From the IMG/VR virus record IMGVR_UViG_3300005573_000055, positions 64,001 to 128,000 of that record: a stretch of DNA of 64,000 nucleotides. One strand, given 5' to 3'. The DNA comes from a virus. Made by a program: the position numbers and the translations under genes. This document shows positions 1-64,000 of this stretch, piece after piece. How positions within the stretch are numbered: position 1 is the first letter of the stretch; every line of letters starts with the position of its first letter. Under the pieces are notes generated by a model. The model saw only the letters and a program-made list of their open reading frames with translations. It was not told the DNA's origin and did not search any database.

Positions 1-85
1 TCTTATGCTTGGTTTTGACGTGAAGAATATCAACAAATCTGCGTTGATCTTCGTTGATATACATTATCAGGTCTTTAAGTATCAT
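1..85 (-). CDS. Partial hypothetical protein (runs off window start)
   Basis: ATG at 85 overlaps the ThiF stop (ATGA); frame MILKDLIMYINEDQRRF... is open to position 1. Confidence 0.6.
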   Translation of the reverse strand, partial: MILKDLIMYINEDQRRFVDILHVKTKHK

Positions 86-1233
86 GTTACACTTGCTGCT
101 ATGTTTTGCATCGCTTGTGATGACATATTTGAAAGAATGCTTTGCAGGGTTGTCTTTGGCTGACTGTTTAACTGAGCTAGTCTTTGTTTTTCTGCTTCAC
201 TTGTAAGAAAGACAGGTTCATTAATCTTAAATCTTCTTGTTTCACCAAACCTATTGAAGTAATAAACATCATACTCAAGCAAAGAACCAAGATAATCCAT
301 TGGCATTTGAGCAATACTCATCAGATTTACAAATTCCATCTTTGAAAGATTATCAATAAATGAGCCTTTTAAACCATACGTATAAAATATTTCTCTTAGA
401 TCAAACATTATCAAATATAGAATATTGAGTATCATGTTTGCAGCGGTTCTATTTATAGCTATACTTTGTGGTTTAGAGACAGCATTTTCTGCACATGATA
501 CTCTTGCAAGCTCTTCAGCTTCACGAAGCAGGCTTTCCTCTGTAAACAGTTCTGGCCATATAGTCTTCATACTTCTTGGTAATCCCAATTTTGGTCCTGT
601 AAGTATGATCTGCCCTTCCTTCTCGTCATTACCTGATGAAATTAGTAATACGTAGCTGCTATCATAAACACTTTCTATAAGACTGATAATACTATTACGC
701 ACTGTAAGATTATCAGTCGCATCAATTATTACCATAAAATCGCCATATGAATATCCAATGTCAAGCTCATTGCGTGAGGAGTCGACAAAGTTAATGTCTT
801 CAAACTTACAGACATGGGCCGATATTGGGAAACCTGATGCTATACTATAACGTTCTGCTAATACTTCTGCTTTTGGTTTGCCTATATCATTATAGATAAA
901 ATTCTGTCTTAGTATGTTCTTTTCTTCAACAATGTCTGGATCAACAATGTGTAAAAAGCAACTCATAGGAGGATTTGTTTGATCCTGCGTCTTTAAGAAG
1001 CTGTTGATCATCTGCACAAGACCGGGAATGACGTAGCCACCTGTGCCACCTGCACCTACAACAATGAATTTGAATCTTAGAAATCGATAGTTTCTTCCAC
1101 CTGTAACATCGTCAAAGTCACATATTTTATAATTGACAGTACGGTTTTGATCTATAGTAACCAAATATGGCATATAGATACGTAATTTCCCGTTTTCATA
1201 CTTAAGAAAAGAGTTGAATGTTGTATCTGTCAT
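82..1233 (-). CDS. E1-like/ThiF family activating enzyme (PRTRC ThiF-like)
   Basis: VVGAGGTGG nucleotide-binding loop; DPDIVEEKNILRQNF..DIGKPKAEVLAERY; IIDATDN; SCAE candidate catalytic Cys. Confidence 0.92.
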   Translation of the reverse strand: MTDTTFNSFLKYENGKLRIYMPYLVTIDQNRTVNYKICDFDDVTGGRNYRFLRFKFIVVGAGGTGGYVIPGLVQMINSFLKTQDQTNPPMSCFLHIVDPDIVEEKNILRQNFIYNDIGKPKAEVLAERYSIASGFPISAHVCKFEDINFVDSSRNELDIGYSYGDFMVIIDATDNLTVRNSIISLIESVYDSSYVLLISSGNDEKEGQIILTGPKLGLPRSMKTIWPELFTEESLLREAEELARVSCAENAVSKPQSIAINRTAANMILNILYLIMFDLREIFYTYGLKGSFIDNLSKMEFVNLMSIAQMPMDYLGSLLEYDVYYFNRFGETRRFKINEPVFLTSEAEKQRLAQLNSQPKTTLQSILSNMSSQAMQNIAASVT

Positions 1234-2213
1234 GGTTTACTGGCTCCATAAATTCTTTTATAAGAATCTAATATGCTTTCGATAGTTTTGTCTACACCTG
1301 GCTGCTTTGTTTCCTTCTTTTCACCTATGTATTTATTACTCTCAATGGTATTCGACACATCTTTACCATTAAGTCTTTTAGAACCAAAGAGACTGTCGTT
1401 GTCATCAAGGTCCCAATAATAATTTCCTTCATAATAATGACTTCCGTATTTTGAAACACCAAATTCGTCAGTAAAGCTATAACCATTATTCAAAGCTTTC
1501 TTCCAATCGCCAAATACAGATAAATCCGCCTTTCTTTCTTTGGTATCAAATATTGCACTGACAGGTAAGTTAACAAATTTTCCGCCAACATATGTTCTTG
1601 CAGAAATTGACGGTTCTTTGTTCATTATAGTACCAATAACCATGTAAATAATATTTTCTACATTGTGATCCCTATCATCAATGCCCGAGAAACTGCCCGT
1701 CATATTATGATGAGAATGTATCTCTATAGCATATTTATATTTCTCTTTCAAGCGAAAGATTTCCTGCATGGTCTCATCGTTAATATTGACAGATGCAGAA
1801 CTTACACGCTGTGGCATTACATAATAGTAAGGCTTATTATAGTCATTATCATTAAAGAAAAGATATACACACACTTCACTCGAATAGTGTTTATAGACTT
1901 CTCTAAAGAATTCAATTACATTGAAAAGCACTTCTTCAGGCAGTTTTGGTACATTGAGTTCAAAGGATTCATAAAGCTCGATGTTTATGCCCGGAAATAC
2001 GTAATCATACAACTTTACAGTAAACTTTCCTATTGAGTTAACTTTTCTTAAGAACATCCCGTTCTTAGCTATAATGAAAGCCTGCTTATCATCACTAGGA
2101 AGCTGGTCTATATAGTATTTATATTGATTGCGTAAGCCTTGAATTAATTCTGACATGGCTTGACTGTCAGTCTGTGTATTTACATACTGAGAATTTGATT
2201 TAGTGTTTAGCAT
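1230..2213 (-). CDS. JAB/MPN-family metalloprotease (PRTRC protein A-like deconjugase)
   Basis: SSEVC...PQRVSSASV...EIHSHHNMTGSFSGIDDRD (E...HxHx7SxxD JAB motif). Confidence 0.88.
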   Translation of the reverse strand: MLNTKSNSQYVNTQTDSQAMSELIQGLRNQYKYYIDQLPSDDKQAFIIAKNGMFLRKVNSIGKFTVKLYDYVFPGINIELYESFELNVPKLPEEVLFNVIEFFREVYKHYSSEVCVYLFFNDNDYNKPYYYVMPQRVSSASVNINDETMQEIFRLKEKYKYAIEIHSHHNMTGSFSGIDDRDHNVENIIYMVIGTIMNKEPSISARTYVGGKFVNLPVSAIFDTKERKADLSVFGDWKKALNNGYSFTDEFGVSKYGSHYYEGNYYWDLDDNDSLFGSKRLNGKDVSNTIESNKYIGEKKETKQPGVDKTIESILDSYKRIYGASKP

Positions 2214-2940
2214 ATAAATCTCCTAAAGTTATTTTACGTTTTGACGGCATTTTGGAAAGCCAATCATTTTCGCTACTGAATATTTTATCATGTGCATAGA
2301 TAAGGTCTCGTAGCGAGTCAGAGTTGAGATCAGTAGCACGCTGTGCTTCATGAATCATCCTAATGTTTCTTGTCACCATAGCTCCTAATGAATTGTCCCC
2401 CAATTCCATAGACACGGAGCCAAAACAAACTTTGCCATCATTATATATATTTGGCTGATAGCTTACAAGCAGTTGCGTATTTGGTCCACGATATTCATAC
2501 ATCATGTATGAATAGACCGTAATTGCACTTGCTTTTCTCTGTATGGAATCATACATCAAGTTAACTTGGTATAAATTATAAGGAATGTGAAGCTTAAGCG
2601 TTAGAGTCCCATTTTGACTGTCAAATATAGAAGCAAGATCAACATTTACTTCTTTAGCAAGATCTAATGCAGGTATTAAACCTACTCCTGTAACTCTGAG
2701 GTAATAAACGCTATTGTGGTTTGGAACGGCAACAAAGTAAGTATGATAATTGCCGTTTATATTTAAAGCTACAGTTCCCAACGGCAAGTCATAGACAAGC
2801 TCACTCTTTATGTTAAATATATCTTTGAGCTCATTAAAGGTCATTGGAAGCTTAACTACAGAAGGTTTGCCGAGGCTTTTGGTAAAATAATTAGCAACTA
2901 TAATGTCACTATATATGTCTAGTGAAATTATTTTATCCAT
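2200..2940 (-). CDS. Prokaryotic E2-like protein (PRTRC protein B-like)
   Basis: PNIYNDGKVCFG matches the E2 active-site PN(I/V)xxxGx(I/V)C motif; lies next to JAB and E1. Confidence 0.8.
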   Translation of the reverse strand: MDKIISLDIYSDIIVANYFTKSLGKPSVVKLPMTFNELKDIFNIKSELVYDLPLGTVALNINGNYHTYFVAVPNHNSVYYLRVTGVGLIPALDLAKEVNVDLASIFDSQNGTLTLKLHIPYNLYQVNLMYDSIQRKASAITVYSYMMYEYRGPNTQLLVSYQPNIYNDGKVCFGSVSMELGDNSLGAMVTRNIRMIHEAQRATDLNSDSLRDLIYAHDKIFSSENDWLSKMPSKRKITLGDLYAKH

Positions 2941-2949
2941 AGGTACTCC

Positions 2950-4632
2950 CTAAAAGTTTAAATAACTAATAAAGTCAAGTGCAACAAGTCCAGTAAGTAG
3001 CTTAGCTGAATTATCTGCTATTTTGTATAATATTTCTTCTGAGCGGCTGGCTGCATAGATAGCTTGACTGATATAATCGGCAGTTACAGAAGTGGATAAG
3101 TCAATAATAAAAGGAGGATGAGAGACAAATCCTTCATAACATGTTGCACCATAGCTTTTAATATTATAAGTATTGTATTTGCTTTTGTAGTCTTTACTCA
3201 TCCATGGAGCCAATTGAATCGAAGTGTATTCACTTTTACATACTATCTCTCTTATTGGTAGAAACGAATTAATTTCTGAGATAAGTAGTCTTACAAACAT
3301 GGAGTGATTACCATTATTAGATATTATATCGTCACCAACTACACGGCGAGTAATTTTAGTTACTTTTTCTGTGATCATAAGCGGTGGTATGTTCTCCATG
3401 ATCCCAAGAGCTGGTTTTTTCGAATCTAGCAGTGCCATATATGAATGTATTTTATGAATAACTAAAGCAGCTGCCAAATATGAATGCAAAATGCTTACTG
3501 CCATATATTTGATAAAGTTTGGGTATAAGAATTCTTCACCTGTACCGCTTTTGGCAAGCTTCATTGCAAGTATTTTCAAGTTTTTAATATTAAGAGAGCC
3601 ATCATTGTAGAATATAGCACCAAGACTTTCGTTTAGAAGTCTTAATATCATATAAAACTTTGCCATCGGGTGTATATTCAGCGATAAAACATGACTTACA
3701 GTGTTACTGAATATCTCTTTGCCGAATACTGCCATATATAAAAGCAGTACCTTGCCCATTGATGCACCAACATAAGTTGGCATCGTAAGTGGAGTATCTT
3801 TATCTTGAAATTTACAGTAATCAGGATAATTGCTATAAAATGCTTCAATCAGTTTGTGCGTGTTGCTGATTCTTATTTTTTTAGCATTGTCCAAATAATT
3901 AGCCATATATCTAATGGCAGGTCTATAATAATCACCAAGCGCTTCCATAAATTCTGAAGCATTGTCATATATAGCTGTATACGGAAATTCGTACATATGC
4001 GAGTAAGCATATATATTATCGATACAACCATAAGCGGGAAATAATGTGCTATATGGTACTTTGATATTACATCCTTCCTTTGCTAAAAATTCTTCAAAAT
4101 GGGAAGCTGCTAAGCTGTGTTCAAAATTAGATTCATTAATTATAACCTTCACCAATTTCACTATAGCCGAATCAGGTATTGGAAATAAAGCTTTCTCTTC
4201 GTTTGAGCAGACTTCCGTTTCCTTTTCTATAGTTTTTATTATATGATATAGGAAAAACACGTTCTCGTCAAATATTTCTGCATGATAGACTAAGTTGTTA
4301 AACTTGTATTTTAGCAATAGCCTTTTTTTGTCATCATGTTTGTAGTATCCATAAACTGCGGTATCTTTGAGATTGTCTTCTATCTTCTTTAGAACAATGG
4401 CTTCAAGGCCTGCTATATAAGTGTCAGTAAATCTATCCCATTGCTTCTGTTTCTTAAACAGCCGTCCCTTTTCTGGATAACTTACGTTTATAGAATTAAT
4501 AGATTTCTTGACAGAACTATCATACAATTTTAATCTTCTGAAATTATCCGCATTGCGCAGTACATAACTTGTATTGAGTAGAGCTATAAGCTCACTGCAA
4601 TTATTTATTTTCATTAAGTTTTCCATACACAC
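2950..4632 (-). CDS. Hypothetical protein in Ubl cassette (position of PRTRC protein F; possible target or E3-like factor)
   Basis: 560-aa ORF in the operon between Ubl and E2; no recognisable motif. Confidence 0.6.
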   Translation of the reverse strand: MCMENLMKINNCSELIALLNTSYVLRNADNFRRLKLYDSSVKKSINSINVSYPEKGRLFKKQKQWDRFTDTYIAGLEAIVLKKIEDNLKDTAVYGYYKHDDKKRLLLKYKFNNLVYHAEIFDENVFFLYHIIKTIEKETEVCSNEEKALFPIPDSAIVKLVKVIINESNFEHSLAASHFEEFLAKEGCNIKVPYSTLFPAYGCIDNIYAYSHMYEFPYTAIYDNASEFMEALGDYYRPAIRYMANYLDNAKKIRISNTHKLIEAFYSNYPDYCKFQDKDTPLTMPTYVGASMGKVLLLYMAVFGKEIFSNTVSHVLSLNIHPMAKFYMILRLLNESLGAIFYNDGSLNIKNLKILAMKLAKSGTGEEFLYPNFIKYMAVSILHSYLAAALVIHKIHSYMALLDSKKPALGIMENIPPLMITEKVTKITRRVVGDDIISNNGNHSMFVRLLISEINSFLPIREIVCKSEYTSIQLAPWMSKDYKSKYNTYNIKSYGATCYEGFVSHPPFIIDLSTSVTADYISQAIYAASRSEEILYKIADNSAKLLTGLVALDFISYLNF

Positions 4633-4643
4633 ACTCTTATTGG

Positions 4644-5105
4644 TTAGAAGTAACTCACAGATGTTGATGCTGATGGTCTATTCATCTTACTTAGTATAAT
4701 CTTCTTGAACTCTATCTTGTTGTAATTTGTCTTAGATACAATGTCATATTTTTCTTTCAAGTATTCAAGGATGGCTATCTGCTTTTCATCTAATATGCCT
4801 TTTCTCAAAATATATTCCCTTAACGCAGGAGATAAAGTCATTCCTATTTGAGATATTAGTGTACCTTTTATGTCTTCTGAATAACTAACACTATATAGAT
4901 AGCTAAACAGAAAGTTGATATATATGTAGTTTAGCAGGTCTCTTTGAGCTTTTTCATCAAGCTTTAATACATCTTTTACAGTAAACATATATGTCATAGC
5001 TTGAAAGATAAGATCTGACTCAATTTCTTTGAACATCATTTTAGCTGTATCATCTGACAGATTTTCAATTTTCTCTACAATTTGTTTGAGTATATTACCG
5101 TTCAT
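4644..5105 (-). CDS. Hypothetical helical protein in Ubl cassette
   Basis: 153-aa ORF with RBS, co-oriented. Confidence 0.65.
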   Translation of the reverse strand: MNGNILKQIVEKIENLSDDTAKMMFKEIESDLIFQAMTYMFTVKDVLKLDEKAQRDLLNYIYINFLFSYLYSVSYSEDIKGTLISQIGMTLSPALREYILRKGILDEKQIAILEYLKEKYDIVSKTNYNKIEFKKIILSKMNRPSASTSVSYF

Positions 5106-5177
5106 AGCAGCTCCTACATATTAAAATAAAGCACATTGGCATCCCGCCAACGTGCTATGAATAATTAAATCCTTTAA

Positions 5178-5366
5178 TTAACCTAATGTCTTCCCGGCTT
5201 TATAGAACATTACTTTGACCACATTATTTTCTTCATTGATTGTGCAGCTGTAATTATCAATTTCTGGGAAGCCATTTTGTTTTAAGACTTCTCTAATTTG
5301 ACTTTCAGGTAAGGTTCCGTTAAAATCTACTATGCGCTCACCGTTGATATAAACAGTTGTAGTCAT
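5178..5366 (-). CDS. Ubiquitin-like small protein (PRTRC protein C-like)
   Basis: 62 aa, beta-grasp-like pattern, ends ...VMFYKAGKTLG with a terminal Gly; upstream of E2/JAB/E1. Confidence 0.8.
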   Translation of the reverse strand: MTTTVYINGERIVDFNGTLPESQIREVLKQNGFPEIDNYSCTINEENNVVKVMFYKAGKTLG

Positions 5367-5397
5367 ATGTTATTTCTCCCTTTTTTGTTAAAAGTTA

Positions 5398-5931
5398 CTA
5401 AAAGTTATTATTTAAACGTTCTTTGAGCTGTTCAGCTATTTGCTGCTTTATACTGTCATACTCACTTTGAGTGCTAGAAGAAGCATCAGTTTTAATTTCT
5501 ATATTGCTTTCTTCTGGAAGCGTATCGGCTTCTTCTTGAAGTTTATCATTATCATCTTCTTTGCTGTCACTTTCTGCTGCTTTTGCTCGTAACTCTAAAG
5601 AAAGCTTTAAAGCATTATATAAATCGCTTTCACCACTGGTAGCAGCAGGCTCTGAAACTTCTTCTTCTTCGCTTTTGTCTTCATCTGCAAATTCATCTTC
5701 ATCTTCTTCAAAGTTATCATCTTCATAAATATCTTCTTCTTGCACCTGAGATACTTGACTAGAAGCTGCTTGTGCTTGGGATGCTTGACTAAGAGCTGCT
5801 TTAAGCTGTAAAGCTTTTTTGAGCTTGTCAGCATCAAGCTTATCTTGTGGCTCTGGGCCTTGAGGTTGATGTTCTGCAAATGTCGAGTTTTCGTAGATAA
5901 AGACATTTGCATTTGCAATGTTTACTATCAT
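5398..5931 (-). CDS. Acidic low-complexity protein (PRTRC protein E-like position)
   Basis: E/D-rich 177 aa; first gene of the cassette; LKxALxL(K/R)A-like motif occurs twice. Confidence 0.6.
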   Translation of the reverse strand: MIVNIANANVFIYENSTFAEHQPQGPEPQDKLDADKLKKALQLKAALSQASQAQAASSQVSQVQEEDIYEDDNFEEDEDEFADEDKSEEEEVSEPAATSGESDLYNALKLSLELRAKAAESDSKEDDNDKLQEEADTLPEESNIEIKTDASSSTQSEYDSIKQQIAEQLKERLNNNF

Positions 5932-6005
5932 AAGATCTCCCTATTTAGTTTTTACTTAGTTAAATGACTATCTATGCTTGAGAACTGTAGCTTTCTAAAC
6001 ACATA

Positions 6006-6030
6006 AAAACCTTTTATTCTACTAATTAAT
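6006..6030 (-). promoter_or_regulatory. Conserved 25-bp promoter-like motif, copy 1
   Basis: ATTAATTAGTAGAATAAAAGGTTTT, identical to 17711-17735; contains a TAGAAT -10-like box; intergenic, upstream of leftward genes. Confidence 0.65.
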
Positions 6031-6072
6031 GAACACCAAAGAGGATCATTAAGCAGTGTTTTATACCTAACT

Positions 6073-9000
6073 CTACAAAGTCTGCTGCATAGATAATAAA
6101 CACAATACATTGTCAATGAACTCTGATGAAAGTCTATAATATGATATATCTTTGTAGACATCACGGTTTAGGTACAAATTAGCAAGATTCTGCATGCTGC
6201 TTTCCCAGATATCGTCGTTTTTGCTTAGAATAGACATATCCTTGCCATTTGGCAATGTTGATATAATGGAAAACATACGGTTTTTCTGAGCAAGCTTTGC
6301 AACCTTTAGGAATTTCTTAATCATATCAGCACTGATAGAATGATTAGCATACAGATCCTGTGCAACTTCTTTATAGTTAAAGTATGGCAAGTAGTATTTT
6401 GAAAACGCAGAAGAGCCTGAGTCATTATGCTTGATACCTCGAATTACATAATCTTGAACTATTTTGCTATAGAGAAATTGCACATAAAGCATCTCATCGT
6501 AAGTCAGTTCTCCATTGAGATAAGCAAACTCGCTTGCGGCATTGAACTTCCAAAGAGACGATGTAGCTTTACCAACATCTGCTTTCGCAATTACAGCATT
6601 TGTAAATGTATTTACAAACCATGACTTTTCAATTATGTGAAACTTAAATTTAGCATTGTGGTCAAATGCTTTGGCAAGCTCATCGTTGAGATAGCTGTCT
6701 GTCCACTCCTGCTCATAGTTCTTTAATTTGTAATTATTCTCTTTGTAGTATCTATCTAATCTTTGTTGAATTTCTTTGTCAAAGATTATACATACTGGAT
6801 AGAGGTCTCCATCGCAGTCCGATTGATCAAGCAATATATCATATGGTGATCTTAAGACACATCCTTCGATAGAATAGATATCAATATATTTACTTAGACT
6901 GATACCTTGTGCTTTGATATGCTTTTCAAATTGTCTGCGTGTCCATACTTGTTTTACTTGAAATTGATGTCTCCAGATAACAGGATTTCTAACGCCTATT
7001 TCATAGATAGGCATATCTTCATTTTCGGCACGAAATGCAACAATCTTTTTTTCAAGCTCTTTATCTATAACAACAGAAATACCTTGCGGTATAAAAGCGC
7101 ATAACATTTGCTTAAAGTAGCCACCATATCCATTTACCGCTACTGCTGAGGCAAGGTATCCATGCTTTTCAAATAGTTTGAATATTATTCTCTTCTTGAG
7201 AATTTCATTGATAATTGTGATTCTGTCGTATAGAGTATTTTCATCAATTGATCTTTTAACATAGTCTCGCAAGTTTCGGTATATCATGCCAATTTGAACA
7301 GCAAAGTCGTTAATCACATAGATACTGTTTATTCCAAAAGAAATAGCAACGTTAGATATCATTCTTAGAGATGGCAGTTTAATATATCTACTGCCCACCT
7401 TAAGTGTTAAACCATTAGGAAAGAGTTTAATAATTTTGTTGTTTAAGAACTCACTGGGATTTTTAGCTATCATGATATTCATTTCAAGAAGCATAGCACG
7501 AATCTCTGAGCTTTCAATACTTACAGCATTGTCTATGTCTTCTTGACTAACAACAAAGTAGCTTATAATTTCGCGCAAGAACTGCTGTGAATAAGCATCA
7601 GAGTATTTATCAAGGAGCTTATAGGTAATTTCTTCAAGATCAGCGTTGTTCGATGTAAGCATTATCTTTAAGGTCTCAGGCATAATACGTATAAAGTCGG
7701 TCTTATAGTCAGCTGAGAGTTCTGTAACACCAAAGGTTACGTATCCGCAGTAGACATCATAGACTTTTCCGTTGTAATGCCATTTGACCATTCTTAGATC
7801 GCTGCATAAAGCTTCTATGTCGTCTTCACTTAGTGAACTTGGATCTATGTAAGTATGAGTTTCCTTTAGAACATTTTTAAGCGCTATCCATGAGAGTTTA
7901 AGACCATTGTTTAAGCTTTTCATGGATACAGGGCCTAATACCATACTTACAGGAAACCTGTTGTCTTCCCCTTCTTCAAGAATATCTTCAGGTAATTCTA
8001 CATAGCCTAAATTTCTATATGGAATAGTAACACCTTTAAGGCCGATTTCGTTGATAATTCTTGATACACCAATGCCAGTTTTAATTTGAAGCGTGATTTT
8101 GTATAAATCATCCTGCAGTTCTACAGATTGAATTACAGCACCAGGATACTTAAAGTTATATATAAGCTCATTTTCCCCGTTATAGTTTATTGCAATTGGA
8201 TCTCCGGGTTTAAGAATTGTTCCAACTGGCATTACGTAGACATCTTTTTTGCAAAGAAGTACTCTTGATGAATAAACTTGTCTTTCAGAGAGTTCTTTGC
8301 TGATAGGTATTTCTCCCCCAATAAGGGAATATTTGCCAAATGGGCTGTCTTCTTTATCCCCGATGTTTAGAAATATGCAAAGCGCACCAATTTTCTCGGC
8401 TGGATAATCCTCTGGCATAAGAGGATCTTTTTCTGGCATTACAGGACGTTTATATTCAGACGTAATATGCTGACGGAGTCTTTCTGGAATATTGGATTTT
8501 TTTGGGAATATGGTTATTATCTTTTCAGAGTCTCTATAGAATCCTGGAGCTTTATATTCATCGTGCTCTTTACAGAATATACCTTCTGCCGCCGATGTTA
8601 CAGATATGAGATTGCTAAATTTATCAATAATACTTCTAAGTTTCTTCTTAGCACGTATAACATTACCGTAAAGCAAGGCATCTCCTATATACTCATAATA
8701 GATGTTGTCTTTCTCACTAACAAATGGATTAATGACAAATACTCGGTTGTTTATCTTAGCAGCATTGTTTCTTGTCCAGATATCAGCTTTGTACTGAAGC
8801 TCATTTATTCTGGAAATATAGTGTCTGAGTCTTGATATGATATTGTAATCTGAGTTTGAATGACTTCTGTAGAACTTGTAAAGTGTATCATAAATTACAA
8901 GTCTATAGAACTGTTTAAGATTAAACTCTTTCTCTGAGATGTCATATATGTAAATGTATGGATACTCAGATACAACATCTTTAGGTATATCAACGTATAT

Positions 9001-9195
9001 ATCTGTAAAGCTTATTCTTATAGAAGAGCTATTTTCATCAGAATCGATAAAGAATGAATCGATGTTGTAGTTAAATACATCGAAGATTTCTTCGATGCTT
9101 TTATCTATATACAGCTCATAATTAGCAGGAAAGAATGTATTTGCTTTATAGTTCTGGTCTAATTGAGTTAATGTGCTGTTGATATTCTCGTTCAT
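6073..9195 (-). CDS. Single-chain two-barrel DNA-dependent RNA polymerase (beta/beta' fusion type)
   Basis: Beta-like: VGTILKPGDPIA, SRIINEIGLKGV, PVSMVLGP, VYCGYV. Beta'-like: GVRNPVIWRH and catalytic QSDCDGDLY (DxDGD). Confidence 0.85.
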   Translation of the reverse strand: MNENINSTLTQLDQNYKANTFFPANYELYIDKSIEEIFDVFNYNIDSFFIDSDENSSSIRISFTDIYVDIPKDVVSEYPYIYIYDISEKEFNLKQFYRLVIYDTLYKFYRSHSNSDYNIISRLRHYISRINELQYKADIWTRNNAAKINNRVFVINPFVSEKDNIYYEYIGDALLYGNVIRAKKKLRSIIDKFSNLISVTSAAEGIFCKEHDEYKAPGFYRDSEKIITIFPKKSNIPERLRQHITSEYKRPVMPEKDPLMPEDYPAEKIGALCIFLNIGDKEDSPFGKYSLIGGEIPISKELSERQVYSSRVLLCKKDVYVMPVGTILKPGDPIAINYNGENELIYNFKYPGAVIQSVELQDDLYKITLQIKTGIGVSRIINEIGLKGVTIPYRNLGYVELPEDILEEGEDNRFPVSMVLGPVSMKSLNNGLKLSWIALKNVLKETHTYIDPSSLSEDDIEALCSDLRMVKWHYNGKVYDVYCGYVTFGVTELSADYKTDFIRIMPETLKIMLTSNNADLEEITYKLLDKYSDAYSQQFLREIISYFVVSQEDIDNAVSIESSEIRAMLLEMNIMIAKNPSEFLNNKIIKLFPNGLTLKVGSRYIKLPSLRMISNVAISFGINSIYVINDFAVQIGMIYRNLRDYVKRSIDENTLYDRITIINEILKKRIIFKLFEKHGYLASAVAVNGYGGYFKQMLCAFIPQGISVVIDKELEKKIVAFRAENEDMPIYEIGVRNPVIWRHQFQVKQVWTRRQFEKHIKAQGISLSKYIDIYSIEGCVLRSPYDILLDQSDCDGDLYPVCIIFDKEIQQRLDRYYKENNYKLKNYEQEWTDSYLNDELAKAFDHNAKFKFHIIEKSWFVNTFTNAVIAKADVGKATSSLWKFNAASEFAYLNGELTYDEMLYVQFLYSKIVQDYVIRGIKHNDSGSSAFSKYYLPYFNYKEVAQDLYANHSISADMIKKFLKVAKLAQKNRMFSIISTLPNGKDMSILSKNDDIWESSMQNLANLYLNRDVYKDISYYRLSSEFIDNVLCLLSMQQTL

Positions 9196-9664
9196 TGATG
9201 ACTTCCTTCAGTAAGTTTATGCTATTAAGAATACTTTGCCTTAGTGTGCCGTTGTAGATTGAATGTACTATAACTGAAGACTTTGACAGGTTATAGGAAC
9301 CATAAATATATTTATTAATCAGCCTGAAATACTTGTCGTGCTTTCCTGAAAGCACAAAGGCACCAAGCATCAATGTTGGTTCAGATACTTTTCTAAATGT
9401 CCATGTCAATGTAGTTTTGATTAGTGAAGCAGTATATCCTGGCAGAAGATATAAATTACCGATAGATTGATTATCTACAGTATCCCTTACTGGAGATATA
9501 ATTATAGGAATACATGGCAGCACTGGCTTTACGTTTGCACTTCCATCTTTGTTTGTAACAGCGGTGGAGAATTCGATGAAGTCTTTGACAAGCTCAAAAG
9601 ACTTATTACCAAGGATGATTTTAGTTTCCTTGTAGGTTATAATTTCATTGAATTCTTTGTTCAT
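9146..9664 (-). CDS. Hypothetical protein overlapping the RNAP start (possible accessory subunit)
   Basis: 172-aa ORF with RBS; overlaps the RNAP gene. Confidence 0.6.
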   Translation of the reverse strand: MNKEFNEIITYKETKIILGNKSFELVKDFIEFSTAVTNKDGSANVKPVLPCIPIIISPVRDTVDNQSIGNLYLLPGYTASLIKTTLTWTFRKVSEPTLMLGAFVLSGKHDKYFRLINKYIYGSYNLSKSSVIVHSIYNGTLRQSILNSINLLKEVINEREYQQHINSIRPEL

Positions 9665-9752
9665 TTGATTCTCCTATGATATAACTTAATGCTTTTTAAG
9701 TGCTGGCATAGGCTTGGTATGCCAGCTACAGTAGACCAGCAGGCTTTTGCAT

Positions 9753-9938
9753 TTAGAAGCTGCTAATTGCTCCTAACAATCCAGCCATTGTTAGAAACAA
9801 TCTTCCAATCAGATACAGAAGACGTCCTGCGCCAGCACTAAACAGAAGTATTATTCCCATAAGTATTAGTGCTGCAATCAAGGTTAGTCTTTCTGCACTG
9901 CCTTGGAGTCTTCTAAATACAGCTATTGCTTGTTGCAT
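9753..9938 (-). CDS. Small membrane protein
   Basis: Two hydrophobic segments; GGAGG RBS. Confidence 0.55.
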   Translation of the reverse strand: MQQAIAVFRRLQGSAERLTLIAALILMGIILLFSAGAGRLLYLIGRLFLTMAGLLGAISSF

Positions 9939-9955
9939 ATATCCTCCTGCTGGGT

Positions 9956-10564
9956 TTATGTGGATAAGGCAATCTGTCCTGCTTTGACTCCAAGTAGTTC
10001 TTTTAGAGATTCTCTTGTAATAGTAATTACATTGTCAGACTTGGCTGATAAATTTATGTTACTGTCAAGGAAAGAGAATGTCACACGAAGGTTTTCAGTA
10101 TCATAATGAACAATCAGTTGTGATATTACATCCTTTGTAAGACTTTCTTTGGATAGGCTTACCATATATTCAGCATAAGTAAACGGATAATAGCTGTGAT
10201 ATAAGTCAGTGTATCGTGTAAGTATACGATTAAACTCAATAAAGTCCTCCATATTATATTTGGATGTAATGAAGATATTATTAATCCTAGTAGCATTTTG
10301 TTGGAATTCTGCTATAACACCTATTTTTTTGCTTCGACATAGAGATATTATATCATATTCATCCTCCGGCCTAATGGTTATTGGATTGATTAGCTTACAG
10401 AATTTGACTATTACTTCGTTTAGTGCAACTTTATCAGTTGCTCTTTGATCTTGGATATTTTCCATAGCGCACACTCTTATTTTTGACAATTGAAAACTAA
10501 CACCTATTTGAATCTGAGTGATGCTACAATAAAGTTTCTGAAAAGCGACTATTTCATTTATCAA
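9956..10564 (-). CDS. Hypothetical protein
   Basis: 202-aa ORF divergent from parA; start uncertain. Confidence 0.55.
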   Translation of the reverse strand: MINEIVAFQKLYCSITQIQIGVSFQLSKIRVCAMENIQDQRATDKVALNEVIVKFCKLINPITIRPEDEYDIISLCRSKKIGVIAEFQQNATRINNIFITSKYNMEDFIEFNRILTRYTDLYHSYYPFTYAEYMVSLSKESLTKDVISQLIVHYDTENLRVTFSFLDSNINLSAKSDNVITITRESLKELLGVKAGQIALST

Positions 10565-10586
10565 AAGAAATCCTTATAATTGCATT

Positions 10587-11351
10587 ATGACTATGATATT
10601 GTCAGTCGTTTCGCGAAAAGGAGGCACTGGTAAGACTACTACAGCAGTCAACCTTGCCGCATATTTGTCGGATAATTTCCGTGTACTGCTTATTGACATT
10701 GACTCACAATGCGGGGCTACCTATGAGTCGGGAATATACAATACAGACACTCCAGGCATAAATGATCTACTTACTGGCAAGAAATCTGTTGAAGAGGTGT
10801 TGCATAAAACTACATATAAGTATGACATGATTATATCAACTCCCATGCTTTCATTTACAGAAATGTCTATGAATAGGTATAATACTAATTACCTTAAGAA
10901 GCTTATATCTCCTATTGAAGATAGATATGATATTATCATTATAGATACACCGCCTACAGAATCACCATTGACTGCTTTCTCTATAGTGGCATCAACGCAT
11001 ATAATTATCACAGCTCAAACTGATCGTCGTTCCCTTGATAGTTTAGCTTTAACAGTTGATGAGGTTTATATTCTTAAAGAAAATGTAAATCCAAACCTTA
11101 AGATTATAGGCATACTCCCTACAATGCATTATTCAAAAGCCATAGTAAGCAGAGTCATGTTAGAGAAGATGCAGGAAAAGTATAAGGAGTTAGTGTTGCC
11201 GTTTATCGTCAAGTATAGTGCTGTATATAAGGAAGCATCTCTTGCATCGATACCTTTAAGATATTATCTCAATAAGTCTGCACTTGAGGATGAACCATAT
11301 AATAAACTTGCAACATATATAGGTGATATATGTCGAAATTCAACGAACTAA
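10587..11351 (+). CDS. parA: ParA/Soj family partition ATPase
   Basis: Deviant Walker A RKGGTGKTT; LLIDIDSQ; IIIDTPP; GILPTM. Confidence 0.95.
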   Translation: MTMILSVVSRKGGTGKTTTAVNLAAYLSDNFRVLLIDIDSQCGATYESGIYNTDTPGINDLLTGKKSVEEVLHKTTYKYDMIISTPMLSFTEMSMNRYNTNYLKKLISPIEDRYDIIIIDTPPTESPLTAFSIVASTHIIITAQTDRRSLDSLALTVDEVYILKENVNPNLKIIGILPTMHYSKAIVSRVMLEKMQEKYKELVLPFIVKYSAVYKEASLASIPLRYYLNKSALEDEPYNKLATYIGDICRNSTN

Positions 11352-11665
11352 GAAAGATGTACGAAAGACAGTCTCAGCAGATTACTGAGAAGATTGTCAT
11401 CACTGAAAAGATTAGCACTCCAGAAATTCCACAGAGCCAACAGATTGAGCCAAATGATATAAAGCTATTAATCTCTCAGATTCCTATTCAAAGATTTGAC
11501 TATAAGACCACAGTTTTCTTAACTGAAGAAGACTATCTTATGGTCAAACGCATTTTATACAAGCTTCAGCAAAGGAACAGGAAGATGACTTTTCGGCAGT
11601 TAATACACATAATGATACAAAAAGCTGGGTCAGAGATTGAAAAATTTTTAGACGGTCAGTCGTAA
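11330..11665 (+). CDS. Probable centromere-binding adaptor (ParG/omega-like ribbon-helix-helix)
   Basis: Overlaps parA; flexible N-terminus and C-terminal KTTVFLTEEDY...TFRQLIHIMIQ strand-helix-helix pattern. Confidence 0.7.
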   Translation: MSKFNELRKMYERQSQQITEKIVITEKISTPEIPQSQQIEPNDIKLLISQIPIQRFDYKTTVFLTEEDYLMVKRILYKLQQRNRKMTFRQLIHIMIQKAGSEIEKFLDGQS

Positions 11666-12060
11666 AGTCATATAGTCATAAAAGCATATCCTCATAAAGT
11701 AATACTATCATAAATGCGTATAACCATAAAACCGTATTATCACAAAGTCATACTGCCGTAAAGCTATAATATCATATAGTCATGCTTTCATAAAGTCATA
11801 AAATCATACTGCCGTAAAGTCGTACCTTAACAAAGTCATAAAGTCGTAAAGTCGTAAAGTCATATTATCACATAGTCATTCTTTCACAAAAGCATAAAGT
11901 CATAAAATCATATAGTCGCACTTTCATAGAACCATAAAGTCATATTATAATAAAGTCATACTATCATACAGCCATAAAATCATAATGTAGTAAAGTCATA
12001 CTATTATATAGTAATAAAGCCATACATTCTTAGAATCATAAAGTCATAAAATCATAAAGT
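11657..12060 (+). repeat. Degenerate 8-bp tandem array (consensus ~TAAAGTCA), putative centromere
   Basis: ~400 bp holding an 8-bp period (taaagtca, tatagtca, taaaatca, taaagtcg...) immediately after parA and the adaptor. Confidence 0.85.
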
Positions 12061-12858
12061 ATCAGTATTGCCAGACTGGCCTGTAATGTTAAGAAGCTGC
12101 TTTAACATATGCTCATTGATATAGATATCTTCATCGAACTCTTTAATTTCAGCAGGGAGATTTGGTTTGTTAGAATAAGAGTTTACAACTTCTTCAACAA
12201 GATAATCTATATCAGGACTTTTGCTGAAAGTTTCTTCTACCACTTCTTCATCTACAAGCTGCTCAGTCGGCATCTCTTGAATATTGCTTGATTTAGTGCT
12301 TACGGGCAGAGAACTTAGAGAGTTAATCTCTATATTTAACTTGCTTTCAGTGGTCTTGGAAAGTGTTTTCTTCTGTGCCGGAGGAGTACTTTCAGTCTTT
12401 ACCTCTTTGCTTTTAGGACTTACAGCTGGAATAGTAATCTTTTTCAATATAGCTTTTACTTTACCTGTAAGTTCATTAAACGATTTTGGTTTATGGTTTT
12501 CAATATGAAAATTACTGCCATAAATATAGATAGACAGATACATATCTGCAAGCTTTGCAAATACAATAAAGTTATATCCATAAACAGCTAAACTTCGGCT
12601 TGAAATTCCAACTCTTATAAATATGTGAGCAGTATTTTGGACGTCGATGCTTTGACCTAACTGTTTAATATAGGCCAATACTTGAAAACCTTTGGCTTTG
12701 AGCTCATCGACGAATTTGTATTTGTCATCCCTTGAAATCTGTCCAGCTGGGAGCTTATTAAAAGCTTCACCGATAATCTCCATAGTTGGAATCAGCTTTT
12801 CATCTGATTTAAGCACGACAACGTCGTCTAAGACGACGTAAATTGATTTTTTGTCCAT
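12052..12858 (-). CDS. Hypothetical protein
   Basis: Start moved to MDKKS with GGAG RBS. Confidence 0.6.
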   Translation of the reverse strand: MDKKSIYVVLDDVVVLKSDEKLIPTMEIIGEAFNKLPAGQISRDDKYKFVDELKAKGFQVLAYIKQLGQSIDVQNTAHIFIRVGISSRSLAVYGYNFIVFAKLADMYLSIYIYGSNFHIENHKPKSFNELTGKVKAILKKITIPAVSPKSKEVKTESTPPAQKKTLSKTTESKLNIEINSLSSLPVSTKSSNIQEMPTEQLVDEEVVEETFSKSPDIDYLVEEVVNSYSNKPNLPAEIKEFDEDIYINEHMLKQLLNITGQSGNTDTL

Positions 12859-13014
12859 TGATTTCTCCTTATATATTGTCTGACAGCGCCTTTTATTTAA
12901 AGCTTTGTCTGACACCTGTAAGACGCCTTTTAATGGAACGCTTTGTCTTACATGATTGCTATTGACCTGAATATTATTGCTTGCTTATTTTTGTGTATCA
13001 CAAATGGAGGAACC

Positions 13015-13239
13015 ATGTTTACAAAATACGACGCAAAACTTGACTTGAGAATTAGCAAAGAATATAAAGAATTTCTGCGTCAGCTATCACTTGAAGCTAA
13101 GCAACCAATGTCAAAACTTGCAAGAGAGTACCTTGAAAGCACTCTCCGCAAGATATACAGAAAGAAATTCAGTAATAAAGATGCTCAAAGCGATGCTTTA
13201 CCTCCTTCTGGCGAGAATAATAGCGGGGCAGGGGAGTGA
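13015..13239 (+). CDS. Ribbon-helix-helix DNA-binding protein
   Basis: KLDLRISKEYKEFLRQLSLEAKQPMSKLAREYL; GGAGG RBS before ATG at 13015. Confidence 0.75.
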   Translation: MFTKYDAKLDLRISKEYKEFLRQLSLEAKQPMSKLAREYLESTLRKIYRKKFSNKDAQSDALPPSGENNSGAGE

Positions 13240-13877
13240 CTTGCTTCTAGCGAGGGCACATAAGCTTTTCTTAAAAGCTTAATTATCATCATTGCATCAA
13301 AGTATGCATCATGTATGTGCTCTGTTGCCTCTTGATAGTTAAAGCCTGCTCTCATAATACATTCTTCCAAAGATGGAGGTTCAGTATCTGTAGACCAGTT
13401 AATGTATAATATCGATGGATCCAAATACCTCTGTCTAATAGCAATTCTATCCTTCCAGCCAGGAAGCCTTTCAAGAAACAATTTGTCAAAGGCACCAAAG
13501 TTTTTTCCTGCACAGGTAATTCTTATTCTATCATCCCAGTCAAGCTTAAAGCCATGGTCTATAAGCCAGCTTGCAACTTCATACACTACATTACTTTCAT
13601 GTAAGAGTTCCATTTCGATATCTTTACCGCCGCAGTTGTAGGTAACTGTACTTTTACTAGATTTTGTTTCGCCTAAAAGCTTTATGATTTTGCTGTTTAA
13701 TGCCATAGCCTTCATGTCCCCAGATATACGATTTCTTTTAATACCTATATTAAGGTAGGGGGGATTCGGAACTGGACGTTCTGTATCTTCCAATATCATT
13801 GCTATTTGAAGAATTTGGTCTTGTTCTGGATTTAAACCAGTTGTTTCTACATCAACAGAAATGTATTTCATTGTCAC
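13185..13877 (-). CDS. DEDDh 3'-5' exonuclease (DnaQ/oligoribonuclease-like)
   Basis: SVDVETTGL; GKNFGAFD; HDAYFDA. Confidence 0.9.
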   Translation of the reverse strand: MTMKYISVDVETTGLNPEQDQILQIAMILEDTERPVPNPPYLNIGIKRNRISGDMKAMALNSKIIKLLGETKSSKSTVTYNCGGKDIEMELLHESNVVYEVASWLIDHGFKLDWDDRIRITCAGKNFGAFDKLFLERLPGWKDRIAIRQRYLDPSILYINWSTDTEPPSLEECIMRAGFNYQEATEHIHDAYFDAMMIIKLLRKAYVPSLEASHSPAPLLFSPEGGKASL

Positions 13878-14371
13878 CTCACAAATTTATCACAGATTAT
13901 TTTATTTACAACCTTTATAGTTTTTTGATAGTTGCTATATATGTAGTAGTAATACTTAATTGCAGCGCGTGGACTTTCAAAGAAGATATGAAACTTCTTT
14001 GTACGTGGATAATATGCTGCCATAATTGTTGCGGCAATTAAGTCTAAGTTTTTGTAACGATAATGAGAAAAGTATTGCAGTTTCCCACCACTTACACTAA
14101 TTGGTACACAGAAGTCACTTGTCTTTACCTCGGCTGAACCGTGAAAATATTTATAGATGTCAAGTAATTTTAACACCATGTCAATATATTTATAGTATAA
14201 GCCAATATCTTCAATCTCATATGTTAGATGCTTTCTTCTTATGTCATGAATCTCTGTAATGTAAGTTACAGGCTCTTTAAATACACTATTGATAAGCTTT
14301 TCTCCTAAAGCATCAAATTTAAGCCTTTCGGATACAATCATGACATATTCAAACCGCTCATCTTTAATCAT
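13874..14371 (-). CDS. Hypothetical protein
   Basis: 165-aa co-oriented ORF. Confidence 0.55.
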   Translation of the reverse strand: MIKDERFEYVMIVSERLKFDALGEKLINSVFKEPVTYITEIHDIRRKHLTYEIEDIGLYYKYIDMVLKLLDIYKYFHGSAEVKTSDFCVPISVSGGKLQYFSHYRYKNLDLIAATIMAAYYPRTKKFHIFFESPRAAIKYYYYIYSNYQKTIKVVNKIICDKFVR

Positions 14372-14382
14372 GTCAGTATTTC

Positions 14383-15006
14383 CTAAATAGTTTCTTCAAT
14401 CCTGTCGAGCATTAAGTCAGATGTTACTTTTCTAAATCTGTTTATATACTCTTCAGAATATGCACCATAGTATCTTGATATGACTTTCTCAACAAGATTA
14501 TATCTTCCTTTAGATTTTTCCTGATTTGATATTGTTCTTAGTATATAAGCTGATGCTTCTATTGAAACATCAGGCAAGTAGAGTTCCATGTAACTGTGTG
14601 CAATATCTCTATGTTTGAGACTATCAGACCAAAACTCCCAGATGACAGCACTTATACCATGGGCCCTTGTGGTAACAGGTTTACCTTTCACGTGCAGCTT
14701 GATAGGGCTGTGTCTCGCATCTAATCTGTAGTCTGATTCAATCTTAATTATAGCATAAACAAGCAGGGGAGAGATACTGTACTTTTTTGAGTATTGCTCT
14801 ATGGCATTAATGTAAATATTAGTAATTTTCTCTGAGCATCCTATCTTATGCAAATCTTTCCTTATTAAGTATATATCATCGCTAGCAACTTCTGCCTTAA
14901 CAGAGTTGCTTTTACTGTAAATACGACCATAATAAGTACTTAGCGATACCATAGCAGCTAAAGATAAAAGTAATGGCAGTAATATTTTTAACATGCGCTT
15001 ATTCAT
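14383..15006 (-). CDS. Lytic transglycosylase (SLT domain) with N-terminal anchor
   Basis: Hydrophobic N-terminus; YSISPLLVYAIIKIESDY; LYLPDVSIEASAYIL; RYYG. Confidence 0.85.
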   Translation of the reverse strand: MNKRMLKILLPLLLSLAAMVSLSTYYGRIYSKSNSVKAEVASDDIYLIRKDLHKIGCSEKITNIYINAIEQYSKKYSISPLLVYAIIKIESDYRLDARHSPIKLHVKGKPVTTRAHGISAVIWEFWSDSLKHRDIAHSYMELYLPDVSIEASAYILRTISNQEKSKGRYNLVEKVISRYYGAYSEEYINRFRKVTSDLMLDRIEETI

Positions 15007-15026
15007 ATACCTCCTTAGTATTTATT

Positions 15027-15242
15027 TTAGGATTTCTTTTTGTAGTCATTGACGTAGAAACCTGCGCCTTTAAAGACAAGCATTGTAGAACCTGAATAAG
15101 ATCGGCGCAGAAGCTCACCGCATTTTTCGCAGGTGAGTTTGTCTTTCATATCATCATATTTTTCTACAGGAATGATAAACTCTACAGCTATGTCAAAGTT
15201 TTCACATTCAGTATTGGTGCACTTAAACTCATAGATGGGCAT
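15027..15242 (-). CDS. FmdB-family zinc-ribbon protein
   Basis: MPIYEFKC..C...CEKCG...FKGAGFYVNDY. Confidence 0.85.
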   Translation of the reverse strand: MPIYEFKCTNTECENFDIAVEFIIPVEKYDDMKDKLTCEKCGELLRRSYSGSTMLVFKGAGFYVNDYKKKS

Positions 15243-15329
15243 AATTTGCCTCCTTAGATTGGTGATAAAAATCTGCACATAATCTATCTTATGTAAACTA
15301 AGTCCTATAAGTTGTTATTTTACAATGAG

Positions 15330-15641
15330 TTATAGGTATGTCTCCTCTGGGTGTTTTATGGATATGAATGACTTAAGATGCTTCTCAAGTTGTTCGTGCA
15401 ATTTTGGATTGCCGCACTCTGTGCAGTAATATTCCAGTATGTAGTCGCTGTCTGAATTTGCATTCATTACATCATATGGATTATCACACATGTTTTCAAT
15501 CATATCTTCAACTGTAAAGCTTGGATGATATTCTACTACAAAAAGGCGTATTTCACCTTTAAGACAATTCCGGCATTTACCTATATTTCTATGTTTATCT
15601 ACCAACTTCTTGAACTTTTCGAAATCCTCATCTGATGTCAT
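15330..15641 (-). CDS. Zinc-binding hypothetical protein (paralog of 16780-17091)
   Basis: KCRNC ... CTECGNP. Confidence 0.6.
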   Translation of the reverse strand: MTSDEDFEKFKKLVDKHRNIGKCRNCLKGEIRLFVVEYHPSFTVEDMIENMCDNPYDVMNANSDSDYILEYYCTECGNPKLHEQLEKHLKSFISIKHPEETYL

Positions 15642-15652
15642 TTAAAACCTCC

Positions 15653-16783
15653 TTAAGTTTTTAGTATTTTCTTTCGCACCAAAGAAATCTTTGTGGTCTT
15701 AAAATATCTCAAGTATGTTGTGGGACTTGGCAGTCCTCTTTCTTTGGCAAGCTTTCTATATTCGCTGTAAGGCGGTACGTGACCTAGTTCTTCGCACAGA
15801 TCCTTATATATCTTAGAGAGCATTTTTATAGTATATCTTTTGTGTATACGTCCTATAGGCCTAAAGCCTGCATGAAGTCGGAGTTCATTCATCCCGCCAA
15901 ATCTTACGCAGAATACATCTGCGTTGTAGATTTCATCGCTGTTATTTAGCATTTCAGATGTAGCACCATATTCATAACAGCCATACTTCATTGAAAATGC
16001 TTTATACATTTCAATTAGTTCTTCATTGGTTTCAGTTACCTCTTCGGGTGAAGAATTAGCTGGTTTTATCCCCGCAGCTTTAATTGCATTTATCCACGAG
16101 CCAAAGTATTTTTTGTAATGATGGTCCTTAAAGCCAAGCTTATCCAGCTCTGTAGATGCCGGAGCTTTACCATATTTCTTATAATACTCCTTTATCCTTT
16201 TAAGGATTATTTCTCTTGTTATAGGTGGCTCTTTTAGGCCATATAGAATGAGTATATCATTATATTTAAGATTAAACTTAGTCCTTATATAGTTTATGCT
16301 TGGAACATAGCTTGCATCTCTCCTTCTGTCAAAGTCATGCCAGTTCTTCGGCTTAATCCGCTTAAACTCGCGGATAAATCTTTTGATGACTTCTTCTTTA
16401 GTCAAAGACTCATAGAACTCCCTTTTATTAGTTCTCAAGGGAGATGAACCAAAAATCTCCATGCATATGTCAAACCATGTCTTGTTGCCGAAATACTCTT
16501 TTATTGTCTTCATGTCTATTCTATAAACCTTATACATATCGGCAAGATATGGTATGCGCTTATACTTCTTATAAAACTTCATTGCTAGTTCTGCTATGTA
16601 CTCCCTTGAAAGATCCTTGTGAACATTTACTGGAAGATTAGCTTTCTTAAGAGCATTGTTCCATGAGCCAAATCTTGAATATGCAAACCAATGAATGCTA
16701 TATGGCATTTCTTTTCTTTTTGGAGAGCGGCCATGTTTCTTATAGAAATCTTTAAGGTGTTGAATAAACTCCTTACGGGTCAT
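15653..16783 (-). CDS. Homing-endonuclease-associated repeat protein (no nuclease domain seen)
   Basis: Several repeats such as RFGSWNNALKKA, YFGSWINAIKAAG, RFGGMNELRLHAG, each preceded by xxxGRxP-like helices. Confidence 0.75.
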   Translation of the reverse strand: MTRKEFIQHLKDFYKKHGRSPKRKEMPYSIHWFAYSRFGSWNNALKKANLPVNVHKDLSREYIAELAMKFYKKYKRIPYLADMYKVYRIDMKTIKEYFGNKTWFDICMEIFGSSPLRTNKREFYESLTKEEVIKRFIREFKRIKPKNWHDFDRRRDASYVPSINYIRTKFNLKYNDILILYGLKEPPITREIILKRIKEYYKKYGKAPASTELDKLGFKDHHYKKYFGSWINAIKAAGIKPANSSPEEVTETNEELIEMYKAFSMKYGCYEYGATSEMLNNSDEIYNADVFCVRFGGMNELRLHAGFRPIGRIHKRYTIKMLSKIYKDLCEELGHVPPYSEYRKLAKERGLPSPTTYLRYFKTTKISLVRKKILKT

Positions 16784-17091
16784 ACGTCTTGGTTATAATC
16801 CCCTATTTCATTTACTATTTCAAAATTGTCTTTAAGTATCTTTCTAAGCTCGTCTGTAATAGCTGGCTTTCCACAGTATTCACAATTAATATGCAACGCA
16901 AAATATGCTTGGTCATATAGAGGACTGAAGTCGCCATCCATAAAGCATGACAGTAAAACATCTATGTCAAATGCATCATATATGGAAACCATGTGGAAAA
17001 TTATGTCGTTGCCGCAGTTTTGGCATTTGAGCTTCTCCGGATGGTGCTCTTTGAGCTCTTCTAATACCTTTACTTCTTCGCTGAAGTTCAT
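16780..17091 (-). CDS. Zinc-binding hypothetical protein
   Basis: KCQNCG ... CEYCGKP. Confidence 0.6.
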   Translation of the reverse strand: MNFSEEVKVLEELKEHHPEKLKCQNCGNDIIFHMVSIYDAFDIDVLLSCFMDGDFSPLYDQAYFALHINCEYCGKPAITDELRKILKDNFEIVNEIGDYNQDV

Positions 17092-17095
17092 TTTT

Positions 17096-17443
17096 CTATT
17101 CCTCCGTAAGGTTTATATGTACGATTGCGTTGTCACGGAATAAAGATATTATTCTCCTTAAGAACTCAAGTCTCTTGATGACTTCATCATACTGATTGTC
17201 AATACTGATGTCTAAATTCATAACATTCACATAAGGCAGTATCCTATCATCGATGTCATCAAGTACTTCATCAATTACATCACGAAAGTCTTCTACGGTT
17301 AAATAATCCTGCAGTGCATGGTCATATATTATACTCAAAGCAAGCACTTCCATATTATCCATTGGAGTTATTTCTACTGCAGTTTGAAGGCGCAGCTTAT
17401 ATCCAAGTTGATTTAAGGTATGTTTTGTTTTTGTTTCATTCAT
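17096..17443 (-). CDS. Hypothetical protein
   Basis: Co-oriented ORF with GAGG RBS. Confidence 0.55.
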   Translation of the reverse strand: MNETKTKHTLNQLGYKLRLQTAVEITPMDNMEVLALSIIYDHALQDYLTVEDFRDVIDEVLDDIDDRILPYVNVMNLDISIDNQYDEVIKRLEFLRRIISLFRDNAIVHINLTEE

Positions 17444-17684
17444 AGTAACTACCTCGTTCTACTTTGAATAAAGTCGATTCATCAAAGAGAAGAATATCGA
17501 GATTGATAATAGCTTCGAGTTTTGACTCAAGATTGGACATACAGAATGATGCAAGTTCTTCTCCTTTGCGCGGAATGTAAGTATATCCAATGAGTTTGTC
17601 GAGATCTCTTTCCATAGCAGGATCTCTTGGACCGCCAACTTTTATTACAAGAACAGGCTGAACTTCTTGAATGATACTTGCCAT
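17436..17684 (-). CDS. Hypothetical protein
   Basis: First gene after promoter motif copy 2; AAGGAG RBS. Confidence 0.6.
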   Translation of the reverse strand: MASIIQEVQPVLVIKVGGPRDPAMERDLDKLIGYTYIPRKGEELASFCMSNLESKLEAIINLDILLFDESTLFKVERGSYYE

Positions 17685-17710
17685 ATAAACTCCTTTATTA
17701 CTTATTAAAT

Positions 17711-17735
17711 AAAACCTTTTATTCTACTAATTAAT
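17711..17735 (-). promoter_or_regulatory. Conserved 25-bp promoter-like motif, copy 2
   Basis: Identical to 6006-6030. Confidence 0.65.
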
Positions 17736-17787
17736 ATCCACTGAGTCACCATAGTTAGTATTCTAAGTAAAGCTTGTATATCAATAA

Positions 17788-18219
17788 TTAATTATGCTGC
17801 GGCTCTATGAAAGTCTCATCTTTTATGATTTTGCCAAATTTATCTTTCTTGTTGCCTTTAGCGTCATTGTGTTGACATATAGTACTCAGTACCTTTTTAG
17901 GATCATAACCGGCTATATATATTGCACCGATAGCGATATAAATTATATCTCCTAAAGCGTCAACCATATCAGAGGCCGTCATTTGACGTTCTGGATTGGT
18001 TGCAATTACCACCTTGCCGTTTTTAACATAGCTTGATATGTTTGAATGTTTAGAAGCAAACTCTCTTGATAAAGCTTTGGCTTCATTTCTTTCATATCCG
18101 CAAAACTCAAACAGCTCTTCTGCTAAGAGCATTGTTTGAAGATGATGGTTGAATTCTTTGAGTAAGTCTCTATCTTTATTCCAATTATATATTGATTGAA
18201 AGATTTCTTCTGCTGTCAT
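17788..18219 (-). CDS. MazG-like nucleotide pyrophosphohydrolase
   Basis: LAEELFE ... MVDALGDIIYIAIG ... NDAK...KDKFGKIIK. Confidence 0.8.
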   Translation of the reverse strand: MTAEEIFQSIYNWNKDRDLLKEFNHHLQTMLLAEELFEFCGYERNEAKALSREFASKHSNISSYVKNGKVVIATNPERQMTASDMVDALGDIIYIAIGAIYIAGYDPKKVLSTICQHNDAKGNKKDKFGKIIKDETFIEPQHN

Positions 18220-18228
18220 GTTTACTCC

Positions 18229-18597
18229 TTATTTCTTTTTTACTTTTACTGTACCAACTGTACCAATACCAACTTTACCTTTTTTATCAACAGTAATGGT
18301 GCTTATGCTGCTGGGTTGCTTAGATTGCTTTAGCTCTTTAAGACAGCTTGCGCATACCATACATGCATTGTCTTCGTCGTAGTAATATGTCTCTTCCCCG
18401 CAGAAAGAACAATATCCACTATGGTTGTCGTATAACACATTCCAGTTACTCAGTGGCATATAGTCATAACCTAGCTTCAATATACGAAGCTGAACTCTGT
18501 AATAAGCTAGTTCTTCACCGAGCTCATCAAAGACACTTTCTATTGTTTGTCTTACTCTGTCAGATAGTTTTGCTTCAAGTTTAGTTAGCTCATTCAT
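18229..18597 (-). CDS. Zinc-finger hypothetical protein
   Basis: CSFCGE ... VCASC. Confidence 0.55.
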   Translation of the reverse strand: MNELTKLEAKLSDRVRQTIESVFDELGEELAYYRVQLRILKLGYDYMPLSNWNVLYDNHSGYCSFCGEETYYYDEDNACMVCASCLKELKQSKQPSSISTITVDKKGKVGIGTVGTVKVKKK

Positions 18598-18612
18598 CCT
18601 TAAACTCCTTCT

Positions 18613-18843
18613 TTATTTTGGTTCTTTAATTGGAATCCCTTGCCGAAGCATTCTTTCAAAGTTTTCTTTCTTAACAGCGTCAAGATTCCTTAATGCTTCT
18701 TCAACTGTTTCGCCGTCTGCAATAAAAGCATCACGACCAAGAAGCGGTATGCAAGCTGAATAACCTCCGCCTTCATCCTTTGGTATTTTGGTTATCTCAA
18801 TAGTGTAGCTTAAGTTTAAGTAATATTCCAAGTTCTTTTTCAT
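18613..18843 (-). CDS. hicB: HicB-family antitoxin-like protein (orphan)
   Basis: YTIEI...EGGGYSACIPLLG...ADGETVEEALRNL...GIPIKEP. Confidence 0.85.
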   Translation of the reverse strand: MKKNLEYYLNLSYTIEITKIPKDEGGGYSACIPLLGRDAFIADGETVEEALRNLDAVKKENFERMLRQGIPIKEPK

Positions 18844-18855
18844 GAGTATATTCCT

Positions 18856-19206
18856 TTAAATTTTAGAATATTCAGCAAGGAAGAAGTCAAAATCATTCTC
18901 ATCAAGACTTAGCTGAAACTCCCTGTCAGACTTAAGCTCTGGTCTTTCAGGTCGCCACTTAAGTCTCATAATAAGCATTTTATCGCCCTCTGTAAGATTA
19001 CTTATATTTGCTCTGTTTATTAAAAGCTCAATTCCAGTCCATTGTTTAATCAGTTCTATATTGGCTCTATAACCAATATAGTTTTCGAGCGTTTTGGAAT
19101 TGTAAGCTTCTCTAAGATAGTTTGTAAACTCTTCCTTTGAAATTCTTCGAAGAGCATACACGCCTGGAGAAGGCATCATTGCTGAATTAAGCAGTAAGGT
19201 TTTCAT
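18856..19206 (-). CDS. DUF1874 (STIV B116/YddF, AcrIII-1-like) protein
   Basis: LLNSAMMP..G.Y..RRISKEE...NYIGY...TGIELLINR...LTEGDKMLIMRL..RP; GY in place of the usual GH. Confidence 0.75.
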   Translation of the reverse strand: MKTLLLNSAMMPSPGVYALRRISKEEFTNYLREAYNSKTLENYIGYRANIELIKQWTGIELLINRANISNLTEGDKMLIMRLKWRPERPELKSDREFQLSLDENDFDFFLAEYSKI

Positions 19207-19253
19207 TAGCACTCCTTGTTTGTCTTACAAATATAATAGGCAAAATAATAAGT

Positions 19254-19511
19254 TTAACTAACCAAATAATTAAGCAATTTCTCAATATATTCTATCATCT
19301 CTTCAGAAGTATCTTCTGGCAAAGTATACATGCCACTGCTATATACTAGGTCATAAATAAGATCATCTTTGCTGTAAACTGGATCTTCAGGCATGGGATG
19401 TTTCTCTATGTAGTTAAGTATATCTTCCTCGGCAATATCTAAATATATTGGATCTATCGCCGTAAAAAAACTGTCTTCGATTGCTGCAAGTACACGTTTA
19501 ATTACTATCAC
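19254..19511 (-). CDS. Hypothetical acidic protein
   Basis: Co-oriented ORF. Confidence 0.5.
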   Translation of the reverse strand: MIVIKRVLAAIEDSFFTAIDPIYLDIAEEDILNYIEKHPMPEDPVYSKDDLIYDLVYSSGMYTLPEDTSEEMIEYIEKLLNYLVS

Positions 19512-19938
19512 TTGGGCCTCCTATGAGTTTTGATCGATTAATTAAAAAGACAGTTAAAGCTAAAAAGCTTACAAGTGCTGTAGTAACTGATAAGTATTTT
19601 ATCCAGATTAGAAGCCACAGTGAACTGCTATACTTAAGAAGTATTGCGGCAAGCAGAGAAACAGTCATTATAGCTATACTGATAAGCAAAGCTCTATTAT
19701 ACCTTTGCCGGCTTTGTTTGATATCTTTAGACAAAAGATCTCTGCATATAGCATTTAGTATTAATGAATAAGCCAATGCAGAAATGTTTATAATAAATAA
19801 AAGCAATAATATAAGTGTAGTCCACAGTATAAAACCAACACCATTGCTAAACATATAGCTTAAATACGTTAAAAAACCAGTAACAAACAGCAGCCAGCCT
19901 ATACCAGCAAAGACTTGTACTGTTATCTTACTGCTCAT
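19498..19938 (-). CDS. Four-TM membrane protein
   Basis: Four hydrophobic segments. Confidence 0.65.
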   Translation of the reverse strand: MSSKITVQVFAGIGWLLFVTGFLTYLSYMFSNGVGFILWTTLILLLLFIINISALAYSLILNAICRDLLSKDIKQSRQRYNRALLISIAIMTVSLLAAILLKYSSSLWLLIWIKYLSVTTALVSFLALTVFLINRSKLIGGPSDSN

Positions 19939-20341
19939 CGTGTGTCTCTAAACTGGTTTGCGGATTGCCTAAGAGATATTCTTTTTCAATTTGCTTTGTT
20001 TCTTTGTTATAATGAGATACACACACTGTTGCCGAAACAGGAATAATTCCTGATTCTATGTCTTTCTTTAATAATTCATACTCGTCTTTTGTTACCAATA
20101 CACCTGAAAAATCACCAACGCCAGAATTACTAACGGAAAAAGTACCATAAGGATTTGTAATTAATGTTCTTGTCCAAACTGCCATACCAGCTTCTACATT
20201 CCGCTCTTCACATACTGTTTCATCTGTATAGCCGCACTCAGAACAATATATGAGCTGATCACCTGTATCAGAATTATATTCGTTAGCGCATTTATATAAT
20301 CCGCATCGTGGACATTTCTCAATTGATGATATATGACTCAT
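19928..20341 (-). CDS. Zinc-ribbon protein; C-terminal half paralogous to 36244-36468
   Basis: CPRCG...CSECG; PYG...SG.L.T..EYELLK..I.SG...IEKEYLL shared with 36244-36468. Confidence 0.65.
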   Translation of the reverse strand: MSHISSIEKCPRCGLYKCANEYNSDTGDQLIYCSECGYTDETVCEERNVEAGMAVWTRTLITNPYGTFSVSNSGVGDFSGVLVTKDEYELLKKDIESGIIPVSATVCVSHYNKETKQIEKEYLLGNPQTSLETHDEQ

Positions 20342-20360
20342 ATTGTTTCTCCTTGTATAT

Positions 20361-21158
20361 TTAGGAAAAATACTTAACAAACCTTCTCCTCTGCCAGCTC
20401 TCGAAAACCTTTCTTAGGCCCAGTAGTTGCAATAAGCTATTAAGCCAAGTGTATGGTTCTTTAATGGAAAACTTGCCTGGATCACCTTGGTATAAAAACC
20501 TTACTTTAATGTTTAACCTACCAGCAAGTTTTGATAAGTATTTATAACGCAAGGAGCCATCAAATTTCAGTTGGCCATATATCCATATGGCATTAAGAAG
20601 ATTCCAGTATTTATGTTGGCCGAAGTAGCTTGAACATGCTATGATAATGCTGTTACCGTATGGCTTAATCATATCATGAAGCTTATTGATATTCCTTCTT
20701 GTGCCGTCAACAAACAAATGGCCATTTGATAGCTGCACTCTTTCCTTAAGTAAGTCAACTAGCTCTTCTTCCGAGAGAAGTTTGTTCTCAAGATAAGACT
20801 CAATTGGCTCGCCTAAATAATAGTAAAGTTTTACTTGACTACTTAGCTTGCTAAATTGACTAATTACTTCACGGTAGTTGTAGTTGGGATTGTTTTTCTC
20901 AATGCCCCTGTTGCCCAAACCTTGTGCAAAGTCAACAAGCATAAACTCAAAGCCAGCTTTTACTGCACATTCAAAGTTTTTAATCATTCTTGCCGTGTAA
21001 GATGAAATATCATCTCCATCTTTCCACATAGTTCTAACGATAATGCCATTGAAGCCTTGAGATCTTAGCTTGCGTAGAGTTTCAAGGTCGAAATCAATCC
21101 AGTAATCTGGCAACCATATTCCCATGATGGTTGCTTTATCGTTATTTGCATTACACAT
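20361..21158 (-). CDS. Hypothetical protein (possible glycoside-hydrolase-like barrel)
   Basis: LRSQGFNGIIVR...AVKAGFEF...YYYLGEP pattern is suggestive only. Confidence 0.45.
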   Translation of the reverse strand: MCNANNDKATIMGIWLPDYWIDFDLETLRKLRSQGFNGIIVRTMWKDGDDISSYTARMIKNFECAVKAGFEFMLVDFAQGLGNRGIEKNNPNYNYREVISQFSKLSSQVKLYYYLGEPIESYLENKLLSEEELVDLLKERVQLSNGHLFVDGTRRNINKLHDMIKPYGNSIIIACSSYFGQHKYWNLLNAIWIYGQLKFDGSLRYKYLSKLAGRLNIKVRFLYQGDPGKFSIKEPYTWLNSLLQLLGLRKVFESWQRRRFVKYFS

Positions 21159-21176
21159 ACTTCCGGAGACAATAAT

Positions 21177-21572
21177 TTATTCTTCAAACATTCTAGCAAC
21201 TTCTTCAAGCGCAAACCAGGCTAAGCCATTTCTGATGGTATATGAAGTATCGCTTTTGTCTCGTGTATATAAAGCTAGTCCTATATCATTGTCGCTTAGG
21301 TTTAAATCTTTAAGACAGTTAAAGTTCCTAATTAACTCAAATAAGCTAGTGCCTATCCCACTTGCAAGCTCTTCTGCGAGTTTTAGGATTTGTTTTTTAT
21401 GTCTGTTGAAAAATCTATTTGTATCATCATAATAAATAAAACCATCAAAGCCAGTATCTGCCCCATGTTCTAGAACGTCTGGAATTGATTCTTTACCTAC
21501 TTGTCTTATGACTGCTTTGATTAGTGATTCATATTCTTTGTTCTCAGCTAAGACTTGCTTTAGTGTTTTCAT
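21177..21572 (-). CDS. Phage-type hypothetical protein
   Basis: HGADTGFDGFIYYDDT..FF...LAWFALEEVA. Confidence 0.6.
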   Translation of the reverse strand: MKTLKQVLAENKEYESLIKAVIRQVGKESIPDVLEHGADTGFDGFIYYDDTNRFFNRHKKQILKLAEELASGIGTSLFELIRNFNCLKDLNLSDNDIGLALYTRDKSDTSYTIRNGLAWFALEEVARMFEE

Positions 21573-21609
21573 TTCTTATCTCCTTTATTAAACTAGGTTA
21601 GTTAAACAT

Positions 21610-22188
21610 TTATGTTGTGCATATCTCTGTATAGCCACGGAGTACTGAAGCTCCAAGCTCTCCTTCGGGAAGCGGAGTATCACAGTGCTTGATGTTGTAA
21701 TCTGGCAATTTAGATTCGAGCACTCCATCTTTAGTGTAGACAAATATCTTTCTTTTATTGCCTGGACCATAGTCAACATAGTCATTTTCAATTTCTGCCG
21801 AAAAAACAGCATAGATATTCCAATGATGTGGCTCAGAAAGCAAAGAATGTTGCGCATATACAGGAATGGTTTTAATTTCCATAGAAACATTATATCCTTG
21901 CTCGACGAGTGCTTTAGCTATTTTCGATTTGTCAAGAATTTGCTGAAAAGTAAGGCCTAGCTCTTCCAAGTTATTATTAACTGCATTAGAAAATGCTTCA
22001 ATTGATTTGAGTTTGTAATCCTCCGGGAAATCCTGAAAGCTATTGGTGTACATCTTAATTCTATTATTGTAAACGCTCTTGATCTTTACAGCCTCTACTA
22101 TTTCGTGCGACTGAAAGACCTTAATACCTTGAGCTTCAGCATTGTCTTTCGAGAAGTTGCACAGCTTGTAGAATTCTTCTCTTGTCAT
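21610..22188 (-). CDS. Hypothetical protein
   Basis: 192-aa ORF with GGAGG RBS. Confidence 0.6.
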   Translation of the reverse strand: MTREEFYKLCNFSKDNAEAQGIKVFQSHEIVEAVKIKSVYNNRIKMYTNSFQDFPEDYKLKSIEAFSNAVNNNLEELGLTFQQILDKSKIAKALVEQGYNVSMEIKTIPVYAQHSLLSEPHHWNIYAVFSAEIENDYVDYGPGNKRKIFVYTKDGVLESKLPDYNIKHCDTPLPEGELGASVLRGYTEICTT

Positions 22189-22202
22189 AAGCCCTCCGGT
22201 TT

Positions 22203-22700
22203 TTAATAAATTAGCTTTCCTTGCTCGATAAGCTTTTCAGCTTTACTTCTTAGTTTACCATCAAGGAGTTCAAGCAGCCTTACAGCTTTTTCTCCATGTC
22301 TCTCGTAAGAATCAATCAACAACTGAATATTACAGTAATCTCGCGTAGTAAAGTTTGACTTCCTTAGCTTTTCTTCAAGTTCACACAACTCTTGCTGACT
22401 TTGTATTGCATCAATTCCCCTTGCTAAATCTTGAGGTATATCATCATCAATCGTAACATATCTTCCAAACTTGTAGCTTTGAAGATCTTCAAAAGATGTT
22501 ATCTCATCGCACCAATAATTGCCTATCTTTGAACTACCATTCATTCCTTTAGCAGAGTTTTTTACCATTTCAGGAATGTTTTGCTTTGTGATGGTAAAAT
22601 TCGATCCGCCACTGAAAGTACTATAGTGATAGCATTTGTAATTCAGTTTTAGCAATTGATCAAAGATGTTCTTTGGTAAGAGACTTCTCTTAATGTACAT
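22203..22700 (-). CDS. Hypothetical protein
   Basis: AGGAGG RBS. Confidence 0.6.
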   Translation of the reverse strand: MYIKRSLLPKNIFDQLLKLNYKCYHYSTFSGGSNFTITKQNIPEMVKNSAKGMNGSSKIGNYWCDEITSFEDLQSYKFGRYVTIDDDIPQDLARGIDAIQSQQELCELEEKLRKSNFTTRDYCNIQLLIDSYERHGEKAVRLLELLDGKLRSKAEKLIEQGKLIY

Positions 22701-22718
22701 TTTACCTCCTATTTATGT

Positions 22719-22979
22719 CTATTTATGTTTAAACTCTTCTTCAATTTTTTCAGCAACTTCCAGTAATTCTTCTTCATCCAGAAACATCTGAACCAAATCG
22801 TCGCCTGCATAGTCAATTTGAAATAACATATATTCATTTTTGTCTAACTTAAATCCTCTCAATATTGTTGTTGAATCCAAGTCCTTTGTAAGAATCTCCT
22901 GCTTTGATTTCATGTCGCACACCATGTTATAAAGTGTGGTTGCGTCTACTGAAATTTCAGGCTCTAGTTCCCTATCCAT
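22719..22979 (-). CDS. Hypothetical acidic protein
   Basis: AGGAGG RBS. Confidence 0.6.
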   Translation of the reverse strand: MDRELEPEISVDATTLYNMVCDMKSKQEILTKDLDSTTILRGFKLDKNEYMLFQIDYAGDDLVQMFLDEEELLEVAEKIEEEFKHK

Positions 22980-23190
22980 TTTCCCTCCTATGAACTTGTT
23001 TGACTATTGTTTTCATCTTTTTTGATAAACCGTTTGTAAAAATCTTCAGATTGAACGTAATTGTCAACCATGGCTTTAAGAGTCCTTAATCGCCTATTTG
23101 CAGCTCTATAATAAACAACAATAAACAACGACTATGCTAGCGATTATCCCATATGCAAAGACAAGAGCTATTACTGTCATTTCTGTCATT

Positions 23191-23730
23191 TTAAAATTCA
23201 TACTGATCTTGACGTGGTATTTCAACCAAATAGATGAAATAATTCTTACGTTTAATAGCTGATTCAAAATGTGAAATTTCATAGTTTGGAAAGTTTTTCT
23301 TAACCTGCCGTATTGTATCTTTAATTACCTGATTTGGCGCGTTAGTAAGGAACATAACGGTTATAATTTCTCTACCTTCAGTCCACCAAAGTTCTATCAT
23401 GCGGAGCTTGTTCTTATTGTCTTGATCTCTGTTCTCTGCTGTATCACCAAGTTTGGATAGCACAAATGTATCTTCATCTGAGACTGTTATCTTTATAAGA
23501 GAACGCCATATCAAGTTAAATGCTTCCTCGAAATCTTCGAATGTAGGATTATCTTTCGTCTTTTTAAGATGAGATACTATAACACCTATCTCTTCATTCG
23601 GCATATTTGTAAGATATACACGGTTCATAAGACCGCCGTCTCCCATATCACACAGCACTTCAATAAAATGATAGGGCTTAAAGGTGTCATCAAGTATTTC
23701 TTTGTATTCATTAATATTTTCTTTCTTCAT
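23191..23730 (-). CDS. Hypothetical protein with internal duplication
   Basis: YLTNMPNE / FLTNAPNQ repeated halves. Confidence 0.6.
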   Translation of the reverse strand: MKKENINEYKEILDDTFKPYHFIEVLCDMGDGGLMNRVYLTNMPNEEIGVIVSHLKKTKDNPTFEDFEEAFNLIWRSLIKITVSDEDTFVLSKLGDTAENRDQDNKNKLRMIELWWTEGREIITVMFLTNAPNQVIKDTIRQVKKNFPNYEISHFESAIKRKNYFIYLVEIPRQDQYEF

Positions 23731-23905
23731 TTTCTTGTTTCTCCACATTTTGGTTTTCTTCTCTTGTAGCTGCTTTCCATGCTGCTTTAGACAGATCGGA
23801 AAACATCGGCAATAGAAACATAATCCACAAAATTCCCAAGGGGCCTATAAGTATTGCTGGCGCTATGGCCAGTAGCACAGCTATCAGAATTCCAAGTTTT
23901 CTCAT
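23711..23905 (-). CDS. Small membrane protein
   Basis: Hydrophobic N-terminal half; GGAG RBS. Confidence 0.5.
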   Translation of the reverse strand: MRKLGILIAVLLAIAPAILIGPLGILWIMFLLPMFSDLSKAAWKAATREENQNVEKQENEERKY

Positions 23906-23919
23906 ATATTTATCTCCTT

Positions 23920-24615
23920 TTAAGTTAGTTCTCTTTCAAGTAAAGATTTTATCAGACTTTCAAGCTCTAAGATATCCATTTGTAGTTTTTCTTTGTCTTT
24001 TGGAATTTGCTTTCTATCTGACAATGAAAAATCTATTAGAGGAGTATCTCTGTCCATCGAAGCCCACAGTTTCTCGAAGCTTTCCTCGTCGATATTCTCA
24101 TATTCTTTGCCAAACTGCGATTCAACACATGAATAATCTAGTTGATGAATCGTATGTTCCTCGCTATCGACTTGTATCTTAAATTCACTTAGTATCGAGC
24201 GAACTTTGGATGACTCAGAGACATAGTATATACAACAATCACCAGGCTGATAATTTTCTTTCACAATAAACATCTCATCTGAGTATTTAGCGGTAGTCCT
24301 ATTATCTCCAATAGATGACTTCATTCTCTGATACAGTTTTTCCAAGTATTCAACAGCCTTTTGTTTATTTGAAAAAGGTATACTAGCAGGATACGTGGTT
24401 AATTCAAAATATGGTTCGCTGTAATGAAACTCTTCATAGACTTTATATCTTGTAAATTCCTGCCTTATAAATCTCTTACCTTTGAAATACTGAGTGCCTG
24501 GAATTAGGTTTAGTATTTCCTTTTTAAGATCATGAAACTTTACAGTATATTCAAAGGGAAGGGCGTTGATATTGTATCTATTGATATCGACAAGCAGTCT
24601 TAATATCTTTTCCAT
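23920..24615 (-). CDS. Hypothetical protein
   Basis: 231-aa ORF coupled to the upstream gene. Confidence 0.55.
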   Translation of the reverse strand: MEKILRLLVDINRYNINALPFEYTVKFHDLKKEILNLIPGTQYFKGKRFIRQEFTRYKVYEEFHYSEPYFELTTYPASIPFSNKQKAVEYLEKLYQRMKSSIGDNRTTAKYSDEMFIVKENYQPGDCCIYYVSESSKVRSILSEFKIQVDSEEHTIHQLDYSCVESQFGKEYENIDEESFEKLWASMDRDTPLIDFSLSDRKQIPKDKEKLQMDILELESLIKSLLERELT

Positions 24616-25004
24616 TATAAATCTTCCTTTCGATCAATGATTTTATTAACTCTATTTTTTAACAACAAATACCTTTCTAATGTCTTTACTTTTTTAGCAG
24701 ACTCACTTTCTAAAATATATTCTCTCGGCACAACTTTATCGGCACATGGACTAATCTTATCTTCAAATTGTGAACGAGTTAAATCTATTTCCTCTCCGTT
24801 TGGCAACCGGTTCCAATAGTGATGATAATGCACACAGCATAAAATCTCTCCACCAAAAAAGTCTTGTATAATCAAGGCAGTAACTGCACACTGACCGAAA
24901 GCAGGATTTTGATTATTCCATTTTTCTTGGTCAGGTAAATAACAAGTTTCTTTAGACCAAGCCTTTTTTAAGGCATCTTCTAATAGCTTAATACTAATAT
25001 CCAT
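24615..25004 (-). CDS. YunG-like protein
   Basis: AWSKET...NPAFGQCAVTALIIQDFFGGEI...HYWNRL..G.EIDLT.SQF. Confidence 0.75.
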   Translation of the reverse strand: MDISIKLLEDALKKAWSKETCYLPDQEKWNNQNPAFGQCAVTALIIQDFFGGEILCCVHYHHYWNRLPNGEEIDLTRSQFEDKISPCADKVVPREYILESESAKKVKTLERYLLLKNRVNKIIDRKEDL

Positions 25005-25039
25005 ACTGTTTTATCTCCTTTTTAAGATAAGAAAAAACG

Positions 25040-25588
25040 TTATAGAGTATACTTGCTATAAAGCAAATCTATTGCATATTTCATATCATCTCCAAAGAGA
25101 AGTCCCAGTTGGCTTTCCATTTCTTCAAGCATTAAGGGATTTGGAATGCAAAACTTTGACACAATGAGCATATCATATACTCCAAACTGTATGTCTTTTT
25201 CGAGGAATAAGACTGGCATGTTGCCTATAAAATCCATATTGTCTGATACTCTTTGAAGATCAAAGCAATATCTATTACCATCATCAGGATATATACTATA
25301 TATCTTATAGCCGCATAGACTGATCTTTGGCAATTTGTAAAGCATTTGCTTAATTTCAAAGTCTTTGCTAGACTTAGTGTTTAAGATAATACTTAGTCCC
25401 CGTTTTTCTTTGTTCTCGACAATTTGCAGCAAATTACTTCTCTTCTTAAGCTTTAGATCATAGAATGTATTAGAGGATGGATCAAAGAGATACTTGCCAC
25501 TGACAATAGACATTGTCTTTGAGCCAATTAAGTATTTGTCGAGCACGGGGAAATAACAATTATCTTTAAGGTCTATGTTTACCGACAT
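25040..25588 (-). CDS. Hypothetical protein
   Basis: 182-aa ORF. Confidence 0.55.
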   Translation of the reverse strand: MSVNIDLKDNCYFPVLDKYLIGSKTMSIVSGKYLFDPSSNTFYDLKLKKRSNLLQIVENKEKRGLSIILNTKSSKDFEIKQMLYKLPKISLCGYKIYSIYPDDGNRYCFDLQRVSDNMDFIGNMPVLFLEKDIQFGVYDMLIVSKFCIPNPLMLEEMESQLGLLFGDDMKYAIDLLYSKYTL

Positions 25589-25594
25589 GATGCT

Positions 25595-25927
25595 TTACCA
25601 TTTTTGTAATTCTTCAAGTGGATCTTTGTGTTCCCAACTATTAGCAGGAACTTTTGATATTTCAAGCTTGCTGCCAAACATCCTTTTAGCTTTTCCTAAA
25701 TACTCTTCCCATGTTTCCGTATTTACATATTGACTATAATTATCCCACTTTTTAAGCTGTGGATGTTCAGCCAAGATAAACTCTTTGCAGAATTGAGAAG
25801 CCCGTGGCAATTGATGCGTAAATAAGCTGTCATCAAGCATATAGTTCAAGATTGCATAGATGTTATCCATGCTTGTTAGCAATTTTCCGTGAGTAACACT
25901 TAAGATTGTTCCAATGTCAAATTTCAT
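25595..25927 (-). CDS. Phage-type hypothetical protein
   Basis: ILSVTHGKLL...IYAILNYM...LFTHQLPRA...HPQL. Confidence 0.6.
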   Translation of the reverse strand: MKFDIGTILSVTHGKLLTSMDNIYAILNYMLDDSLFTHQLPRASQFCKEFILAEHPQLKKWDNYSQYVNTETWEEYLGKAKRMFGSKLEISKVPANSWEHKDPLEELQKW

Positions 25928-25948
25928 CTTTCCCCCATTATTTATTAG

Positions 25949-26257
25949 CTAACCTCCTTGAGTAGTCAGTGAAAGTTCTGAATCTATAGAGCTTATTTCC
26001 TCTTTGATAAGACCTTCGATATCTTGATTGTAGATCATTCTCATCTTGCAGACATCGTAAACTATATAATTGTCAAACATTCCTTCAATTGGAATATTGC
26101 CGTCAGATGATATGAATATACTATCACCAAAGGTTTCTTTTAACCTATTAGTCAGCTGGCGAATGAACTCAAGAGCCTTTGTTCTACTGTAGAACGCACA
26201 GTCAAGAAAGCCTATCTTACTGTTAGTTTCTTTTCTGATAAGATAAATCTTCTTCAA
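25949..26257 (-). CDS. Hypothetical protein
   Basis: Co-oriented ORF. Confidence 0.5.
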   Translation of the reverse strand: MKKIYLIRKETNSKIGFLDCAFYSRTKALEFIRQLTNRLKETFGDSIFISSDGNIPIEGMFDNYIVYDVCKMRMIYNQDIEGLIKEEISSIDSELSLTTQGG

Positions 26258-26793
26258 GTTGATGTCTCCTCTATTGTTCTAAAATTACTTAAGTTATTTA
26301 TTGCGTAAAAAGTAATCATAATTGCATCAGCAATGTCTTGTGTCAAGTCTTTTTTCTTGATTTCAGTGTTTTTCTTTACATACCTAAGCGCATCTTTCTT
26401 GATGTTCTTAAAGCCAAAGTATTTTCCCCACTGACGAGCATCAACGTAGTGAATTTCATAGTCAAATCCTGCATGAACTGAAGCATATTCTATGGCATTT
26501 AGAGTAGCTTCCAGTGCTCTTGCGGCGGAAATGGATGCTCTAAATCGAACATTATTTATCATAGGCCGCTCAATGGCTATGACTACATAGACAGGTTTAT
26601 CATAATTATCAACTGCACTTGCAATAAGACTGCTTAGAGCAAGTGCATTGATTCTTTGGATGTTGCTTTTCTTCTTGGTATAGTTTCTTTCAGTATAAAC
26701 AGGCATTTTAGAATACTCAATTATCTTGCTGCCGTCGCTTATAACTATAGCGCCAGTTACTCCATTGTCGATGCCAATGTAAAGGATATTCAT
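26254..26793 (-). CDS. RuvC-like Holliday junction resolvase
   Basis: YIGIDNGVTGAI; IAIERP; V.ARQW; DIADAIMI. Confidence 0.85.
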   Translation of the reverse strand: MNILYIGIDNGVTGAIVISDGSKIIEYSKMPVYTERNYTKKKSNIQRINALALSSLIASAVDNYDKPVYVVIAIERPMINNVRFRASISAARALEATLNAIEYASVHAGFDYEIHYVDARQWGKYFGFKNIKKDALRYVKKNTEIKKKDLTQDIADAIMITFYAINNLSNFRTIEETST

Positions 26794-26796
26794 GTT

Positions 26797-27246
26797 TTAC
26801 CTTTTGTTTTTAGTAGACATAATAAAGCTATCAATTGACACTGCTGGTTCTTCAACCTGAATGGAGTTCTTAAAAACAGTATCAACAATTACTTCAATAG
26901 TAAACTTATTTGTCTCATACTCCTTGACAAGCGCAAATGCAGGATTTAACTCCTCCATAGCGCTTGAATCAATAAAGTCAATAATGTGTTTATCTTTTAT
27001 GTAATCAACATCATTGAACATTGCCTTAAGGGATTTTCTTCTCTTAATGACAATAAATCCCACAGAACGCCAATTCATTTCCTCATTGTAAAATCCTATA
27101 TCAAACACTAAAGCTGAGCCACCTTTAGATCTTTCGTCTACTCTTTTCTCAAGTAGTACTTTTTTCCCAGTAGGACTTATGAGATAAACTCTAGGAATAC
27201 ACAGCGATAGGAAAAGTAATTCCCTTACTGAAGTGCTTTCTGACAT
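26797..27246 (-). CDS. Hypothetical protein
   Basis: GGAG RBS; 149 aa. Confidence 0.55.
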   Translation of the reverse strand: MSESTSVRELLFLSLCIPRVYLISPTGKKVLLEKRVDERSKGGSALVFDIGFYNEEMNWRSVGFIVIKRRKSLKAMFNDVDYIKDKHIIDFIDSSAMEELNPAFALVKEYETNKFTIEVIVDTVFKNSIQVEEPAVSIDSFIMSTKNKR

Positions 27247-27261
27247 ATATTGTCTCCAGAA

Positions 27262-27486
27262 TTAAACTGATGCGGATAAAGAGGTTTGCTTTTGTGGTTG
27301 TGAAGATTTCTTTATAGATAATACTTTGTAGCTGATATTGCATTCATCAAGATAAGCCTGAACATCTTCGAATTTCTTATCTGCAAGATGATCATATCCA
27401 AAGGAAGTAAAAGTAACAGTGCCATCTTTGATGATAAGAAATTCAAGACGTCCATTGTTGCGGAAAATAACTAATTGTTTATCCAC
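27262..27486 (-). CDS. Hypothetical protein
   Basis: Co-oriented small ORF. Confidence 0.45.
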   Translation of the reverse strand: MDKQLVIFRNNGRLEFLIIKDGTVTFTSFGYDHLADKKFEDVQAYLDECNISYKVLSIKKSSQPQKQTSLSASV

Positions 27487-27769
27487 CTACTATCACTCCT
27501 CTACTAGTTTCAATTTTTGTTAATCGTTTTTCTGTTATATAAAATAGTAACGTAGTAGCTATATTAGCGGCAACGAAGGCAAGTGCAGGCTGTAACACCA
27601 GTAACAAGACAAATGCTATACCTAAATACGTGAAAATATACAGCATGAAGATATAGAAGTAGCAGTAAATCATATAGAATGCAAACTTTAATCCTAAAAG
27701 GAAAAAGCTAAAGAACTGCTTAATTTTTAGTAAAAGCTTTTTTACCATTGTGATTAGCTTCACTTTCAA
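27479..27769 (-). CDS. Small membrane protein
   Basis: Long hydrophobic stretch. Confidence 0.5.
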   Translation of the reverse strand: MKVKLITMVKKLLLKIKQFFSFFLLGLKFAFYMIYCYFYIFMLYIFTYLGIAFVLLLVLQPALAFVAANIATTLLFYITEKRLTKIETSRGVIVGG

Positions 27770-27911
27770 CCTCCTTGGTTTGTTTATTATTTGTTGTATA
27801 TTGCGGGCAAAAGAGTACTTTTGCGCCGGAAGTGACTATGATCTTGCACTTGTTAGCGCATTTTAAACATAGTTCAGCTACCTTCATCGAAGGATATTTC
27901 TCTGCTGACAT
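27720..27911 (-). CDS. Small Cys-rich protein
   Basis: CLKCANKC...CPQY; AGGAG RBS. Confidence 0.5.
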   Translation of the reverse strand: MSAEKYPSMKVAELCLKCANKCKIIVTSGAKVLFCPQYTTNNKQTKEVESEANHNGKKAFTKN

Positions 27912-27968
27912 AAAAACTCCTTGAGAAATGTTAATCGAATGGTTTGAAAAGCGCAGGTATTGTTTTAG

Positions 27969-28175
27969 TTATTCTTTTCTATCAGCTTTTTTGTCATCAT
28001 GCTTACTATCAAAGAGCTTGTTAGCTTTAATAGTAAGCTCTTCGCCGGCAGGATTTTTAAATACATAAATCACATCACCAGTGTCAACTTCTACATCTTC
28101 GCCGATATACTTATATCCTCTTTGCTCTAAGGCTATCTTAAGAGAGTTAATTAACTTTTCAACGTTTTTATCCAT
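27969..28175 (-). CDS. Hypothetical protein
   Basis: AAGGAG RBS. Confidence 0.55.
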   Translation of the reverse strand: MDKNVEKLINSLKIALEQRGYKYIGEDVEVDTGDVIYVFKNPAGEELTIKANKLFDSKHDDKKADRKE

Positions 28176-28194
28176 ATTTTATAACTCCTTTATT

Positions 28195-29841
28195 TTATTT
28201 ATCTAAATGCCAATCTACAAGTTTAGCTGCTCGGCCTTCGTGGCCTTTAAATCCAGCAACCTTAGCCACACGGCCGATGTACTGATCTTTATTCTCCATA
28301 ATGTCAAGAACTGTATCATAGTTGCCAACCTGACCTGGTCCAAGCTTAAATCTTTTGCCTGACTCTAAAGATCTACACCACATAACACCTGCGATAGCAC
28401 CTTTGTCAGTGATTCTAAAGTCAATGTCTTCAACTATCCAATCAAAAAGATCTTCACGCCACTTGATCTTAAAACCATTAATAATGGAATCACCAAAGCC
28501 AGTAGCAACAAGCCCTTCCATAGAACGATCATCTATATCGGTAAGCTCAACTACTTTGAGAATATCTGGCTTAAGAAGAGCAACTTTCTCTTGGAATTTT
28601 CTATTCTCAAAGAAGGGAGCATCATAAAGCTTTAAGTTTCCATATTTATCTACGCGATAGAGCCTAATTTCTGGCTGGACATTATCAGGTCTAAGCGAGT
28701 TGGAGTTTAGTATTCCGCCAATTTCATGGGCTGGAATATATCCTCCGGGAATAATGCCAAAATACTTCTTCCGGAAGAGAAGCTCTCCCATAGCTTTAAT
28801 CTCTTTCTCAGAAGAAACATCTGCCAATTCCCAGACTTTAGGTGTATATTCTATCCTTCGGCCCGTAGTTTTACTTATTCGCGGGGAATAGATTCTTGTG
28901 CCTTTCTTTGTAGTCCAGACGTAACAACTAGCTCCATCATATTTCTTAGTAATTGTCGCCGGATCAATTTTCTTCTCAAACTCGCTAACAGTATCAATGA
29001 GCTTTAAGTGCAATCTATCTTCAAACCTAACATCAGGATTAGTCTTAAAGCCCCAAACAGCGATAGGAGTCTTGCCATCATAAAGTTTATGGATGTATAT
29101 AGTATTATCAGGATCCAGCTGTGGGATATACATTTCTGCAGTTTCACCTTTTCCGCCGGAAATCTTCATAATCAAAGCATCTCCTTCAAGGACCTTCTGT
29201 CTAGTAAAACCACTACCATAGCCTTGACTTAGACTGCCGTTAAAGAACTCAAAAGAAGCCTCACTTTTAGAATGGTCAATATTTTGAGGAACTCTCGAGC
29301 GATTACTAATCTCTTCCCGCAAAAATGCAATAAGCTCTTTCTTGGAAGTTTCAGTCAAATGTCCATCTCTATTAAACTTAATTTTACTTTCCACAGGCTT
29401 ACCAGATACTCTTACAATGAAAGAAGTGCCATTTCCAAAATGCACATCAAGGTGTTTGCCTGCTCTACTGGCATCATGATAGACAACAACAAAGCTTGTT
29501 TTTCCCTTAGAAGAAAACCAGCTTCTTCTGCCAAGAAAGAGGTGAGACTCATTTATGTTATGCATCCTAATTACTTTCATTGCAGCCAGATCAACAATAC
29601 TAAAAGCAACCATAAAGCCAAAGCTTTCGCCTAAACGCTCGGCAAAGTGTCTTCCATCCCCCTTTTTCGCCCGAAAAATAAACGCTCCCTTCCTTGCAAC
29701 CCTCAAAGCCTTAACAAGCTTTCCAACAGGAAGTAAACCAACAAAATTCCAAAAACTAAGCCTTCCTAAACCTAAAGACCTACTTCCCTGGCCAACAACA
29801 ATACTAAACTCCTCTAAGAATTTCACTTTTCCTCCTTGCAT
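28195..29841 (-). CDS. ATP-dependent DNA ligase fused to a LigD-type 3'-phosphoesterase domain
   Basis: PE-like VVVYHDASRAGKHLDV, IDHS, GYGSG; ligase motif I KKYDG, MGEL, EGLV, FKIK; C-terminal OB-like region. Confidence 0.75.
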   Translation of the reverse strand: MQGGKVKFLEEFSIVVGQGSRSLGLGRLSFWNFVGLLPVGKLVKALRVARKGAFIFRAKKGDGRHFAERLGESFGFMVAFSIVDLAAMKVIRMHNINESHLFLGRRSWFSSKGKTSFVVVYHDASRAGKHLDVHFGNGTSFIVRVSGKPVESKIKFNRDGHLTETSKKELIAFLREEISNRSRVPQNIDHSKSEASFEFFNGSLSQGYGSGFTRQKVLEGDALIMKISGGKGETAEMYIPQLDPDNTIYIHKLYDGKTPIAVWGFKTNPDVRFEDRLHLKLIDTVSEFEKKIDPATITKKYDGASCYVWTTKKGTRIYSPRISKTTGRRIEYTPKVWELADVSSEKEIKAMGELLFRKKYFGIIPGGYIPAHEIGGILNSNSLRPDNVQPEIRLYRVDKYGNLKLYDAPFFENRKFQEKVALLKPDILKVVELTDIDDRSMEGLVATGFGDSIINGFKIKWREDLFDWIVEDIDFRITDKGAIAGVMWCRSLESGKRFKLGPGQVGNYDTVLDIMENKDQYIGRVAKVAGFKGHEGRAAKLVDWHLDK

Positions 29842-30163
29842 TTTTCCGCATAATTACAGTAATCAACACAGAAATAGCATTCGACATAGTCAATCCCAAA
29901 ATACCACCAGCAACAGCATCACCAAAGCCAAGCATCGAAACAAGGAAGCAAGTAACAAACAAATCAAGCAGGAAATACCTGCCGAGACTGAAAAACCTAC
30001 CAATATTGCGGAACAATGAAAATACCTTGCCAAAGAAATCAACAATAAAATTTCCCTTCGGCCGATAAATATACACATTCTCCAAGAAAGGCCTAAGCTC
30101 CAAATACCAAAACCACACAGCTACAACAACCATTGCAACACCAAGCAAAAGCAACATTGCCAT
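29804..30163 (-). CDS. Membrane protein
   Basis: Three hydrophobic segments; GGAG RBS. Confidence 0.6.
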   Translation of the reverse strand: MAMLLLLGVAMVVVAVWFWYLELRPFLENVYIYRPKGNFIVDFFGKVFSLFRNIGRFFSLGRYFLLDLFVTCFLVSMLGFGDAVAGGILGLTMSNAISVLITVIMRKNARRKSEILRGV

Positions 30164-30390
30164 AGCTTACTTCTCCTTTATTGTTTTAAACTTAGATAAA
30201 GCACCAAATGCCTTCTCCTGCAACTTAGAAGTTAATTTCCAGAAAGTCAAGAACAGCACGCTGTAAATAAACACTCTCAATGAAGAAAAGTACATCTTCA
30301 AGTAGTGTTTAACCTTAATGACCATAATGCCTCCTTAATGACTCTTAAATGCCTCTTTTAGGCTGTTTTTCATTTGAGTTAGAAAAGTAA

Positions 30391-30407
30391 GGCGGGTCTT
30401 GCCCGCC
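30391..30407 (-). terminator. Probable intrinsic terminator after ssb
   Basis: GGCGGG/CCCGCC hairpin followed by TTACTTTT on the minus strand. Confidence 0.55.
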
Positions 30408-30432
30408 CTGGAACACCTGGATTGGCAGAGGA

Positions 30433-30843
30433 TCAGAAGGGAAGGTCGTCCGGAAGCCCGACTCCCTCTACCTCTGCCAATTTGTCAGACAAAACCTGAC
30501 TTTCTGTCATACCAGCTTCCTCTGTACCGTTGCCATTACCTCTCAGGATGTTTATCTGAGTAGCAAGAACGTCGTAATAAGCTACCTGAGTGTCTTTATT
30601 ATAGGAAGAGCGAAGTTTCCCGACGATTAAGACCTTCTGTCCTTTCTTGAAGGAATTGGCTTTGTCGTCGAAGTTAGTGAAATAGGAAATATTGTGCCAG
30701 GTAGTATGCTTTGTCAGGCCGTTTCTGCCGTTGTAAAACTCGTCGTTGGCTAGTTTGAAGGCAACGAACTTTCGGCCATTTTCAGAATTGCGGATGATAG
30801 GATCACTGCCAATATTTCCTTCGAGAATTACTAAGTTAATCAT
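30433..30843 (-). CDS. ssb: Single-stranded DNA-binding protein
   Basis: NLVILEGNIGSDP...F.LA...TTWHNI...KKGQKVLIVGKL; acidic tail DDLPF. Confidence 0.95.
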   Translation of the reverse strand: MINLVILEGNIGSDPIIRNSENGRKFVAFKLANDEFYNGRNGLTKHTTWHNISYFTNFDDKANSFKKGQKVLIVGKLRSSYNKDTQVAYYDVLATQINILRGNGNGTEEAGMTESQVLSDKLAEVEGVGLPDDLPF

Positions 30844-31136
30844 GCTATTTCCTCCGATGTTTGTTTGAGTGTTAACTTTTTGGATTTGTAGAGATTGTCA
30901 AGAACAGTCTTAGAGACGTTTAATTCTCTGATGGTAAGCCCATTGCGGACGACTAGGGATATTTTCCCGAGCAAAGAGGATATAGTTTGTATATCTTTCT
31001 GGCTGCAGGAGCTTCCATCTAATTTTTGCGGGCGAAGGACATACATTGTTCCTTCTTTGCGGGAATCAAATTTCCTCACAATCTGGAACATGATGTCCTT
31101 CTTCTTACTCTTTGGAACTAAGTAGTACATTGTCAC
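30840..31136 (-). CDS. Hypothetical protein
   Basis: GGAGG RBS; coupled to ssb. Confidence 0.55.
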   Translation of the reverse strand: MTMYYLVPKSKKKDIMFQIVRKFDSRKEGTMYVLRPQKLDGSSCSQKDIQTISSLLGKISLVVRNGLTIRELNVSKTVLDNLYKSKKLTLKQTSEEIA

Positions 31137-31318
31137 ACCTCCTTTTTATTTGTTTATTCAAAATCCTTTTCTTTTCCTGATAGAAAGTCTCTAAAGCTTG
31201 TAGAGCACCAAAGACTTTCTAATCAGGGGCGAAAAGGCTTGTCTTTCAAATGCAAATCTATAGCACCTGCAAATGCAGGAAAGCTGCATTTTTGTATGCC
31301 TTTCTGCTACAGACTGAT

Positions 31319-31490
31319 GTTTATCCTCCGGGAAAGTCTTTCAAGAGGGTTTTTCATTCGCCGGAAAGGGAGTTTATCCTCCGGGAGAAACCTTTCAAGA
31401 GGCTTATCCTTTCTTGAGGGGTTTATCCTCCGGGGATGGGCCTTTCAAGATAGCTTATCCTCTCTTGAAAGAGGAGCTTTATCCTCCGGG
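31319..31490 (-). repeat. Four spaced CCCGGAGGATAAA repeats with intervening TCAAGA/TCTTGA hairpins (candidate sRNA)
   Basis: + strand TTTATCCTCCGGG at ~31320, 31373, 31422, 31478; two further AGGATAAGC motifs in hairpin loops. Confidence 0.75.
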
Positions 31491-31569
31491 AAGTAAGCAA
31501 ATTTTCTCGTGGATTGCTGGTCGAGGGCTATCAGGCAACCCACGCTAGCTATTTCAAACCTGTTTATGC

Positions 31570-31845
31570 TTAGAAATACTCCACAAAGTCGTGTTTTCTG
31601 TGGTATGTAAACTTTTTCTCGGGGGTTAGAATGGTGCTGAAGTCAAACTTTTCGTTTCTGGTGAAGGTTTTTATTTCATGCTCAAGTCCGGAAGGTGGTT
31701 CTTCGTCTAATTTTGCGGCGAAGAAGTAAATTTTACCTCCTTTGTAAGCTATGAGCTTGTATCCTTCAGCTTTCTGGATGGTTTCTGTCTGCAGGGTGTG
31801 TAGGTCCACAACTTTGGTAAGTCTAAAAGTCATTTGTCTCCTCAA
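31570..31845 (-). CDS. Hypothetical protein
   Basis: Co-oriented ORF; likely start MTFRL. Confidence 0.5.
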   Translation of the reverse strand: MRRQMTFRLTKVVDLHTLQTETIQKAEGYKLIAYKGGKIYFFAAKLDEEPPSGLEHEIKTFTRNEKFDFSTILTPEKKFTYHRKHDFVEYF

Positions 31846-32083
31846 AGTTTTCTTCTTTAAGCGTTTTTGCGAATCCTCTTGCAGCTTTACGCATTGCGTA
31901 GGCTGTAATAAACGCCATTTTGAAGAGTCCGTAGGTCATTTTAACGTCGTCAATGGTGGCTGTAACTTTGTCGGAGGCCTTCTGGATCTGCAGTTTGGCC
32001 TTTTTCTGTAGGTCTTGGATGTCTTCCTTTGCCGCTTGCTTGACTACTGGGAGTTCTTGCTTTAGGGCCTTGAAGAATTTCAT
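31823..32083 (-). CDS. Helical hypothetical protein (tandem paralog of 32080-32322)
   Basis: LKQELPVVKQAAKEDIQDL vs LKKELPVLKQAAKEDLQNL. Confidence 0.7.
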   Translation of the reverse strand: MKFFKALKQELPVVKQAAKEDIQDLQKKAKLQIQKASDKVTATIDDVKMTYGLFKMAFITAYAMRKAARGFAKTLKEENFEETNDF

Positions 32084-32322
32084 TGTTTATCCTCCTTTTT
32101 TAGCATTTCTTTTACGGTTATAGGTCTTTGGTTGGGTTTGGACATCATGTAAGCTGCCAGGAATCCTACTTTGACGGCTTCGTAGAACATTTTTGCTTCT
32201 TCAACAGTCTCTTTAGCCTTTTCTATCACATCTTTGGCGGTTTTGTCTAAATTCTGCAAGTCTTCCTTTGCTGCCTGCTTTAAAACTGGAAGTTCTTTCT
32301 TTAAGAGTTCTAAGAGTTTCAT
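32080..32322 (-). CDS. Helical hypothetical protein (tandem paralog of 31823-32083)
   Basis: Shared ELPVxKQAAKEDxQxL and FxxAYxM motifs; AAGGAGG RBS. Confidence 0.7.
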   Translation of the reverse strand: MKLLELLKKELPVLKQAAKEDLQNLDKTAKDVIEKAKETVEEAKMFYEAVKVGFLAAYMMSKPNQRPITVKEMLKKEDKQ

Positions 32323-32342
32323 TGTTACCTCCTTGGTTTTTG

Positions 32343-32591
32343 TTATGGCATTACACTTGCCCTGAGACGGGCTAAGATATCCTTGTATTTTCTCCAGCTT
32401 TCTTTGTAATCATCAGGTATCTGAATCCCGTCGCATATGCTCTGGACTCTGTCTATCTCGTCATACAGCCCTGATTCAGCAAAATTGTTCATGTGGTTTC
32501 GCATTTCGATGATTGTCTCCACGAAGGAGGCCTGAATTGCCTCCCTCGGGGTTAAATACTTTGGTACTAAATCACAGATTGAAGACTTCAC
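32343..32591 (-). CDS. Hypothetical protein
   Basis: Co-oriented ORF with RBS. Confidence 0.5.
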   Translation of the reverse strand: MKSSICDLVPKYLTPREAIQASFVETIIEMRNHMNNFAESGLYDEIDRVQSICDGIQIPDDYKESWRKYKDILARLRASVMP

Positions 32592-32599
32592 AGCCGCTC

Positions 32600-32884
32600 C
32601 TATTTATGTTCTAAAATGAATGTTGGATCTATGTAGGTGTATCTCTCAACATCCTCCAAGCGGACAACGCTGACGTACTCTAGGCCAGGACCTAATTTAA
32701 CTATAGCTTTAGCTCTGTCGGTGTAGCTTTTGATGATTGTGCTCTCTGGTTCAATACCCAGGCTTTCTAATCTGGACATGGCCTTCTGGATTGCAGCTTC
32801 GCGCAATAGGGTATCGTTGTACCTTGCCAGAAAGTCCTGAAGCGGCATTCTGTGCCCTTTGTGAACTACCATTATTTCTGCCAT
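32600..32884 (-). CDS. Hypothetical protein
   Basis: GGAGG RBS. Confidence 0.55.
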   Translation of the reverse strand: MAEIMVVHKGHRMPLQDFLARYNDTLLREAAIQKAMSRLESLGIEPESTIIKSYTDRAKAIVKLGPGLEYVSVVRLEDVERYTYIDPTFILEHK

Positions 32885-33124
32885 TTATTCCTCCGTTATT
32901 TGTTTTATGTGTTCGTTAACCATTCTTGCTAAGCCTTCATGTCTGGGAATAAGCGTAAGCTCCTTCTTCCCGGGGAGATATTGGCTGGCAATTACTGTTC
33001 GGCAGTCATTAATTATCTGACTTGCCGTCTCTCCCTCTTCAACCGAAATAGTGAACTTAATGGTCTCCTGGTGAAATCTTTCCAAGGGAGCTGAAAATTC
33101 GTATTCGATTTGCACAAGTTTCAT
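32885..33124 (-). CDS. Hypothetical protein
   Basis: AGGAGG RBS. Confidence 0.55.
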   Translation of the reverse strand: MKLVQIEYEFSAPLERFHQETIKFTISVEEGETASQIINDCRTVIASQYLPGKKELTLIPRHEGLARMVNEHIKQITEE

Positions 33125-33144
33125 TTTTCCTCCTTTGTTAGTTA

Positions 33145-33573
33145 TTATTTTCTTCCAGCATCAGCAGGTATCTCTCCCAGGCGGGCAGTGTCCCATTTTT
33201 CGAGTCGGAAATCCCCTTGCCTTAGGAGGTTCTTAATTGTCCAGCATGCTTTAAGCGTCTCTTCGTAATGGTTTATATTTTTCTTCTTAGGCTTACCATT
33301 TAGAGCCCAGCTTAAAGCAACCATTGAGTCTGAGAATACGATGGCCTTCTTGAAGCCTTTGGCAATCAGCCATTGGAGCCCGATAATTATTGCCACAAGC
33401 TCCAGGAAGTTGTTCGAATAAGGCTTTTGCGAGTCCCAGCTGTGGACTATACGTCCTCTATATGTCACTTTTGCGCCGCCTAAACCAGGATTGCCGGAGG
33501 ACCAGGCATCTACAGTTATATAGGGGTATTCCTCCCCTTCGGCGGTAATAACAGTTTTTTCCTTAACGATCAT
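33145..33573 (-). CDS. rnhA: Ribonuclease HI family protein
   Basis: ITVDAWSSGNPG, SNNFLELVAI, FSDSMVALSW, KWDT..LGEIPADAGRK. Confidence 0.88.
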   Translation of the reverse strand: MIVKEKTVITAEGEEYPYITVDAWSSGNPGLGGAKVTYRGRIVHSWDSQKPYSNNFLELVAIIIGLQWLIAKGFKKAIVFSDSMVALSWALNGKPKKKNINHYEETLKACWTIKNLLRQGDFRLEKWDTARLGEIPADAGRK

Positions 33574-33588
33574 TACTCCTCCTTGTTT

Positions 33589-33804
33589 TTATTCAACTGA
33601 TAAAGCTAAAGATAGCGGTCTATGCAGCACACTCTGCCCGCAGAATGGACAGATCTCCCTTTCTTCTATCATGTCTGTAAAGACTGTCATTCCGCAGGAT
33701 CTGCATACGATTACTGTTTGCTCTTCGGCGGGATCTTCGATTCTGTCAACGCCGAAAATTTCGTTAATAGAAAACAGTTCTTCCGGGCGGAGAATTATCT
33801 CCAT
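33589..33804 (-). CDS. Small zinc-ribbon protein
   Basis: CRSCG ... CPFCG. Confidence 0.6.
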   Translation of the reverse strand: MEIILRPEELFSINEIFGVDRIEDPAEEQTVIVCRSCGMTVFTDMIEEREICPFCGQSVLHRPLSLALSVE

Positions 33805-34030
33805 AGTAACCTCCTATTTTTTGTTAATAAATTGGTTATTTTATGTGGTGCAAAGAGTAGGCTTTTTTGATGCAGAGCTTACTCTGCAGTCTGCCCTTTG
33901 TGTTTCGGATGGCGCTTGTAGACGGTTTTCGGCGTTATCGGCCTACTCACCTTCTTTGGCAGCGGAATTCTGATCTTGGGTTTTTTGATCTTAGTACCTT
34001 TCATTTGATTATCTCCTATTATGTATAGAG

Positions 34031-34051
34031 AAAGCGGCATTTAGCCGCTTT
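34031..34051. terminator. Hairpin terminator (possibly bidirectional)
   Basis: AAAGCGGC-ATTTA-GCCGCTTT right at the stop of 34051-34497. Confidence 0.55.
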
Positions 34052-34497
34052 TAATCCAAATAATCGTCTAAAGCCTTTTGACGCAGTGGTTCTAAGGCAT
34101 CCATGATTTCGTTGATGCCGTCCCACTGCTCTTCGGCGTAGTTGAACTCTTTGACCCTAAGAGACTGCTTGACTTTTCGGAAAGTCTCCGGGTCAAGCTT
34201 TCCGGAGTAGACCTGCAAAACGGAGGCTGGAACTGGACCGTCTGTGATGCGTAAGCTGAATCTCTCTCTTGGGAACACTCTGTCGGCTGTTGTGTCCCCT
34301 TTGAGGGATACGTCGTGCTGATCTTTAAGCGACGGCCACTTACAGAGAACAACTGCTCTGACAACGTTCTCTGAAATGATGTCTGTGATAACGAACTCGA
34401 GGTTTTTCTCGGGATATTTCCAGATCTGGCCTTCTTCAAGGCGATCTGGTTTGTTGAGTAAATACTCAAGATAAGCGTGTTCTTCAAAGTGTGTCAC
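34051..34497 (-). CDS. Hypothetical protein
   Basis: 148 aa; AGGAGG RBS. Confidence 0.6.
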   Translation of the reverse strand: MTHFEEHAYLEYLLNKPDRLEEGQIWKYPEKNLEFVITDIISENVVRAVVLCKWPSLKDQHDVSLKGDTTADRVFPRERFSLRITDGPVPASVLQVYSGKLDPETFRKVKQSLRVKEFNYAEEQWDGINEIMDALEPLRQKALDDYLD

Positions 34498-34700
34498 AAT
34501 TCCTCCTTTAATAATTGTTGCAGGTATAATTTATCACTTCTGCGCATGGCCCTTCTTATCTTGGCCTTTAGGTGACCTTTGGGCCTGCTTTTGTTGTTGC
34601 GCTCCTTTATCCAGCGATATTCTTCAGTCAGGCGTGCTGGATAATGGAGCTGTTCATTTTTAACCATTAGTTCCTCCATTTTAATTGTCTTTGTCTGCAA
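34494..34700 (-). CDS. Small basic protein
   Basis: Co-oriented ORF. Confidence 0.45.
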   Translation of the reverse strand: MQTKTIKMEELMVKNEQLHYPARLTEEYRWIKERNNKSRPKGHLKAKIRRAMRRSDKLYLQQLLKEEL

Positions 34701-34862
34701 TTTCAGTGATTAATGTGAACAAAGCGAACAGGAATATCATTCCGAACTCGTATGCCATAATAGCGGGTCTATCGTCCCCCGTTTCGTTACAGTATATGGC
34801 AACTGAAAATATGATAACCAGTGATAACAGAGCAAGGAAGATGAGTGATTTCATTTTACCTC

Positions 34863-35147
34863 CTATGATAATTTGATTTTAATTAAGATATATTCAACCG
34901 CTTTGCCGTCCGGAGCAACAGCGGTTCTTAGTTCGTAGTAGTTTTTGAGTTCGAATGAGTCGAGGATCTCAGTTTTGTCCATAACCTTCTTGTTTAAGGG
35001 AACTAATTCGATAAGATAGGCTTCCCAAACTTCGCCTTCTCTGGCGAGTTTGGCATTTATAAAGGCTGGGAAGATCACCTTCCCGTCTTGAAATATCGGA
35101 GCGCTTGAGAGCTTCCCGTACTTATCTTTTGTTACTTTGAGTTCCAT
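34863..35147 (-). CDS. Truncated duplicate of the N-terminal domain of 35161-36087
   Basis: MELKVTKDKYGKLSSAPIFQDGKVIFP...EGEVWEA vs MELTITRNKFGELAGSPIFQDGKVIFP...EGEVWEA. Confidence 0.7.
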   Translation of the reverse strand: MELKVTKDKYGKLSSAPIFQDGKVIFPAFINAKLAREGEVWEAYLIELVPLNKKVMDKTEILDSFELKNYYELRTAVAPDGKAVEYILIKIKLS

Positions 35148-35160
35148 TTTTATCTCCTTG

Positions 35161-36087
35161 TTAGTTTATAATCTCTTCTGAGAGGACGGTTTCTCTCTCT
35201 AAGCAGTGTGAAACCTCTTTGAATTCGAGGATTTCACTGCTTAATTCTTTGAAACCTTCTCTTTCGAGGGGTAAATTGTGATCAGCTGTCCATTTATATC
35301 CAATCTGTGCTATCTTGGTATAGCAATAGCGACGTGAGTCAACTCTTGACTCACGGACATTATCCTCACTGTTAGAATATTTTGGAGCGTAGCTGCTCCA
35401 TCTTTCAATAATTCTCTTTACTTTTCTGACATCGATGTCCAGCTCAAACTCTTTGGATTCGACTCTTCTTGACAGAAATTCCTTCTCTACCACCTCGAAG
35501 GTTGTAGTGTCTTTTACGAAGCCGCGGTATTCAGCGACTTCCTTCTCTATATTCTCCCAGACTTTTAATTTCTTTGCATTCAAGTCGACTTCGCAGTTGT
35601 AGTCGCTGCTGAAGACCTTTCCGGTTGCGACTACTCTGATGATTTTGTTGTCAATAGACATAACTCTCTTGTATGTCTCTATTTCTTTTTTGTATTTATC
35701 GGCGATTTCAACAGGCAGATCTTTCCAATAGAAGTAGTAATTCGTATGGTCTGCCTTTACTTTCCCACCGACTCTGTAATATTTGATGTATGAAACCCCC
35801 TCTAGTATTCTTACATATCCATTAGAATAATAGTGCTCTTTGATTTGAGGGGCCGGCAATTCGGGAAGGATCAAGCGAAATACTCCCTTGAACATAGGTT
35901 TCCCTTTGCGGTCAACCTTGTTTAAGGGAATGAGCTTTACCAGTTCGGCTTCCCAGACTTCTCCTTCTTTGGCGAGTTCTGGGTTTTCAAAGACCGGGAA
36001 GATTACCTTTCCGTCCTGAAAGATTGGAGAGCCTGCGAGCTCTCCGAACTTATTTCTAGTTATTGTTAATTCCATTTTCATCTCCAT
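35161..36087 (-). CDS. Hypothetical protein
   Basis: 308-aa ORF downstream of a motif-bearing intergenic region. Confidence 0.65.
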   Translation of the reverse strand: MEMKMELTITRNKFGELAGSPIFQDGKVIFPVFENPELAKEGEVWEAELVKLIPLNKVDRKGKPMFKGVFRLILPELPAPQIKEHYYSNGYVRILEGVSYIKYYRVGGKVKADHTNYYFYWKDLPVEIADKYKKEIETYKRVMSIDNKIIRVVATGKVFSSDYNCEVDLNAKKLKVWENIEKEVAEYRGFVKDTTTFEVVEKEFLSRRVESKEFELDIDVRKVKRIIERWSSYAPKYSNSEDNVRESRVDSRRYCYTKIAQIGYKWTADHNLPLEREGFKELSSEILEFKEVSHCLERETVLSEEIIN

Positions 36088-36131
36088 ATGTTAGTTCACG
36101 GTCTCGGAGTGGTAGATATCCACTCCTTTGC

Positions 36132-36210
36132 CAATACTAATGTAGTTCGATTGACAGTGTGTGTTAATGCAGGCGTGTGTGTGTCCTGGCGGCTTTCCTT
36201 TTAGCCGCCG
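36132..36210 (-). promoter_or_regulatory. Repeated (AC)n...AATCGAACTACATTAG motif, copy 1
   Basis: + caatactaatgtagttcgatt followed by GT tracts and a GGCGGCT/AGCCGCC hairpin; 20/21 identical to 36505-36525. Confidence 0.65.
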
Positions 36211-36243
36211 CGTGATTGGAATTATCCGCCAGCACATAAAAAA

Positions 36244-36468
36244 CTATTTCAGCAGATATTCCTTTTCGATCTCGTTTGTCTTCTCGTCGTAGCGGTATAC
36301 CCATACTACCGCATCGTCGCTGACAAGTCCGGATTGGATGCGCTCCTTGAGGAGCTCGTAATCTTCCTCCGTCATTAGGATGCCGGAGGCGTCGTGAATG
36401 CCACCGTCGGCGATGAAGAATACGCCGTAAGGACGGGGATCTTGTGAAAATATTGATAGTAAGTCCAT
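36244..36468 (-). CDS. Hypothetical protein paralogous to the C-terminal half of 19928-20341
   Basis: PYGVF...SGILMTEEDYELLKERIQSG...IEKEYLL. Confidence 0.65.
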   Translation of the reverse strand: MDLLSIFSQDPRPYGVFFIADGGIHDASGILMTEEDYELLKERIQSGLVSDDAVVWVYRYDEKTNEIEKEYLLK

Positions 36469-36504
36469 GTTACTCCTCCTATTTTAAGTGTTGTTTATTA
36501 TCAT

Positions 36505-36607
36505 CAATGCTAATGTAGTTCGATTAATAGATGCGTGTGTGCTAATGGGAGCGTGTGTGTGTCAATGCGGGCGTGTGTGTGTCGAGGCGGCTCCCCTTTT
36601 AGCCACC
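36505..36607 (-). promoter_or_regulatory. Repeated (AC)n...AATCGAACTACATTAG motif, copy 2
   Basis: + caatgctaatgtagttcgatt followed by GT tracts and a similar hairpin. Confidence 0.65.
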
Positions 36608-36773
36608 GCACGTTCAAAATTACCCCTTAGTGGGGTAATTAAAAAAAATAAATACAATATTCACCCGATGAAAGGTGAATATATGGAAGGCTCATCAGCC
36701 CTCCTCCTTTTGTTTGACTGCCCCACTTTCCCGGGGCTTGGGGTTTTTTAAGGTGGTTTTCTCCACCATCATT

Positions 36774-36822
36774 GCCCCCACGCCAGACTTGAACTGGCTG
36801 CTGGCCCTACCCAGGGTGGGGC
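36774..36822 (-). ncRNA. Anticodon-less tRNA-like element A
   Basis: GCCCCAC-C-CTGG[GTAGGG]CCAG-CA-GCCAG[TTCAAGT]CTGGC-GTGGGGG-C: acceptor-like stem, D-like hairpin, canonical T arm. Confidence 0.75.
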
Positions 36823-36842
36823 GGCAAGGTAGGCAGACGTGA

Positions 36843-37130
36843 CTATTTAATCACGTCGCCTACCTTGTACTCGGGGTTGTGGCTTACTGAAACCACGTAT
36901 CCCCCGAGTTTGGGGTCAAAAACTGCGATGCTGCCGACGGTGTGCGCATACTTATGTATGAGCACTGCGGCTACCGGAAGGGATGCTGGCCCGTTGACTT
37001 TTAGCAACGGGATCCCTTTAATTTCCGGGGCGTTGTCTTTTACAAACTGAACGAGTTCGGCGTTTGTTGCCGGGTCGCCGAACCCGATCGTTAATGTGTC
37101 GTTATTAAATGACATATTGAATAATGCCAT
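36843..37130 (-). CDS. csx3: Csx3/Crn3-family ring-nuclease-like protein
   Basis: LKVNGPASLPVAAVLIHKYAHT...AVFDPKLGGYVVSVSH...KVGDVI, close to the Csx3 signature HKYAHT..AVYDPRLG.VV.SH...GDVI; GGAGG RBS at MALFN. Confidence 0.88.
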   Translation of the reverse strand: MALFNMSFNNDTLTIGFGDPATNAELVQFVKDNAPEIKGIPLLKVNGPASLPVAAVLIHKYAHTVGSIAVFDPKLGGYVVSVSHNPEYKVGDVIK

Positions 37131-37176
37131 GTTAACCTCCTTTTTAAAGTTATTAAATAATAATTTATGATGAATT

Positions 37177-37231
37177 TGGCTCAGGCGGGACTTGAACACC
37201 GCTCTCTCAGGCTTCCAGCAGCCACTGAGCC
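37177..37231 (-). ncRNA. Anticodon-less tRNA-like element C
   Basis: GGCTCAG-T-GGCT[GCTGGA]AGCC-TGAGAGA-GCGG(T)G[TTCAAGT]CCCGC-CTGAGCC-A. Confidence 0.7.
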
Positions 37232-37237
37232 ACCACA

Positions 37238-37630
37238 CAAGCTATCTTAGTAGCTCGATAGCTTGCAGTCTCGCTGATCACCCCTTCCCTTGAGCTCCGA
37301 TGCTACTATCGTTGCTCAAGGTTCCGTCGGGTTTACTCAGCTACCCGAAGCCCAATTAGCGTTACCCAGGACGCGCCACGTGGAGGCTTGGGCTTTTGCG
37401 TCCCACAACATTACTGGCTAAGTGGGACAGCCAGTGTCCGTTATGTGGCTGATCCGTGGAGCATTGCACTCCGGTGAGTGGACGCCACATCGGCCTGCTG
37501 AGGCGAGGCCACACCTTGGGTCTTCGAGCCGCTTGGGCGGAATGGGTCCACGGCTCTGAGACCCATAAACCTATAAGCCAGGCTTAGCCTAGCTTATAGG
37601 CTATTCTTTATCCCCTTAAAGGGACCACAT
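37238..37630 (-). ncRNA. Hairpin/pseudoknot-dense non-coding tract (candidate structured RNA)
   Basis: Perfect 7+7 bp pseudoknot at 37400-37435; stems CCTTGAGC/GCTCAAGG, AAGCTATC/GATAGCTT, CCTATAAGC/GCTTATAGG, ATGTGGC/GCCACAT. Confidence 0.6.
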
Positions 37631-37763
37631 AGACACGGCGGAGGTAGGTTGGTTATATGACCCGGGTTAGGTGGGGTCCGCCGCTGATACATGCGAGCAG
37701 AGCGAATGTAGACTAAGTAGGTATAGCTCTGGCTTCCCGGGTCTGGTTGGTCTTCGCAAGGGA

Positions 37764-38014
37764 GTGTGTGTAGGCGGAGCGGGTACATGGAAGGTTTTAG
37801 CGACCCAGGTTAGGTGGGCACCGCCGGGTACACATGTGAGGTGGGGACGGAGCCATGGATGGTTTTAGCGACCCATGGAGGGGTGGTAGACTGGGGCGTG
37901 TGTGAGGCGGAGCGGAGGTGGGTTGATTTAGGGTCAACAGGTCAGGTTAGGTTGGCCCAGGTTGGTCAGGCTGGACAGGCCTCCGTTGGGGGCGTGTGTG
38001 AGGCGGAGCGGAGG
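37764..38014 (+). repeat. G-rich direct repeats
   Basis: GGGGCGTGTGTGAGGCGGAGCGGAGG at 37893 and 37989 (variant at 37764); CATGGAWGGTTTTAGCGACCCA at 37786 and 37854. Confidence 0.75.
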
Positions 38015-38023
38015 CCTGTCTTG

Positions 38024-38389
38024 CTAGTCTAACTCGCTCCAGTCGAAGCCGTTAATTCTAACTACCGGCTTCTTCTTTGTAATCGCTGAAGCGAGTTTCC
38101 TAGCGTTGCAATACGCTGGCCGTGCACCACAATTGACGTGCAGCACTTCGGCAACGATCTCTTTCCAGTTATTCCTCTCTTTGAGACGTTGCACGTACCA
38201 GTGCTCCACGTTGGGTCGGGTATCTTTGATGCCACTGCCCCATTTGATCTGGATAGCATAAGCTATCCCATCAATTATGACAATGACATCAATCTTGGCC
38301 TCGTGGTCAAGGCGTTTATGTGTAATCACCTCGAATCCACTATTCCTGAGCGCATCGACAATCATGCGCTCGAGGATGAGACCATTCAT
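38024..38389 (-). CDS. PD-(D/E)xK restriction-endonuclease-fold protein
   Basis: LERMIVDALRNSGFEV...DHEAKIDVIV...AIQIK. Confidence 0.7.
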   Translation of the reverse strand: MNGLILERMIVDALRNSGFEVITHKRLDHEAKIDVIVIIDGIAYAIQIKWGSGIKDTRPNVEHWYVQRLKERNNWKEIVAEVLHVNCGARPAYCNARKLASAITKKKPVVRINGFDWSELD

Positions 38390-38880
38390 AATGCCCTCCC
38401 GTTGTGGTTTAGCCAGCTACGATCTGGCTCGGGCAGCTTCTTATAGCCCTCCTGTGGGTCGAATTGATAGATCTCTACATTGAAATGATGGAGACCTATC
38501 AACATCCCTATCAGGGCCGATAGACCAATCGGACCGCTGAGGACTAATTTTATCTTGCAATTTTGGTTTTGTGCCATAGCACTGTAAACCTCTGTTGCAA
38601 GTTTTTTATAGTCCTCGTCGGTCACTAACATTGGTCTACCGAGCACGAGGTTGACGTCTATCAGCGTGTCAAGTTCGCCAAAGTAGGCTTTGACAGCTTC
38701 GCTAACAGGACGTCCTACCTGCAGGGCTATAATATAGTCCTTGCCGCCTTCATTGGCATATTTTTTCTTCTTGGCAATCTTGGTCTGAGACCAGATTTTA
38801 ACAGTGATTGCCAAGGAGACTAATGCCAACAAAGGCTCGGCAATAGCCCAAGCCTGGGAGATGAATTCAAAGAGGTTCAT
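38386..38880 (-). CDS. N-terminal TM helix plus short SAVED-like domain
   Basis: IKLVLSGPIGLSALIGMLIG...VEIYQFD...Y resembles the C-terminal SAVED signature (IHLFxxGPxxLAxxLG...VYx...Y). Confidence 0.65.
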   Translation of the reverse strand: MNLFEFISQAWAIAEPLLALVSLAITVKIWSQTKIAKKKKYANEGGKDYIIALQVGRPVSEAVKAYFGELDTLIDVNLVLGRPMLVTDEDYKKLATEVYSAMAQNQNCKIKLVLSGPIGLSALIGMLIGLHHFNVEIYQFDPQEGYKKLPEPDRSWLNHNGRAL

Positions 38881-38932
38881 GACTGCCTCCCGATGGCTAA
38901 ACTTAGAACTGGTATAACGGTCTATAGAATGG

Positions 38933-39754
38933 CTAAACTATCCTGCCTCCGTTATACCAGTACATGAACCCTCCTGGAGCCCATTTTGTCCTAAGCCCCA
39001 TTCTCAGTTCAGGGAACTTTCTGGAAACCTCATCAAGATATTCCATAGTGGTCTCCAGCGGCAATGGTCGCCAATCAATTCCAGACACGGGCTTGTATAC
39101 CCTGACTGTCCAGAATTTATTGTCGACATTGCCATGCTTAACAACCATCTCTGCGATGTGCAGGAAATCATCCAAGGTGGTTGTAGAAAATACGCATGTG
39201 CGTACATCTACAAGCACACCTTTATTGCTTAAGATCTCCTGAACACGCAGGGAGTTGTTGAGCATTTTTTCTCCCTGACCGTTTCTGAGGCCAGCGCGCA
39301 TATTGAATTCTGCGCCGTCTGCGGCCTTAAGATCAATTGCTGCATAATCCAAATACGGCAGCAGCATTTCAACAAATTTAGGACTGCTGCCATTATGCGC
39401 AATTGAAATCTTCTGGCCACGTTCAGCACAGAAGCGCGCTATATCCATAGAGTCTTTGATAAAGACACAAGGATCGCCTCCAGAAAGACGAATCCTTTCG
39501 CCTTTATCTAAGGACTCCTGGATCAGAGAGAATATCTCTGAGGCTTTATATCTTCCGGCAGTGATTATGTCACCTTTGTCGGTGACAAACTGCCCGTCGC
39601 GTTTGCAATATGGGCAGTGGAAGTTACACCTGCCGAAAGAGATAATCCTCATCATCTCTATTTCCCTACCAAATAACTTGAGGAAATAGGCCGGTCGCAC
39701 TTCTGCAGCCGGCTTTCCTCCGTAGGGAATGAGAGTGAGTATTCTCTCTTTCAT
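38933..39754 (-). CDS. Radical SAM enzyme (NrdG/PflA activase-like)
   Basis: CNFHCPYC, LSGGDP, HNGS, DYAAIDLKA, VDVRT; GGAGG RBS at MKERIL. Confidence 0.9.
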   Translation of the reverse strand: MKERILTLIPYGGKPAAEVRPAYFLKLFGREIEMMRIISFGRCNFHCPYCKRDGQFVTDKGDIITAGRYKASEIFSLIQESLDKGERIRLSGGDPCVFIKDSMDIARFCAERGQKISIAHNGSSPKFVEMLLPYLDYAAIDLKAADGAEFNMRAGLRNGQGEKMLNNSLRVQEILSNKGVLVDVRTCVFSTTTLDDFLHIAEMVVKHGNVDNKFWTVRVYKPVSGIDWRPLPLETTMEYLDEVSRKFPELRMGLRTKWAPGGFMYWYNGGRIV

Positions 39755-39813
39755 GTGGCCTCCAGGCTGGAGGTTCATGTTCATTGATTTATTTTATCTA
39801 TTATCTACTATCC

Positions 39814-42576
39814 TTAATCCTCCTTTCTTAATTTAAACTTAACGCTGAAGCCAGTCGGCTTGCCAGTCTTAACACTGATGTAAGGATATACCTCGTCAAC
39901 TCGGTAATATCCTTCATCAATGTTGCGGCATTCATCGCCGACTTTGAACTTCAGCTTCTGACCGCCTACTGAGATGCTAAAGGTCTTTATTTCTTTGCCA
40001 TTAGCATCTCTTTCGGCGGTAATTTCTACGAGTGAATCTCTGTGTTTTGTTCTGGCATTGATGTCCAATGCTTCGAACATTTCACAGAGATTCAGCTCGT
40101 CAGCGTATACCCGCACCTCGAACGTTGGCAGTGCGGCATTAAAGAAGTTGCTTGTGGCAATATACCACTTCAACTCCTTGGTGCCGCCAATGCCAAGCTC
40201 GCAGAGCACCTCAAGGAGTACCTGCCATACGCCATTGATGAACAGGTATCCTTGAGATTTGCGCTTCTGCGGGTCATTGCTGGTTGCTATGTATTCGAGG
40301 ACCGAATATACAACAGCCTTTTGGTCCTCTTTACATAGTGCCATGAACTGCAAAGAATACTTCTTATTAATTTCTCGTATCTTTGCAATTCTGGCATCAA
40401 CGTCTCGCTTGAGCTCTTCGATTTTATTAAGAGCTGCAATTTCGCCCTTATAATCGAAGTAGCTCCTGAGTTTTCTGCCGTATTTAGCGAGACGCTCAGC
40501 AATGGCCTGCTGCTGGCGCACACTCAGGTGCGGGTACACCTGGTCGGCAATACCAGCCTGCAGCTTGCCAAAGACCTCTTTGACAATTCCGTTCATATTT
40601 CTGACGAAATTGTCAATTATGGAGTCTTTGACAATCCGAGAATCCCCTTCCTCTCTGAAGAATCGAGGAGCAAGGAATGCAAAGCATTGAGACTGCTTGA
40701 TTGCATCAATGCAAGCCTCAACCTTTACCGCCTGCTCTTCATATCCTTCAGCTGAACCCTTCTGGACTCTATCAATAATGGGTTCAAACTGGAAGGAATT
40801 CTCCTGCAGGGTCTGGTAGAGGGCCATGAGATCCTTGTCTTTGTTGCCAAAGACGAAGATCTCGACCTTTAGGGCAGCCTTAAGCATCTCAACATTGGCT
40901 GCGCGGCCAATGATGTATGCTTTGCCCGCGAAGTCTCTAACAGATTGTAATAGTTTTTCATCTTCTGTTAGAGTTGGCCCGATAGCTTTGATAGCTGTGG
41001 CGGTAAGTGTATCTACAAGACCGCTTACAGCCATGAAAGCTTTGGCCACATCTGCGGGCAGGTTGCCCTTAGGTCCGGCTGCCTGAGGAGCTTCGGCTTT
41101 AGCCTTAGCTTCCCCATCAAGAGGTGTTTCGGCAGCTGGTACCCACTCTACATTACTCCAACCAGCTTTGCGAACAATAGAATATTCGCCAAGCTGATTT
41201 GGATTTCTGTAGAGCAGATACTTGCCTCTGCCCTTCTTGATGAGGACAAAGCTATCGTCGAAATCAGGACCGCCGTGTCGGGGTTTGAGTCTGAGATACT
41301 CATCCCAGCCAACGCACACGTTGTTCTGATCGACAATAACTCTGCCTTCAGGCAGCCTTCCGAAGAATACCTTGCCATCTTCGACTTTAACGATAGATGT
41401 AAGGTATCTTCTTTTGGCCCCTGGCACGAAGACTCTGGGCCATTGGGACTCATCGGCTTTGCCGGTGCCCCATTTTGGCCCATAGAACTTCTTGCCGACC
41501 AGCCGAATAACGTCCATGACCAGAGGTCTAAAGACGCTCCAGTCTACTCCGGCTTTGATGAACTCTTTGAGTCTCCACCCGCTACTGCCAAGTGGATTGA
41601 GCTCATCTTCTTCCGGATCAACGTTGTCCGGCATTGTCTCTTCGGCATCGCCGTCGTCGATGCTGAGGATGATCTCGTTAAATTTCTCACGATCGGTGAG
41701 AGCATTAACAATATATCTCACCGTCTCACCGAGATATTTAACGAGTTTTTCGGCCCTCAGCTGACCAACTGCCAATAGATTGAGTGCAGATTGCACATCA
41801 ATCATGACGTGGTCGTTGCCGTGGACCTCCTCAGCAATCGCCCAGACAACATCACGAGCTTTGACGCCGTGGTCTTTGCACCACTGAGCGTTAATGGCAA
41901 GCTCGCGTTTGATGTTGCTTTCGGCGATATAAATATCGTTAACAGGGACTTTGTTGGAAACAACAATGTGTCCCTTAACGAATTTATCACCGAGCAACAT
42001 CGTGATGCTGCCTCGACGGCGAACGCCGAGTAGCGCTGCGGCGCCGCTGCCAGCAACTACCTGGCCGTCTAAGGCTATGTAACCAGGTATATACTTAATA
42101 TTAATATACTCTGGTATAGCCTTGAGGCCTTTGGCCGAAGATAGCCTCAACAGTCGGCCGATTCTCTTTCCAGCCGTCTGTTTGTTGGCATCTTCTTTGG
42201 CCTTAATCGGTAGCTGCATCAGCTTTCCAGCACTGTCAAATATTTTGACAATGTACAGATCTGTATCTTTGTGATAACAGATCGTACTATTGTCAAAATG
42301 ATTTGCAATGCTGTCAAGCTGCGGCTTGGTGTCATTGCCGATAGTCGAGTGTTCAACTATCGTCAAGACCCAGCCTTCAGCAAAAGCATCTATAAATCCT
42401 GGTCTGAGATCAGGATTATAGAACTTTTGCTGAACTGGCAGCGCTCCGATCAATTCCTTTTCGGCAGCTAAGATGGCTTGCTTGCTTTCTCCGTAGAGAT
42501 AAGCAGTGAAGCCATCCTGATAGTTGCCGATTAGGAATGCCTTAACTGTCATGGCAGCCTCCTTCATGCTTGCCAT
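39814..42576 (-). CDS. YonO/cellular-RdRP-like single-chain two-barrel polymerase with atypical DFDD loop
   Basis: GKRIGRLLRLSS, LDGQVVAGS, KFVKGHIVV, IYIAESNIK, RVFVPG, HGGPDFDDSF, LLYRNPN, IGRAAN, IIDRVQKG parallel RdRP/YonO motifs. Confidence 0.72.
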   Translation of the reverse strand: MASMKEAAMTVKAFLIGNYQDGFTAYLYGESKQAILAAEKELIGALPVQQKFYNPDLRPGFIDAFAEGWVLTIVEHSTIGNDTKPQLDSIANHFDNSTICYHKDTDLYIVKIFDSAGKLMQLPIKAKEDANKQTAGKRIGRLLRLSSAKGLKAIPEYINIKYIPGYIALDGQVVAGSGAAALLGVRRRGSITMLLGDKFVKGHIVVSNKVPVNDIYIAESNIKRELAINAQWCKDHGVKARDVVWAIAEEVHGNDHVMIDVQSALNLLAVGQLRAEKLVKYLGETVRYIVNALTDREKFNEIILSIDDGDAEETMPDNVDPEEDELNPLGSSGWRLKEFIKAGVDWSVFRPLVMDVIRLVGKKFYGPKWGTGKADESQWPRVFVPGAKRRYLTSIVKVEDGKVFFGRLPEGRVIVDQNNVCVGWDEYLRLKPRHGGPDFDDSFVLIKKGRGKYLLYRNPNQLGEYSIVRKAGWSNVEWVPAAETPLDGEAKAKAEAPQAAGPKGNLPADVAKAFMAVSGLVDTLTATAIKAIGPTLTEDEKLLQSVRDFAGKAYIIGRAANVEMLKAALKVEIFVFGNKDKDLMALYQTLQENSFQFEPIIDRVQKGSAEGYEEQAVKVEACIDAIKQSQCFAFLAPRFFREEGDSRIVKDSIIDNFVRNMNGIVKEVFGKLQAGIADQVYPHLSVRQQQAIAERLAKYGRKLRSYFDYKGEIAALNKIEELKRDVDARIAKIREINKKYSLQFMALCKEDQKAVVYSVLEYIATSNDPQKRKSQGYLFINGVWQVLLEVLCELGIGGTKELKWYIATSNFFNAALPTFEVRVYADELNLCEMFEALDINARTKHRDSLVEITAERDANGKEIKTFSISVGGQKLKFKVGDECRNIDEGYYRVDEVYPYISVKTGKPTGFSVKFKLRKED

Positions 42577-42600
42577 GCAGTTTTTGGCTTCTCTTCTATT

Positions 42601-43392
42601 TTAGAAGGACATCAAGCTTGGTCTTTCGCCAAGCTCTTCGAGCTTGCGAAGACTAGCTTGATATGTTTCCTTTAAGTATGCTAATGTCTCCTTGTATTGG
42701 GCAACAAAGTCTCGCTTCATCTTACGGGCGAGACTGTTGCCAAATTCCTTTTTGAAATGGGCCGTTTTGTATTTAATATATTTGGCCCAATTTTTGATCT
42801 TTTTCCGGAAATATTTAACATCCCGGAAAATTTCTTTGTATTCTTTTAACCAAATCTTTTCGGCTTTTTTAGCCTTTTTGATTTGGTCGAATAATTTAGC
42901 TGCAGCATCCATAATGGTAAGATGCTTCTTACCGATTATGTCTACTGCCGTCCATGCGGATTTGGCACCGACTTCTTGTGCCTTCTCTGCATAGAACTTA
43001 TTCAGTTGCTCAATTGATTTATTAAGCTTTTTGAGCACTGAACTGTAAATTCTTTGGGCTCTGGTCAAACCGATACCGCGTACCGTGACCTGACCCTTCA
43101 TTCTTCTAAGGGTGGTGACGGCACGGGCTTTGTCGACCAATTTGTAAGCCCACTGAAGCTTCCAGCTGAGCCTTCTGACTCTAGCTTTCAGCTTTTTTTC
43201 TGTCTCATTCATTTTATTTATTTTGATTTTTGGGGCCCTTGCCACCTTGTCCTTTAGGACGAGGAGCTTGGCGGCCTGGACGGCGCCGGCCCCGACAGTT
43301 TTGTCCCCCGAAGCGGCTCTGTGGAGCACATCACGAGCCTCCTTCAGGGTGGCTGGCAGTTCTACCAGCCAATCCTTTTTAATTTTTTTCAT
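42601..43392 (-). CDS. Highly basic Lys/Arg-rich helical protein
   Basis: Very high K/R content; start moved to MKKIKK with GAGG RBS. Confidence 0.7.
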   Translation of the reverse strand: MKKIKKDWLVELPATLKEARDVLHRAASGDKTVGAGAVQAAKLLVLKDKVARAPKIKINKMNETEKKLKARVRRLSWKLQWAYKLVDKARAVTTLRRMKGQVTVRGIGLTRAQRIYSSVLKKLNKSIEQLNKFYAEKAQEVGAKSAWTAVDIIGKKHLTIMDAAAKLFDQIKKAKKAEKIWLKEYKEIFRDVKYFRKKIKNWAKYIKYKTAHFKKEFGNSLARKMKRDFVAQYKETLAYLKETYQASLRKLEELGERPSLMSF

Positions 43393-43399
43393 GATTTCC

Positions 43400-43720
43400 T
43401 CAAATTTTTGCTTGCAATACACCGGCGGTTTTTGTATATTGCAAGCGGTTTTGGTTTTTACCAAACCGCCCTTAGCCGGGTAGCGTGTTTAGGCACGCTG
43501 CCCGACACATCTAATTGAATTTAGCGTCCCAATTAGCAAGGACGGTGCGTTGAAAAAGCAAGTCGCACGCTTGCCCTGTCAAACTCTACGGCACTGACAG
43601 GCATGCCCTTGTTGATTTGGCGCCACGAACCAGGCTCAACAAGCCAAGCCTGAGCAAAGCAGGAAGCGCGCATCGGTGGCACACCTCGCCGAAGCGGGTG
43701 CTCATGCGTGCTGCAATTAT
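43400..43720 (-). ncRNA. Structured leader/ncRNA upstream of the basic protein-polymerase operon
   Basis: Stems GCTTGCAATA/TATTGCAAGC, GCGGTTT/AAACCGC, CCTGTCA/TGACAGG, CTCAGGCT/AGCCTG; pseudoknot at 43511-43544. Confidence 0.55.
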
Positions 43721-43770
43721 TTTTATTCCCCGTGTGTGTTATATTACACAGGGAACAATTCTAAAAAAAA

Positions 43771-43830
43771 TAGTTCGATTCAAGTGTGTGTGTGTGGCGT
43801 GTGTGTGATGCACGCTACGCATACACATAA
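43771..43830 (-). promoter_or_regulatory. (AC)n...AATCGAACTA motif, copy 3
   Basis: + tagttcgatt followed by GT-dinucleotide tracts. Confidence 0.6.
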
Positions 43831-43861
43831 AAGCGATTCAATCGTTAATCAACTAATTGAA

Positions 43862-45058
43862 TCACTTTTTTATTAACTTGAGGGCCGCCTTGAGACCCTC
43901 AAGAATACCGTCGACATCGCGGACATCCACTCTGTCGACGTATAGGATTTTCCCATCTCCTACAGTACGCCATCTTGCACGTGGAGTACTGTATTTATAA
44001 GCATAATTATCCAAGTAAATCCATGTGGACTTACCGGATAATTTATTGTCTTCGAGATGGGAAATCCCATCATAGTCGCCAATGTAGAGGATATAGTCGA
44101 ATTGACTATATATCTCACGCTGGCGACTTTCCTCATCAACGTCTTTTTCTATTATGCTGCCATTTGAATTTGGCGCATAATATACTGAGACGTTGATTTC
44201 CTTGGCGAAATTAGCTAATTCTTGGGCGATCTTTTTAGTTGCGCCCGAGAATGTTACACAGGACCCGCTCTCATCGTTGGTGATGAGAATCTTTGGTCCG
44301 TCGTTCTTTCGCCAAGGATCATATACTGCGGGCAACGGATTTCTATGCGTTGCCCGCAGTATTTCATACTTTAGAGGGTTGATCTTTTCTTCCTCAATTG
44401 TGGGTAACCCTCTCAAACCCCACAATTGGGCCAAAATTTCAGCACAAGCCGCCTCTGTGCGGCGATCGATTTCAATGTCGCCGCCGCCACCAACACATGT
44501 GGCCGGCGACTTGTGCTTATGAATTAATTTTATTTTTGCATCGGGATTTCCATCAAGCTGTTTTTTGACAGCTTCCCGATGCTTTTTAATTAATTCTTGC
44601 TTCTTCCGTCTCTTATAAGAGACGAGAAGAGCTAAATTTTTATTGAGGGCTTCTTGTGCCTTTTCATAATCCTGAGCGTCTTTACGCCCAAGATTATCAG
44701 GCTTTGAAGCCCTCTTTTTGGGCGAGGAGGGCTTGTCTTTGCCTTTGCCCTCCTCTTTCCCATTTCGAATCTCTTGATTAGCGACGCTATCGCCCCCATG
44801 ATAGTCGTCGCTAATTTTTTCAATAGCGTCTTGCACCTCTGCTTGCATCTGGTGCAGACGCTTTTCTGAAACTTTGTAGAGTTTTCCACCGCCCAGCTTC
44901 AGCGCCTCATCCATTGTGAGGTCCCTGCAGAAGCCAGGGCCATATATAAAACTATGGACACCATTTTCATATAAGGTGCCCTTTTTCAGATCCGGTACGT
45001 ATTCATAATGATATACTTTACCGGATCTATCTGTAATCAAAAAAGTGATTACTTTCAT
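43862..45058 (-). CDS. VWA-like (MIDAS) partner of the MoxR ATPase
   Basis: LITNDESGSC (DxSxS), LYIGDYDG; charged linker; follows MoxR. Confidence 0.7.
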   Translation of the reverse strand: MKVITFLITDRSGKVYHYEYVPDLKKGTLYENGVHSFIYGPGFCRDLTMDEALKLGGGKLYKVSEKRLHQMQAEVQDAIEKISDDYHGGDSVANQEIRNGKEEGKGKDKPSSPKKRASKPDNLGRKDAQDYEKAQEALNKNLALLVSYKRRKKQELIKKHREAVKKQLDGNPDAKIKLIHKHKSPATCVGGGGDIEIDRRTEAACAEILAQLWGLRGLPTIEEEKINPLKYEILRATHRNPLPAVYDPWRKNDGPKILITNDESGSCVTFSGATKKIAQELANFAKEINVSVYYAPNSNGSIIEKDVDEESRQREIYSQFDYILYIGDYDGISHLEDNKLSGKSTWIYLDNYAYKYSTPRARWRTVGDGKILYVDRVDVRDVDGILEGLKAALKLIKK

Positions 45059-45074
45059 ATTTTCTCCACTCTTA

Positions 45075-45123
45075 GCCCCCACGCCCGACTTGAACGGGCT
45101 GCTGGCCTGATCCAGGGTGGGGA
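45075..45123 (-). ncRNA. Anticodon-less tRNA-like element B
   Basis: TCCCCAC-C-CTGG[ATCAGG]CCAG-CA-GCCCG[TTCAAGT]CGGGC-GTGGGGG-C; compensatory A-T to C-G change in the T stem relative to element A. Confidence 0.78.
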
Positions 45124-45128
45124 ACCAT

Positions 45129-45860
45129 TTAACAATATTCGGACTTCAACGCCTTGAAGGCGTTGAAGCCGATGATTTCAATTAATTTCTTTCTAGTCTC
45201 GGAAGGATCGCCGGTCTCCTTCCAGAGACTTGTCCAAAAGGCGGGTTCGGGTAGCCCGCCTTGGACTTTTTTGATTAAATTTGCCATCTCTATCGCGGAT
45301 GGCGATTTAAACGCATCCTCTCCGCGAAGAGAGGCTAAAATGCTTTTAATTACATTCTTGTATTCCAGGCCGGCGTCCTGGAATACAAGACGGTCAGTTA
45401 CCTCGCTATACCCCACGTAGGTCCTGACCGTAAACCTACGCAAGGTTTCTTCTCGCAACCCCCTTCTGTTATTGGAGGTCGCTAAGAAGATAATCTGCTC
45501 TGGGCGGTACTGGATTTCCCGCCCCATTATCTCAATTAAGCTGTCCTCCAAGAGTGGAAGGAGGAGATCCTCCACTCTTGGTTTGGACTTATCGATCTCA
45601 TCGAGGAGAATTATTACCTTCTCCTCGAGAGAGGCTTCCAACCCCTTTGTTAGAGGGGTGGAGAATAAATGTAGTAAACCGTCGACAACCGTCCACCCGA
45701 AGAACAGCTCTTCGGGGGTGAGGCTATCGGTTATCGACATTTTAAACATTTTATAATTAAACCTTTCCGCCAGCCTCTTGGCGGTAAAGGTTTTCCCAGT
45801 CCCGGGTGGTCCCCAGAGGAGGACCTTGTCTCCGGGCTGGAGCCAATTTATAATATCCAT
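45129..45860 (-). CDS. MoxR-family AAA+ ATPase
   Basis: WGPPGTGKT, ILLDEIDK, TSNNRRGLREETLRRF; start moved to MDIINW. Confidence 0.88.
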   Translation of the reverse strand: MDIINWLQPGDKVLLWGPPGTGKTFTAKRLAERFNYKMFKMSITDSLTPEELFFGWTVVDGLLHLFSTPLTKGLEASLEEKVIILLDEIDKSKPRVEDLLLPLLEDSLIEIMGREIQYRPEQIIFLATSNNRRGLREETLRRFTVRTYVGYSEVTDRLVFQDAGLEYKNVIKSILASLRGEDAFKSPSAIEMANLIKKVQGGLPEPAFWTSLWKETGDPSETRKKLIEIIGFNAFKALKSEYC

Positions 45861-45869
45861 CTTATTTTT

Positions 45870-46495
45870 CCTTAAAATCCGCCACCGATTCCCCTCCCTT
45901 GGTGCGGGTTGCTGCATCAACAGGCACCTAAATCCTGTTGACGCCCTGCGGGTTGAGGGTGGGTGACTACACGACTCGTCTTCCACCCTGAGGGGCGCCT
46001 TAGGTGGGCCACTCTATCCGTCAAAGCCTATTATCTAGCAGCCCAGTTATCTACAGTATACCGCTAGTAACAGGCACATGCTAGACGGATAGCCATCTTC
46101 ACTCAGCTATAATCGTGAAGATGGGAGCCCGTTCGGCTTCGTAACCACAAGAGAATGTCCAGAGTATAACTGTATTAAAGTTATAGCCCTTTAATACAGC
46201 CTTCTGAATATGGACATTCTCCCTTTTGTCCGCCTACCCGGCGCAGAGAAAGTTAAGTCGTGTTAGCTATCTCTGCTACCGCTATGTCGGCAGACAAAAA
46301 ATACATAGCTCCGTTGTTTAAAGTGGGATACGGCACCACTGTTAGACCCTTTTGATGGTCATAGATACCTCCTTTCTCTGCTCCTTTTCCGCCGGCGGCA
46401 TAGCGGAAACGGAACAGCTTAAGTTAAACATTATCCAGCCGCCTTTTAACATGGGGTGGGCTCGCAGCAAGAAAGCATGCCTCTGCCCACCCCAA
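45870..46495 (-). ncRNA. Long hairpin/pseudoknot-dense non-coding tract with a micro-ORF
   Basis: Stems GAGAATGTCCA/TGGACATTCTC, CTGTATTAAAG/CTTTAATACAG, CCATCTTCAC/GTGAAGATGG, CTATCCGTC/GACGGATAG; pseudoknot at 46224-46309. Confidence 0.6.
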
Positions 46496-46504
46496 AAACA
46501 AAGA

Positions 46505-46745
46505 CCTGGTCTCTTCCTTCTGTCCCTTCTATCTCTATTTCCCTCCCTCTCTGTCTCCCATCTCCATTCTCTTCCCCTCTCTGCCCCTTCCATCTCTGTT
46601 CCCTCTCCCTTTCTGTCTCTCCTATCTGTATATCCCTCTCTGTCTGTCTATCCTCTCTGCTAACCCATTTCCCTCTACCTGCCGTTCTTTCTTGCCTTCT
46701 TCCCTCACTTTTTCCCTCATTTCTTCCCTCGTCGCCTGCTTGCTT
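46505..46745 (+). other. Polypyrimidine/polypurine tract at the divergent transcription junction
   Basis: + strand overwhelmingly C/T (tctctatttcccctccctctct...). Confidence 0.75.
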
Positions 46746-46906
46746 ACACCCCGTGGGCTCGAACTGGCTTTGCCTTGCTGCTTGGATTTTGCTGGCTGAA
46801 TTTTTACTTTTCCAAATTTTGAGTTCTTCCCTATAGGCGCTCTGTTGCTTGTGTGCTTCTTTTTCTTTAGATTTGCGCATTTAAGTAAAATCTCTTTGGT
46901 GAGACA

Positions 46907-47782
46907 ATGGACTTAGGCTTGTGGACTGTGGTTATTAAGTTTATTTCAGTGCTTAAGCTTCTGTCGGCGTATATTTTGAATGCCTGCGAAGATAAAAGGT
47001 ACGTTAGGTTTCTTGTGTGGGAGGCTGTTATTGATACTTCTTTGATAGTGGGTTTTTTCTTGTTGGAGCATTTTCACTTTAGGTGGGAGCCTTCGACTGG
47101 AAGGTTATTGATGTTTGTGATGAATGCTTGGCTGTTGTTTTTGTTGGATGGATTTGCTTTGTGGGTGATTGTTTTGAGTTTGATAGTTGGAACTTTGTTG
47201 ATTTTGTTTGTGGGTGGGTATTTGTCTTTGATCTTGTGGTGTTTGATCTTGATGTGGTATTTTTGGGCAAAGGAGAGAAGGGATTTTGTTTCTGCGGCAA
47301 TTGGGAGTGTTTATGCTGTGAATTTGATTAGGCTTTTGTGGTATGCTTTAAATCTTGACTGGAAGATGGTGGCTTATACTTTCGATTTGGTGTGGCAGTA
47401 TGGGGTTTATGTTGGTATTATATTCCATTGCGCAAGAAAACATCAGTCTGCCAAAAAGGAAAATTCTCTCCAGCGGCCAAAAACTGCTGAGATTATCTAC
47501 CCTCCTTGGATTGAAGAGCTAAGTGAGCGTGAGCTTGAAGTCCTCTGCTGGCTTTCTGCGGGGCTTAAGAGTGAAGAAATTGCTGAGTGTATGTATATTT
47601 CTAAAAGAACAGTGGATTACTATCGCTCTGAGCTTAAGAGGAAGCTAAAGTGTAACAGTGTTGCTGAGTTGATTAGGCTTACCGTGGAAAATAGGGATGT
47701 TTTGCTTCGTAGGTTAAATAAGATTGATTCTTCTGGCTCTAAGAATGGTATAAGTAACGGTATTGGTAAAACTACTAGGTAG
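46907..47782 (+). CDS. Membrane-anchored LuxR-family regulator
   Basis: Several N-terminal TM segments; LSERELEVLCWLSAGLKSEEIAECMYISKRTVDYYRSELKRKL. Confidence 0.88.
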   Translation: MDLGLWTVVIKFISVLKLLSAYILNACEDKRYVRFLVWEAVIDTSLIVGFFLLEHFHFRWEPSTGRLLMFVMNAWLLFLLDGFALWVIVLSLIVGTLLILFVGGYLSLILWCLILMWYFWAKERRDFVSAAIGSVYAVNLIRLLWYALNLDWKMVAYTFDLVWQYGVYVGIIFHCARKHQSAKKENSLQRPKTAEIIYPPWIEELSERELEVLCWLSAGLKSEEIAECMYISKRTVDYYRSELKRKLKCNSVAELIRLTVENRDVLLRRLNKIDSSGSKNGISNGIGKTTR

Positions 47783-47887
47783 AATTATCAATTAATTTTA
47801 GAACAATTTACATTGTGTTTTGGAATAATTGCCAAAGAGGTATGTATTATATTTGCCCCGCCAAAAAAACAAAATTGGAGGTCAGCA

Positions 47888-48487
47888 TTGGTTGGTGATG
47901 TGATTCTTAGTCTAATCTACAAGCGAGGGCTTACTGTTAAAGAGTTTTCCAGGCAAACTGGAATTGCTCGTTCTTCTATCCACAGATACATCAAGGGCAC
48001 TGTTACTCCGGGGTTAAAGCAAATTCTTACGATGTCAAGAGTGTTGAATGTATCTCCTGAAGTGTTCTTCCAGAAGGAGACGCCGCCACAGGAGTCTGTT
48101 GGTTGCCGGGACTGCTTGCTTATGAGACGTTATGAGTTTTTGAAGAGTGGGGTTCTTTTTGGTGTGTTTTCTGATAAGCAGTCTAAGTTTGAGGTGCATA
48201 CTTATCAGGCAAGTAAGGATTGTGAGATTAATCTTGAAAAGATTGCAAAGTCGTTTCAGGGTTTTCTAATGGCAGATAAGGAGCTTGTTGGTTTCGGCGG
48301 CCAGAGTGTTGATGCTGGCAAGATATATAAATTTACGCCAGCGAAAGTTGCTGTTGTTCCTAAGGACAGCAGAGTTACTTTTTATGTTGACAATTGCAAC
48401 TGTATAAGTTTTGCAAAAATTTTATCTGAGAATTTGTCTGATGTCGATACTTTTAGTAAAATTGTGGTGAAGAATTTACATTTTTAG
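47888..48487 (+). CDS. XRE-family HTH transcriptional regulator
   Basis: RGLTVKEFSRQTGIARSSIHRYIKGTVTPGLKQILTMSRVLNVSPEVFF; TTG start after GGAGG (start uncertain). Confidence 0.8.
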   Translation: MVGDVILSLIYKRGLTVKEFSRQTGIARSSIHRYIKGTVTPGLKQILTMSRVLNVSPEVFFQKETPPQESVGCRDCLLMRRYEFLKSGVLFGVFSDKQSKFEVHTYQASKDCEINLEKIAKSFQGFLMADKELVGFGGQSVDAGKIYKFTPAKVAVVPKDSRVTFYVDNCNCISFAKILSENLSDVDTFSKIVVKNLHF

Positions 48488-48523
48488 GCGCTCATACATA
48501 CCCCCAAAAAAATGAGTCCTAAG

Positions 48524-48568
48524 TATCCGCATCTCGTGTCATTTGGCACATTTGCGGATATTTTTTTT
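48524..48568 (+). terminator. Intrinsic terminator
   Basis: TATCCGCA...TGCGGATA stem followed by T8. Confidence 0.7.
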
Positions 48569-48646
48569 GTCATTTCTGATAAATAATTCTTGATTAGGCA
48601 TTTCTGGAGAAGTAAATATGCATATGTAAATTCTAAAGAGGTTTGT

Positions 48647-48907
48647 ATGTATCTAACAGATGACTTGCTTAAGTTCTTTAAGTCGCTTAAAGGTTCGTTC
48701 TTGGAGGCAATGTTGAGTTTGTATGAGTTTAGGAATTCTGAAGGTGTTGATCCACTTTCGTGTCCTTATTTCAAGAAAGCTGAAAGGCTTGCTTATGAGG
48801 AAGGTGAGATTGATAGGCTTATAAGTGGAATGAAGTATATCATTAAAAAGTATGAGCAGCACAATGGACAACAACAAGACCAGTCTTCCAGCAGTCAGGC
48901 AGAGTGA
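48647..48907 (+). CDS. Hypothetical protein
   Basis: GAGG RBS before MYLTDD. Confidence 0.5.
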   Translation: MYLTDDLLKFFKSLKGSFLEAMLSLYEFRNSEGVDPLSCPYFKKAERLAYEEGEIDRLISGMKYIIKKYEQHNGQQQDQSSSSQAE

Positions 48908-49598
48908 AGATAAGATCTTCGATAAGCTTTCTTCGCTGCGTAACAGGTATAACATAACTCTTACGCCGGAGGAGGTTTCTTCGCTTAAAGATTACTACGC
49001 GCAGAAGTCAATTGGCATTAATGCTAATGTTGCCATTATCTGCAAAGGTGAGGATTGTCCTTTCAAAGAGGGATGCTGGTTTTGGGAAAATAAAAAGCTT
49101 CCTTTAGGAAAGCAGTGTCCTATTGAAACTGAATTGATTATCTATCACACTACTAAACTCATTGAAGAGTTTAATGTCAATGAGAATAATCATTCTGAGC
49201 TTATGCTTATTCAAGAGTTAGTTGAGTTGCTGATTTACGAGATGAGGCTTTCCTACATCCTTTCGCATCCTGAACATGCAATGCTTTTTAGTTCTAAGCC
49301 GATATTCTCTGCTTTGGGCGATGTAGAGTATGAAGAAGATGTTCATTGGGCGATGAAGCTTAAAGAGAAAATTAAGAACAGAAAGATGAAGATTCTTGAG
49401 TCTTTAAATGCTACCAGGAAAGAAAAGTGGAAAGTTGAGCGTGATATGTTGAAGGCCTTGAAGAATAAGGAGACCAGTACAGATGGGAGTTACAGTGGGC
49501 TTGTCATTAAACTCAAAAAGTTGATGAACGATATCAAGAAGTTTGAGGAACATATGCCTGAAGAGGCTATCTTTGAAGAAATTAGAAAGTCAGATTGA
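48864..49598 (+). CDS. Cys-motif helical protein (possible terminase small subunit)
   Basis: CKGEDCPFKEGC...CPIE; C-terminal coiled LESLNATRKEK; upstream of packaging genes. Confidence 0.5.
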   Translation: MDNNKTSLPAVRQSEDKIFDKLSSLRNRYNITLTPEEVSSLKDYYAQKSIGINANVAIICKGEDCPFKEGCWFWENKKLPLGKQCPIETELIIYHTTKLIEEFNVNENNHSELMLIQELVELLIYEMRLSYILSHPEHAMLFSSKPIFSALGDVEYEEDVHWAMKLKEKIKNRKMKILESLNATRKEKWKVERDMLKALKNKETSTDGSYSGLVIKLKKLMNDIKKFEEHMPEEAIFEEIRKSD

Positions 49599-49640
49599 TC
49601 GCTAAATAAAATTAAATAAAACTAACTGAGGAGATCCCCA

Positions 49641-49979
49641 ATGAAAAAGCAACAAGAGAAAAACAGTCTAAGCCTTCAAGTTAAGCTGAATATTGAAGTC
49701 TTGACAGATAAACAGCCGTTTGATATCCAGAAGTTCTTGATCGATAAGCTTTCTGAGATATATAAGAAGCTTGGTGATAGTGGAGAACTTAAAAATTTTG
49801 ATGTTGAAGTTTCTTTAAATGACAAACAGGGTTCGTCTATTACGATTACATATCCAACAATAATATATCCAAGTTATCCAAATTATCCTTACATAACTTA
49901 TTCACCTAATACATCTACAGGTGTCCTGTATTGTGATACAACTTCAAACAGTGGAGATACAAATGATAAACCATATTAA
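49641..49979 (+). CDS. Hypothetical protein
   Basis: GAGGAG RBS; Y/P/T-rich tail. Confidence 0.55.
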   Translation: MKKQQEKNSLSLQVKLNIEVLTDKQPFDIQKFLIDKLSEIYKKLGDSGELKNFDVEVSLNDKQGSSITITYPTIIYPSYPNYPYITYSPNTSTGVLYCDTTSNSGDTNDKPY

Positions 49980-49997
49980 ACCATATTGAGGGCTAAT

Positions 49998-50306
49998 ATG
50001 ACTCGCATTCAAATTCCAAAGGAATATTATCTTGAAAATCCTGCCTACTATAGCGACAGTGTATTTAAGAATTTCTTCAAGGCTGTTGGGTCTTTAAGGC
50101 ATTTCGGCGGAAAGGTAAAACGTAATGCTCCAAAAGATATGTATTTATTCAGTTCTTACTTTAGGACCGAAGAAGAGACAGACATAGCATATAATCTTTT
50201 GATTTATGTGTTTGATAAGTTCTATCCAGATACAGATGAAGTAAGCGTCTCTTCATTTTTGCCGAAGTATATGGATGTTTTATTCGAAGCAGGATTTTTT
50301 GGTTAA
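49998..50306 (+). CDS. Hypothetical protein
   Basis: GAGG RBS before MTRIQ. Confidence 0.55.
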   Translation: MTRIQIPKEYYLENPAYYSDSVFKNFFKAVGSLRHFGGKVKRNAPKDMYLFSSYFRTEEETDIAYNLLIYVFDKFYPDTDEVSVSSFLPKYMDVLFEAGFFG

Positions 50307-50334
50307 TGTTTTGGTTAACATTGCTGGTTAGCTA

Positions 50335-53184
50335 ATGTATTCAGGCAGCTTTAGAACAGTATTTGATCTATTAAAGCAAGGCAAAGGCTTTGTCTTCGAC
50401 GTAGAAACGCTTGGTTTTAGAGCCGACCAACCGCTCTATTCTGCAAGCTTTGTTTCCTGGATGGAGCCTCAGCCAAAGACTTTCTACGTTGAGCATAGCC
50501 CTGAAGTTCTTGAGCGTGCCTCTGCAATGGGCCGCGCTGGATATACTGCTTTAGATTGGACTAAGTTAAGTAAAAGCAGTTATGCAGATATCGGCAAAGA
50601 GCTGACACGTAGGCTCAATAAAAGCCGCTTTATTGTAGGCCACAACATTGCATTTGACTTCTCTGTCCTTGCTGAGGCTCTACCTAAGGAACAGTTTTAT
50701 GCTATCCAAAAGGCCCTCCAAAGTATATCAGACCCAGAGCTAAAAGCCCAAATCCGCCAAGCTAAAGCTCAGTATGGCGCTATACCTAAAGAACTTCAGG
50801 ATATAAAGCGATATAAATACCTAAAAATTCACTACCCCGCCGCCTATATTAATGCCCCCTTCCGCCACCAAGACACCTTCGGCCATGTCAAGCCAAAAGC
50901 TTACATGGCCTATAGTAGATATTTAAACTATATTCAAGAATCTCAGCAAGCATTTGGAAGGTCTGTTATTGATACGCTTTTGCTGTCAAGAATTGCAGCT
51001 GGATTTGGTAAAGAGCTTGGACTTTTAGAGACAAAGCTGCCCGATGCTCTTATAGGACTTGGTTCTACACTTGAAGGTATAGCTACAGCTATAGGTATAG
51101 ACACAAAATCAGCTCACACAGAAGCTGACGTTCTTTACAACAAGAAAGTAGCTGAATTTTTATTATCTGGCGACATCGACAAACTTGCTGAGGCATCAAG
51201 AAAAGGGCTTGGTAAAAAGCTTGCTGCAATAGCTGATCGCTCGCAACGATTTACTGCACTCGGTCTTAAAGGTGAAACCGAAAGTCTGTTTCGCTACTTA
51301 GAGAAAGTAGGTAGCAGCAAAACAGTGATGAAGCATATCATCACTTCGAGATTAAGTGAAGTTGCGCGCGAGATGTATTTCCGCGGCGGCTATCCAATTA
51401 GAACTATTGCAGGCCGTAGATCGGTTATCGAGAAGAATATTAATATTATTCTTGGAAGATTTCTTAAAACATATCACCCGCTGCTTGAAAATATTGCCGA
51501 AGAAAAGCTTTCCCGTAGAGAGGCTCTTATAGCTCTTAGGGAAACTTATGAACGTATATATAATACCATTCAGTTAAAACATCTTGCTTCAAGAGGCGCT
51601 AAAGATTACAAATACTTTGAAGAACGTGCTTACCAGCGTGAAAAAGCTTTTAGACGATATCAACGCATACTTGCAAATAAAGCTCGTTCAGAGCGGTTGG
51701 CAGTTCACCCCGAAGAGATTACCAGTATTCTTAAATCTGGTACCCCTCGTTCTTTGCTTATTGGTGCAGGAGTTCTGCTTGGCCTTAGTCTTCTTGGCAC
51801 TACATATTCTTTGATGAAAGAACGAACAACTGAAGACAACCCAACACGTATAGAAGGTTTACATCCAGGTGATGGTGTCAATAAAGAAATAATAGATGCC
51901 TATACTGACTTTGGAAGCCCGCTTAAGATGCCAGGTGGTATCAGTAAAGCATTTGGTTTTGTAGGACGTGTCATTGGAGATACTCTTACTAATGTAGCTG
52001 AGCATAGCCGCTATGCAGCAGCTGGATTTGCTCTTGGTATTTATACGGGATATAATAGCAAACATAAATCAGATACAACAAGCCTGCTTACCAGTGTTGC
52101 TATTGACTTGACGGATGATATACTGCTTGCAGTCGGAGGAAGTGCTTTAGGTGAAAAACTTGCATGGATGCATCCATTAGGTGCTGGTATGTTTGGTTTC
52201 GGACTTGGTAAATTGCTTGGTGCACGTATATCAGGAAAGGATGATGATTATAATACAATAGAAGGATTACGGCATGGCGGTGTTGCAGAAGCTATGAGAA
52301 AACGCTTTACAGATTTTGGTTCTGGATACAAAGGACCCAATCCACAGCTTTCTCCATCTTACAATGAAGCAGAAGATGTTCCTCGATATGAGATAATGAG
52401 AGCAAGTAAGATTGGTCTTTCGGAAGAAGAATTATATGAATGGGCAATTAAACCAACAAAAGAGCCGAGTGAGTATGTAGCTGCATCTGCTTCAGCTGGA
52501 ACTGCTTTACACCAGTATATGCAGGCCATTGGATATCAGCAGAATCCTTTCTACAAACATGAAATTCTTGTTGTAAATAGACAGCATGGTATAACAGGCC
52601 ATATTGACGAACTTACAGCTATGGGCATTGGTGATATTAAAACTGTAAACAGCGGTATATTCAATGCCATAGCTAAAGAAGGTAGACCAAAACCATCTCA
52701 TTATGCACAAGTTCAATTTTACATGGGTACAACTGGTGTAGAGCATGGATATATTAAATATGTAGATAGAGACAATCCGCTTAGACAAAAAGTCTACCAG
52801 TTTGATTTTGATCCGATATATTATGAAAATCTGTTAGCTAAAGTCGAACGTGTGCGTGCTCGTGTTCTTGAGGATATTGCAACTGGAAGACTTGACGAAG
52901 ATAAACTTCCAAAGACTGCATCTATAGAGCGTCTTGAGAAAGATGCTTTAGAGATATCTATAGTTGAAACGCCAGAATATATGGCAATGACTTTAGATGA
53001 GAGGCGAAGGATATTCAAAGAAGAGATGGATTATTTACGTTCTGTTAAGCGTGGAATGCCATCATCAGGGCCTGGGGCTGAAAGAATTCAAAAACGTAAT
53101 CAAGAAAAAAGACATTACCTTGTAAGCACACAGGGTATAGGTCTGCAAACCTGGTATAATAGAAGCAAACATCATGTAATGTAA
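50335..53184 (+). CDS. Large protein: DEDD exonuclease-like N-domain, glycine-rich TM-like middle, Cas4/RecB-like PD-(D/E)xK C-domain
   Basis: FDVETLG, GHNIAFD, IDTL, AHTEAD; GTALH...TGHID...GDIKT...HYAQVQFYM; IEGL..G...TDFGS occurs twice. Confidence 0.7.
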   Translation: MYSGSFRTVFDLLKQGKGFVFDVETLGFRADQPLYSASFVSWMEPQPKTFYVEHSPEVLERASAMGRAGYTALDWTKLSKSSYADIGKELTRRLNKSRFIVGHNIAFDFSVLAEALPKEQFYAIQKALQSISDPELKAQIRQAKAQYGAIPKELQDIKRYKYLKIHYPAAYINAPFRHQDTFGHVKPKAYMAYSRYLNYIQESQQAFGRSVIDTLLLSRIAAGFGKELGLLETKLPDALIGLGSTLEGIATAIGIDTKSAHTEADVLYNKKVAEFLLSGDIDKLAEASRKGLGKKLAAIADRSQRFTALGLKGETESLFRYLEKVGSSKTVMKHIITSRLSEVAREMYFRGGYPIRTIAGRRSVIEKNINIILGRFLKTYHPLLENIAEEKLSRREALIALRETYERIYNTIQLKHLASRGAKDYKYFEERAYQREKAFRRYQRILANKARSERLAVHPEEITSILKSGTPRSLLIGAGVLLGLSLLGTTYSLMKERTTEDNPTRIEGLHPGDGVNKEIIDAYTDFGSPLKMPGGISKAFGFVGRVIGDTLTNVAEHSRYAAAGFALGIYTGYNSKHKSDTTSLLTSVAIDLTDDILLAVGGSALGEKLAWMHPLGAGMFGFGLGKLLGARISGKDDDYNTIEGLRHGGVAEAMRKRFTDFGSGYKGPNPQLSPSYNEAEDVPRYEIMRASKIGLSEEELYEWAIKPTKEPSEYVAASASAGTALHQYMQAIGYQQNPFYKHEILVVNRQHGITGHIDELTAMGIGDIKTVNSGIFNAIAKEGRPKPSHYAQVQFYMGTTGVEHGYIKYVDRDNPLRQKVYQFDFDPIYYENLLAKVERVRARVLEDIATGRLDEDKLPKTASIERLEKDALEISIVETPEYMAMTLDERRRIFKEEMDYLRSVKRGMPSSGPGAERIQKRNQEKRHYLVSTQGIGLQTWYNRSKHHVM

Positions 53185-53206
53185 TAAAATCAATTAAGGA
53201 GGCTTT

Positions 53207-53764
53207 ATGGCACTTGGAACAATTGCTCGAGTACTTGGCGGCGCATTTGCAGGCGCTGCGGTTGGCGGTACTTATGGAGTTGCAACAGATAAAGACACAG
53301 GTAAAACTGCTGCTATGGGTGCCTTACTTGGCGGCGTTTTAGGGTATGCAGCACTTGGAAGATCAGGAACTTTAGCAGAAAATATAACAAGAGCTGGACA
53401 AAGAGTTGGAAGCATCGCTGGCAAAATTGCAAAAACATCGGCATATCAAAATACGATTGACTTTGTTAAAAGTTTCAACAGAGGAACATATGTTACCTTA
53501 AGGAGAATGTTCCCAAATACTCTTGGTAAAAATCCGTTGCTTGGTAGAATTTATGCCAGTGCGATTACAGGTGCTTTAGTTGGTGGGACAATGGGTGCTG
53601 CGCAAGGTGCTGTTTCAAGAAAGAGAACCATGTTCGGTGGATTTGTGCGTGGTGCTCTTTTAGGAGGATTTATGGGTGCTGGACTTGGTTTTAGACGTAG
53701 ATTTGTTAAACCTATTAATCCTATAAAGAATGCCGCTAGAATACCTAATCCTTTTACAAGATAA
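53207..53764 (+). CDS. Glycine-zipper protein (possible virion/ejection protein)
   Basis: GGAFAGAAVGG, GALLGGVLG, GALVGGTMG repeats; AAGGAGG RBS. Confidence 0.65.
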   Translation: MALGTIARVLGGAFAGAAVGGTYGVATDKDTGKTAAMGALLGGVLGYAALGRSGTLAENITRAGQRVGSIAGKIAKTSAYQNTIDFVKSFNRGTYVTLRRMFPNTLGKNPLLGRIYASAITGALVGGTMGAAQGAVSRKRTMFGGFVRGALLGGFMGAGLGFRRRFVKPINPIKNAARIPNPFTR

Positions 53765-53796
53765 TTAATCGCTTAAGCACAATTTGGTAAAAGCCT

Positions 53797-54720
53797 ATGT
53801 TACCAGAAAAACAAAATCTTGACGATGCAAATGACCTCTCTATGATTGGCCCTGATATAGGGCCTGTCATGGCACTTATGGGGTTGACTGTTGCTGCAAG
53901 TGCACTTATCCCTGCGGCCGTCCGCTCTACACATAAATATGCTCGTTTTCTTTCTAGATATGCAGAAAATCCTCGCATTAAGCAGTATGCATCAAGAGTT
54001 TCGTCCTATTTAGGTAATGTCGATAAGCGCATCAAAGGTAAATACCGCGGTGGTTTTATAGGCTCCCTATTTGGTGCAGATACTGCACGAAAAGGACCGC
54101 TTGAAGGCTGGCGTGGTAAATTTATGAAAAATCTTGGTGTTGAAAATGCAGTGCTCTCTGGGCCATTTATGCAGGATTTAAGATCATTTGCGCCTTTAAT
54201 GACAACACATGCCAATGGTTTTACAGCTGGTGCATGGAATAAAGCTCTAAGAAAGATGTTTGGCAGCAATAAAATTATCAACAAAGGCGAAATGATGTAT
54301 ACTGTTGGTGCAATGCCTATTTTCTCTATGTTTGGAATTCAACAGGCTGCCAAAGAATATGGTCTTGGCGGAGCTATTATGGCCGGTATAGCAGAGCCTC
54401 TAACCTTTGCCTCTTACAGACTTGGAGAAGCTGCTGGCTCTGCGCTTGGGTATGGCCTTGGTGGAGCACTTGGAAGTCGTATTGCAGGCGTTGGACTGGG
54501 TGCAGTATCGGCACTTCTGCCAATGGCTATATTCTCTACACTTGGCAGAATGAGCAGTCTTGGAAGAAAGTGGTCAACACCTGACTTCGGCGGAAATGTC
54601 CAAGATAATTCTTATTCATATACTATGCGTCAAAGAAGCCTTAATGCTATAAGAACGTCTATGTTTAACATACGTGCAGAACTTGGCAATGAAGCTATCA
54701 GGCTTGCTGGTCTTTCCTGA
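53797..54720 (+). CDS. Glycine-rich hydrophobic protein (possible virion/ejection protein)
   Basis: GxxxG-rich C-terminal half; TMRQRSLNAI tail. Confidence 0.6.
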   Translation: MLPEKQNLDDANDLSMIGPDIGPVMALMGLTVAASALIPAAVRSTHKYARFLSRYAENPRIKQYASRVSSYLGNVDKRIKGKYRGGFIGSLFGADTARKGPLEGWRGKFMKNLGVENAVLSGPFMQDLRSFAPLMTTHANGFTAGAWNKALRKMFGSNKIINKGEMMYTVGAMPIFSMFGIQQAAKEYGLGGAIMAGIAEPLTFASYRLGEAAGSALGYGLGGALGSRIAGVGLGAVSALLPMAIFSTLGRMSSLGRKWSTPDFGGNVQDNSYSYTMRQRSLNAIRTSMFNIRAELGNEAIRLAGLS

Positions 54721-54759
54721 TGTTCTTTGAAATTGCTGCAACTAATTCTAGAGGTTTTA

Positions 54760-55233
54760 ATGTCAAAGAAAAAACATTCCTATAAGTATAATGATCCAAA
54801 GTATAAACTTTGGCGTGAAAAGGTATTTAGACGCGATAGATATATGTGCCAATTATGTGGATCTAAAGGAGGACTGAATGCTCATCACATTAAACGCAAA
54901 GCAGATTATCCTAATTTAGCATATACAGTTAAAAATGGTATCACACTTTGCACAACCTGTCATGAAATTATAACTGGCTATGAGGAACATTTTGAGGAAC
55001 TTTTTGACGCTGTCGTGATAAAGCATGTAACATTTGATTTGCTGTATATATTTTGGAGCGGCATTATTGAAAAACTGCCGAATATTGTTGAAACATTTAA
55101 GGCAAAGAACAAATGGATGAACATATTCTACTTCCTTGGTAGTAAAGTTAAGACTTCCAAGAAGGAACACAAATCAGATAGAAAATATGCACAGAAGAAT
55201 ATGCACCTTGAAAACATATCAGCAAAGCTATGA
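54760..55233 (+). CDS. HNH endonuclease (terminase-associated)
   Basis: WREKVFRRDRYMCQLCG...LNAHHI...NGITLCTTCH. Confidence 0.9.
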   Translation: MSKKKHSYKYNDPKYKLWREKVFRRDRYMCQLCGSKGGLNAHHIKRKADYPNLAYTVKNGITLCTTCHEIITGYEEHFEELFDAVVIKHVTFDLLYIFWSGIIEKLPNIVETFKAKNKWMNIFYFLGSKVKTSKKEHKSDRKYAQKNMHLENISAKL

Positions 55234-57203
55234 AATCTAAATCAGTAGATAAATATACACATACAGTCATAAGTCAGCCGTACGATTACTTTAGACAGCT
55301 GTTTACTAATGTTTCTACAGAGAGCGAAGACATAGTCATTGATGCTTATAATATTACTTTTAATCCAGAAAACACAGCGCGGTATATAGAGTGGTGCATC
55401 AAAAATGTCATAGAGTCGCGTAAAGCTCCATGGCTTATTGAAGCTATGAAGCATGATCCTGCTTTTATGGTAGATCCTATAAATGATTATTATTTAAAGT
55501 TAATTCCTGGTGTATTACGTAATTCATTAAATGACCGTGAACTTCTTGAAGCTATAGCTCTTTATGACCCTGTAACATGGGGTCAGTTATACCTGTTGCA
55601 GAAACACGTAGATCCATTTACAGGCAAAGTTGGCTGGCAGCCGCGCATGTCAAAAGATGGCATCTCCTATCAAGCAATGCCTATTCGATGCCGATCACCA
55701 AGATTAGTTGTCAGAGCGGGCCGCCGTGTTGGTAAAACTGCAGCACTGGTTGTGAAGATCCTGCATCGTGCTTTTACCTGGACTCCAACAGAAACTCTTG
55801 GTTATTACAATATAGTGATTTTTACGCCAAACCAGTCGCAGTTAAATACAATATTTAAGATGATTGAAATCATGATTGACAACAATCCCGTTCTGCTCAA
55901 TGAAATTAAAAATGATGGCCGTATACCAACACGCAAAACTCCCAATATCGAACTCGAATTTAAGAATGGTGTTGTAATCAAAGGCTTTGTTTCTGGATCT
56001 ACAGCAATACGTTCGTCGTCTGCCCACTTCCTTGTAATTGATGAAGCTTCCTATCTTACTACTCCGGACATAGAGGCAGCTATAGCTCTTATTACAGAAA
56101 ATCCAGAAGTTGAACTATGGGTATCTTCAACTCCCAGCGGATTGCGTGACTGGTTTTATCAGATTGTTCATTCTGAAGACTTTGTTTCATTTCATTTTCC
56201 ATCAAATAAATTCCATCCATACTGGAACGAAAAGATGGAAAGTGATATGCGTGCTTTATATACAGATGCAGGCTACAAGCACGAAATTCTTGCTGAATTT
56301 GCTGCCGATGGTCAGGGGGTATTTCAAACTGTATTTATTGATAAAGCAAAAAGACAGTATAAGTATGAAGACCAGAGGCCAAATCCAGAATGTTATTATG
56401 GCTTTGGTGTTGACTGGAACGATATGGCAAATGGTACAAAGATATGTATTGTTGAATATAATCCTTCGCTGAAAAAATATCGTGTTGTCGGCAAAGAGTC
56501 GGTCTCAATAGAGAACTGGACGCAGCTAATGGCAGTAAAGAAAATCCAGGAACTAAATCGCATATGGCAGCCAGCAGTTATATATTGCGACTACGGACAT
56601 GGTGCAACTGCTATAGAGCTTTTGCATGCTTTAGGTGCTGAGGCTCCTCCAAATTCTGTTGATAGAAAACTTCTTGATGCAAAGTCAATTAACTTTTCCT
56701 CCTATGTAGATATCTATGACCCAGGCACTAATGCTAAAGTGCAAAAGCCTCTAAAACCATACATGGTTAACAATGCTGTAAGGATATTTGAGGAAGAGCT
56801 TATTGAAATATCTGAATATGACAACCACTTGATTAAACAAATGGAAAATTACATCATTGATCATTATACCCCAAAAGGTATACCGGTGTATAAAGCTTCT
56901 CCTGAGTTTGGAGACCATGATCTTGATGCATTAATGCTTGCACTGCTTGGATTTAACCTTGAATTTTCATCTCTTACAAAACCAAGATTTGTAGCAAGTT
57001 TTGTCGTAAGTATTCCTCAAAAATATCAGGCATTTCAAAACAGATTAGGACTTTCTGCAGAGCAACTCTCATATATCAAACGTCTTGAGAAAGATAAGGA
57101 ATTTGAGCGTCAAGAGTATCTGCTTGCACATGGCATAAAAGATAGACCTCTTACAGCATTTGGACGTTCTAATGTTAGAAGATTTGGTATAAGACGCTAT
57201 TAA
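55230..57203 (+). CDS. terL: Terminase large subunit
   Basis: RAGRRVGKT Walker A, LVIDEA Walker B, SSTPSG, GVDWN and DHDLDALMLA nuclease motifs. Confidence 0.92.
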   Translation: MKSKSVDKYTHTVISQPYDYFRQLFTNVSTESEDIVIDAYNITFNPENTARYIEWCIKNVIESRKAPWLIEAMKHDPAFMVDPINDYYLKLIPGVLRNSLNDRELLEAIALYDPVTWGQLYLLQKHVDPFTGKVGWQPRMSKDGISYQAMPIRCRSPRLVVRAGRRVGKTAALVVKILHRAFTWTPTETLGYYNIVIFTPNQSQLNTIFKMIEIMIDNNPVLLNEIKNDGRIPTRKTPNIELEFKNGVVIKGFVSGSTAIRSSSAHFLVIDEASYLTTPDIEAAIALITENPEVELWVSSTPSGLRDWFYQIVHSEDFVSFHFPSNKFHPYWNEKMESDMRALYTDAGYKHEILAEFAADGQGVFQTVFIDKAKRQYKYEDQRPNPECYYGFGVDWNDMANGTKICIVEYNPSLKKYRVVGKESVSIENWTQLMAVKKIQELNRIWQPAVIYCDYGHGATAIELLHALGAEAPPNSVDRKLLDAKSINFSSYVDIYDPGTNAKVQKPLKPYMVNNAVRIFEEELIEISEYDNHLIKQMENYIIDHYTPKGIPVYKASPEFGDHDLDALMLALLGFNLEFSSLTKPRFVASFVVSIPQKYQAFQNRLGLSAEQLSYIKRLEKDKEFERQEYLLAHGIKDRPLTAFGRSNVRRFGIRRY

Positions 57204-57236
57204 TAACACTACTTAAGCAATAAATGGAGAAAAGCT

Positions 57237-57998
57237 ATGGTTACAGAAGATTTATCAATCTATATTGAAGATAGTGACGGCATTTTTACGCCGCTTGAAA
57301 ATGATACCATCTATGTCTTTAATCCTGAAAAGTCTTATCGCATAGCTTTTAGAAACAATACCGATAATTTTATGTCTATAGATAAATCCAGTATTAATAA
57401 TATTATACCTCTAAGCGAAGACGTATATTTAGATCCGCAAAAGACTCTCTTTTTTGATGTTGTGCAGCCTTTAGATAATCCCGCAGATATTTATGTTAAT
57501 TATAATGTTTCACCAATTCCGCTTAAAAATAGAATAAATGTTCATCATTTTCTGCATGAAAATCCAAGTGGTTTTCTGATTGGATATAACACCGTATCTG
57601 ATAATGTTTCAACATTTGATGGGCTTACACTTTATGTGCAGGGGTATTTTTTTACAAATAAAGGTGATGCTGATATAGTTAATTTATCAGACAGAGTTAC
57701 TATCGGTATCAACCAGCTGCGTGAGATATTTTATACAATTGATGGACAAACTACTTCGACACACTACCTTCTCCTTGATTTTAATGAGCCATATGTATTT
57801 ACATTTTATATCAAACATGGCAGCATTACCGTCTACTGCAATAACGATTATGTAACGGTCATTCCTGTGGAGTTAAATAATCCTCTTAATGTAAGAGTTG
57901 GCGGATTTGATGGATATCTACTGTTTTATGGTTTATTCAATATAGAACATGACAATTTCACCAGAAAATATATCAACAAATTTTTACTTGGACTATGA
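57237..57998 (+). CDS. Beta-rich hypothetical (probably structural) protein
   Basis: Aromatic beta-strand pattern; lies between terL and portal. Confidence 0.55.
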   Translation: MVTEDLSIYIEDSDGIFTPLENDTIYVFNPEKSYRIAFRNNTDNFMSIDKSSINNIIPLSEDVYLDPQKTLFFDVVQPLDNPADIYVNYNVSPIPLKNRINVHHFLHENPSGFLIGYNTVSDNVSTFDGLTLYVQGYFFTNKGDADIVNLSDRVTIGINQLREIFYTIDGQTTSTHYLLLDFNEPYVFTFYIKHGSITVYCNNDYVTVIPVELNNPLNVRVGGFDGYLLFYGLFNIEHDNFTRKYINKFLLGL

Positions 57999-58537
57999 GA
58001 TCTATTAAAGAATTTGGTAAACCAGCTTCCTTCGAAGAAATCAAAGAACGAAAGGAAATCAATGTCTCCCCTCTTGAAATAGCAAGGGATCAGACTATAC
58101 AGCTATATTACTGGCTTTATCCTTATATAGCATCCGAATTTAAGCATAGAGAAGACATTCAACAATGGGCAACGCAAATCTTAAAAGAGTTTAAGCAAGA
58201 AGTAGCTAAATTTAATCAGCAGTTGAATAACTTGGTTGCCATATTTAATAGCCATATACATCCAACCTCTCAGGGCCCGACAAGCCCTACGACTTCGCAA
58301 ATGACTGCGCCTCAGCTTAATACATGGAAAGCTCAGCCGGAGGATTTTTATTTTGGAGACGATCTTATCACTGATAGTTCAAAATATACATCGGCCATTA
58401 AGCATCGAGATCCAGAAGAAAAGCCTTCCAGTTATAAACCTAGTATCGATGTTGTAAAAGAGCTTAAGAAAATCAAGAAGTTTATACCATTTGATATTCA
58501 AACTGGCGAAGGCGACTACGTTCAAGATGAATCTTAG
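57995..58537 (+). CDS. Structural protein with HxH spike-like motif
   Basis: Coiled segment then FNSHIHPTSQGPTSP, resembling HxH metal-binding tips of phage spike proteins. Confidence 0.5.
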   Translation: MRSIKEFGKPASFEEIKERKEINVSPLEIARDQTIQLYYWLYPYIASEFKHREDIQQWATQILKEFKQEVAKFNQQLNNLVAIFNSHIHPTSQGPTSPTTSQMTAPQLNTWKAQPEDFYFGDDLITDSSKYTSAIKHRDPEEKPSSYKPSIDVVKELKKIKKFIPFDIQTGEGDYVQDES

Positions 58538-58557
58538 GGAATAATCTGGAATAATCT

Positions 58558-60399
58558 ATGGATATAAAACAAAAAGTTGTTATTCCAAAGCCTCAAAGAC
58601 AATCAATAAGCTTTGCTGTAGAGAAATCTAAGTATAGCACTACAGAAAAAGGTTCTACATTATACGACGACTTCTCCGAGCAGAAAAGCTTATTGCTTAA
58701 TGGATACAATGCTATGCTTTTTGAGATTGAACGTTTGATGAATGTTATCGTTGAGCGTTCAAAGAGTTATGACTTAAAGGTGGAAAATACAACTGATGAT
58801 GTTATAGTCAAAGCATTGTTCTATAATGTATTTAACGGTGAGAAGAAGACCATTACATTTGAAGATTACATAGATTTAATAATTTATTCCAAATCGCCAA
58901 ACGGAATCATCCCATCGGAATATCTCGGCAAGCTGAAAGATGCTTTTGGTAAGCAGATTATTGAAAAACAGGCCTACGATTTATTATATGTTTATCCATT
59001 GCTGCAGAGCGCTTATAATATTAACACGGCTGCATCCTCCTTGGAGAATATAGATGCTATAGATATCTATATTGATAACAACAATCACACTACATCACAT
59101 CCAAGCTCTTCAAGTAGTTCTACGAGCAATGTTGTAAATGTATCAGAAAGCAAAATTAAACGTATCATAGAAGAATGCTGGCCATGTGAGCAAAGACTGT
59201 ATTGGATTAAGAAAACATTTGGCATGCCTTTTAATGCTGAAGGTCGCAAATATTACGATATGTATTTCACACAGATGTGGCGTACATATCTTATGGAACT
59301 TAGAAATATATTATCTATTAAGCTCGGTCTTTTTGATTACGGATTGCTTAGTACACTGTGCGCTGCAGGCAGAATGCTGCTTAGTTATGTATGTATACCA
59401 GATTTAAACTCTATTGCCTCTTTGCTTAAGACGAGACTCCAAGCATTAGACAAAGAGCTTTCTGAAGATTTTTCGTTTGCATTTGGCGATATTCTTGAAA
59501 CATCAATTTCTTACAGCATAAAGTTTGTAGCTTCCCGCATGAGGGATCTGCTTTTTCAGCATATGCAGCTTATAACTGGCGCCGTAGATTGCACGCTTTT
59601 AGCCCTTCGAGAACAGATGCGTAAGCTGAAATTCTTAAGTGAAGATGTCTATAAGAATATAGCATCATTTACCGATACAGTACTTGAATCAGAGAGATGG
59701 CTTTATGACCGTATTGATACATTGTTTAATGAGCTTGATAAGATTAATCTTCAATCATACTTAATGAATGTAGAGATTTACAGGAAAATCTCTACAGCAA
59801 AGAAGACGTCTTTGCATCTTGGATTTTTGGCGAAGCTTATAGCAGGTTTTATTTATGCGCGTAATGCGCTTTCTTCTAAGCATGTAAACAATCTTACAAC
59901 TTTGATCGATGCTATATGCCGTGCTGCAGTAGCAGAAGCTTATCCATGGATTATATTTAATCCGCCATATACGGGTCCAAAAGGCGGCCCTCAAGATCAA
60001 GGCGACACACAAGGCGGCTCTGATACCACAGAAGATGACACTGGAGGAAGCGGAGGTGGAGGTAAAGATGGCAGCGATGAAACATCCATCCCCGTCCAAG
60101 ACCCAACTATTCCTAATGGAATTTTTGATGGCGGTATACACGATTTACTCAATGATGATCGGTATAAGAAGTTTTTTGATAAGTATAAACTTATTAAGAG
60201 TCTTGAAAATGGTATTATTGATTTGACAATAGATGATGTTGTCAAGTTGCAGCTCAACAGTCTTAAAGACAATATAATAACTGATGCTGGCAAAGAATCC
60301 TTTGCTATAACATATAACTCATGTATGTATAGCGGCGGTAAGTCTTTCTTTACCAGCGATAATATACAAGAAATCTTAGATAGACTTAAAAAGAATTAA
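58558..60399 (+). CDS. Hypothetical virion-module protein
   Basis: 613 aa; CWPC and scattered Cys; G/D/T-rich linker. Confidence 0.6.
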   Translation: MDIKQKVVIPKPQRQSISFAVEKSKYSTTEKGSTLYDDFSEQKSLLLNGYNAMLFEIERLMNVIVERSKSYDLKVENTTDDVIVKALFYNVFNGEKKTITFEDYIDLIIYSKSPNGIIPSEYLGKLKDAFGKQIIEKQAYDLLYVYPLLQSAYNINTAASSLENIDAIDIYIDNNNHTTSHPSSSSSSTSNVVNVSESKIKRIIEECWPCEQRLYWIKKTFGMPFNAEGRKYYDMYFTQMWRTYLMELRNILSIKLGLFDYGLLSTLCAAGRMLLSYVCIPDLNSIASLLKTRLQALDKELSEDFSFAFGDILETSISYSIKFVASRMRDLLFQHMQLITGAVDCTLLALREQMRKLKFLSEDVYKNIASFTDTVLESERWLYDRIDTLFNELDKINLQSYLMNVEIYRKISTAKKTSLHLGFLAKLIAGFIYARNALSSKHVNNLTTLIDAICRAAVAEAYPWIIFNPPYTGPKGGPQDQGDTQGGSDTTEDDTGGSGGGGKDGSDETSIPVQDPTIPNGIFDGGIHDLLNDDRYKKFFDKYKLIKSLENGIIDLTIDDVVKLQLNSLKDNIITDAGKESFAITYNSCMYSGGKSFFTSDNIQEILDRLKKN

Positions 60400-60419
60400 C
60401 TAATAGCAGGTGTATAGAG

Positions 60420-62141
60420 ATGGCCGAAGTAAACAATCAAAATCAATCTTTAACAAATATTGTGGTCAAAAAAGACCTTTCGGTTTTAACGCTGCCGTCT
60501 TTTAAACAAAAGAGCACAAATGTTCCTGTGCTGCAATACCGCAAAAGCGGCATTTTTAAGCACAGAACATTTACATTTGACGGCCGTTACGAAAAACCAG
60601 AATATAATCTCTATGAGATCTTAGCAGCTGAAGATGGTGAAGCTTATATTAAGCGCACTATACAAAGAAAGCGCGGACTTGCTGACAAAGAGGGCTGGAC
60701 TCTTGTTGGCAATAACCCCAGAACTCTGGAGTATATCAAAAATCGCTTGATGGAGATATCCATCGTATCTAATATACCTATAGAACTGCTTATCAAGGAT
60801 ACGATCGGCGATTTGATAAGATTCCATAATGCATTTTGGAAAAAGATACGCAACGAAAAGGCATCATCTGGCCGTCCGAGACGTGTAAAAACAATGTATG
60901 GCACCAAAATATTAAAGCCAGTTGCTGCTTATGTGCGTATCCCTCCTGAAACAGTACAGGTCGAATGCGATCCATTTGGTAATCCTATTTCATACAGGCA
61001 AATGCTTCCAAATGGTATGTTTAGCGAAGAATTTGATGCTGAAGATATTATACATTTTACATTCAACAGAAGAGCTGGACAGATATTTGCTGCACCTGCA
61101 TTTCTTCCTGTAATTGACGATGTACAAATGCTGCGGTCGCATGAAGAGAAGTTGCAGCTTCTTACAGACCAATATCTCTTCCCTCTTATTATCATGCAGA
61201 TAGGCACTGATGCAATGCCCGCATCGGTATTTCCAGATGGCACAACTGAAATGGATATCTGGGCATCAAAAATTAACGATATGCCTAATAATGGCATAGT
61301 TGTGGTAAGCCATAGACATAAATTTGAGGTCATTGAAACAAAGAACATTCTGCCTATAGAAAAATACCTTGAATACTTCAAGCGCAGAGTGATTGCAGGT
61401 TTAGGTATTAGCACAATGGATTTAGGCGAAGGAGAAGGTCTTAATCGTTCGACGGCTGAAACAACATCTAAGATATTAACAGAAGATGTAAGTGATTATC
61501 AAAAAGAATTTGCCTATCAATTTAACTTCGAAGTCATCAATGAACTCCTCCTTGAAGGCTTTATGCCAAATGTGCTTCTTGAAGAGAACATTGTTCGTCT
61601 AAGATTCAATGAGATTGATACAGATAACAAGATTAAAATAGAAAATCATGCAGCAATGCTTTACTCGATGAATACAATTGACGAAGATGAAATGCGTGCA
61701 ATGCTCAAGCGCCAGCCTATAAAACCCTCCCAAAGAGAAAAACTGTTTATGTCGCTCTCCCAGGAAAATACTCAAACCCAATCTGCTCAATCTGCTGCAA
61801 AGGAAAAAGACCAGCCTTCCAATCAGCATGGCAGAAAGCTTGCACCAACGGGACGTAAATCTTCTATGGAGGTTCATTGGCAGGATTTAAAAACTGAACT
61901 TATCAATCATTTCAGCATTTACGGATATGATTTCATCAAAATTCCGATTAAATCTTGGATAATTAAACTTGACTTCGGCAATGTTGACAACTTTATTTAC
62001 AGCAAACTTTTCGACGAACTTGACAGTATTGTGGATCTTACCATTGAGAAAGTTACACGCGGCATTATCACCGAGAAAGAATTTATCGATACACTTATTA
62101 AATCCATCAAAAATTATATAGGACAGTTCTATGAATCATAA
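60420..62141 (+). CDS. Portal protein
   Basis: IPPETV...EDIIHF...LGISTMDLGEGEGLNRSTAE...DEDEMR; lies between terL and protease. Confidence 0.85.
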   Translation: MAEVNNQNQSLTNIVVKKDLSVLTLPSFKQKSTNVPVLQYRKSGIFKHRTFTFDGRYEKPEYNLYEILAAEDGEAYIKRTIQRKRGLADKEGWTLVGNNPRTLEYIKNRLMEISIVSNIPIELLIKDTIGDLIRFHNAFWKKIRNEKASSGRPRRVKTMYGTKILKPVAAYVRIPPETVQVECDPFGNPISYRQMLPNGMFSEEFDAEDIIHFTFNRRAGQIFAAPAFLPVIDDVQMLRSHEEKLQLLTDQYLFPLIIMQIGTDAMPASVFPDGTTEMDIWASKINDMPNNGIVVVSHRHKFEVIETKNILPIEKYLEYFKRRVIAGLGISTMDLGEGEGLNRSTAETTSKILTEDVSDYQKEFAYQFNFEVINELLLEGFMPNVLLEENIVRLRFNEIDTDNKIKIENHAAMLYSMNTIDEDEMRAMLKRQPIKPSQREKLFMSLSQENTQTQSAQSAAKEKDQPSNQHGRKLAPTGRKSSMEVHWQDLKTELINHFSIYGYDFIKIPIKSWIIKLDFGNVDNFIYSKLFDELDSIVDLTIEKVTRGIITEKEFIDTLIKSIKNYIGQFYES

Positions 62142-64000
62142 AGCCCATCTTCTTGACTTAGATTTTATTTCTGTAAATCATATCTTATATGATCAATCAA
62201 CAAGAGAGCGGCTGCTCGATGTTATATTTAGCAGTTTAGACAGTCAAACAAAACAGGACGTTCCAAAAGACAAGCGCAAAGGACTTATTGTAAGAACACG
62301 AGTTACACATGCTGGCAGGCTTACAGGCCATAGACACTTGTACCTTCCCGAAAATGTTCGCTATGGGCTTGACTCTTTTACAAAGCCGTTTGGAATTCCT
62401 GTGCTTGCTCATCATGATGTGCATAATGACCCGATAGGCCGTGTTATTAAAGCATCTTACATACCAACACAGCCTGCTTTTATGTCTGATAGTGAATTTG
62501 AATTTCTGGATACTTTAAGTGATATTAATAAAACATCACTTAAGCGTCTAAACAAAATATTAGGACCGCACCTTGAAAATCCGCAGTTTGAAGGTCTTGG
62601 ATATGTTGAAGCTTTGTTTAATATTATTGACAAAGATGCTATTGAGAAAATAGTGGACGGCCGCTATCATACTGTTTCAGTTCAATATGAACCAGCATGG
62701 GTTAAGTGTTCCGTCTGCGGAGCAGATGTTATGCAAGGTATATGTGAACACATGCCTCCTGGTACAAATGTAGACGGCAAGAGAAGTTTTATCATATTTG
62801 GACCAATGCGATATGTCGAGGTCTCCTATGTCAACGTTCCAGCAGATAACCTTGCCTTTAATGTTGATATAACCAAAGACAGTCTATTTGCATTTGACCA
62901 TAAGTTTGTGCCTTCATCGAAGAATTCATTTTACATTCAGACCCAAGACTCTATTGAAAGTATATCATCAATACTAAATACAAATCAAAACAATATAGGA
63001 GATGCTATGAAATTCAAGCTAAAAGATATTAAAGCAAATCCTGATAGATACGAGCTTCTTGCGAAATATCTGCCTGAAGATAAGATTTTAGATAAAGAGA
63101 AGCTCGAAGGACTTCAGGATTCTGACTTCATTGGCGCTGGAAGGCTCTTCCCTGCCGTAGATGAAGAACATTTAGAAGCTGTAATTAAGCTTTTAGACAA
63201 TGTATACGACTGCAAAGAAAAAGAAGAACTCTTAGACTTTGCAAAACAAAGACTTGCAGCTTTAGATAACAAAGATGGTGCTAACAGTAATGCTAATAAC
63301 AATGACAGCAATAACGCCAATGGTGATGGTAATACCGACGAAAAGAAAGATGTCAATGCAGGCAGTCAAGATGAGCAATCACAAAAGACAGATGCTTTGA
63401 AAATTACCATTAATGGCAAGCTTTTCGAAGTTACACCATCCGAAGATGGAACTGTGGCTGTAACTTTAAGTAAAGATGATGCTGTTGAAATATTAAAACA
63501 GACATTGCCCGAAGACCTTAAAGCTGAAGATGCTTTAACTGTTATTAACAGTCTCTTTGCAACATTGCCATCTACAACAATGGACAGCTTAAAGCGTGCA
63601 TTTGCAGGTGATATTATTGCTGAATTTGAAGACAGAGTTAATAACTACAAGAATGAAATTGCTGCCTTGCAAAAACGTCTCGAAGCAAGTGGTGCATTAG
63701 TCAGCGAACTCGACAGCGAACTTAAAGATTTTTATATTGAAAAGATACTTTCCTACCGTGATAAACTCGATCCTCAGCAAAGTGAAGATAGTCTTAAAGC
63801 TCAGTTCAAAGACATGTCACTTACAGAGCTAAGAGCCTCTTATAAAACTCTGTCGGTTGTAATGAAACACAATGATACTATTTCACCTGATGCTAATATT
63901 AAGAATGATAATATAGACAATAAAGATGACAATAGCGACGATCATCTCCAGTCAATCAAAGCAAAGATAATTGACACATATAGAACTTTATATGTCAAAG
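62131..64000 (+). CDS. Prohead protease fused to scaffold-like region (partial; not in ORF track)
   Basis: Frame from ATG 62131 appears open to the window end: PVLAHHD...PIGRV...AIEKIVDGRYHTVSV...CSVCG...CEH...YVEVSYVNVPAD, then acidic coiled-coil. Confidence 0.85.
   Translation, partial: MNHKAHLLDLDFISVNHILYDQSTRERLLDVIFSSLDSQTKQDVPKDKRKGLIVRTRVTHAGRLTGHRHLYLPENVRYGLDSFTKPFGIPVLAHHDVHNDPIGRVIKASYIPTQPAFMSDSEFEFLDTLSDINKTSLKRLNKILGPHLENPQFEGLGYVEALFNIIDKDAIEKIVDGRYHTVSVQYEPAWVKCSVCGADVMQGICEHMPPGTNVDGKRSFIIFGPMRYVEVSYVNVPADNLAFNVDITKDSLFAFDHKFVPSSKNSFYIQTQDSIESISSILNTNQNNIGDAMKFKLKDIKANPDRYELLAKYLPEDKILDKEKLEGLQDSDFIGAGRLFPAVDEEHLEAVIKLLDNVYDCKEKEELLDFAKQRLAALDNKDGANSNANNNDSNNANGDGNTDEKKDVNAGSQDEQSQKTDALKITINGKLFEVTPSEDGTVAVTLSKDDAVEILKQTLPEDLKAEDALTVINSLFATLPSTTMDSLKRAFAGDIIAEFEDRVNNYKNEIAALQKRLEASGALVSELDSELKDFYIEKILSYRDKLDPQQSEDSLKAQFKDMSLTELRASYKTLSVVMKHNDTISPDANIKNDNIDNKDDNSDDHLQSIKAKIIDTYRTLYVK

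What the first reader, a model, noticed from the sequence alone, without database searches (positions are those of the whole stretch)
38386..38880. Effector-less TM plus half-SAVED protein: possible cyclic-oligonucleotide sponge
Seen: an N-terminal TM helix and ~120 aa carrying the C-terminal SAVED-like signature, shorter than a full SAVED and without a nuclease/TIR effector. It sits between a radical SAM gene and a PD-(D/E)xK nuclease gene, which it overlaps. Established: SAVED domains bind CBASS and type III CRISPR signals. Inference: a homodimeric sponge or ring nuclease, or a sensor paired with the adjacent nuclease. With Csx3 and DUF1874, this would be a third second-messenger-directed protein in the genome.
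Basis: inference. Interest (0 to 1): 0.72.

Follow-up and report, generated by a model that had tools for sequence, protein, structure and literature searches.

The report
Membrane-anchored half-SAVED sensor with radical-SAM partner
A phage gene encodes a small membrane-anchored protein carrying one half of a SAVED nucleotide-signal sensor; it is not a stand-alone protein, because its family sits in an operon with a small radical SAM enzyme and next to a Csx3-type ring nuclease in both bacteria and phages, a pairing I found no paper describing in the full-text library searched.

Summary
Window 38386-38880 (-) is an intact 164-aa gene with a GGAGG ribosome-binding site. It encodes an N-terminal membrane helix, a polybasic stretch and one CARF-like unit, i.e. 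half a SAVED domain. Pfam SAVED scores above its threshold, PADLOC SAVED4--SAVED gives 8e-19, and the AF2 model aligns to the C-terminal halves of Cap5, Cap14 and CalpL SAVED at Z 9-10.

"Effector-less" is misleading. Among 41 distinct homologous loci, an orthologous small radical SAM gene lies directly beside it on the same strand in 18. A HEPN (DUF4145) gene takes that place in 4 and a caspase gene in 1. A divergent Csx3-like gene lies within 1.5 kb in 7 loci, and a canonical csx3 follows in this phage and in a syntenic contig. A TM-less relative sits inside a CRISPR-cas locus. Ten of ten host MAGs show no Cas10, and nine of ten no CD-NTase.

Best reading (0.45): a membrane-bound receptor for a cyclic oligoadenylate, probably cA4, serving as the sensor subunit of a split sensor-effector module.

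Another first-stage note in this scan (e1-5881838) had already listed the same gene trio. I rate it a new variant of a known kind.

The parts
38386..38880 (-). TM-half-SAVED gene, 164 aa
   Evidence: ORF. Pfam SAVED 30.7 bits against a gathering score of 26.2. PADLOC SAVED4--SAVED 8e-19. All 32 family-invariant residues are present.
38791..38859 (-). Membrane helix (residues ~8-30) with family-conserved W11, E15, P16, W30, followed by a polybasic stretch
   Evidence: Hydropathy, conservation, AF2 helix 3-39.
38416..38763 (-). Single CARF-like (half-SAVED) domain, residues 40-155. The most conserved motifs are ALQVGRPVSEAVK (after strand 1) and LVLSGPxGL (after strand 4).
   Evidence: VIA-align Z 10.2, rmsd 2.8 A over 112 residues to Cap5 261-383. 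Z 9.0 to CalpL 376-496 and Z 9.0 to the N-terminal half of AcrIII-2. Conservation.
38886..38890 (-). GGAGG ribosome-binding site of the half-SAVED gene
   Evidence: Sequence read.
38933..39784 (-). Small radical SAM enzyme (283 aa, CNFHCPYC, GGDP), the conserved operon partner
   Evidence: Pfam Radical_SAM 41.8 bits. Orthologues at 41-64% identity lie adjacent to the half-SAVED gene in 18 of 41 distinct loci.
38024..38389 (-). 121-aa PD-(D/E)xK-like (Mrr/NERD-like) protein; its start overlaps the half-SAVED stop by ATGA
   Evidence: Sub-threshold Pfam hits, overlap, homologue at 36% identity in the syntenic contig L060.
36843..37238 (-). Csx3/Crn3-family protein (candidate cA4 ring nuclease) about 0.8 kb downstream in the same orientation
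   Evidence: Pfam Cas_csx3 43.5 bits, PADLOC Csx3 7e-17, 53% identical copy at the same relative place in L060.
39814..42576 (-). 920-aa protein of unknown family, 30 bp upstream of the radical SAM gene and part of the syntenic block
   Evidence: 27% identity over 770 aa to the 863-aa protein that abuts the radical SAM gene in L060. No family found.
18856..19212 (-). DUF1874/STIV_B116-like protein (AcrIII-1 family) elsewhere in the phage
   Evidence: Pfam PF08960 49.1 bits against a gathering score of 26.

Best explanation
The protein is a membrane-inserted receptor for a nucleotide second messenger. A single N-out/C-in helix, with conserved Trp, Glu-Pro and Trp residues, tethers one CARF-like unit (half a SAVED domain) to the cytoplasmic face of the membrane. 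One unit cannot form the two-fold ligand pocket that a full SAVED or a CARF dimer provides. Two copies would therefore have to pair, which would favour a two-fold-symmetric ligand. The recurrent Csx3-type and DUF1874-type neighbours point to cyclic tetra-adenylate (cA4). Ligand-driven pairing or stacking of the domains would then switch on the output. That output could be the membrane helices themselves (pore or depolarisation, as in Cam1, Cap1 and Cap14), the co-translated partner enzyme, or both. In this phage and in most relatives the partner is a small radical SAM enzyme. In close relatives it is a membrane-anchored HEPN RNase or a caspase. In this phage there is also a translationally coupled PD-(D/E)xK-like nuclease. 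The Csx3 gene downstream would clear the signal. The phage appears to carry a captured cellular sensor-effector-off-switch module inside a GC-rich accessory island. Shown here: the fold, the conserved motifs, the membrane helix, the operon partners and the neighbour families. Inferred: the ligand, dimerisation, activation of the partner, and what the phage gains.
For: Fold and family.
- The profile of the family matches both halves of the AcrIII-2 SAVED separately, as expected for a single repeat unit.
- The two best-conserved motifs lie after strands 1 and 4, where CARF domains bind ligand (established knowledge). There are 32 invariant columns in 23 sequences.

Partners:
- The radical SAM gene is on the same strand, 0-177 bp away, in either order. 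It is adjacent in 18 of 41 distinct loci, and in 12 of the 27 loci with at least 900 bp on both flanks. HEPN is adjacent in 4. One locus has a caspase.
- The HEPN partners have the consensus R-x2-G-N-x-A-x-H, with G, N and H invariant, and a hydrophobic N-terminus. DUF4145 is a HEPN family (PMC3710099).
- The sensors paired with these different enzymes are 54-65% identical to the window protein, so one sensor serves interchangeable enzymes.

Link to cA4:
- The 98-aa neighbour family is Csx3-like: PADLOC Csx3 1.3e-5; Cas_csx3 is the only Pfam family hit; Z 6.0, rmsd 1.9 A over 70 aa to AfCsx3. It lies within 1.5 kb in 7 distinct loci.
- A canonical csx3 follows in the window and in L060.
- DUF1874 lies just upstream in L021.
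- The type III-associated 'Unk_01' small protein is present in L003 and L006.
- A TM-less 110-aa relative lies between a Cas_APE2256 CARF gene and cas1.

Mostly cellular distribution: CPR, Campylobacterota, Gammaproteobacteria and Flavobacteriales MAGs.

Precedents for TM+CARF/SAVED pores: Cap1 preprint; Cam1 and Csx23 (PMC11229360); 3TM-SAVED and Cap14 structures.
Against: - No known maker of the signal is nearby. There is no Cas10 (Csm1 or Cmr2 models) above cut-off in 10 of 10 host MAGs, no SMODS CD-NTase in 9 of 10, and neither in the phage. MAGs may be incomplete.
- The radical SAM family is about four times larger than the half-SAVED family (374 clusters). It often occurs without the half-SAVED, including in 7 of 8 IMG/VR contigs, so the enzyme does not strictly need this sensor.
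- In the syntenic contig L060 the sensor gene has a frame change and an altered strand-1 loop, while the radical SAM, nuclease and csx3 genes are intact.
- A phage that carries two ring-nuclease families has an obvious anti-CRISPR interest, and it is unclear why it would keep a cA4-activated effector.
- No binding, dimerisation or membrane insertion has been shown.
Confidence: 0.45

Rival explanations
1. Counter-defence. The protein would be a membrane-tethered cA4 sponge or ring nuclease that, together with Csx3 and the DUF1874 protein, removes the host's type III CRISPR (or CBASS) signal. The cellular 'host' loci would then be integrated mobile elements carrying the same anti-signal kit.
For: - Viral SAVED AcrIII-2 degrades cA4 in a site shared between stacked SAVED units (PMC12751052).
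- Csx15 CARF proteins sponge or slowly cleave cA4 (PMC13148439).
- The model aligns to AcrIII-2 at Z 9.0, rmsd 2.4 A over 94 aa.
- The phage carries Csx3 and DUF1874.
- The radical SAM family also sits beside DUF1874 or Csx3 in viral contigs.
- Host MAGs lack Cas10.
- The TM-less relative sits beside a CARF effector, the usual place for a ring nuclease.
Against: - As far as I know, the ring nucleases and sponges characterised so far are soluble. Here the membrane helix is conserved down to a Glu-Pro pair.
- Close relatives are translationally coupled to a HEPN RNase or a caspase, for which a sponge has no use.
- No close relatives were found in IMG/VR or in GenBank phages, although the pattern scan finds only close relatives; one divergent viral copy exists.
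- The catalytic residues of AcrIII-2 and CalpL could not be mapped.
Confidence: 0.22
2. A self-contained signalling pair. The radical SAM enzyme would make, or convert, a nucleotide-derived small molecule, and the half-SAVED would be its membrane receptor or effector. This would work without Cas10 or a CD-NTase. The Csx3-like and DUF1874-like neighbours would degrade that molecule.
For: - Known cOA synthases are absent from 10 host genomes and from the phage.
- The operon pairing is tight, in either gene order.
- The enzyme's nearest curated families act on nucleotides or activate proteins: NrdG2 59.6 bits, MoaA GTP 3',8-cyclase 42 bits, viperin 33.6 bits. All are far below their cut-offs, so this is a distinct family. 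The nearest solved structures are MoaA and a viperin-like enzyme.
Against: - HEPN and caspase replace the radical SAM enzyme beside nearly the same sensor, which places the enzyme in the effector slot, not the generator slot.
- Csx3 and DUF1874 families are known only as cA4 phosphodiesterases (established knowledge).
- I know of no radical SAM enzyme that makes a CARF or SAVED ligand.
Confidence: 0.15
3. No signalling ligand is involved. The protein would be a membrane anchor, scaffold or assembly/regulatory subunit for its partner enzyme, and the CARF-like fold would serve only for protein-protein contact.
For: - The same W-x-x-x-E-P membrane helix is fused to unrelated C-terminal domains beside the same radical SAM family: L062:7402-8022, L063:5309-5887, L064:1280-1618.
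- The sensor appears dispensable in L060.
Against: The strongest conservation lies exactly at the two CARF ligand-loop positions. Recurrent ring-nuclease-family neighbours would be unexplained.
Confidence: 0.1

Closest known systems
Cam1 / Cap1 (type III CRISPR TM + CARF or CARF-like effectors) and Csx23
   Same: N-terminal membrane helix or helices with a C-terminal cytoplasmic cOA-binding Rossmann-like domain, small size, and oligomers that bind cA4 on a symmetry axis and depolarise the membrane (Cap1 preprint 10.1101/2025.11.13.688252; PMC11229360).
   Different: Here the domain scores as SAVED rather than CARF. The protein has a conserved partner enzyme gene. It is not next to cas10 in any TM-bearing locus examined. 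No pore activity is known.
CBASS Cap14 / 2TM- and 3TM-SAVED effectors
   Same: TM segment plus SAVED fold. The model aligns to the C-terminal SAVED half of Cap14 (Z 9.2) and of 3TM-SAVED (Z 9.0).
   Different: Those proteins carry a complete two-unit SAVED, bind cGAMP and sit beside a CD-NTase. This protein has one unit, one helix and no CD-NTase neighbour.
AcrIII-2 (viral SAVED ring nuclease, PDB 9r8s)
   Same: Virus-encoded SAVED-fold protein with no fused effector. The family profile matches both halves of AcrIII-2, and the structural match is Z 9.0.
   Different: AcrIII-2 is a soluble 243-aa two-unit SAVED derived from CalpL (PMC12751052). This protein is half as large, membrane-anchored, and paired with a radical SAM gene. 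Its relatives are mostly cellular.
PADLOC/Makarova 'SAVED4' clade (SAVED4--SAVED, SAVED4--SAVED_TM)
   Same: Best sequence models: the 104-position stand-alone model is matched end to end (8e-19), and the TM-fused model is matched at positions 150-276 of 278 (2e-17). The TM-less relative L057 sits in a CRISPR-cas locus.
   Different: These are catalogue entries. I know of no experimental work on them and found none in my searches. The radical SAM, HEPN, caspase and Csx3-like partnerships were not found in the full-text library.
Csm6/Csx1 (CARF-HEPN) and SAVED-CHAT
   Same: The same logic of a cOA sensor coupled to a HEPN RNase or a caspase-like protease.
   Different: In those proteins sensor and effector are fused in one chain. 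Here they are separate adjacent genes, and the sensor is membrane-bound.
Prokaryotic viperins (pVip) and other small radical SAM enzymes
   Same: The partner enzyme has the CxxxCxxC radical SAM core and weak similarity to viperin, MoaA and NrdG.
   Different: Viperin model 33.6 bits against a cut-off of 180, and NrdG2 59.6 against 131. It is a member of none of them.

Membership tests
SAVED domain (Pfam PF18145) | Sequence match to the family model above the curated threshold | tested here: met
   30.7 bits against a gathering score of 26.2, but only profile positions 67-186 of 190. The NCBIfam SAVED model scores 27.5 bits, below its cut-off of 33.
SAVED domain (Pfam PF18145) | Two tandem CARF-like units in one chain forming a pseudo-dimer | tested here: not met
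   Only one alpha/beta unit is present, residues 40-155. It aligns to a single half of Cap5, Cap4, CalpL or AcrIII-2.
CARF/SAVED superfamily fold | Rossmann-like parallel sheet with ligand loops after strands 1 and 4 | tested here: met
   Z 10.2, rmsd 2.8 A over 112 residues to Cap5; Z 8.5 to Csm6 CARF. Conserved GRP and SGP loops.
CARF/SAVED superfamily fold | Binds a cyclic oligonucleotide | not testable with these tools
   Needs binding assays.
SAVED4 clade (PADLOC models) | Full-length match to the clade model | tested here: met
   SAVED4--SAVED E 8.2e-19, positions 2-98 of 104. SAVED4--SAVED_TM E 2.4e-17.
AcrIII-2 viral SAVED ring nuclease | Soluble two-unit SAVED with catalytic R96, K99, H128, S194 shared across stacked units | tested here: inconclusive
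   The architecture differs (one unit plus a TM helix). Catalytic positions could not be mapped reliably from the alignments available.
Cam1/Cap1-type TM-CARF effectors | N-terminal TM helix or helices plus a C-terminal cOA-binding domain | tested here: met
Cam1/Cap1-type TM-CARF effectors | Encoded in or beside a type III CRISPR-cas locus | tested here: not met
   No cas genes were called in any TM-bearing locus. No Cas10 above cut-off in 10 host MAGs. Only the TM-less relative L057 is in a cas locus.
CBASS TM-SAVED effectors (Cap14) | Adjacent CD-NTase gene | tested here: not met
   No SMODS family in the phage or in 9 of 10 host genomes. The single hit is on another contig.
Prokaryotic viperin (for the partner enzyme) | Match to the viperin equivalog model above cut-off | tested here: not met
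   NF038283 33.6 bits against a cut-off of 180. The PADLOC pVip hit at 6e-11 covers only the shared radical SAM core.
Csx3/Crn3 (for the 98-aa neighbour family A2) | Sequence and fold match to Csx3 | tested here: met
   PADLOC Csx3 1.3e-5. Cas_csx3 is the only Pfam family hit, for 2 of 6 members at E 0.002, below gathering. Z 6.0, rmsd 1.9 A over 70 aa, 20% identity to AfCsx3. The support is moderate; the Z is tied with SAVED halves.

The most novel reading that the evidence does not exclude
The radical SAM - TM-half-SAVED - Csx3-like module would be a nucleotide-signalling system that needs neither Cas10 nor a CD-NTase. The radical SAM enzyme would make the messenger by radical chemistry, and the half-SAVED would read it at the membrane. 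The system would be shared by CPR bacteria, other bacteria and large phages.
Probability: 0.12. Interest if true: 0.9.

Novelty: new variant of a known kind. Interest (0 to 1): 0.62.

Why it matters
TM-CARF and TM-SAVED effectors are a known class, and the SAVED4 clade is catalogued. Four things appear to be undescribed in the full-text library I searched.
- A sensor reduced to a single repeat unit on one membrane helix.
- A sensor that serves separately encoded, interchangeable enzymes: radical SAM, HEPN or caspase.
- A radical SAM enzyme in the slot normally held by effectors of cyclic-oligonucleotide signalling, with Csx3- or DUF1874-type genes beside it.
- The whole set occurring in genomes with no recognisable signal synthase, many of them CPR bacteria, and on large phages.

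If the radical SAM enzyme is a cOA-controlled effector, that adds a new chemistry to CRISPR/CBASS-type immunity. If the set is counter-defence, it would be a membrane-tethered anti-signal device. Either way, a few standard binding and challenge assays can test it.

Tried and rejected
- Close relatives were not found in GenBank phages (tblastn and megablast) or in IMG/VR by pattern scan. The scan sees only close relatives; a divergent viral copy turned up through the radical SAM gene.
- For the Csx3-like call on the 98-aa neighbours, a PDB sequence search found nothing, and hhalign against the window Csx3 aligned the expected region but at about 1% probability. PADLOC, Pfam and the fold comparison settled it.
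- Viperin, MoaA, QueE and NrdG membership of the partner enzyme was rejected on curated cut-offs.
- I considered whether the radical SAM enzyme is a glycyl-radical-type activase that modifies the sensor. I see no glycyl-radical-like motif among the invariant glycines of the family (my own reading), and this would not explain the HEPN and caspase partners.
- I considered the large neighbouring proteins (740-1230 aa) and the phage 920-aa protein as the missing signal synthase. No family or fold lead emerged beyond C-terminal GNAT or methyltransferase domains in the cellular proteins. The DFDD motif of the 920-aa protein is not kept in its L060 homologue by a simple pattern search.
- The BFVD fold search gave only uncharacterised small viral proteins.
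- The genome behind L057 is not held.
- Full-text searches for radical SAM together with SAVED, CARF or Csx3 found no description of this module. The Makarova 2020 CARF/SAVED classification could not be read.
Full report
**1. What is at the coordinates**

Window 38386-38880 (-) is an intact ATG-started ORF of 164 aa. GGAGG lies 7 nt before the start, and a second Shine-Dalgarno-like GGGAGGG lies inside its 3' end, ahead of the next gene, whose ATG overlaps the stop as ATGA. The record is an IMG/VR virus contig of 155,523 bp, CheckV completeness 88%. The gene lies in a 20-kb stretch of higher G+C (0.42-0.51 against 0.33-0.37 in the flanks) in which all long ORFs (110 aa or more) except two short shadow ORFs run leftward.

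**2. The protein**

- Residues ~8-30 are moderately hydrophobic and are followed by KIAKKKKY, which places the rest of the protein in the cytoplasm.
- In an alignment of 23 homologues, W11, E15, P16 and W30 of this helix are invariant or nearly so. That is unusual for a plain anchor.
- Some homologues carry a second, more hydrophobic helix in front.
- Residues 37-148 match Pfam SAVED above the gathering score, but only over the last two thirds of the model.
- The PADLOC model SAVED4--SAVED (104 positions) is matched end to end at 8e-19, and SAVED4--SAVED_TM at 2e-17.
- An AlphaFold2 model (pLDDT 83) shows one long helix (3-39) and one alpha/beta unit.
- Foldseek lists SAVED structures with probability near 1.
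- VIA-align gives Z 10.2 (rmsd 2.8 A, 112 residues) to Cap5 residues 261-383, Z 9.2 to Cap14, Z 9.0 to CalpL 376-496, Z 9.0 to the N-terminal half of AcrIII-2, and Z 7-8.5 to CARF domains of Csm6, Cad1, Can2 and ring nucleases.
- The family profile hits both halves of AcrIII-2 separately.

The best-conserved motifs, ALQVGRPVSEAVK after strand 1 and LVLSGPxGL after strand 4, lie where CARF domains hold their ligand (the location rule is established knowledge).

**3. The family and where it lives**

- A word-indexed search found 23 proteins of 155-183 aa.
- An exhaustive profile search found 93 clusters at 50% identity, most of them 100-200 aa long.
- In species genomes it occurs in MAGs of Moraniibacteriota, Magasanikbacteria, Saccharibacteria, Campylobacterota/Sulfurimonas, Gammaproteobacteria and Flavobacteriales.
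- Close relatives were not found in GenBank phages or in IMG/VR by pattern scan.
- Two phage-like contigs with the gene emerged later through the partner enzyme.

**4. It is not effector-less**

I collected 41 distinct loci, de-duplicated at 97% identity.

- A small radical SAM gene, orthologous across loci (41-64% identity, CNFxCPYC), lies on the same strand 0-177 bp away, upstream in some loci and downstream in others. This holds for 18 of 41 loci, and for 12 of the 27 with at least 900 bp on both flanks.
- In 4 loci a DUF4145 protein of 352-480 aa takes that place, with 4- or 8-bp junctions in three of them. DUF4145 is a HEPN family (PMC3710099). These partners have the consensus R-x2-G-N-x-A-x-H, with G, N and H invariant, and a hydrophobic N-terminus.
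- In one locus the partner is a caspase-domain protein (Peptidase_C14, 70 bits).
- The sensors in these loci are 54-65% identical to the phage protein. Essentially the same sensor is therefore combined with different enzymes. This is the logic behind the name SAVED, except that the parts are separate genes.
- The PD-(D/E)xK-like neighbour is absent from all cellular loci. It is kept at 36% identity in the syntenic contig L060.

**5. Links to cyclic tetra-adenylate**

- A 98-aa protein family recurs within 1.5 kb of the sensor in 7 distinct loci. By eye it resembled Csx3. PADLOC Csx3 gives 1.3e-5. Cas_csx3 is the only Pfam family hit, for 2 of 6 members at E 0.002. Its AF2 model (pLDDT 90) superposes on A. 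fulgidus Csx3 with rmsd 1.9 A over 70 residues at 20% identity, Z 6.0. That Z is middling and tied with SAVED halves, so I call the assignment moderately supported.
- In the phage a canonical Csx3 gene follows 0.8 kb downstream. L060 has the same order: AAA_5 ATPase - ~400 aa - 863 aa - radical SAM - sensor - small TM protein - nuclease - 158 aa - csx3, at 27-64% identity.
- A DUF1874/STIV_B116 gene lies just upstream of the sensor in a Saccharibacteria chromosome. It also lies beside the same radical SAM family in L062, L064 and viral contig L072.
- A small protein known to PADLOC as 'Unk_01, sometimes fused to CARF' is present in two loci.
- A TM-less 110-aa relative (31% identity) overlaps the end of a Cas_APE2256 CARF gene and precedes cas1, with a RAMP gene upstream.

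Csx3 and DUF1874 are cA4 phosphodiesterases (established knowledge; AcrIII-1 is cited in PMC12751052). A homodimer of one CARF-like unit has two-fold symmetry. cA4 is therefore the most likely ligand. This is an inference.

**6. The difficulty**

- None of ten host MAGs has a Cas10 above cut-off with the Csm1 or Cmr2 models. Nine of ten have no SMODS CD-NTase.
- The phage has neither.
- The MAGs are small (0.6-2.7 Mb) and may be incomplete, but the result is uniform. The source of any signal is therefore unknown.
- The radical SAM family is larger than the sensor family (374 clusters at E below 1e-10) and often occurs without it: 7 of 8 IMG/VR contigs lack the sensor.
- Beside that enzyme, other proteins carry the same W-x-x-x-E-P membrane helix fused to unrelated cytoplasmic domains.
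- In L060 the sensor gene changes frame inside an A-run, and its strand-1 loop reads GRGEVAAAM. This may be decay, a change of specificity or a read error.
- A TrmB-like regulator gene lies within 4 kb in 13 loci, usually convergent with a 740-1230-aa protein ending in a GNAT or methyltransferase domain. Their role is open.

**7. Mechanism**

My best reading (0.45) is a membrane-bound receptor that pairs on binding cA4 or a similar two-fold-symmetric nucleotide. It then drives an output through its own helices, through the co-translated enzyme, or both. Csx3 would act as the off-switch. The phage copy would be a captured cellular module.

The AcrIII-2 and Csx15 precedents, the phage's two ring-nuclease genes and the missing Cas10 speak for it. 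The conserved membrane helix, the HEPN and caspase partners and the mostly cellular distribution speak against it.
- A self-contained system in which the radical SAM enzyme makes the ligand (0.15) would explain the missing synthase. It fits poorly with HEPN and caspase occupying the same slot.
- A ligand-free scaffold (0.10) fits the swappable C-terminal domains but not the conserved ligand loops.

**8. Comparison and novelty**

- The closest characterised proteins are the TM-CARF effectors Cam1 and Cap1, Csx23, and the TM-SAVED effector Cap14.
- The closest catalogue entry is the SAVED4 clade.
- The protein fails the defining two-unit architecture of SAVED. It also fails the CRISPR or CD-NTase adjacency of those effector families.
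- Its partner enzyme fails the viperin, MoaA and NrdG cut-offs.
- Full-text searches found no paper linking radical SAM enzymes with SAVED, CARF or Csx3 in such a module.

I rate it a new variant of a known kind. Another first-stage note of this scan (e1-5881838) had already listed the same gene trio.

**9. Limits**

Neighbour counts rest on my own ORF calls and on HMMs built from the first loci. Some contigs are short, so absences are weak evidence.

Noticed in passing
window 28000-48000: A compositional island (G+C 0.42-0.51 against 0.33-0.37 in the flanks) in which all long ORFs (110 aa or more) except two short shadow ORFs run leftward. The block AAA_5 ATPase (45129-45986) - 406 aa - 287 aa - 920 aa - radical SAM - sensor - nuclease - csx3 is syntenic with metagenome contig L060 at 27-64% protein identity.
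   Followed up: partly
L060:6824-7306: In the syntenic contig the half-SAVED gene changes reading frame inside an A-run between the membrane helix and the domain. Its conserved GRPVSEAVK loop reads GRGEVAAAM. The radical SAM, nuclease and csx3 genes are intact.
   Followed up: partly
L066:7001-9949 (= L074, IMG/VR contig of 176,653 bp): A large phage-like contig with a fused multi-subunit RNA polymerase gene. It carries the radical SAM gene, then a TnpB/IS605 insertion, then a divergent 152-aa TM-half-SAVED (profile E 1e-24).
   Followed up: partly
L062:7402-8022, L063:5309-5887, L064:1280-1618: Proteins beside the same radical SAM family that share the W-x-x-x-E-P membrane helix but carry unrelated cytoplasmic domains of about 60-130 aa with no Pfam match. 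A conserved 180-197-aa protein accompanies two of them.
   Followed up: partly
L013:401-697 and five other loci (alignment A2): A 98-aa family in CPR and other MAGs that is a divergent Csx3 (H-x3-H, D-G-R, terminal H). It falls below Pfam's threshold and so is probably unannotated in public records.
   Followed up: yes
L057:3490-8598: A CRISPR-cas locus fragment with a RAMP gene, a Cas_APE2256 CARF gene, an overlapping TM-less 110-aa half-SAVED gene, and cas1.
   Followed up: partly
L001, L003, L006, L015, L022, L024, L025 (2-4 kb from the sensor): Mutually related proteins of 740-1230 aa with a C-terminal GNAT or SAM-methyltransferase domain, usually convergent with a TrmB-like regulator gene. 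The TrmB-like gene lies within 4 kb of the sensor in 13 loci. Their function is unknown.
   Followed up: partly
L019, L032, L047, L048, L049: A DEAH/HA2-type helicase of about 660 aa recurs a few kb from the two-helix subgroup of the sensor family.
   Followed up: no
window 37239-38023: A 785-bp G+C-rich stretch without a credible ORF between the nuclease gene and csx3. Other first-stage notes call it a structured RNA. Rfam found nothing at gathering score anywhere in the window.
   Followed up: no
window 18856-19212 (-): The DUF1874/STIV_B116-like protein is confirmed by Pfam (49.1 bits). The claimed Tyr-for-His change was not checked.
   Followed up: partly
window 15653-16783, 30433-30843, 33145-33573, 46907-47782: An HNH_repeat homing-endonuclease-associated protein, an SSB, an RNase H-like protein and a LuxR/GerE-type regulator, identified while surveying the window.
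   Followed up: no

Follow-up and report, generated by a model that had tools for sequence, protein, structure and literature searches.

A predicted single-chain two-barrel polymerase family of phages and bacterial integrative elements in which the acidic loop precedes the R-N-P loop

The 64,000-nucleotide stretch of viral DNA analysed here (the window) contains an ORF at positions 39814-42576 (minus strand) that is open across 920 aa, and its product, P0001, is a homologue of single-chain two-barrel polymerases according to an AF2 model and its fold matches. Judged by the whole-chain matches of the predicted structure, two double-psi beta-barrels would lie in one chain and form one cleft. On this model, P0001 represents a new, unannotated family within the RdRP/YonO clade, to which the Thermus-phage RNA polymerases also belong, because no sequence model detects the protein and only two-barrel RNA polymerases match its fold at Z ≥ 8. 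An earlier note on this DNA had read the ORF as an RdRP/YonO-type two-barrel homologue and possibly a distinct polymerase family. The first reading is supported by the model and fold matches, and the second by a conserved acidic DxDD loop and a conserved RNP motif in noncanonical order.

A single predicted model underlies the fold assignment; it was built from a family alignment of 123 sequences with approximately 20% identity to the P0001 query (pLDDT 75.3, pTM 0.72). AF2 modeling of P0001 as a single sequence gave a pLDDT of 36, and the ESM Atlas model was poor (pLDDT 0.37), with meaningless structural neighbors. A Foldseek search of the PDB returned maize RDR2 (E 1.4e-5), QDE-1 (E approximately 1e-4), and Arabidopsis RDR2 as top matches, each with a probability of 1.00 over about 800 columns. 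In an exhaustive VIA search of 48,161 PDB representatives, only five chains reached Z ≥ 8, and each is an RNA polymerase with both barrels in a single chain: maize RDR2 (Z 12.7, 532 residues aligned), P74 gp62 (Z 10.0), QDE-1 (Z 9.6), and two crystal forms of P23-45 gp96 (Z 8.8 and 8.4). The comparison with AlphaFold that the earlier note had proposed thus left RDR2, QDE-1, and phage single-chain RNA polymerases as the sole matches at this level. PolD DP2, another two-barrel polymerase, aligned across residues 121-494 at Z 5.5. In BFVD, two uncharacterized Caudovirales proteins came first (E 4e-18 and 6e-15), and phage proteins that carry an RdRP annotation ranked next.

The first predicted barrel, which is DPBB-B-like, spans residues 124-260 (41797..42207, minus strand, as are all nucleotide positions given for P0001) and is delimited by pLDDT, DPBB matches, and conservation. 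Its pLDDT is mostly 81-92, falling to 61-70 at residues 141-160, and two DPBB domains known in isolation (p97-N and a designed DPBB) match residues 150-250 at Z of about 5. It bears K137 and R141 within the GKRIGRLLRLSS motif (residues 136-147, 42136..42171), D170-G171 (the DG motif, residues 170-171), T192, K201-G202-H203 (the KGH motif, residues 201-203, 41968..41976, aligned to "WVKGLL" of YonO), K223, which ends the IYIAESNIK motif (residues 215-223), and D260. The catalytic barrel region, DPBB-A-like, covers residues 381-480 (41137..41436) and begins with the RVFVP motif (residues 381-385). Here the pLDDT is 88-94, and DSSP assigns strands at 388-422, a helix at 424-433, the acidic loop, a hairpin (442-449/452-456), the RNP loop, and strands at 465-470 and 477-480. 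Among the VIA matches listed, none pairs an isolated DPBB domain with residues 381-480, which is uninformative either way.

A helical region follows (residues 508-812, 40141..41055) and lies within the structural alignments to RDR2 and QDE-1, which extend to about residue 795. It contains the IIGRAAN (residues 555-561) and IIDRVQKG (residues 600-607) motifs, of the forms IG..aN and IID..K and collinear with "IGEYSN" and "IDFAK" of YonO. The chain ends in a beta domain (residues 817-920, 39817..40128) that in the VIA search aligned to the N-terminal domain of Cas12f/TnpB at Z 6.6-7.1 over 93-97 residues (rmsd about 3.2). As this likeness falls below the Z 8 level, we regard it as a resemblance of the modeled fold only.

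The order of the active-site motifs distinguishes P0001 from canonical two-barrel enzymes. All motifs listed by the earlier note are present at defined residues, and its reading of the metal-binding loop as GGPDFDD instead of DxDGD holds at residues 435-441 (41254..41274). The RNP motif, which it had placed after this loop, lies within YRNPNQLGE (residues 456-464, 41185..41211; aligned to "LRSPHLFRE" of YonO), and the order of acidic loop first and RNP 16 residues on recurs in all 123 family members. Invariant in the alignment are K137, R141, G171, K201, G202, D260, Y391, D438, D440, D441, R457, P459, N460, E464, and R638. At least 121 of the 123 sequences retain D170, T192, K223, Q262, and N266 (D170 in 122), and G557, N561, D602, and K606 occur in all sequences that cover these positions. 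The conservation check suggested in the earlier note therefore upholds the three Asp residues of DFDD and the RNP residues. The F varies (Q, L, M, or F), and the loop consensus is GG-x-D-x-D-D. Because these residues are invariant or nearly so at about 20% identity, in a family that spans phages and a number of bacterial phyla, the motifs are not a product of chance. The canonical DxDxD triad is absent; in its stead, all 123 sequences have D438-x-D440-D441, three invariant Asp residues at another spacing in a loop one residue shorter. The canonical order, in which the acidic loop comes about 45 residues after R-x-P, is likewise absent: the invariant R457 and P459 follow the triad by 16 residues.

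None of the sequence methods applied ties the family to any polymerase. P0001 had no match in Pfam, PHROGs, NCBIfam, or PADLOC, nor by PDB phmmer, phage megablast, or phage tblastn, and a word-indexed protein search with P0001 or family profile A1 found nothing beyond P0001 itself. The RdRP model PF05183 did not match P0001 at E ≤ 1 or any of 15 family members at E ≤ 0.01, and searching the PDB sequences with profiles A1 and A4 yielded coiled-coil noise alone. By hhalign, the family alignment matched YonO alone with a probability of 0.1% and a seven-member YonO alignment, a thin profile, with a probability of 1.3% (E 0.04). Although statistically weak, the alignment to the seven YonO relatives is collinear for DG, KG, IK, DIQ..N, RIPVP, RNP, IG..N, IID..K, and LW.

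This weak alignment bears on which part of the signature has moved. The earlier note had described the RNP motif as displaced; the noncanonical order stands, whereas the YonO alignment leaves RNP in its usual slot. Because that collinear alignment assigns the Asp loop to an insert preceding RNP, the sequence comparison suggests that the acidic loop, rather than RNP, is displaced. We infer that a unit of helix, Asp loop, and strand moved along the chain and retained its place in the barrel. In a rethreading test, alignment columns 417-450 were swapped with 451-474 and compared with the YonO-family profile, both whole-chain and barrel-only; the swapped alignments scored 11.6-16.9, no better than the native order (12.8) or random block swaps (12.8-16.9). 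With a YonO profile of seven sequences, this comparison lacks power.

Catalysis by P0001, the threading of its barrel, its template, and its biological role are matters that we infer. In our judgment, members of the P0001 family are probably two-barrel nucleotide polymerases of phages and bacterial integrative elements that act early on incoming DNA. The universal residue set of two-barrel RNA polymerases comprises three Asp, one further Asp, R-x-P, and two Lys (PMC2919709); the canonical contribution of barrel B is two basic residues and one Asp (Rpb2 K979, K987, and D837). In Rpb1, R446 and P448 precede D479-483, and the invariant R-x-P is N-terminal to the acidic triad (PMC2919709). In P0001, one barrel would provide the invariant basic residues (K137/R141 and K201) and acidic residues (D170 and D260), and the other the invariant acidic loop D438-x-D440-D441 and the invariant R457-N-P459 loop. 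Because the kinds of residue match the eight universal ones, the activity is most likely RNA synthesis on a nucleic acid template with two Mg ions. Template-dependent RNA synthesis is proven for both YonO and QDE-1, the latter of which accepts ssDNA as well (PMC5467207, PMC2950127, PMC9508822). It is very improbable that P0001 is instead a polymerase-derived protein that has stopped polymerizing, such as a nucleic acid binder or nucleotide hydrolase, whose DxDD loop would serve another metal-dependent reaction. In favor of that reading, the signature departs from the canon in both its letters and its place, the protein escapes the sequence models searched, and the C-terminal Cas12f/TnpB-N-like domain is an extra. 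Against it, all eight universal residue kinds are invariant across distant phage and bacterial homologues, as one would expect if the two-barrel active site works.

Early action on incoming DNA is proposed because of the gene neighbors. In bacteria, copies turned up in 4 of the 301 genomes sampled, a sporadic distribution, and occur in integrative elements that also encode an integrase and type I R-M, directly upstream of genes for a Gam-like protein, an unknown protein, and ArdC, or for DUF932, Gam-like, and RadC proteins. Such sets of ArdC, Gam-like, DUF932, and RadC genes are typical of the first-entering ("leading") regions of transferred elements. The regions upstream of the bacterial copies have no general conserved block in common. 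The neighbors of the phage copy differ from the bacterial ones, and the genes around P0003, the closest homologue, bear no relation to those in the window. An acquired, GC-rich island that also contains Csx3, SAVED, and radical-SAM genes houses the phage copy. The radical-SAM gene lies downstream of it (38933..39784, minus strand) and has weak NrdG-, viperin-, and MoaA-like matches, all under curated cut-offs. Upstream, an ORF of 287 aa and no known family (42601..43464, minus strand) is probably co-transcribed with the polymerase gene, because only 24 nt separate it from the polymerase start. For the beta/beta'-type RNA polymerase that the earlier note had placed in the same genome, the one candidate seen is a 1040-aa ORF at window positions 6073-9195 (minus strand) with VRNP...SDCDGD in canonical order; it had no match in Pfam, PHROGs, the PDB, or the YonO and P0001-family profiles.

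Taken with these neighbors, the favored polymerase may work at an early stage on the DNA that its element brings into the cell, in transcription or priming independent of host RNA polymerase. A narrower reading is that of a primase-like enzyme laying down short RNA on the incoming ssDNA of conjugative or integrative elements, or on phage DNA, for complementary-strand synthesis. ArdC, an ssDNA-binding anti-restriction protein, adjoins the gene, as do the Gam-like, DUF932, and RadC genes, and QDE-1 is described as preferring ssDNA templates (PMC2950127). We nevertheless consider this reading unlikely: the loci inspected showed no transfer genes, and the phage copy has no adjoining replication genes. 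It also largely overlaps early action by a two-barrel polymerase, from which it differs in product length and use alone.

Some features of the phage locus would instead suit a functional RNA-dependent RNA polymerase that converts element or host transcripts into antisense or double-stranded RNA, for counter-defence or regulation. The nearest solved folds are RNA-silencing RdRPs, and the phage neighbors (Csx3 ring-nuclease-like, SAVED-like, and radical SAM) have links to immunity that works through RNA or nucleotides. Two tRNA-like minihelices lie at the bounds of the 8.3-kb block that holds the phage copy, and such 3′ ends are used by viral RNA replicases; a tRNA or an above-threshold Rfam family was not found in the part of the window from 28 to 50 kb. 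However, the characterized bacterial-virus relatives YonO, crAss gp66, and P23-45 gp64/gp96 are DNA-dependent, QDE-1 is described as accepting DNA as well, and the bacterial neighbors ArdC, Gam, DUF932, and RadC concern DNA entry. In addition, no RNA template was recognized, and the 280-nt leader preceding the operon lacks significant structure (z = -1.55). Dependence on RNA templates is accordingly a decidedly unlikely alternative to the DNA-directed early polymerase that we prefer.

A bolder version of the preferred reading, which we put forward tentatively and with more doubt than confidence, is that the barrel is rethreaded, with the unit of helix, Asp loop, and strand, which in the canonical double-psi barrel closes the fold, now before the R-N-P hairpin and shortened to DxDD, yet remains a working two-metal site, and that the enzyme is an establishment polymerase on freshly entered DNA. 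If the rethreading is true, the oldest polymerase active site tolerates an altered chain topology. If the second part is true, phages and integrative elements carry, among anti-defence genes, a polymerase that makes RNA without the host enzyme. The repeated anti-restriction and DNA-end-protection neighbors in bacteria, together with the counter-defence-like island in the phage, point to a putative role in the minutes after DNA entry. The order of R-x-P and then DxDxD has been used as a search signature for two-barrel RNA polymerases and as a fixed point in reconstructions of how they arose. Here a sizeable family retains all the residue types with the order reversed and the loop shortened. If active, it would widen what counts as an RNA polymerase, account for the failure of motif and HMM searches to find P0001-type proteins, and offer a natural test case for topology change in small beta-barrels.

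Among known systems, the best structural matches are the eukaryotic cellular RdRPs, namely plant RDR2 (7W82, 7W84, 7RQS, and 7EU1) and Neurospora QDE-1 (2J7N and 7Y7P-T), over approximately 500-550 residues at Z 9.6-12.7. P0001 has in common with them both barrels in a single chain, helical elements after the catalytic barrel, and the N-terminal motif order K..R, DG, KG, IK, D.Q..N, and R.P.PG. By contrast, the P0001 family has DxDD rather than DxDGD, placed before the RNP loop and not after it, lacks the RRM and head domains of RDR2, and is carried by phages and by mobile elements of bacteria. YonO of the Bacillus prophage SPbeta, a DNA-dependent RNA polymerase, is likewise phage-borne and of similar size (839 versus 920 aa). 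In YonO relatives, R-S-P is followed 43-47 residues on by D-x-D-G-D, whereas the stretch of P0001 that matches this position is a nonconserved, low-confidence linker (488-533). The Thermus phage RNA polymerases P23-45 gp96/gp64, P74-26 gp62, and P32 gp64 (8H2M, 8F5M, and 8F72) are also single-chain two-barrel enzymes and match P0001 structurally at Z 8.4-10.4 over 264-453 residues, but they have the canonical DxDxD and other accessory domains. One of them, gp96, which exists as a fusion with a tape measure protein, has a DFDGD motif (bioRxiv 10.1101/2022.12.01.518664). In the two-barrel RNA polymerases described, including cellular RNA polymerase, QDE-1, YonO, crAss gp66, and P23-45 gp96, the R-x-P loop comes first and the DxDxD loop second.

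The predicted structure of P0001, the 920-aa product of the minus-strand ORF at 39814-42576, places it among two-barrel RNA polymerases. With A4, a 123-sequence alignment of the P0001 family, as input, AlphaFold2 gave a model of pLDDT 75.3 and pTM 0.72 (pLDDT 88-94 over residues 381-480); from the single sequence, pLDDT was 36. The first Foldseek matches in the PDB were eukaryotic cellular RdRPs, namely maize RDR2, QDE-1 and Arabidopsis RDR2 (probability 1.00 over about 800 columns, E 1.4e-5 to 1.8e-4); Thermus-phage RNAPs came next. VIA, an exhaustive structure search of 48,161 chains independent of Foldseek, gave Z of at least 8 for only five chains, each a single-chain two-barrel RNA polymerase: ZmRDR2 (Z 12.7, 532 aligned residues), P74 gp62 (Z 10.0, 428), QDE-1 (Z 9.6, 496) and P23-45 gp96 in two crystals (crystal 1, Z 8.8, 271; crystal 2, Z 8.4, 264). 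The two-barrel DNA polymerase PolD DP2 reached Z 5.5 over P0001 residues 121-494 (VIA), and residues 150-250 alone match isolated double-psi beta barrels (DPBBs; p97-N, designed DPBB) at Z of about 5. In BFVD, two uncharacterised Caudovirales proteins (E 4e-18 and 6e-15) outrank phage proteins annotated as RdRP. Because of these matches the predicted fold is well supported, in agreement with the RdRP/YonO-type polymerase proposed in the earlier note, insofar as a predicted model can show this.

A homologue search of 1.84 billion representative proteins returned 15 relatives of P0001, and pattern scanning of contigs from viruses, metagenomes and genomes contributed 28 loci; with P0012, a bacterial member, as query, another 119 proteins were retrieved. 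All of the latter are named 'hypothetical', and Pfam domains occur in one only, P0128 (943 aa), which spans 64% of P0012 and in addition has the domains N6_Mtase, Eco57I and HsdM_N; it is either a type I/IIG methylase fusion or an assembly or frameshift artefact. Searches of Pfam, PHROGs, NCBIfam, PADLOC and PDB sequences recognise neither P0001 nor its relatives, and the family is absent from the first four. Across A4, whose members share about 20% identity with P0001, residues K137, R141, G171, K201, G202, D260, Y391 and R638 are invariant, as are D438, D440 and D441 of the acidic loop and R457, P459, N460 and E464 of the RNP loop; D170, T192, K223, Q262 and N266 deviate in at most two sequences. 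Every member has the acidic loop as GG-x-D-x-D-D and R-N-P 16 residues after it. The motif series earlier claimed for this ORF is present in full and in order, with its Asp loop and RNP residues conserved.

Two-barrel RNAPs are reported to have eight residues in common (PMC2919709): one barrel contributes the three Asp of DxDxD with an R-x-P preceding them, and the other contributes one Asp and two Lys. The P0001 family has invariant residues of every one of these kinds, but its triad is DxDD and precedes R-N-P, whereas in the SPbeta prophage RNAP YonO and five relatives R-[SN]-P comes first and D-x-D-G-D follows 43-47 residues later. A profile alignment of the family with seven YonO relatives was not significant (probability 1.3%, E 0.04). 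In this alignment, nine motifs are collinear (P0001 family/YonO: DG/TDGCG, KGH/VKGLL, NIK/SQFK, DIQ..N/YQMLQTL, RIPVPG.R.Y/KLLVSDARYTY, YRNPNQ.GE/LRSPHLFRE, IG.aAN/IGEYSN, IID..K/IDFAK and ILW/TLW), the Asp loop falls within an insertion that separates the RIPVP motif from RNP, and YonO DNDGD lies opposite the non-conserved, low-confidence linker 488-533. This placement suggests that the acidic loop moved and the RNP stayed in place. The earlier note was right about the non-canonical order, but the part that it took to be displaced was the RNP, and in this non-significant alignment it looks like the acidic loop.

In the model, strands 412-415 and 419-422, joined by a tight turn, are followed by helix 424-433 and the Asp loop, then by strands 442-449 and 452-456, again joined by a tight turn, R-N-P, and strands 465-470 and 477-480. 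From this order we infer that the canonical C-terminal unit of helix, Asp loop and last strand may have been transplanted to the N-terminal side of the RNP hairpin, with loss of the second helix. Alternatively, the Asp loop could now take the place of the pseudo-symmetric loop in the first half-barrel. Column swaps in the family alignment, compared with the seven-sequence YonO profile, did not separate native from swapped order. Rethreading of the barrel would not be implausible, since small barrels of the DPBB kind have been found by experiment to interconvert by simple rearrangements (PMC11258233). We found no description in the literature of a two-barrel polymerase with the acidic loop before R-x-P.

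The source record is a 155.5-kb IMG/VR virus (bases 64001-128000 in the window), rated 88% complete, which encodes a terminase and a portal and has one copy of the P0001 gene. The ORF lies at about 30-47 kb, where G+C is 0.43-0.51 vs 0.33-0.37 in most of the genome. A 287-aa ORF without known family ends 24 nt upstream, and a 406-aa ORF of no assigned function and a MoxR-type AAA_5 ATPase are also upstream. Directly downstream is a radical-SAM gene and, farther on the same strand, genes for a SAVED-like (PADLOC SAVED4, 8e-19) and a Csx3-like protein (Pfam 2.9e-11, PADLOC 7e-17). The G+C-rich island (30000-47000; 0.42-0.51 vs about 0.35) has the look of defence or counter-defence cargo that the phage acquired, and the placement of a family copy in such an island is new.

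Divergent LuxR-type and HTH regulators adjoin the Csx3-like, SAVED-like, radical-SAM and MoxR-type genes. Two 53-nt direct repeats (36769-36821 and 45070-45122; 87% identical, spacing 8301 bp) flank the stretch between and including Csx3 and the 406-aa ORF, in which the P0001 gene lies. On the minus strand they form an acceptor-like stem and a 5-bp stem capped by the 7-nt loop TTCAAGT, resembling a tRNA T-arm, with compensatory changes between copies; ARAGORN called no tRNA on them, and possible readings are RNA-processing sites and att-like insertion remnants. Another, intergenic element, in which (AC)n-rich tracts precede AATCGAACTA and TAG[TCA]ATTG, recurs upstream of three minus-strand island genes (36132-36230, 36505-36625 and 43771-43830, minus-strand reading), the last copy preceding the operon that contains the P0001 gene; it resembles a promoter or regulatory site common to these genes. 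A full-length but sub-threshold HDV ribozyme match (RF00094; 37347-37406, minus strand; 35.6 bits vs gathering 50, E 0.068) sits in the repeat-rich gap between a 121-aa ORF and Csx3. Elsewhere, the 1040-aa ORF at 6073-9195 (minus strand) has GLKG and VRNPVIW, with SDCDGD following at a distance of about 55 residues, in the order of canonical two-barrel enzymes; it matched nothing in Pfam, PHROGs, PDB or the YonO and P0001-family profiles, and its motifs make it a candidate for the other polymerase of the phage.

Among bacteria, the family is present in Stygiobacter electus and in MAGs of Ignavibacteria, Bacteroidetes, Marinimicrobia and Chloroflexi, but sporadically (4 of 301 genomes sampled in one phylum). 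Downstream, two gene sets recur: a Mu-Gam/Gp157-like protein, an unknown protein and ArdC (ArdcN and MPTase-PolyVal), or DUF932, a Gam-like protein and RadC; at one of these loci, type I R-M, Fic and a phage-type integrase are encoded as well. Genes of the ArdC, Gam, DUF932 and RadC kind serve mobile elements in surviving entry. The occurrence of family members in bacterial integrative elements with conserved anti-restriction neighbours is new. In Marinimicrobia-type loci (L012, L014, L015, L017, L022 and L030), a 40-55-nt non-coding block, 76-83% identical, lies between the polymerase and DUF932 genes, about 50-130 nt past the polymerase stop.

We favour, by analogy, a role for the P0001 family as an element-encoded RNA polymerase that would work on the DNA of its own element shortly after entry, either transcribing or priming it. 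Two less likely rivals are synthesis on RNA templates and a loss of polymerase function; against the latter speak the invariant residues of the kinds expected in a two-barrel active site. The role on the element's own DNA is favoured because the neighbours are of the entry-survival type and the characterised relatives are RNA polymerases that depend on a template, which is DNA for YonO (PMC5467207), ssDNA and RNA for QDE-1 (PMC2950127, PMC9508822), and phage DNA for P23-45 gp96 and gp64.
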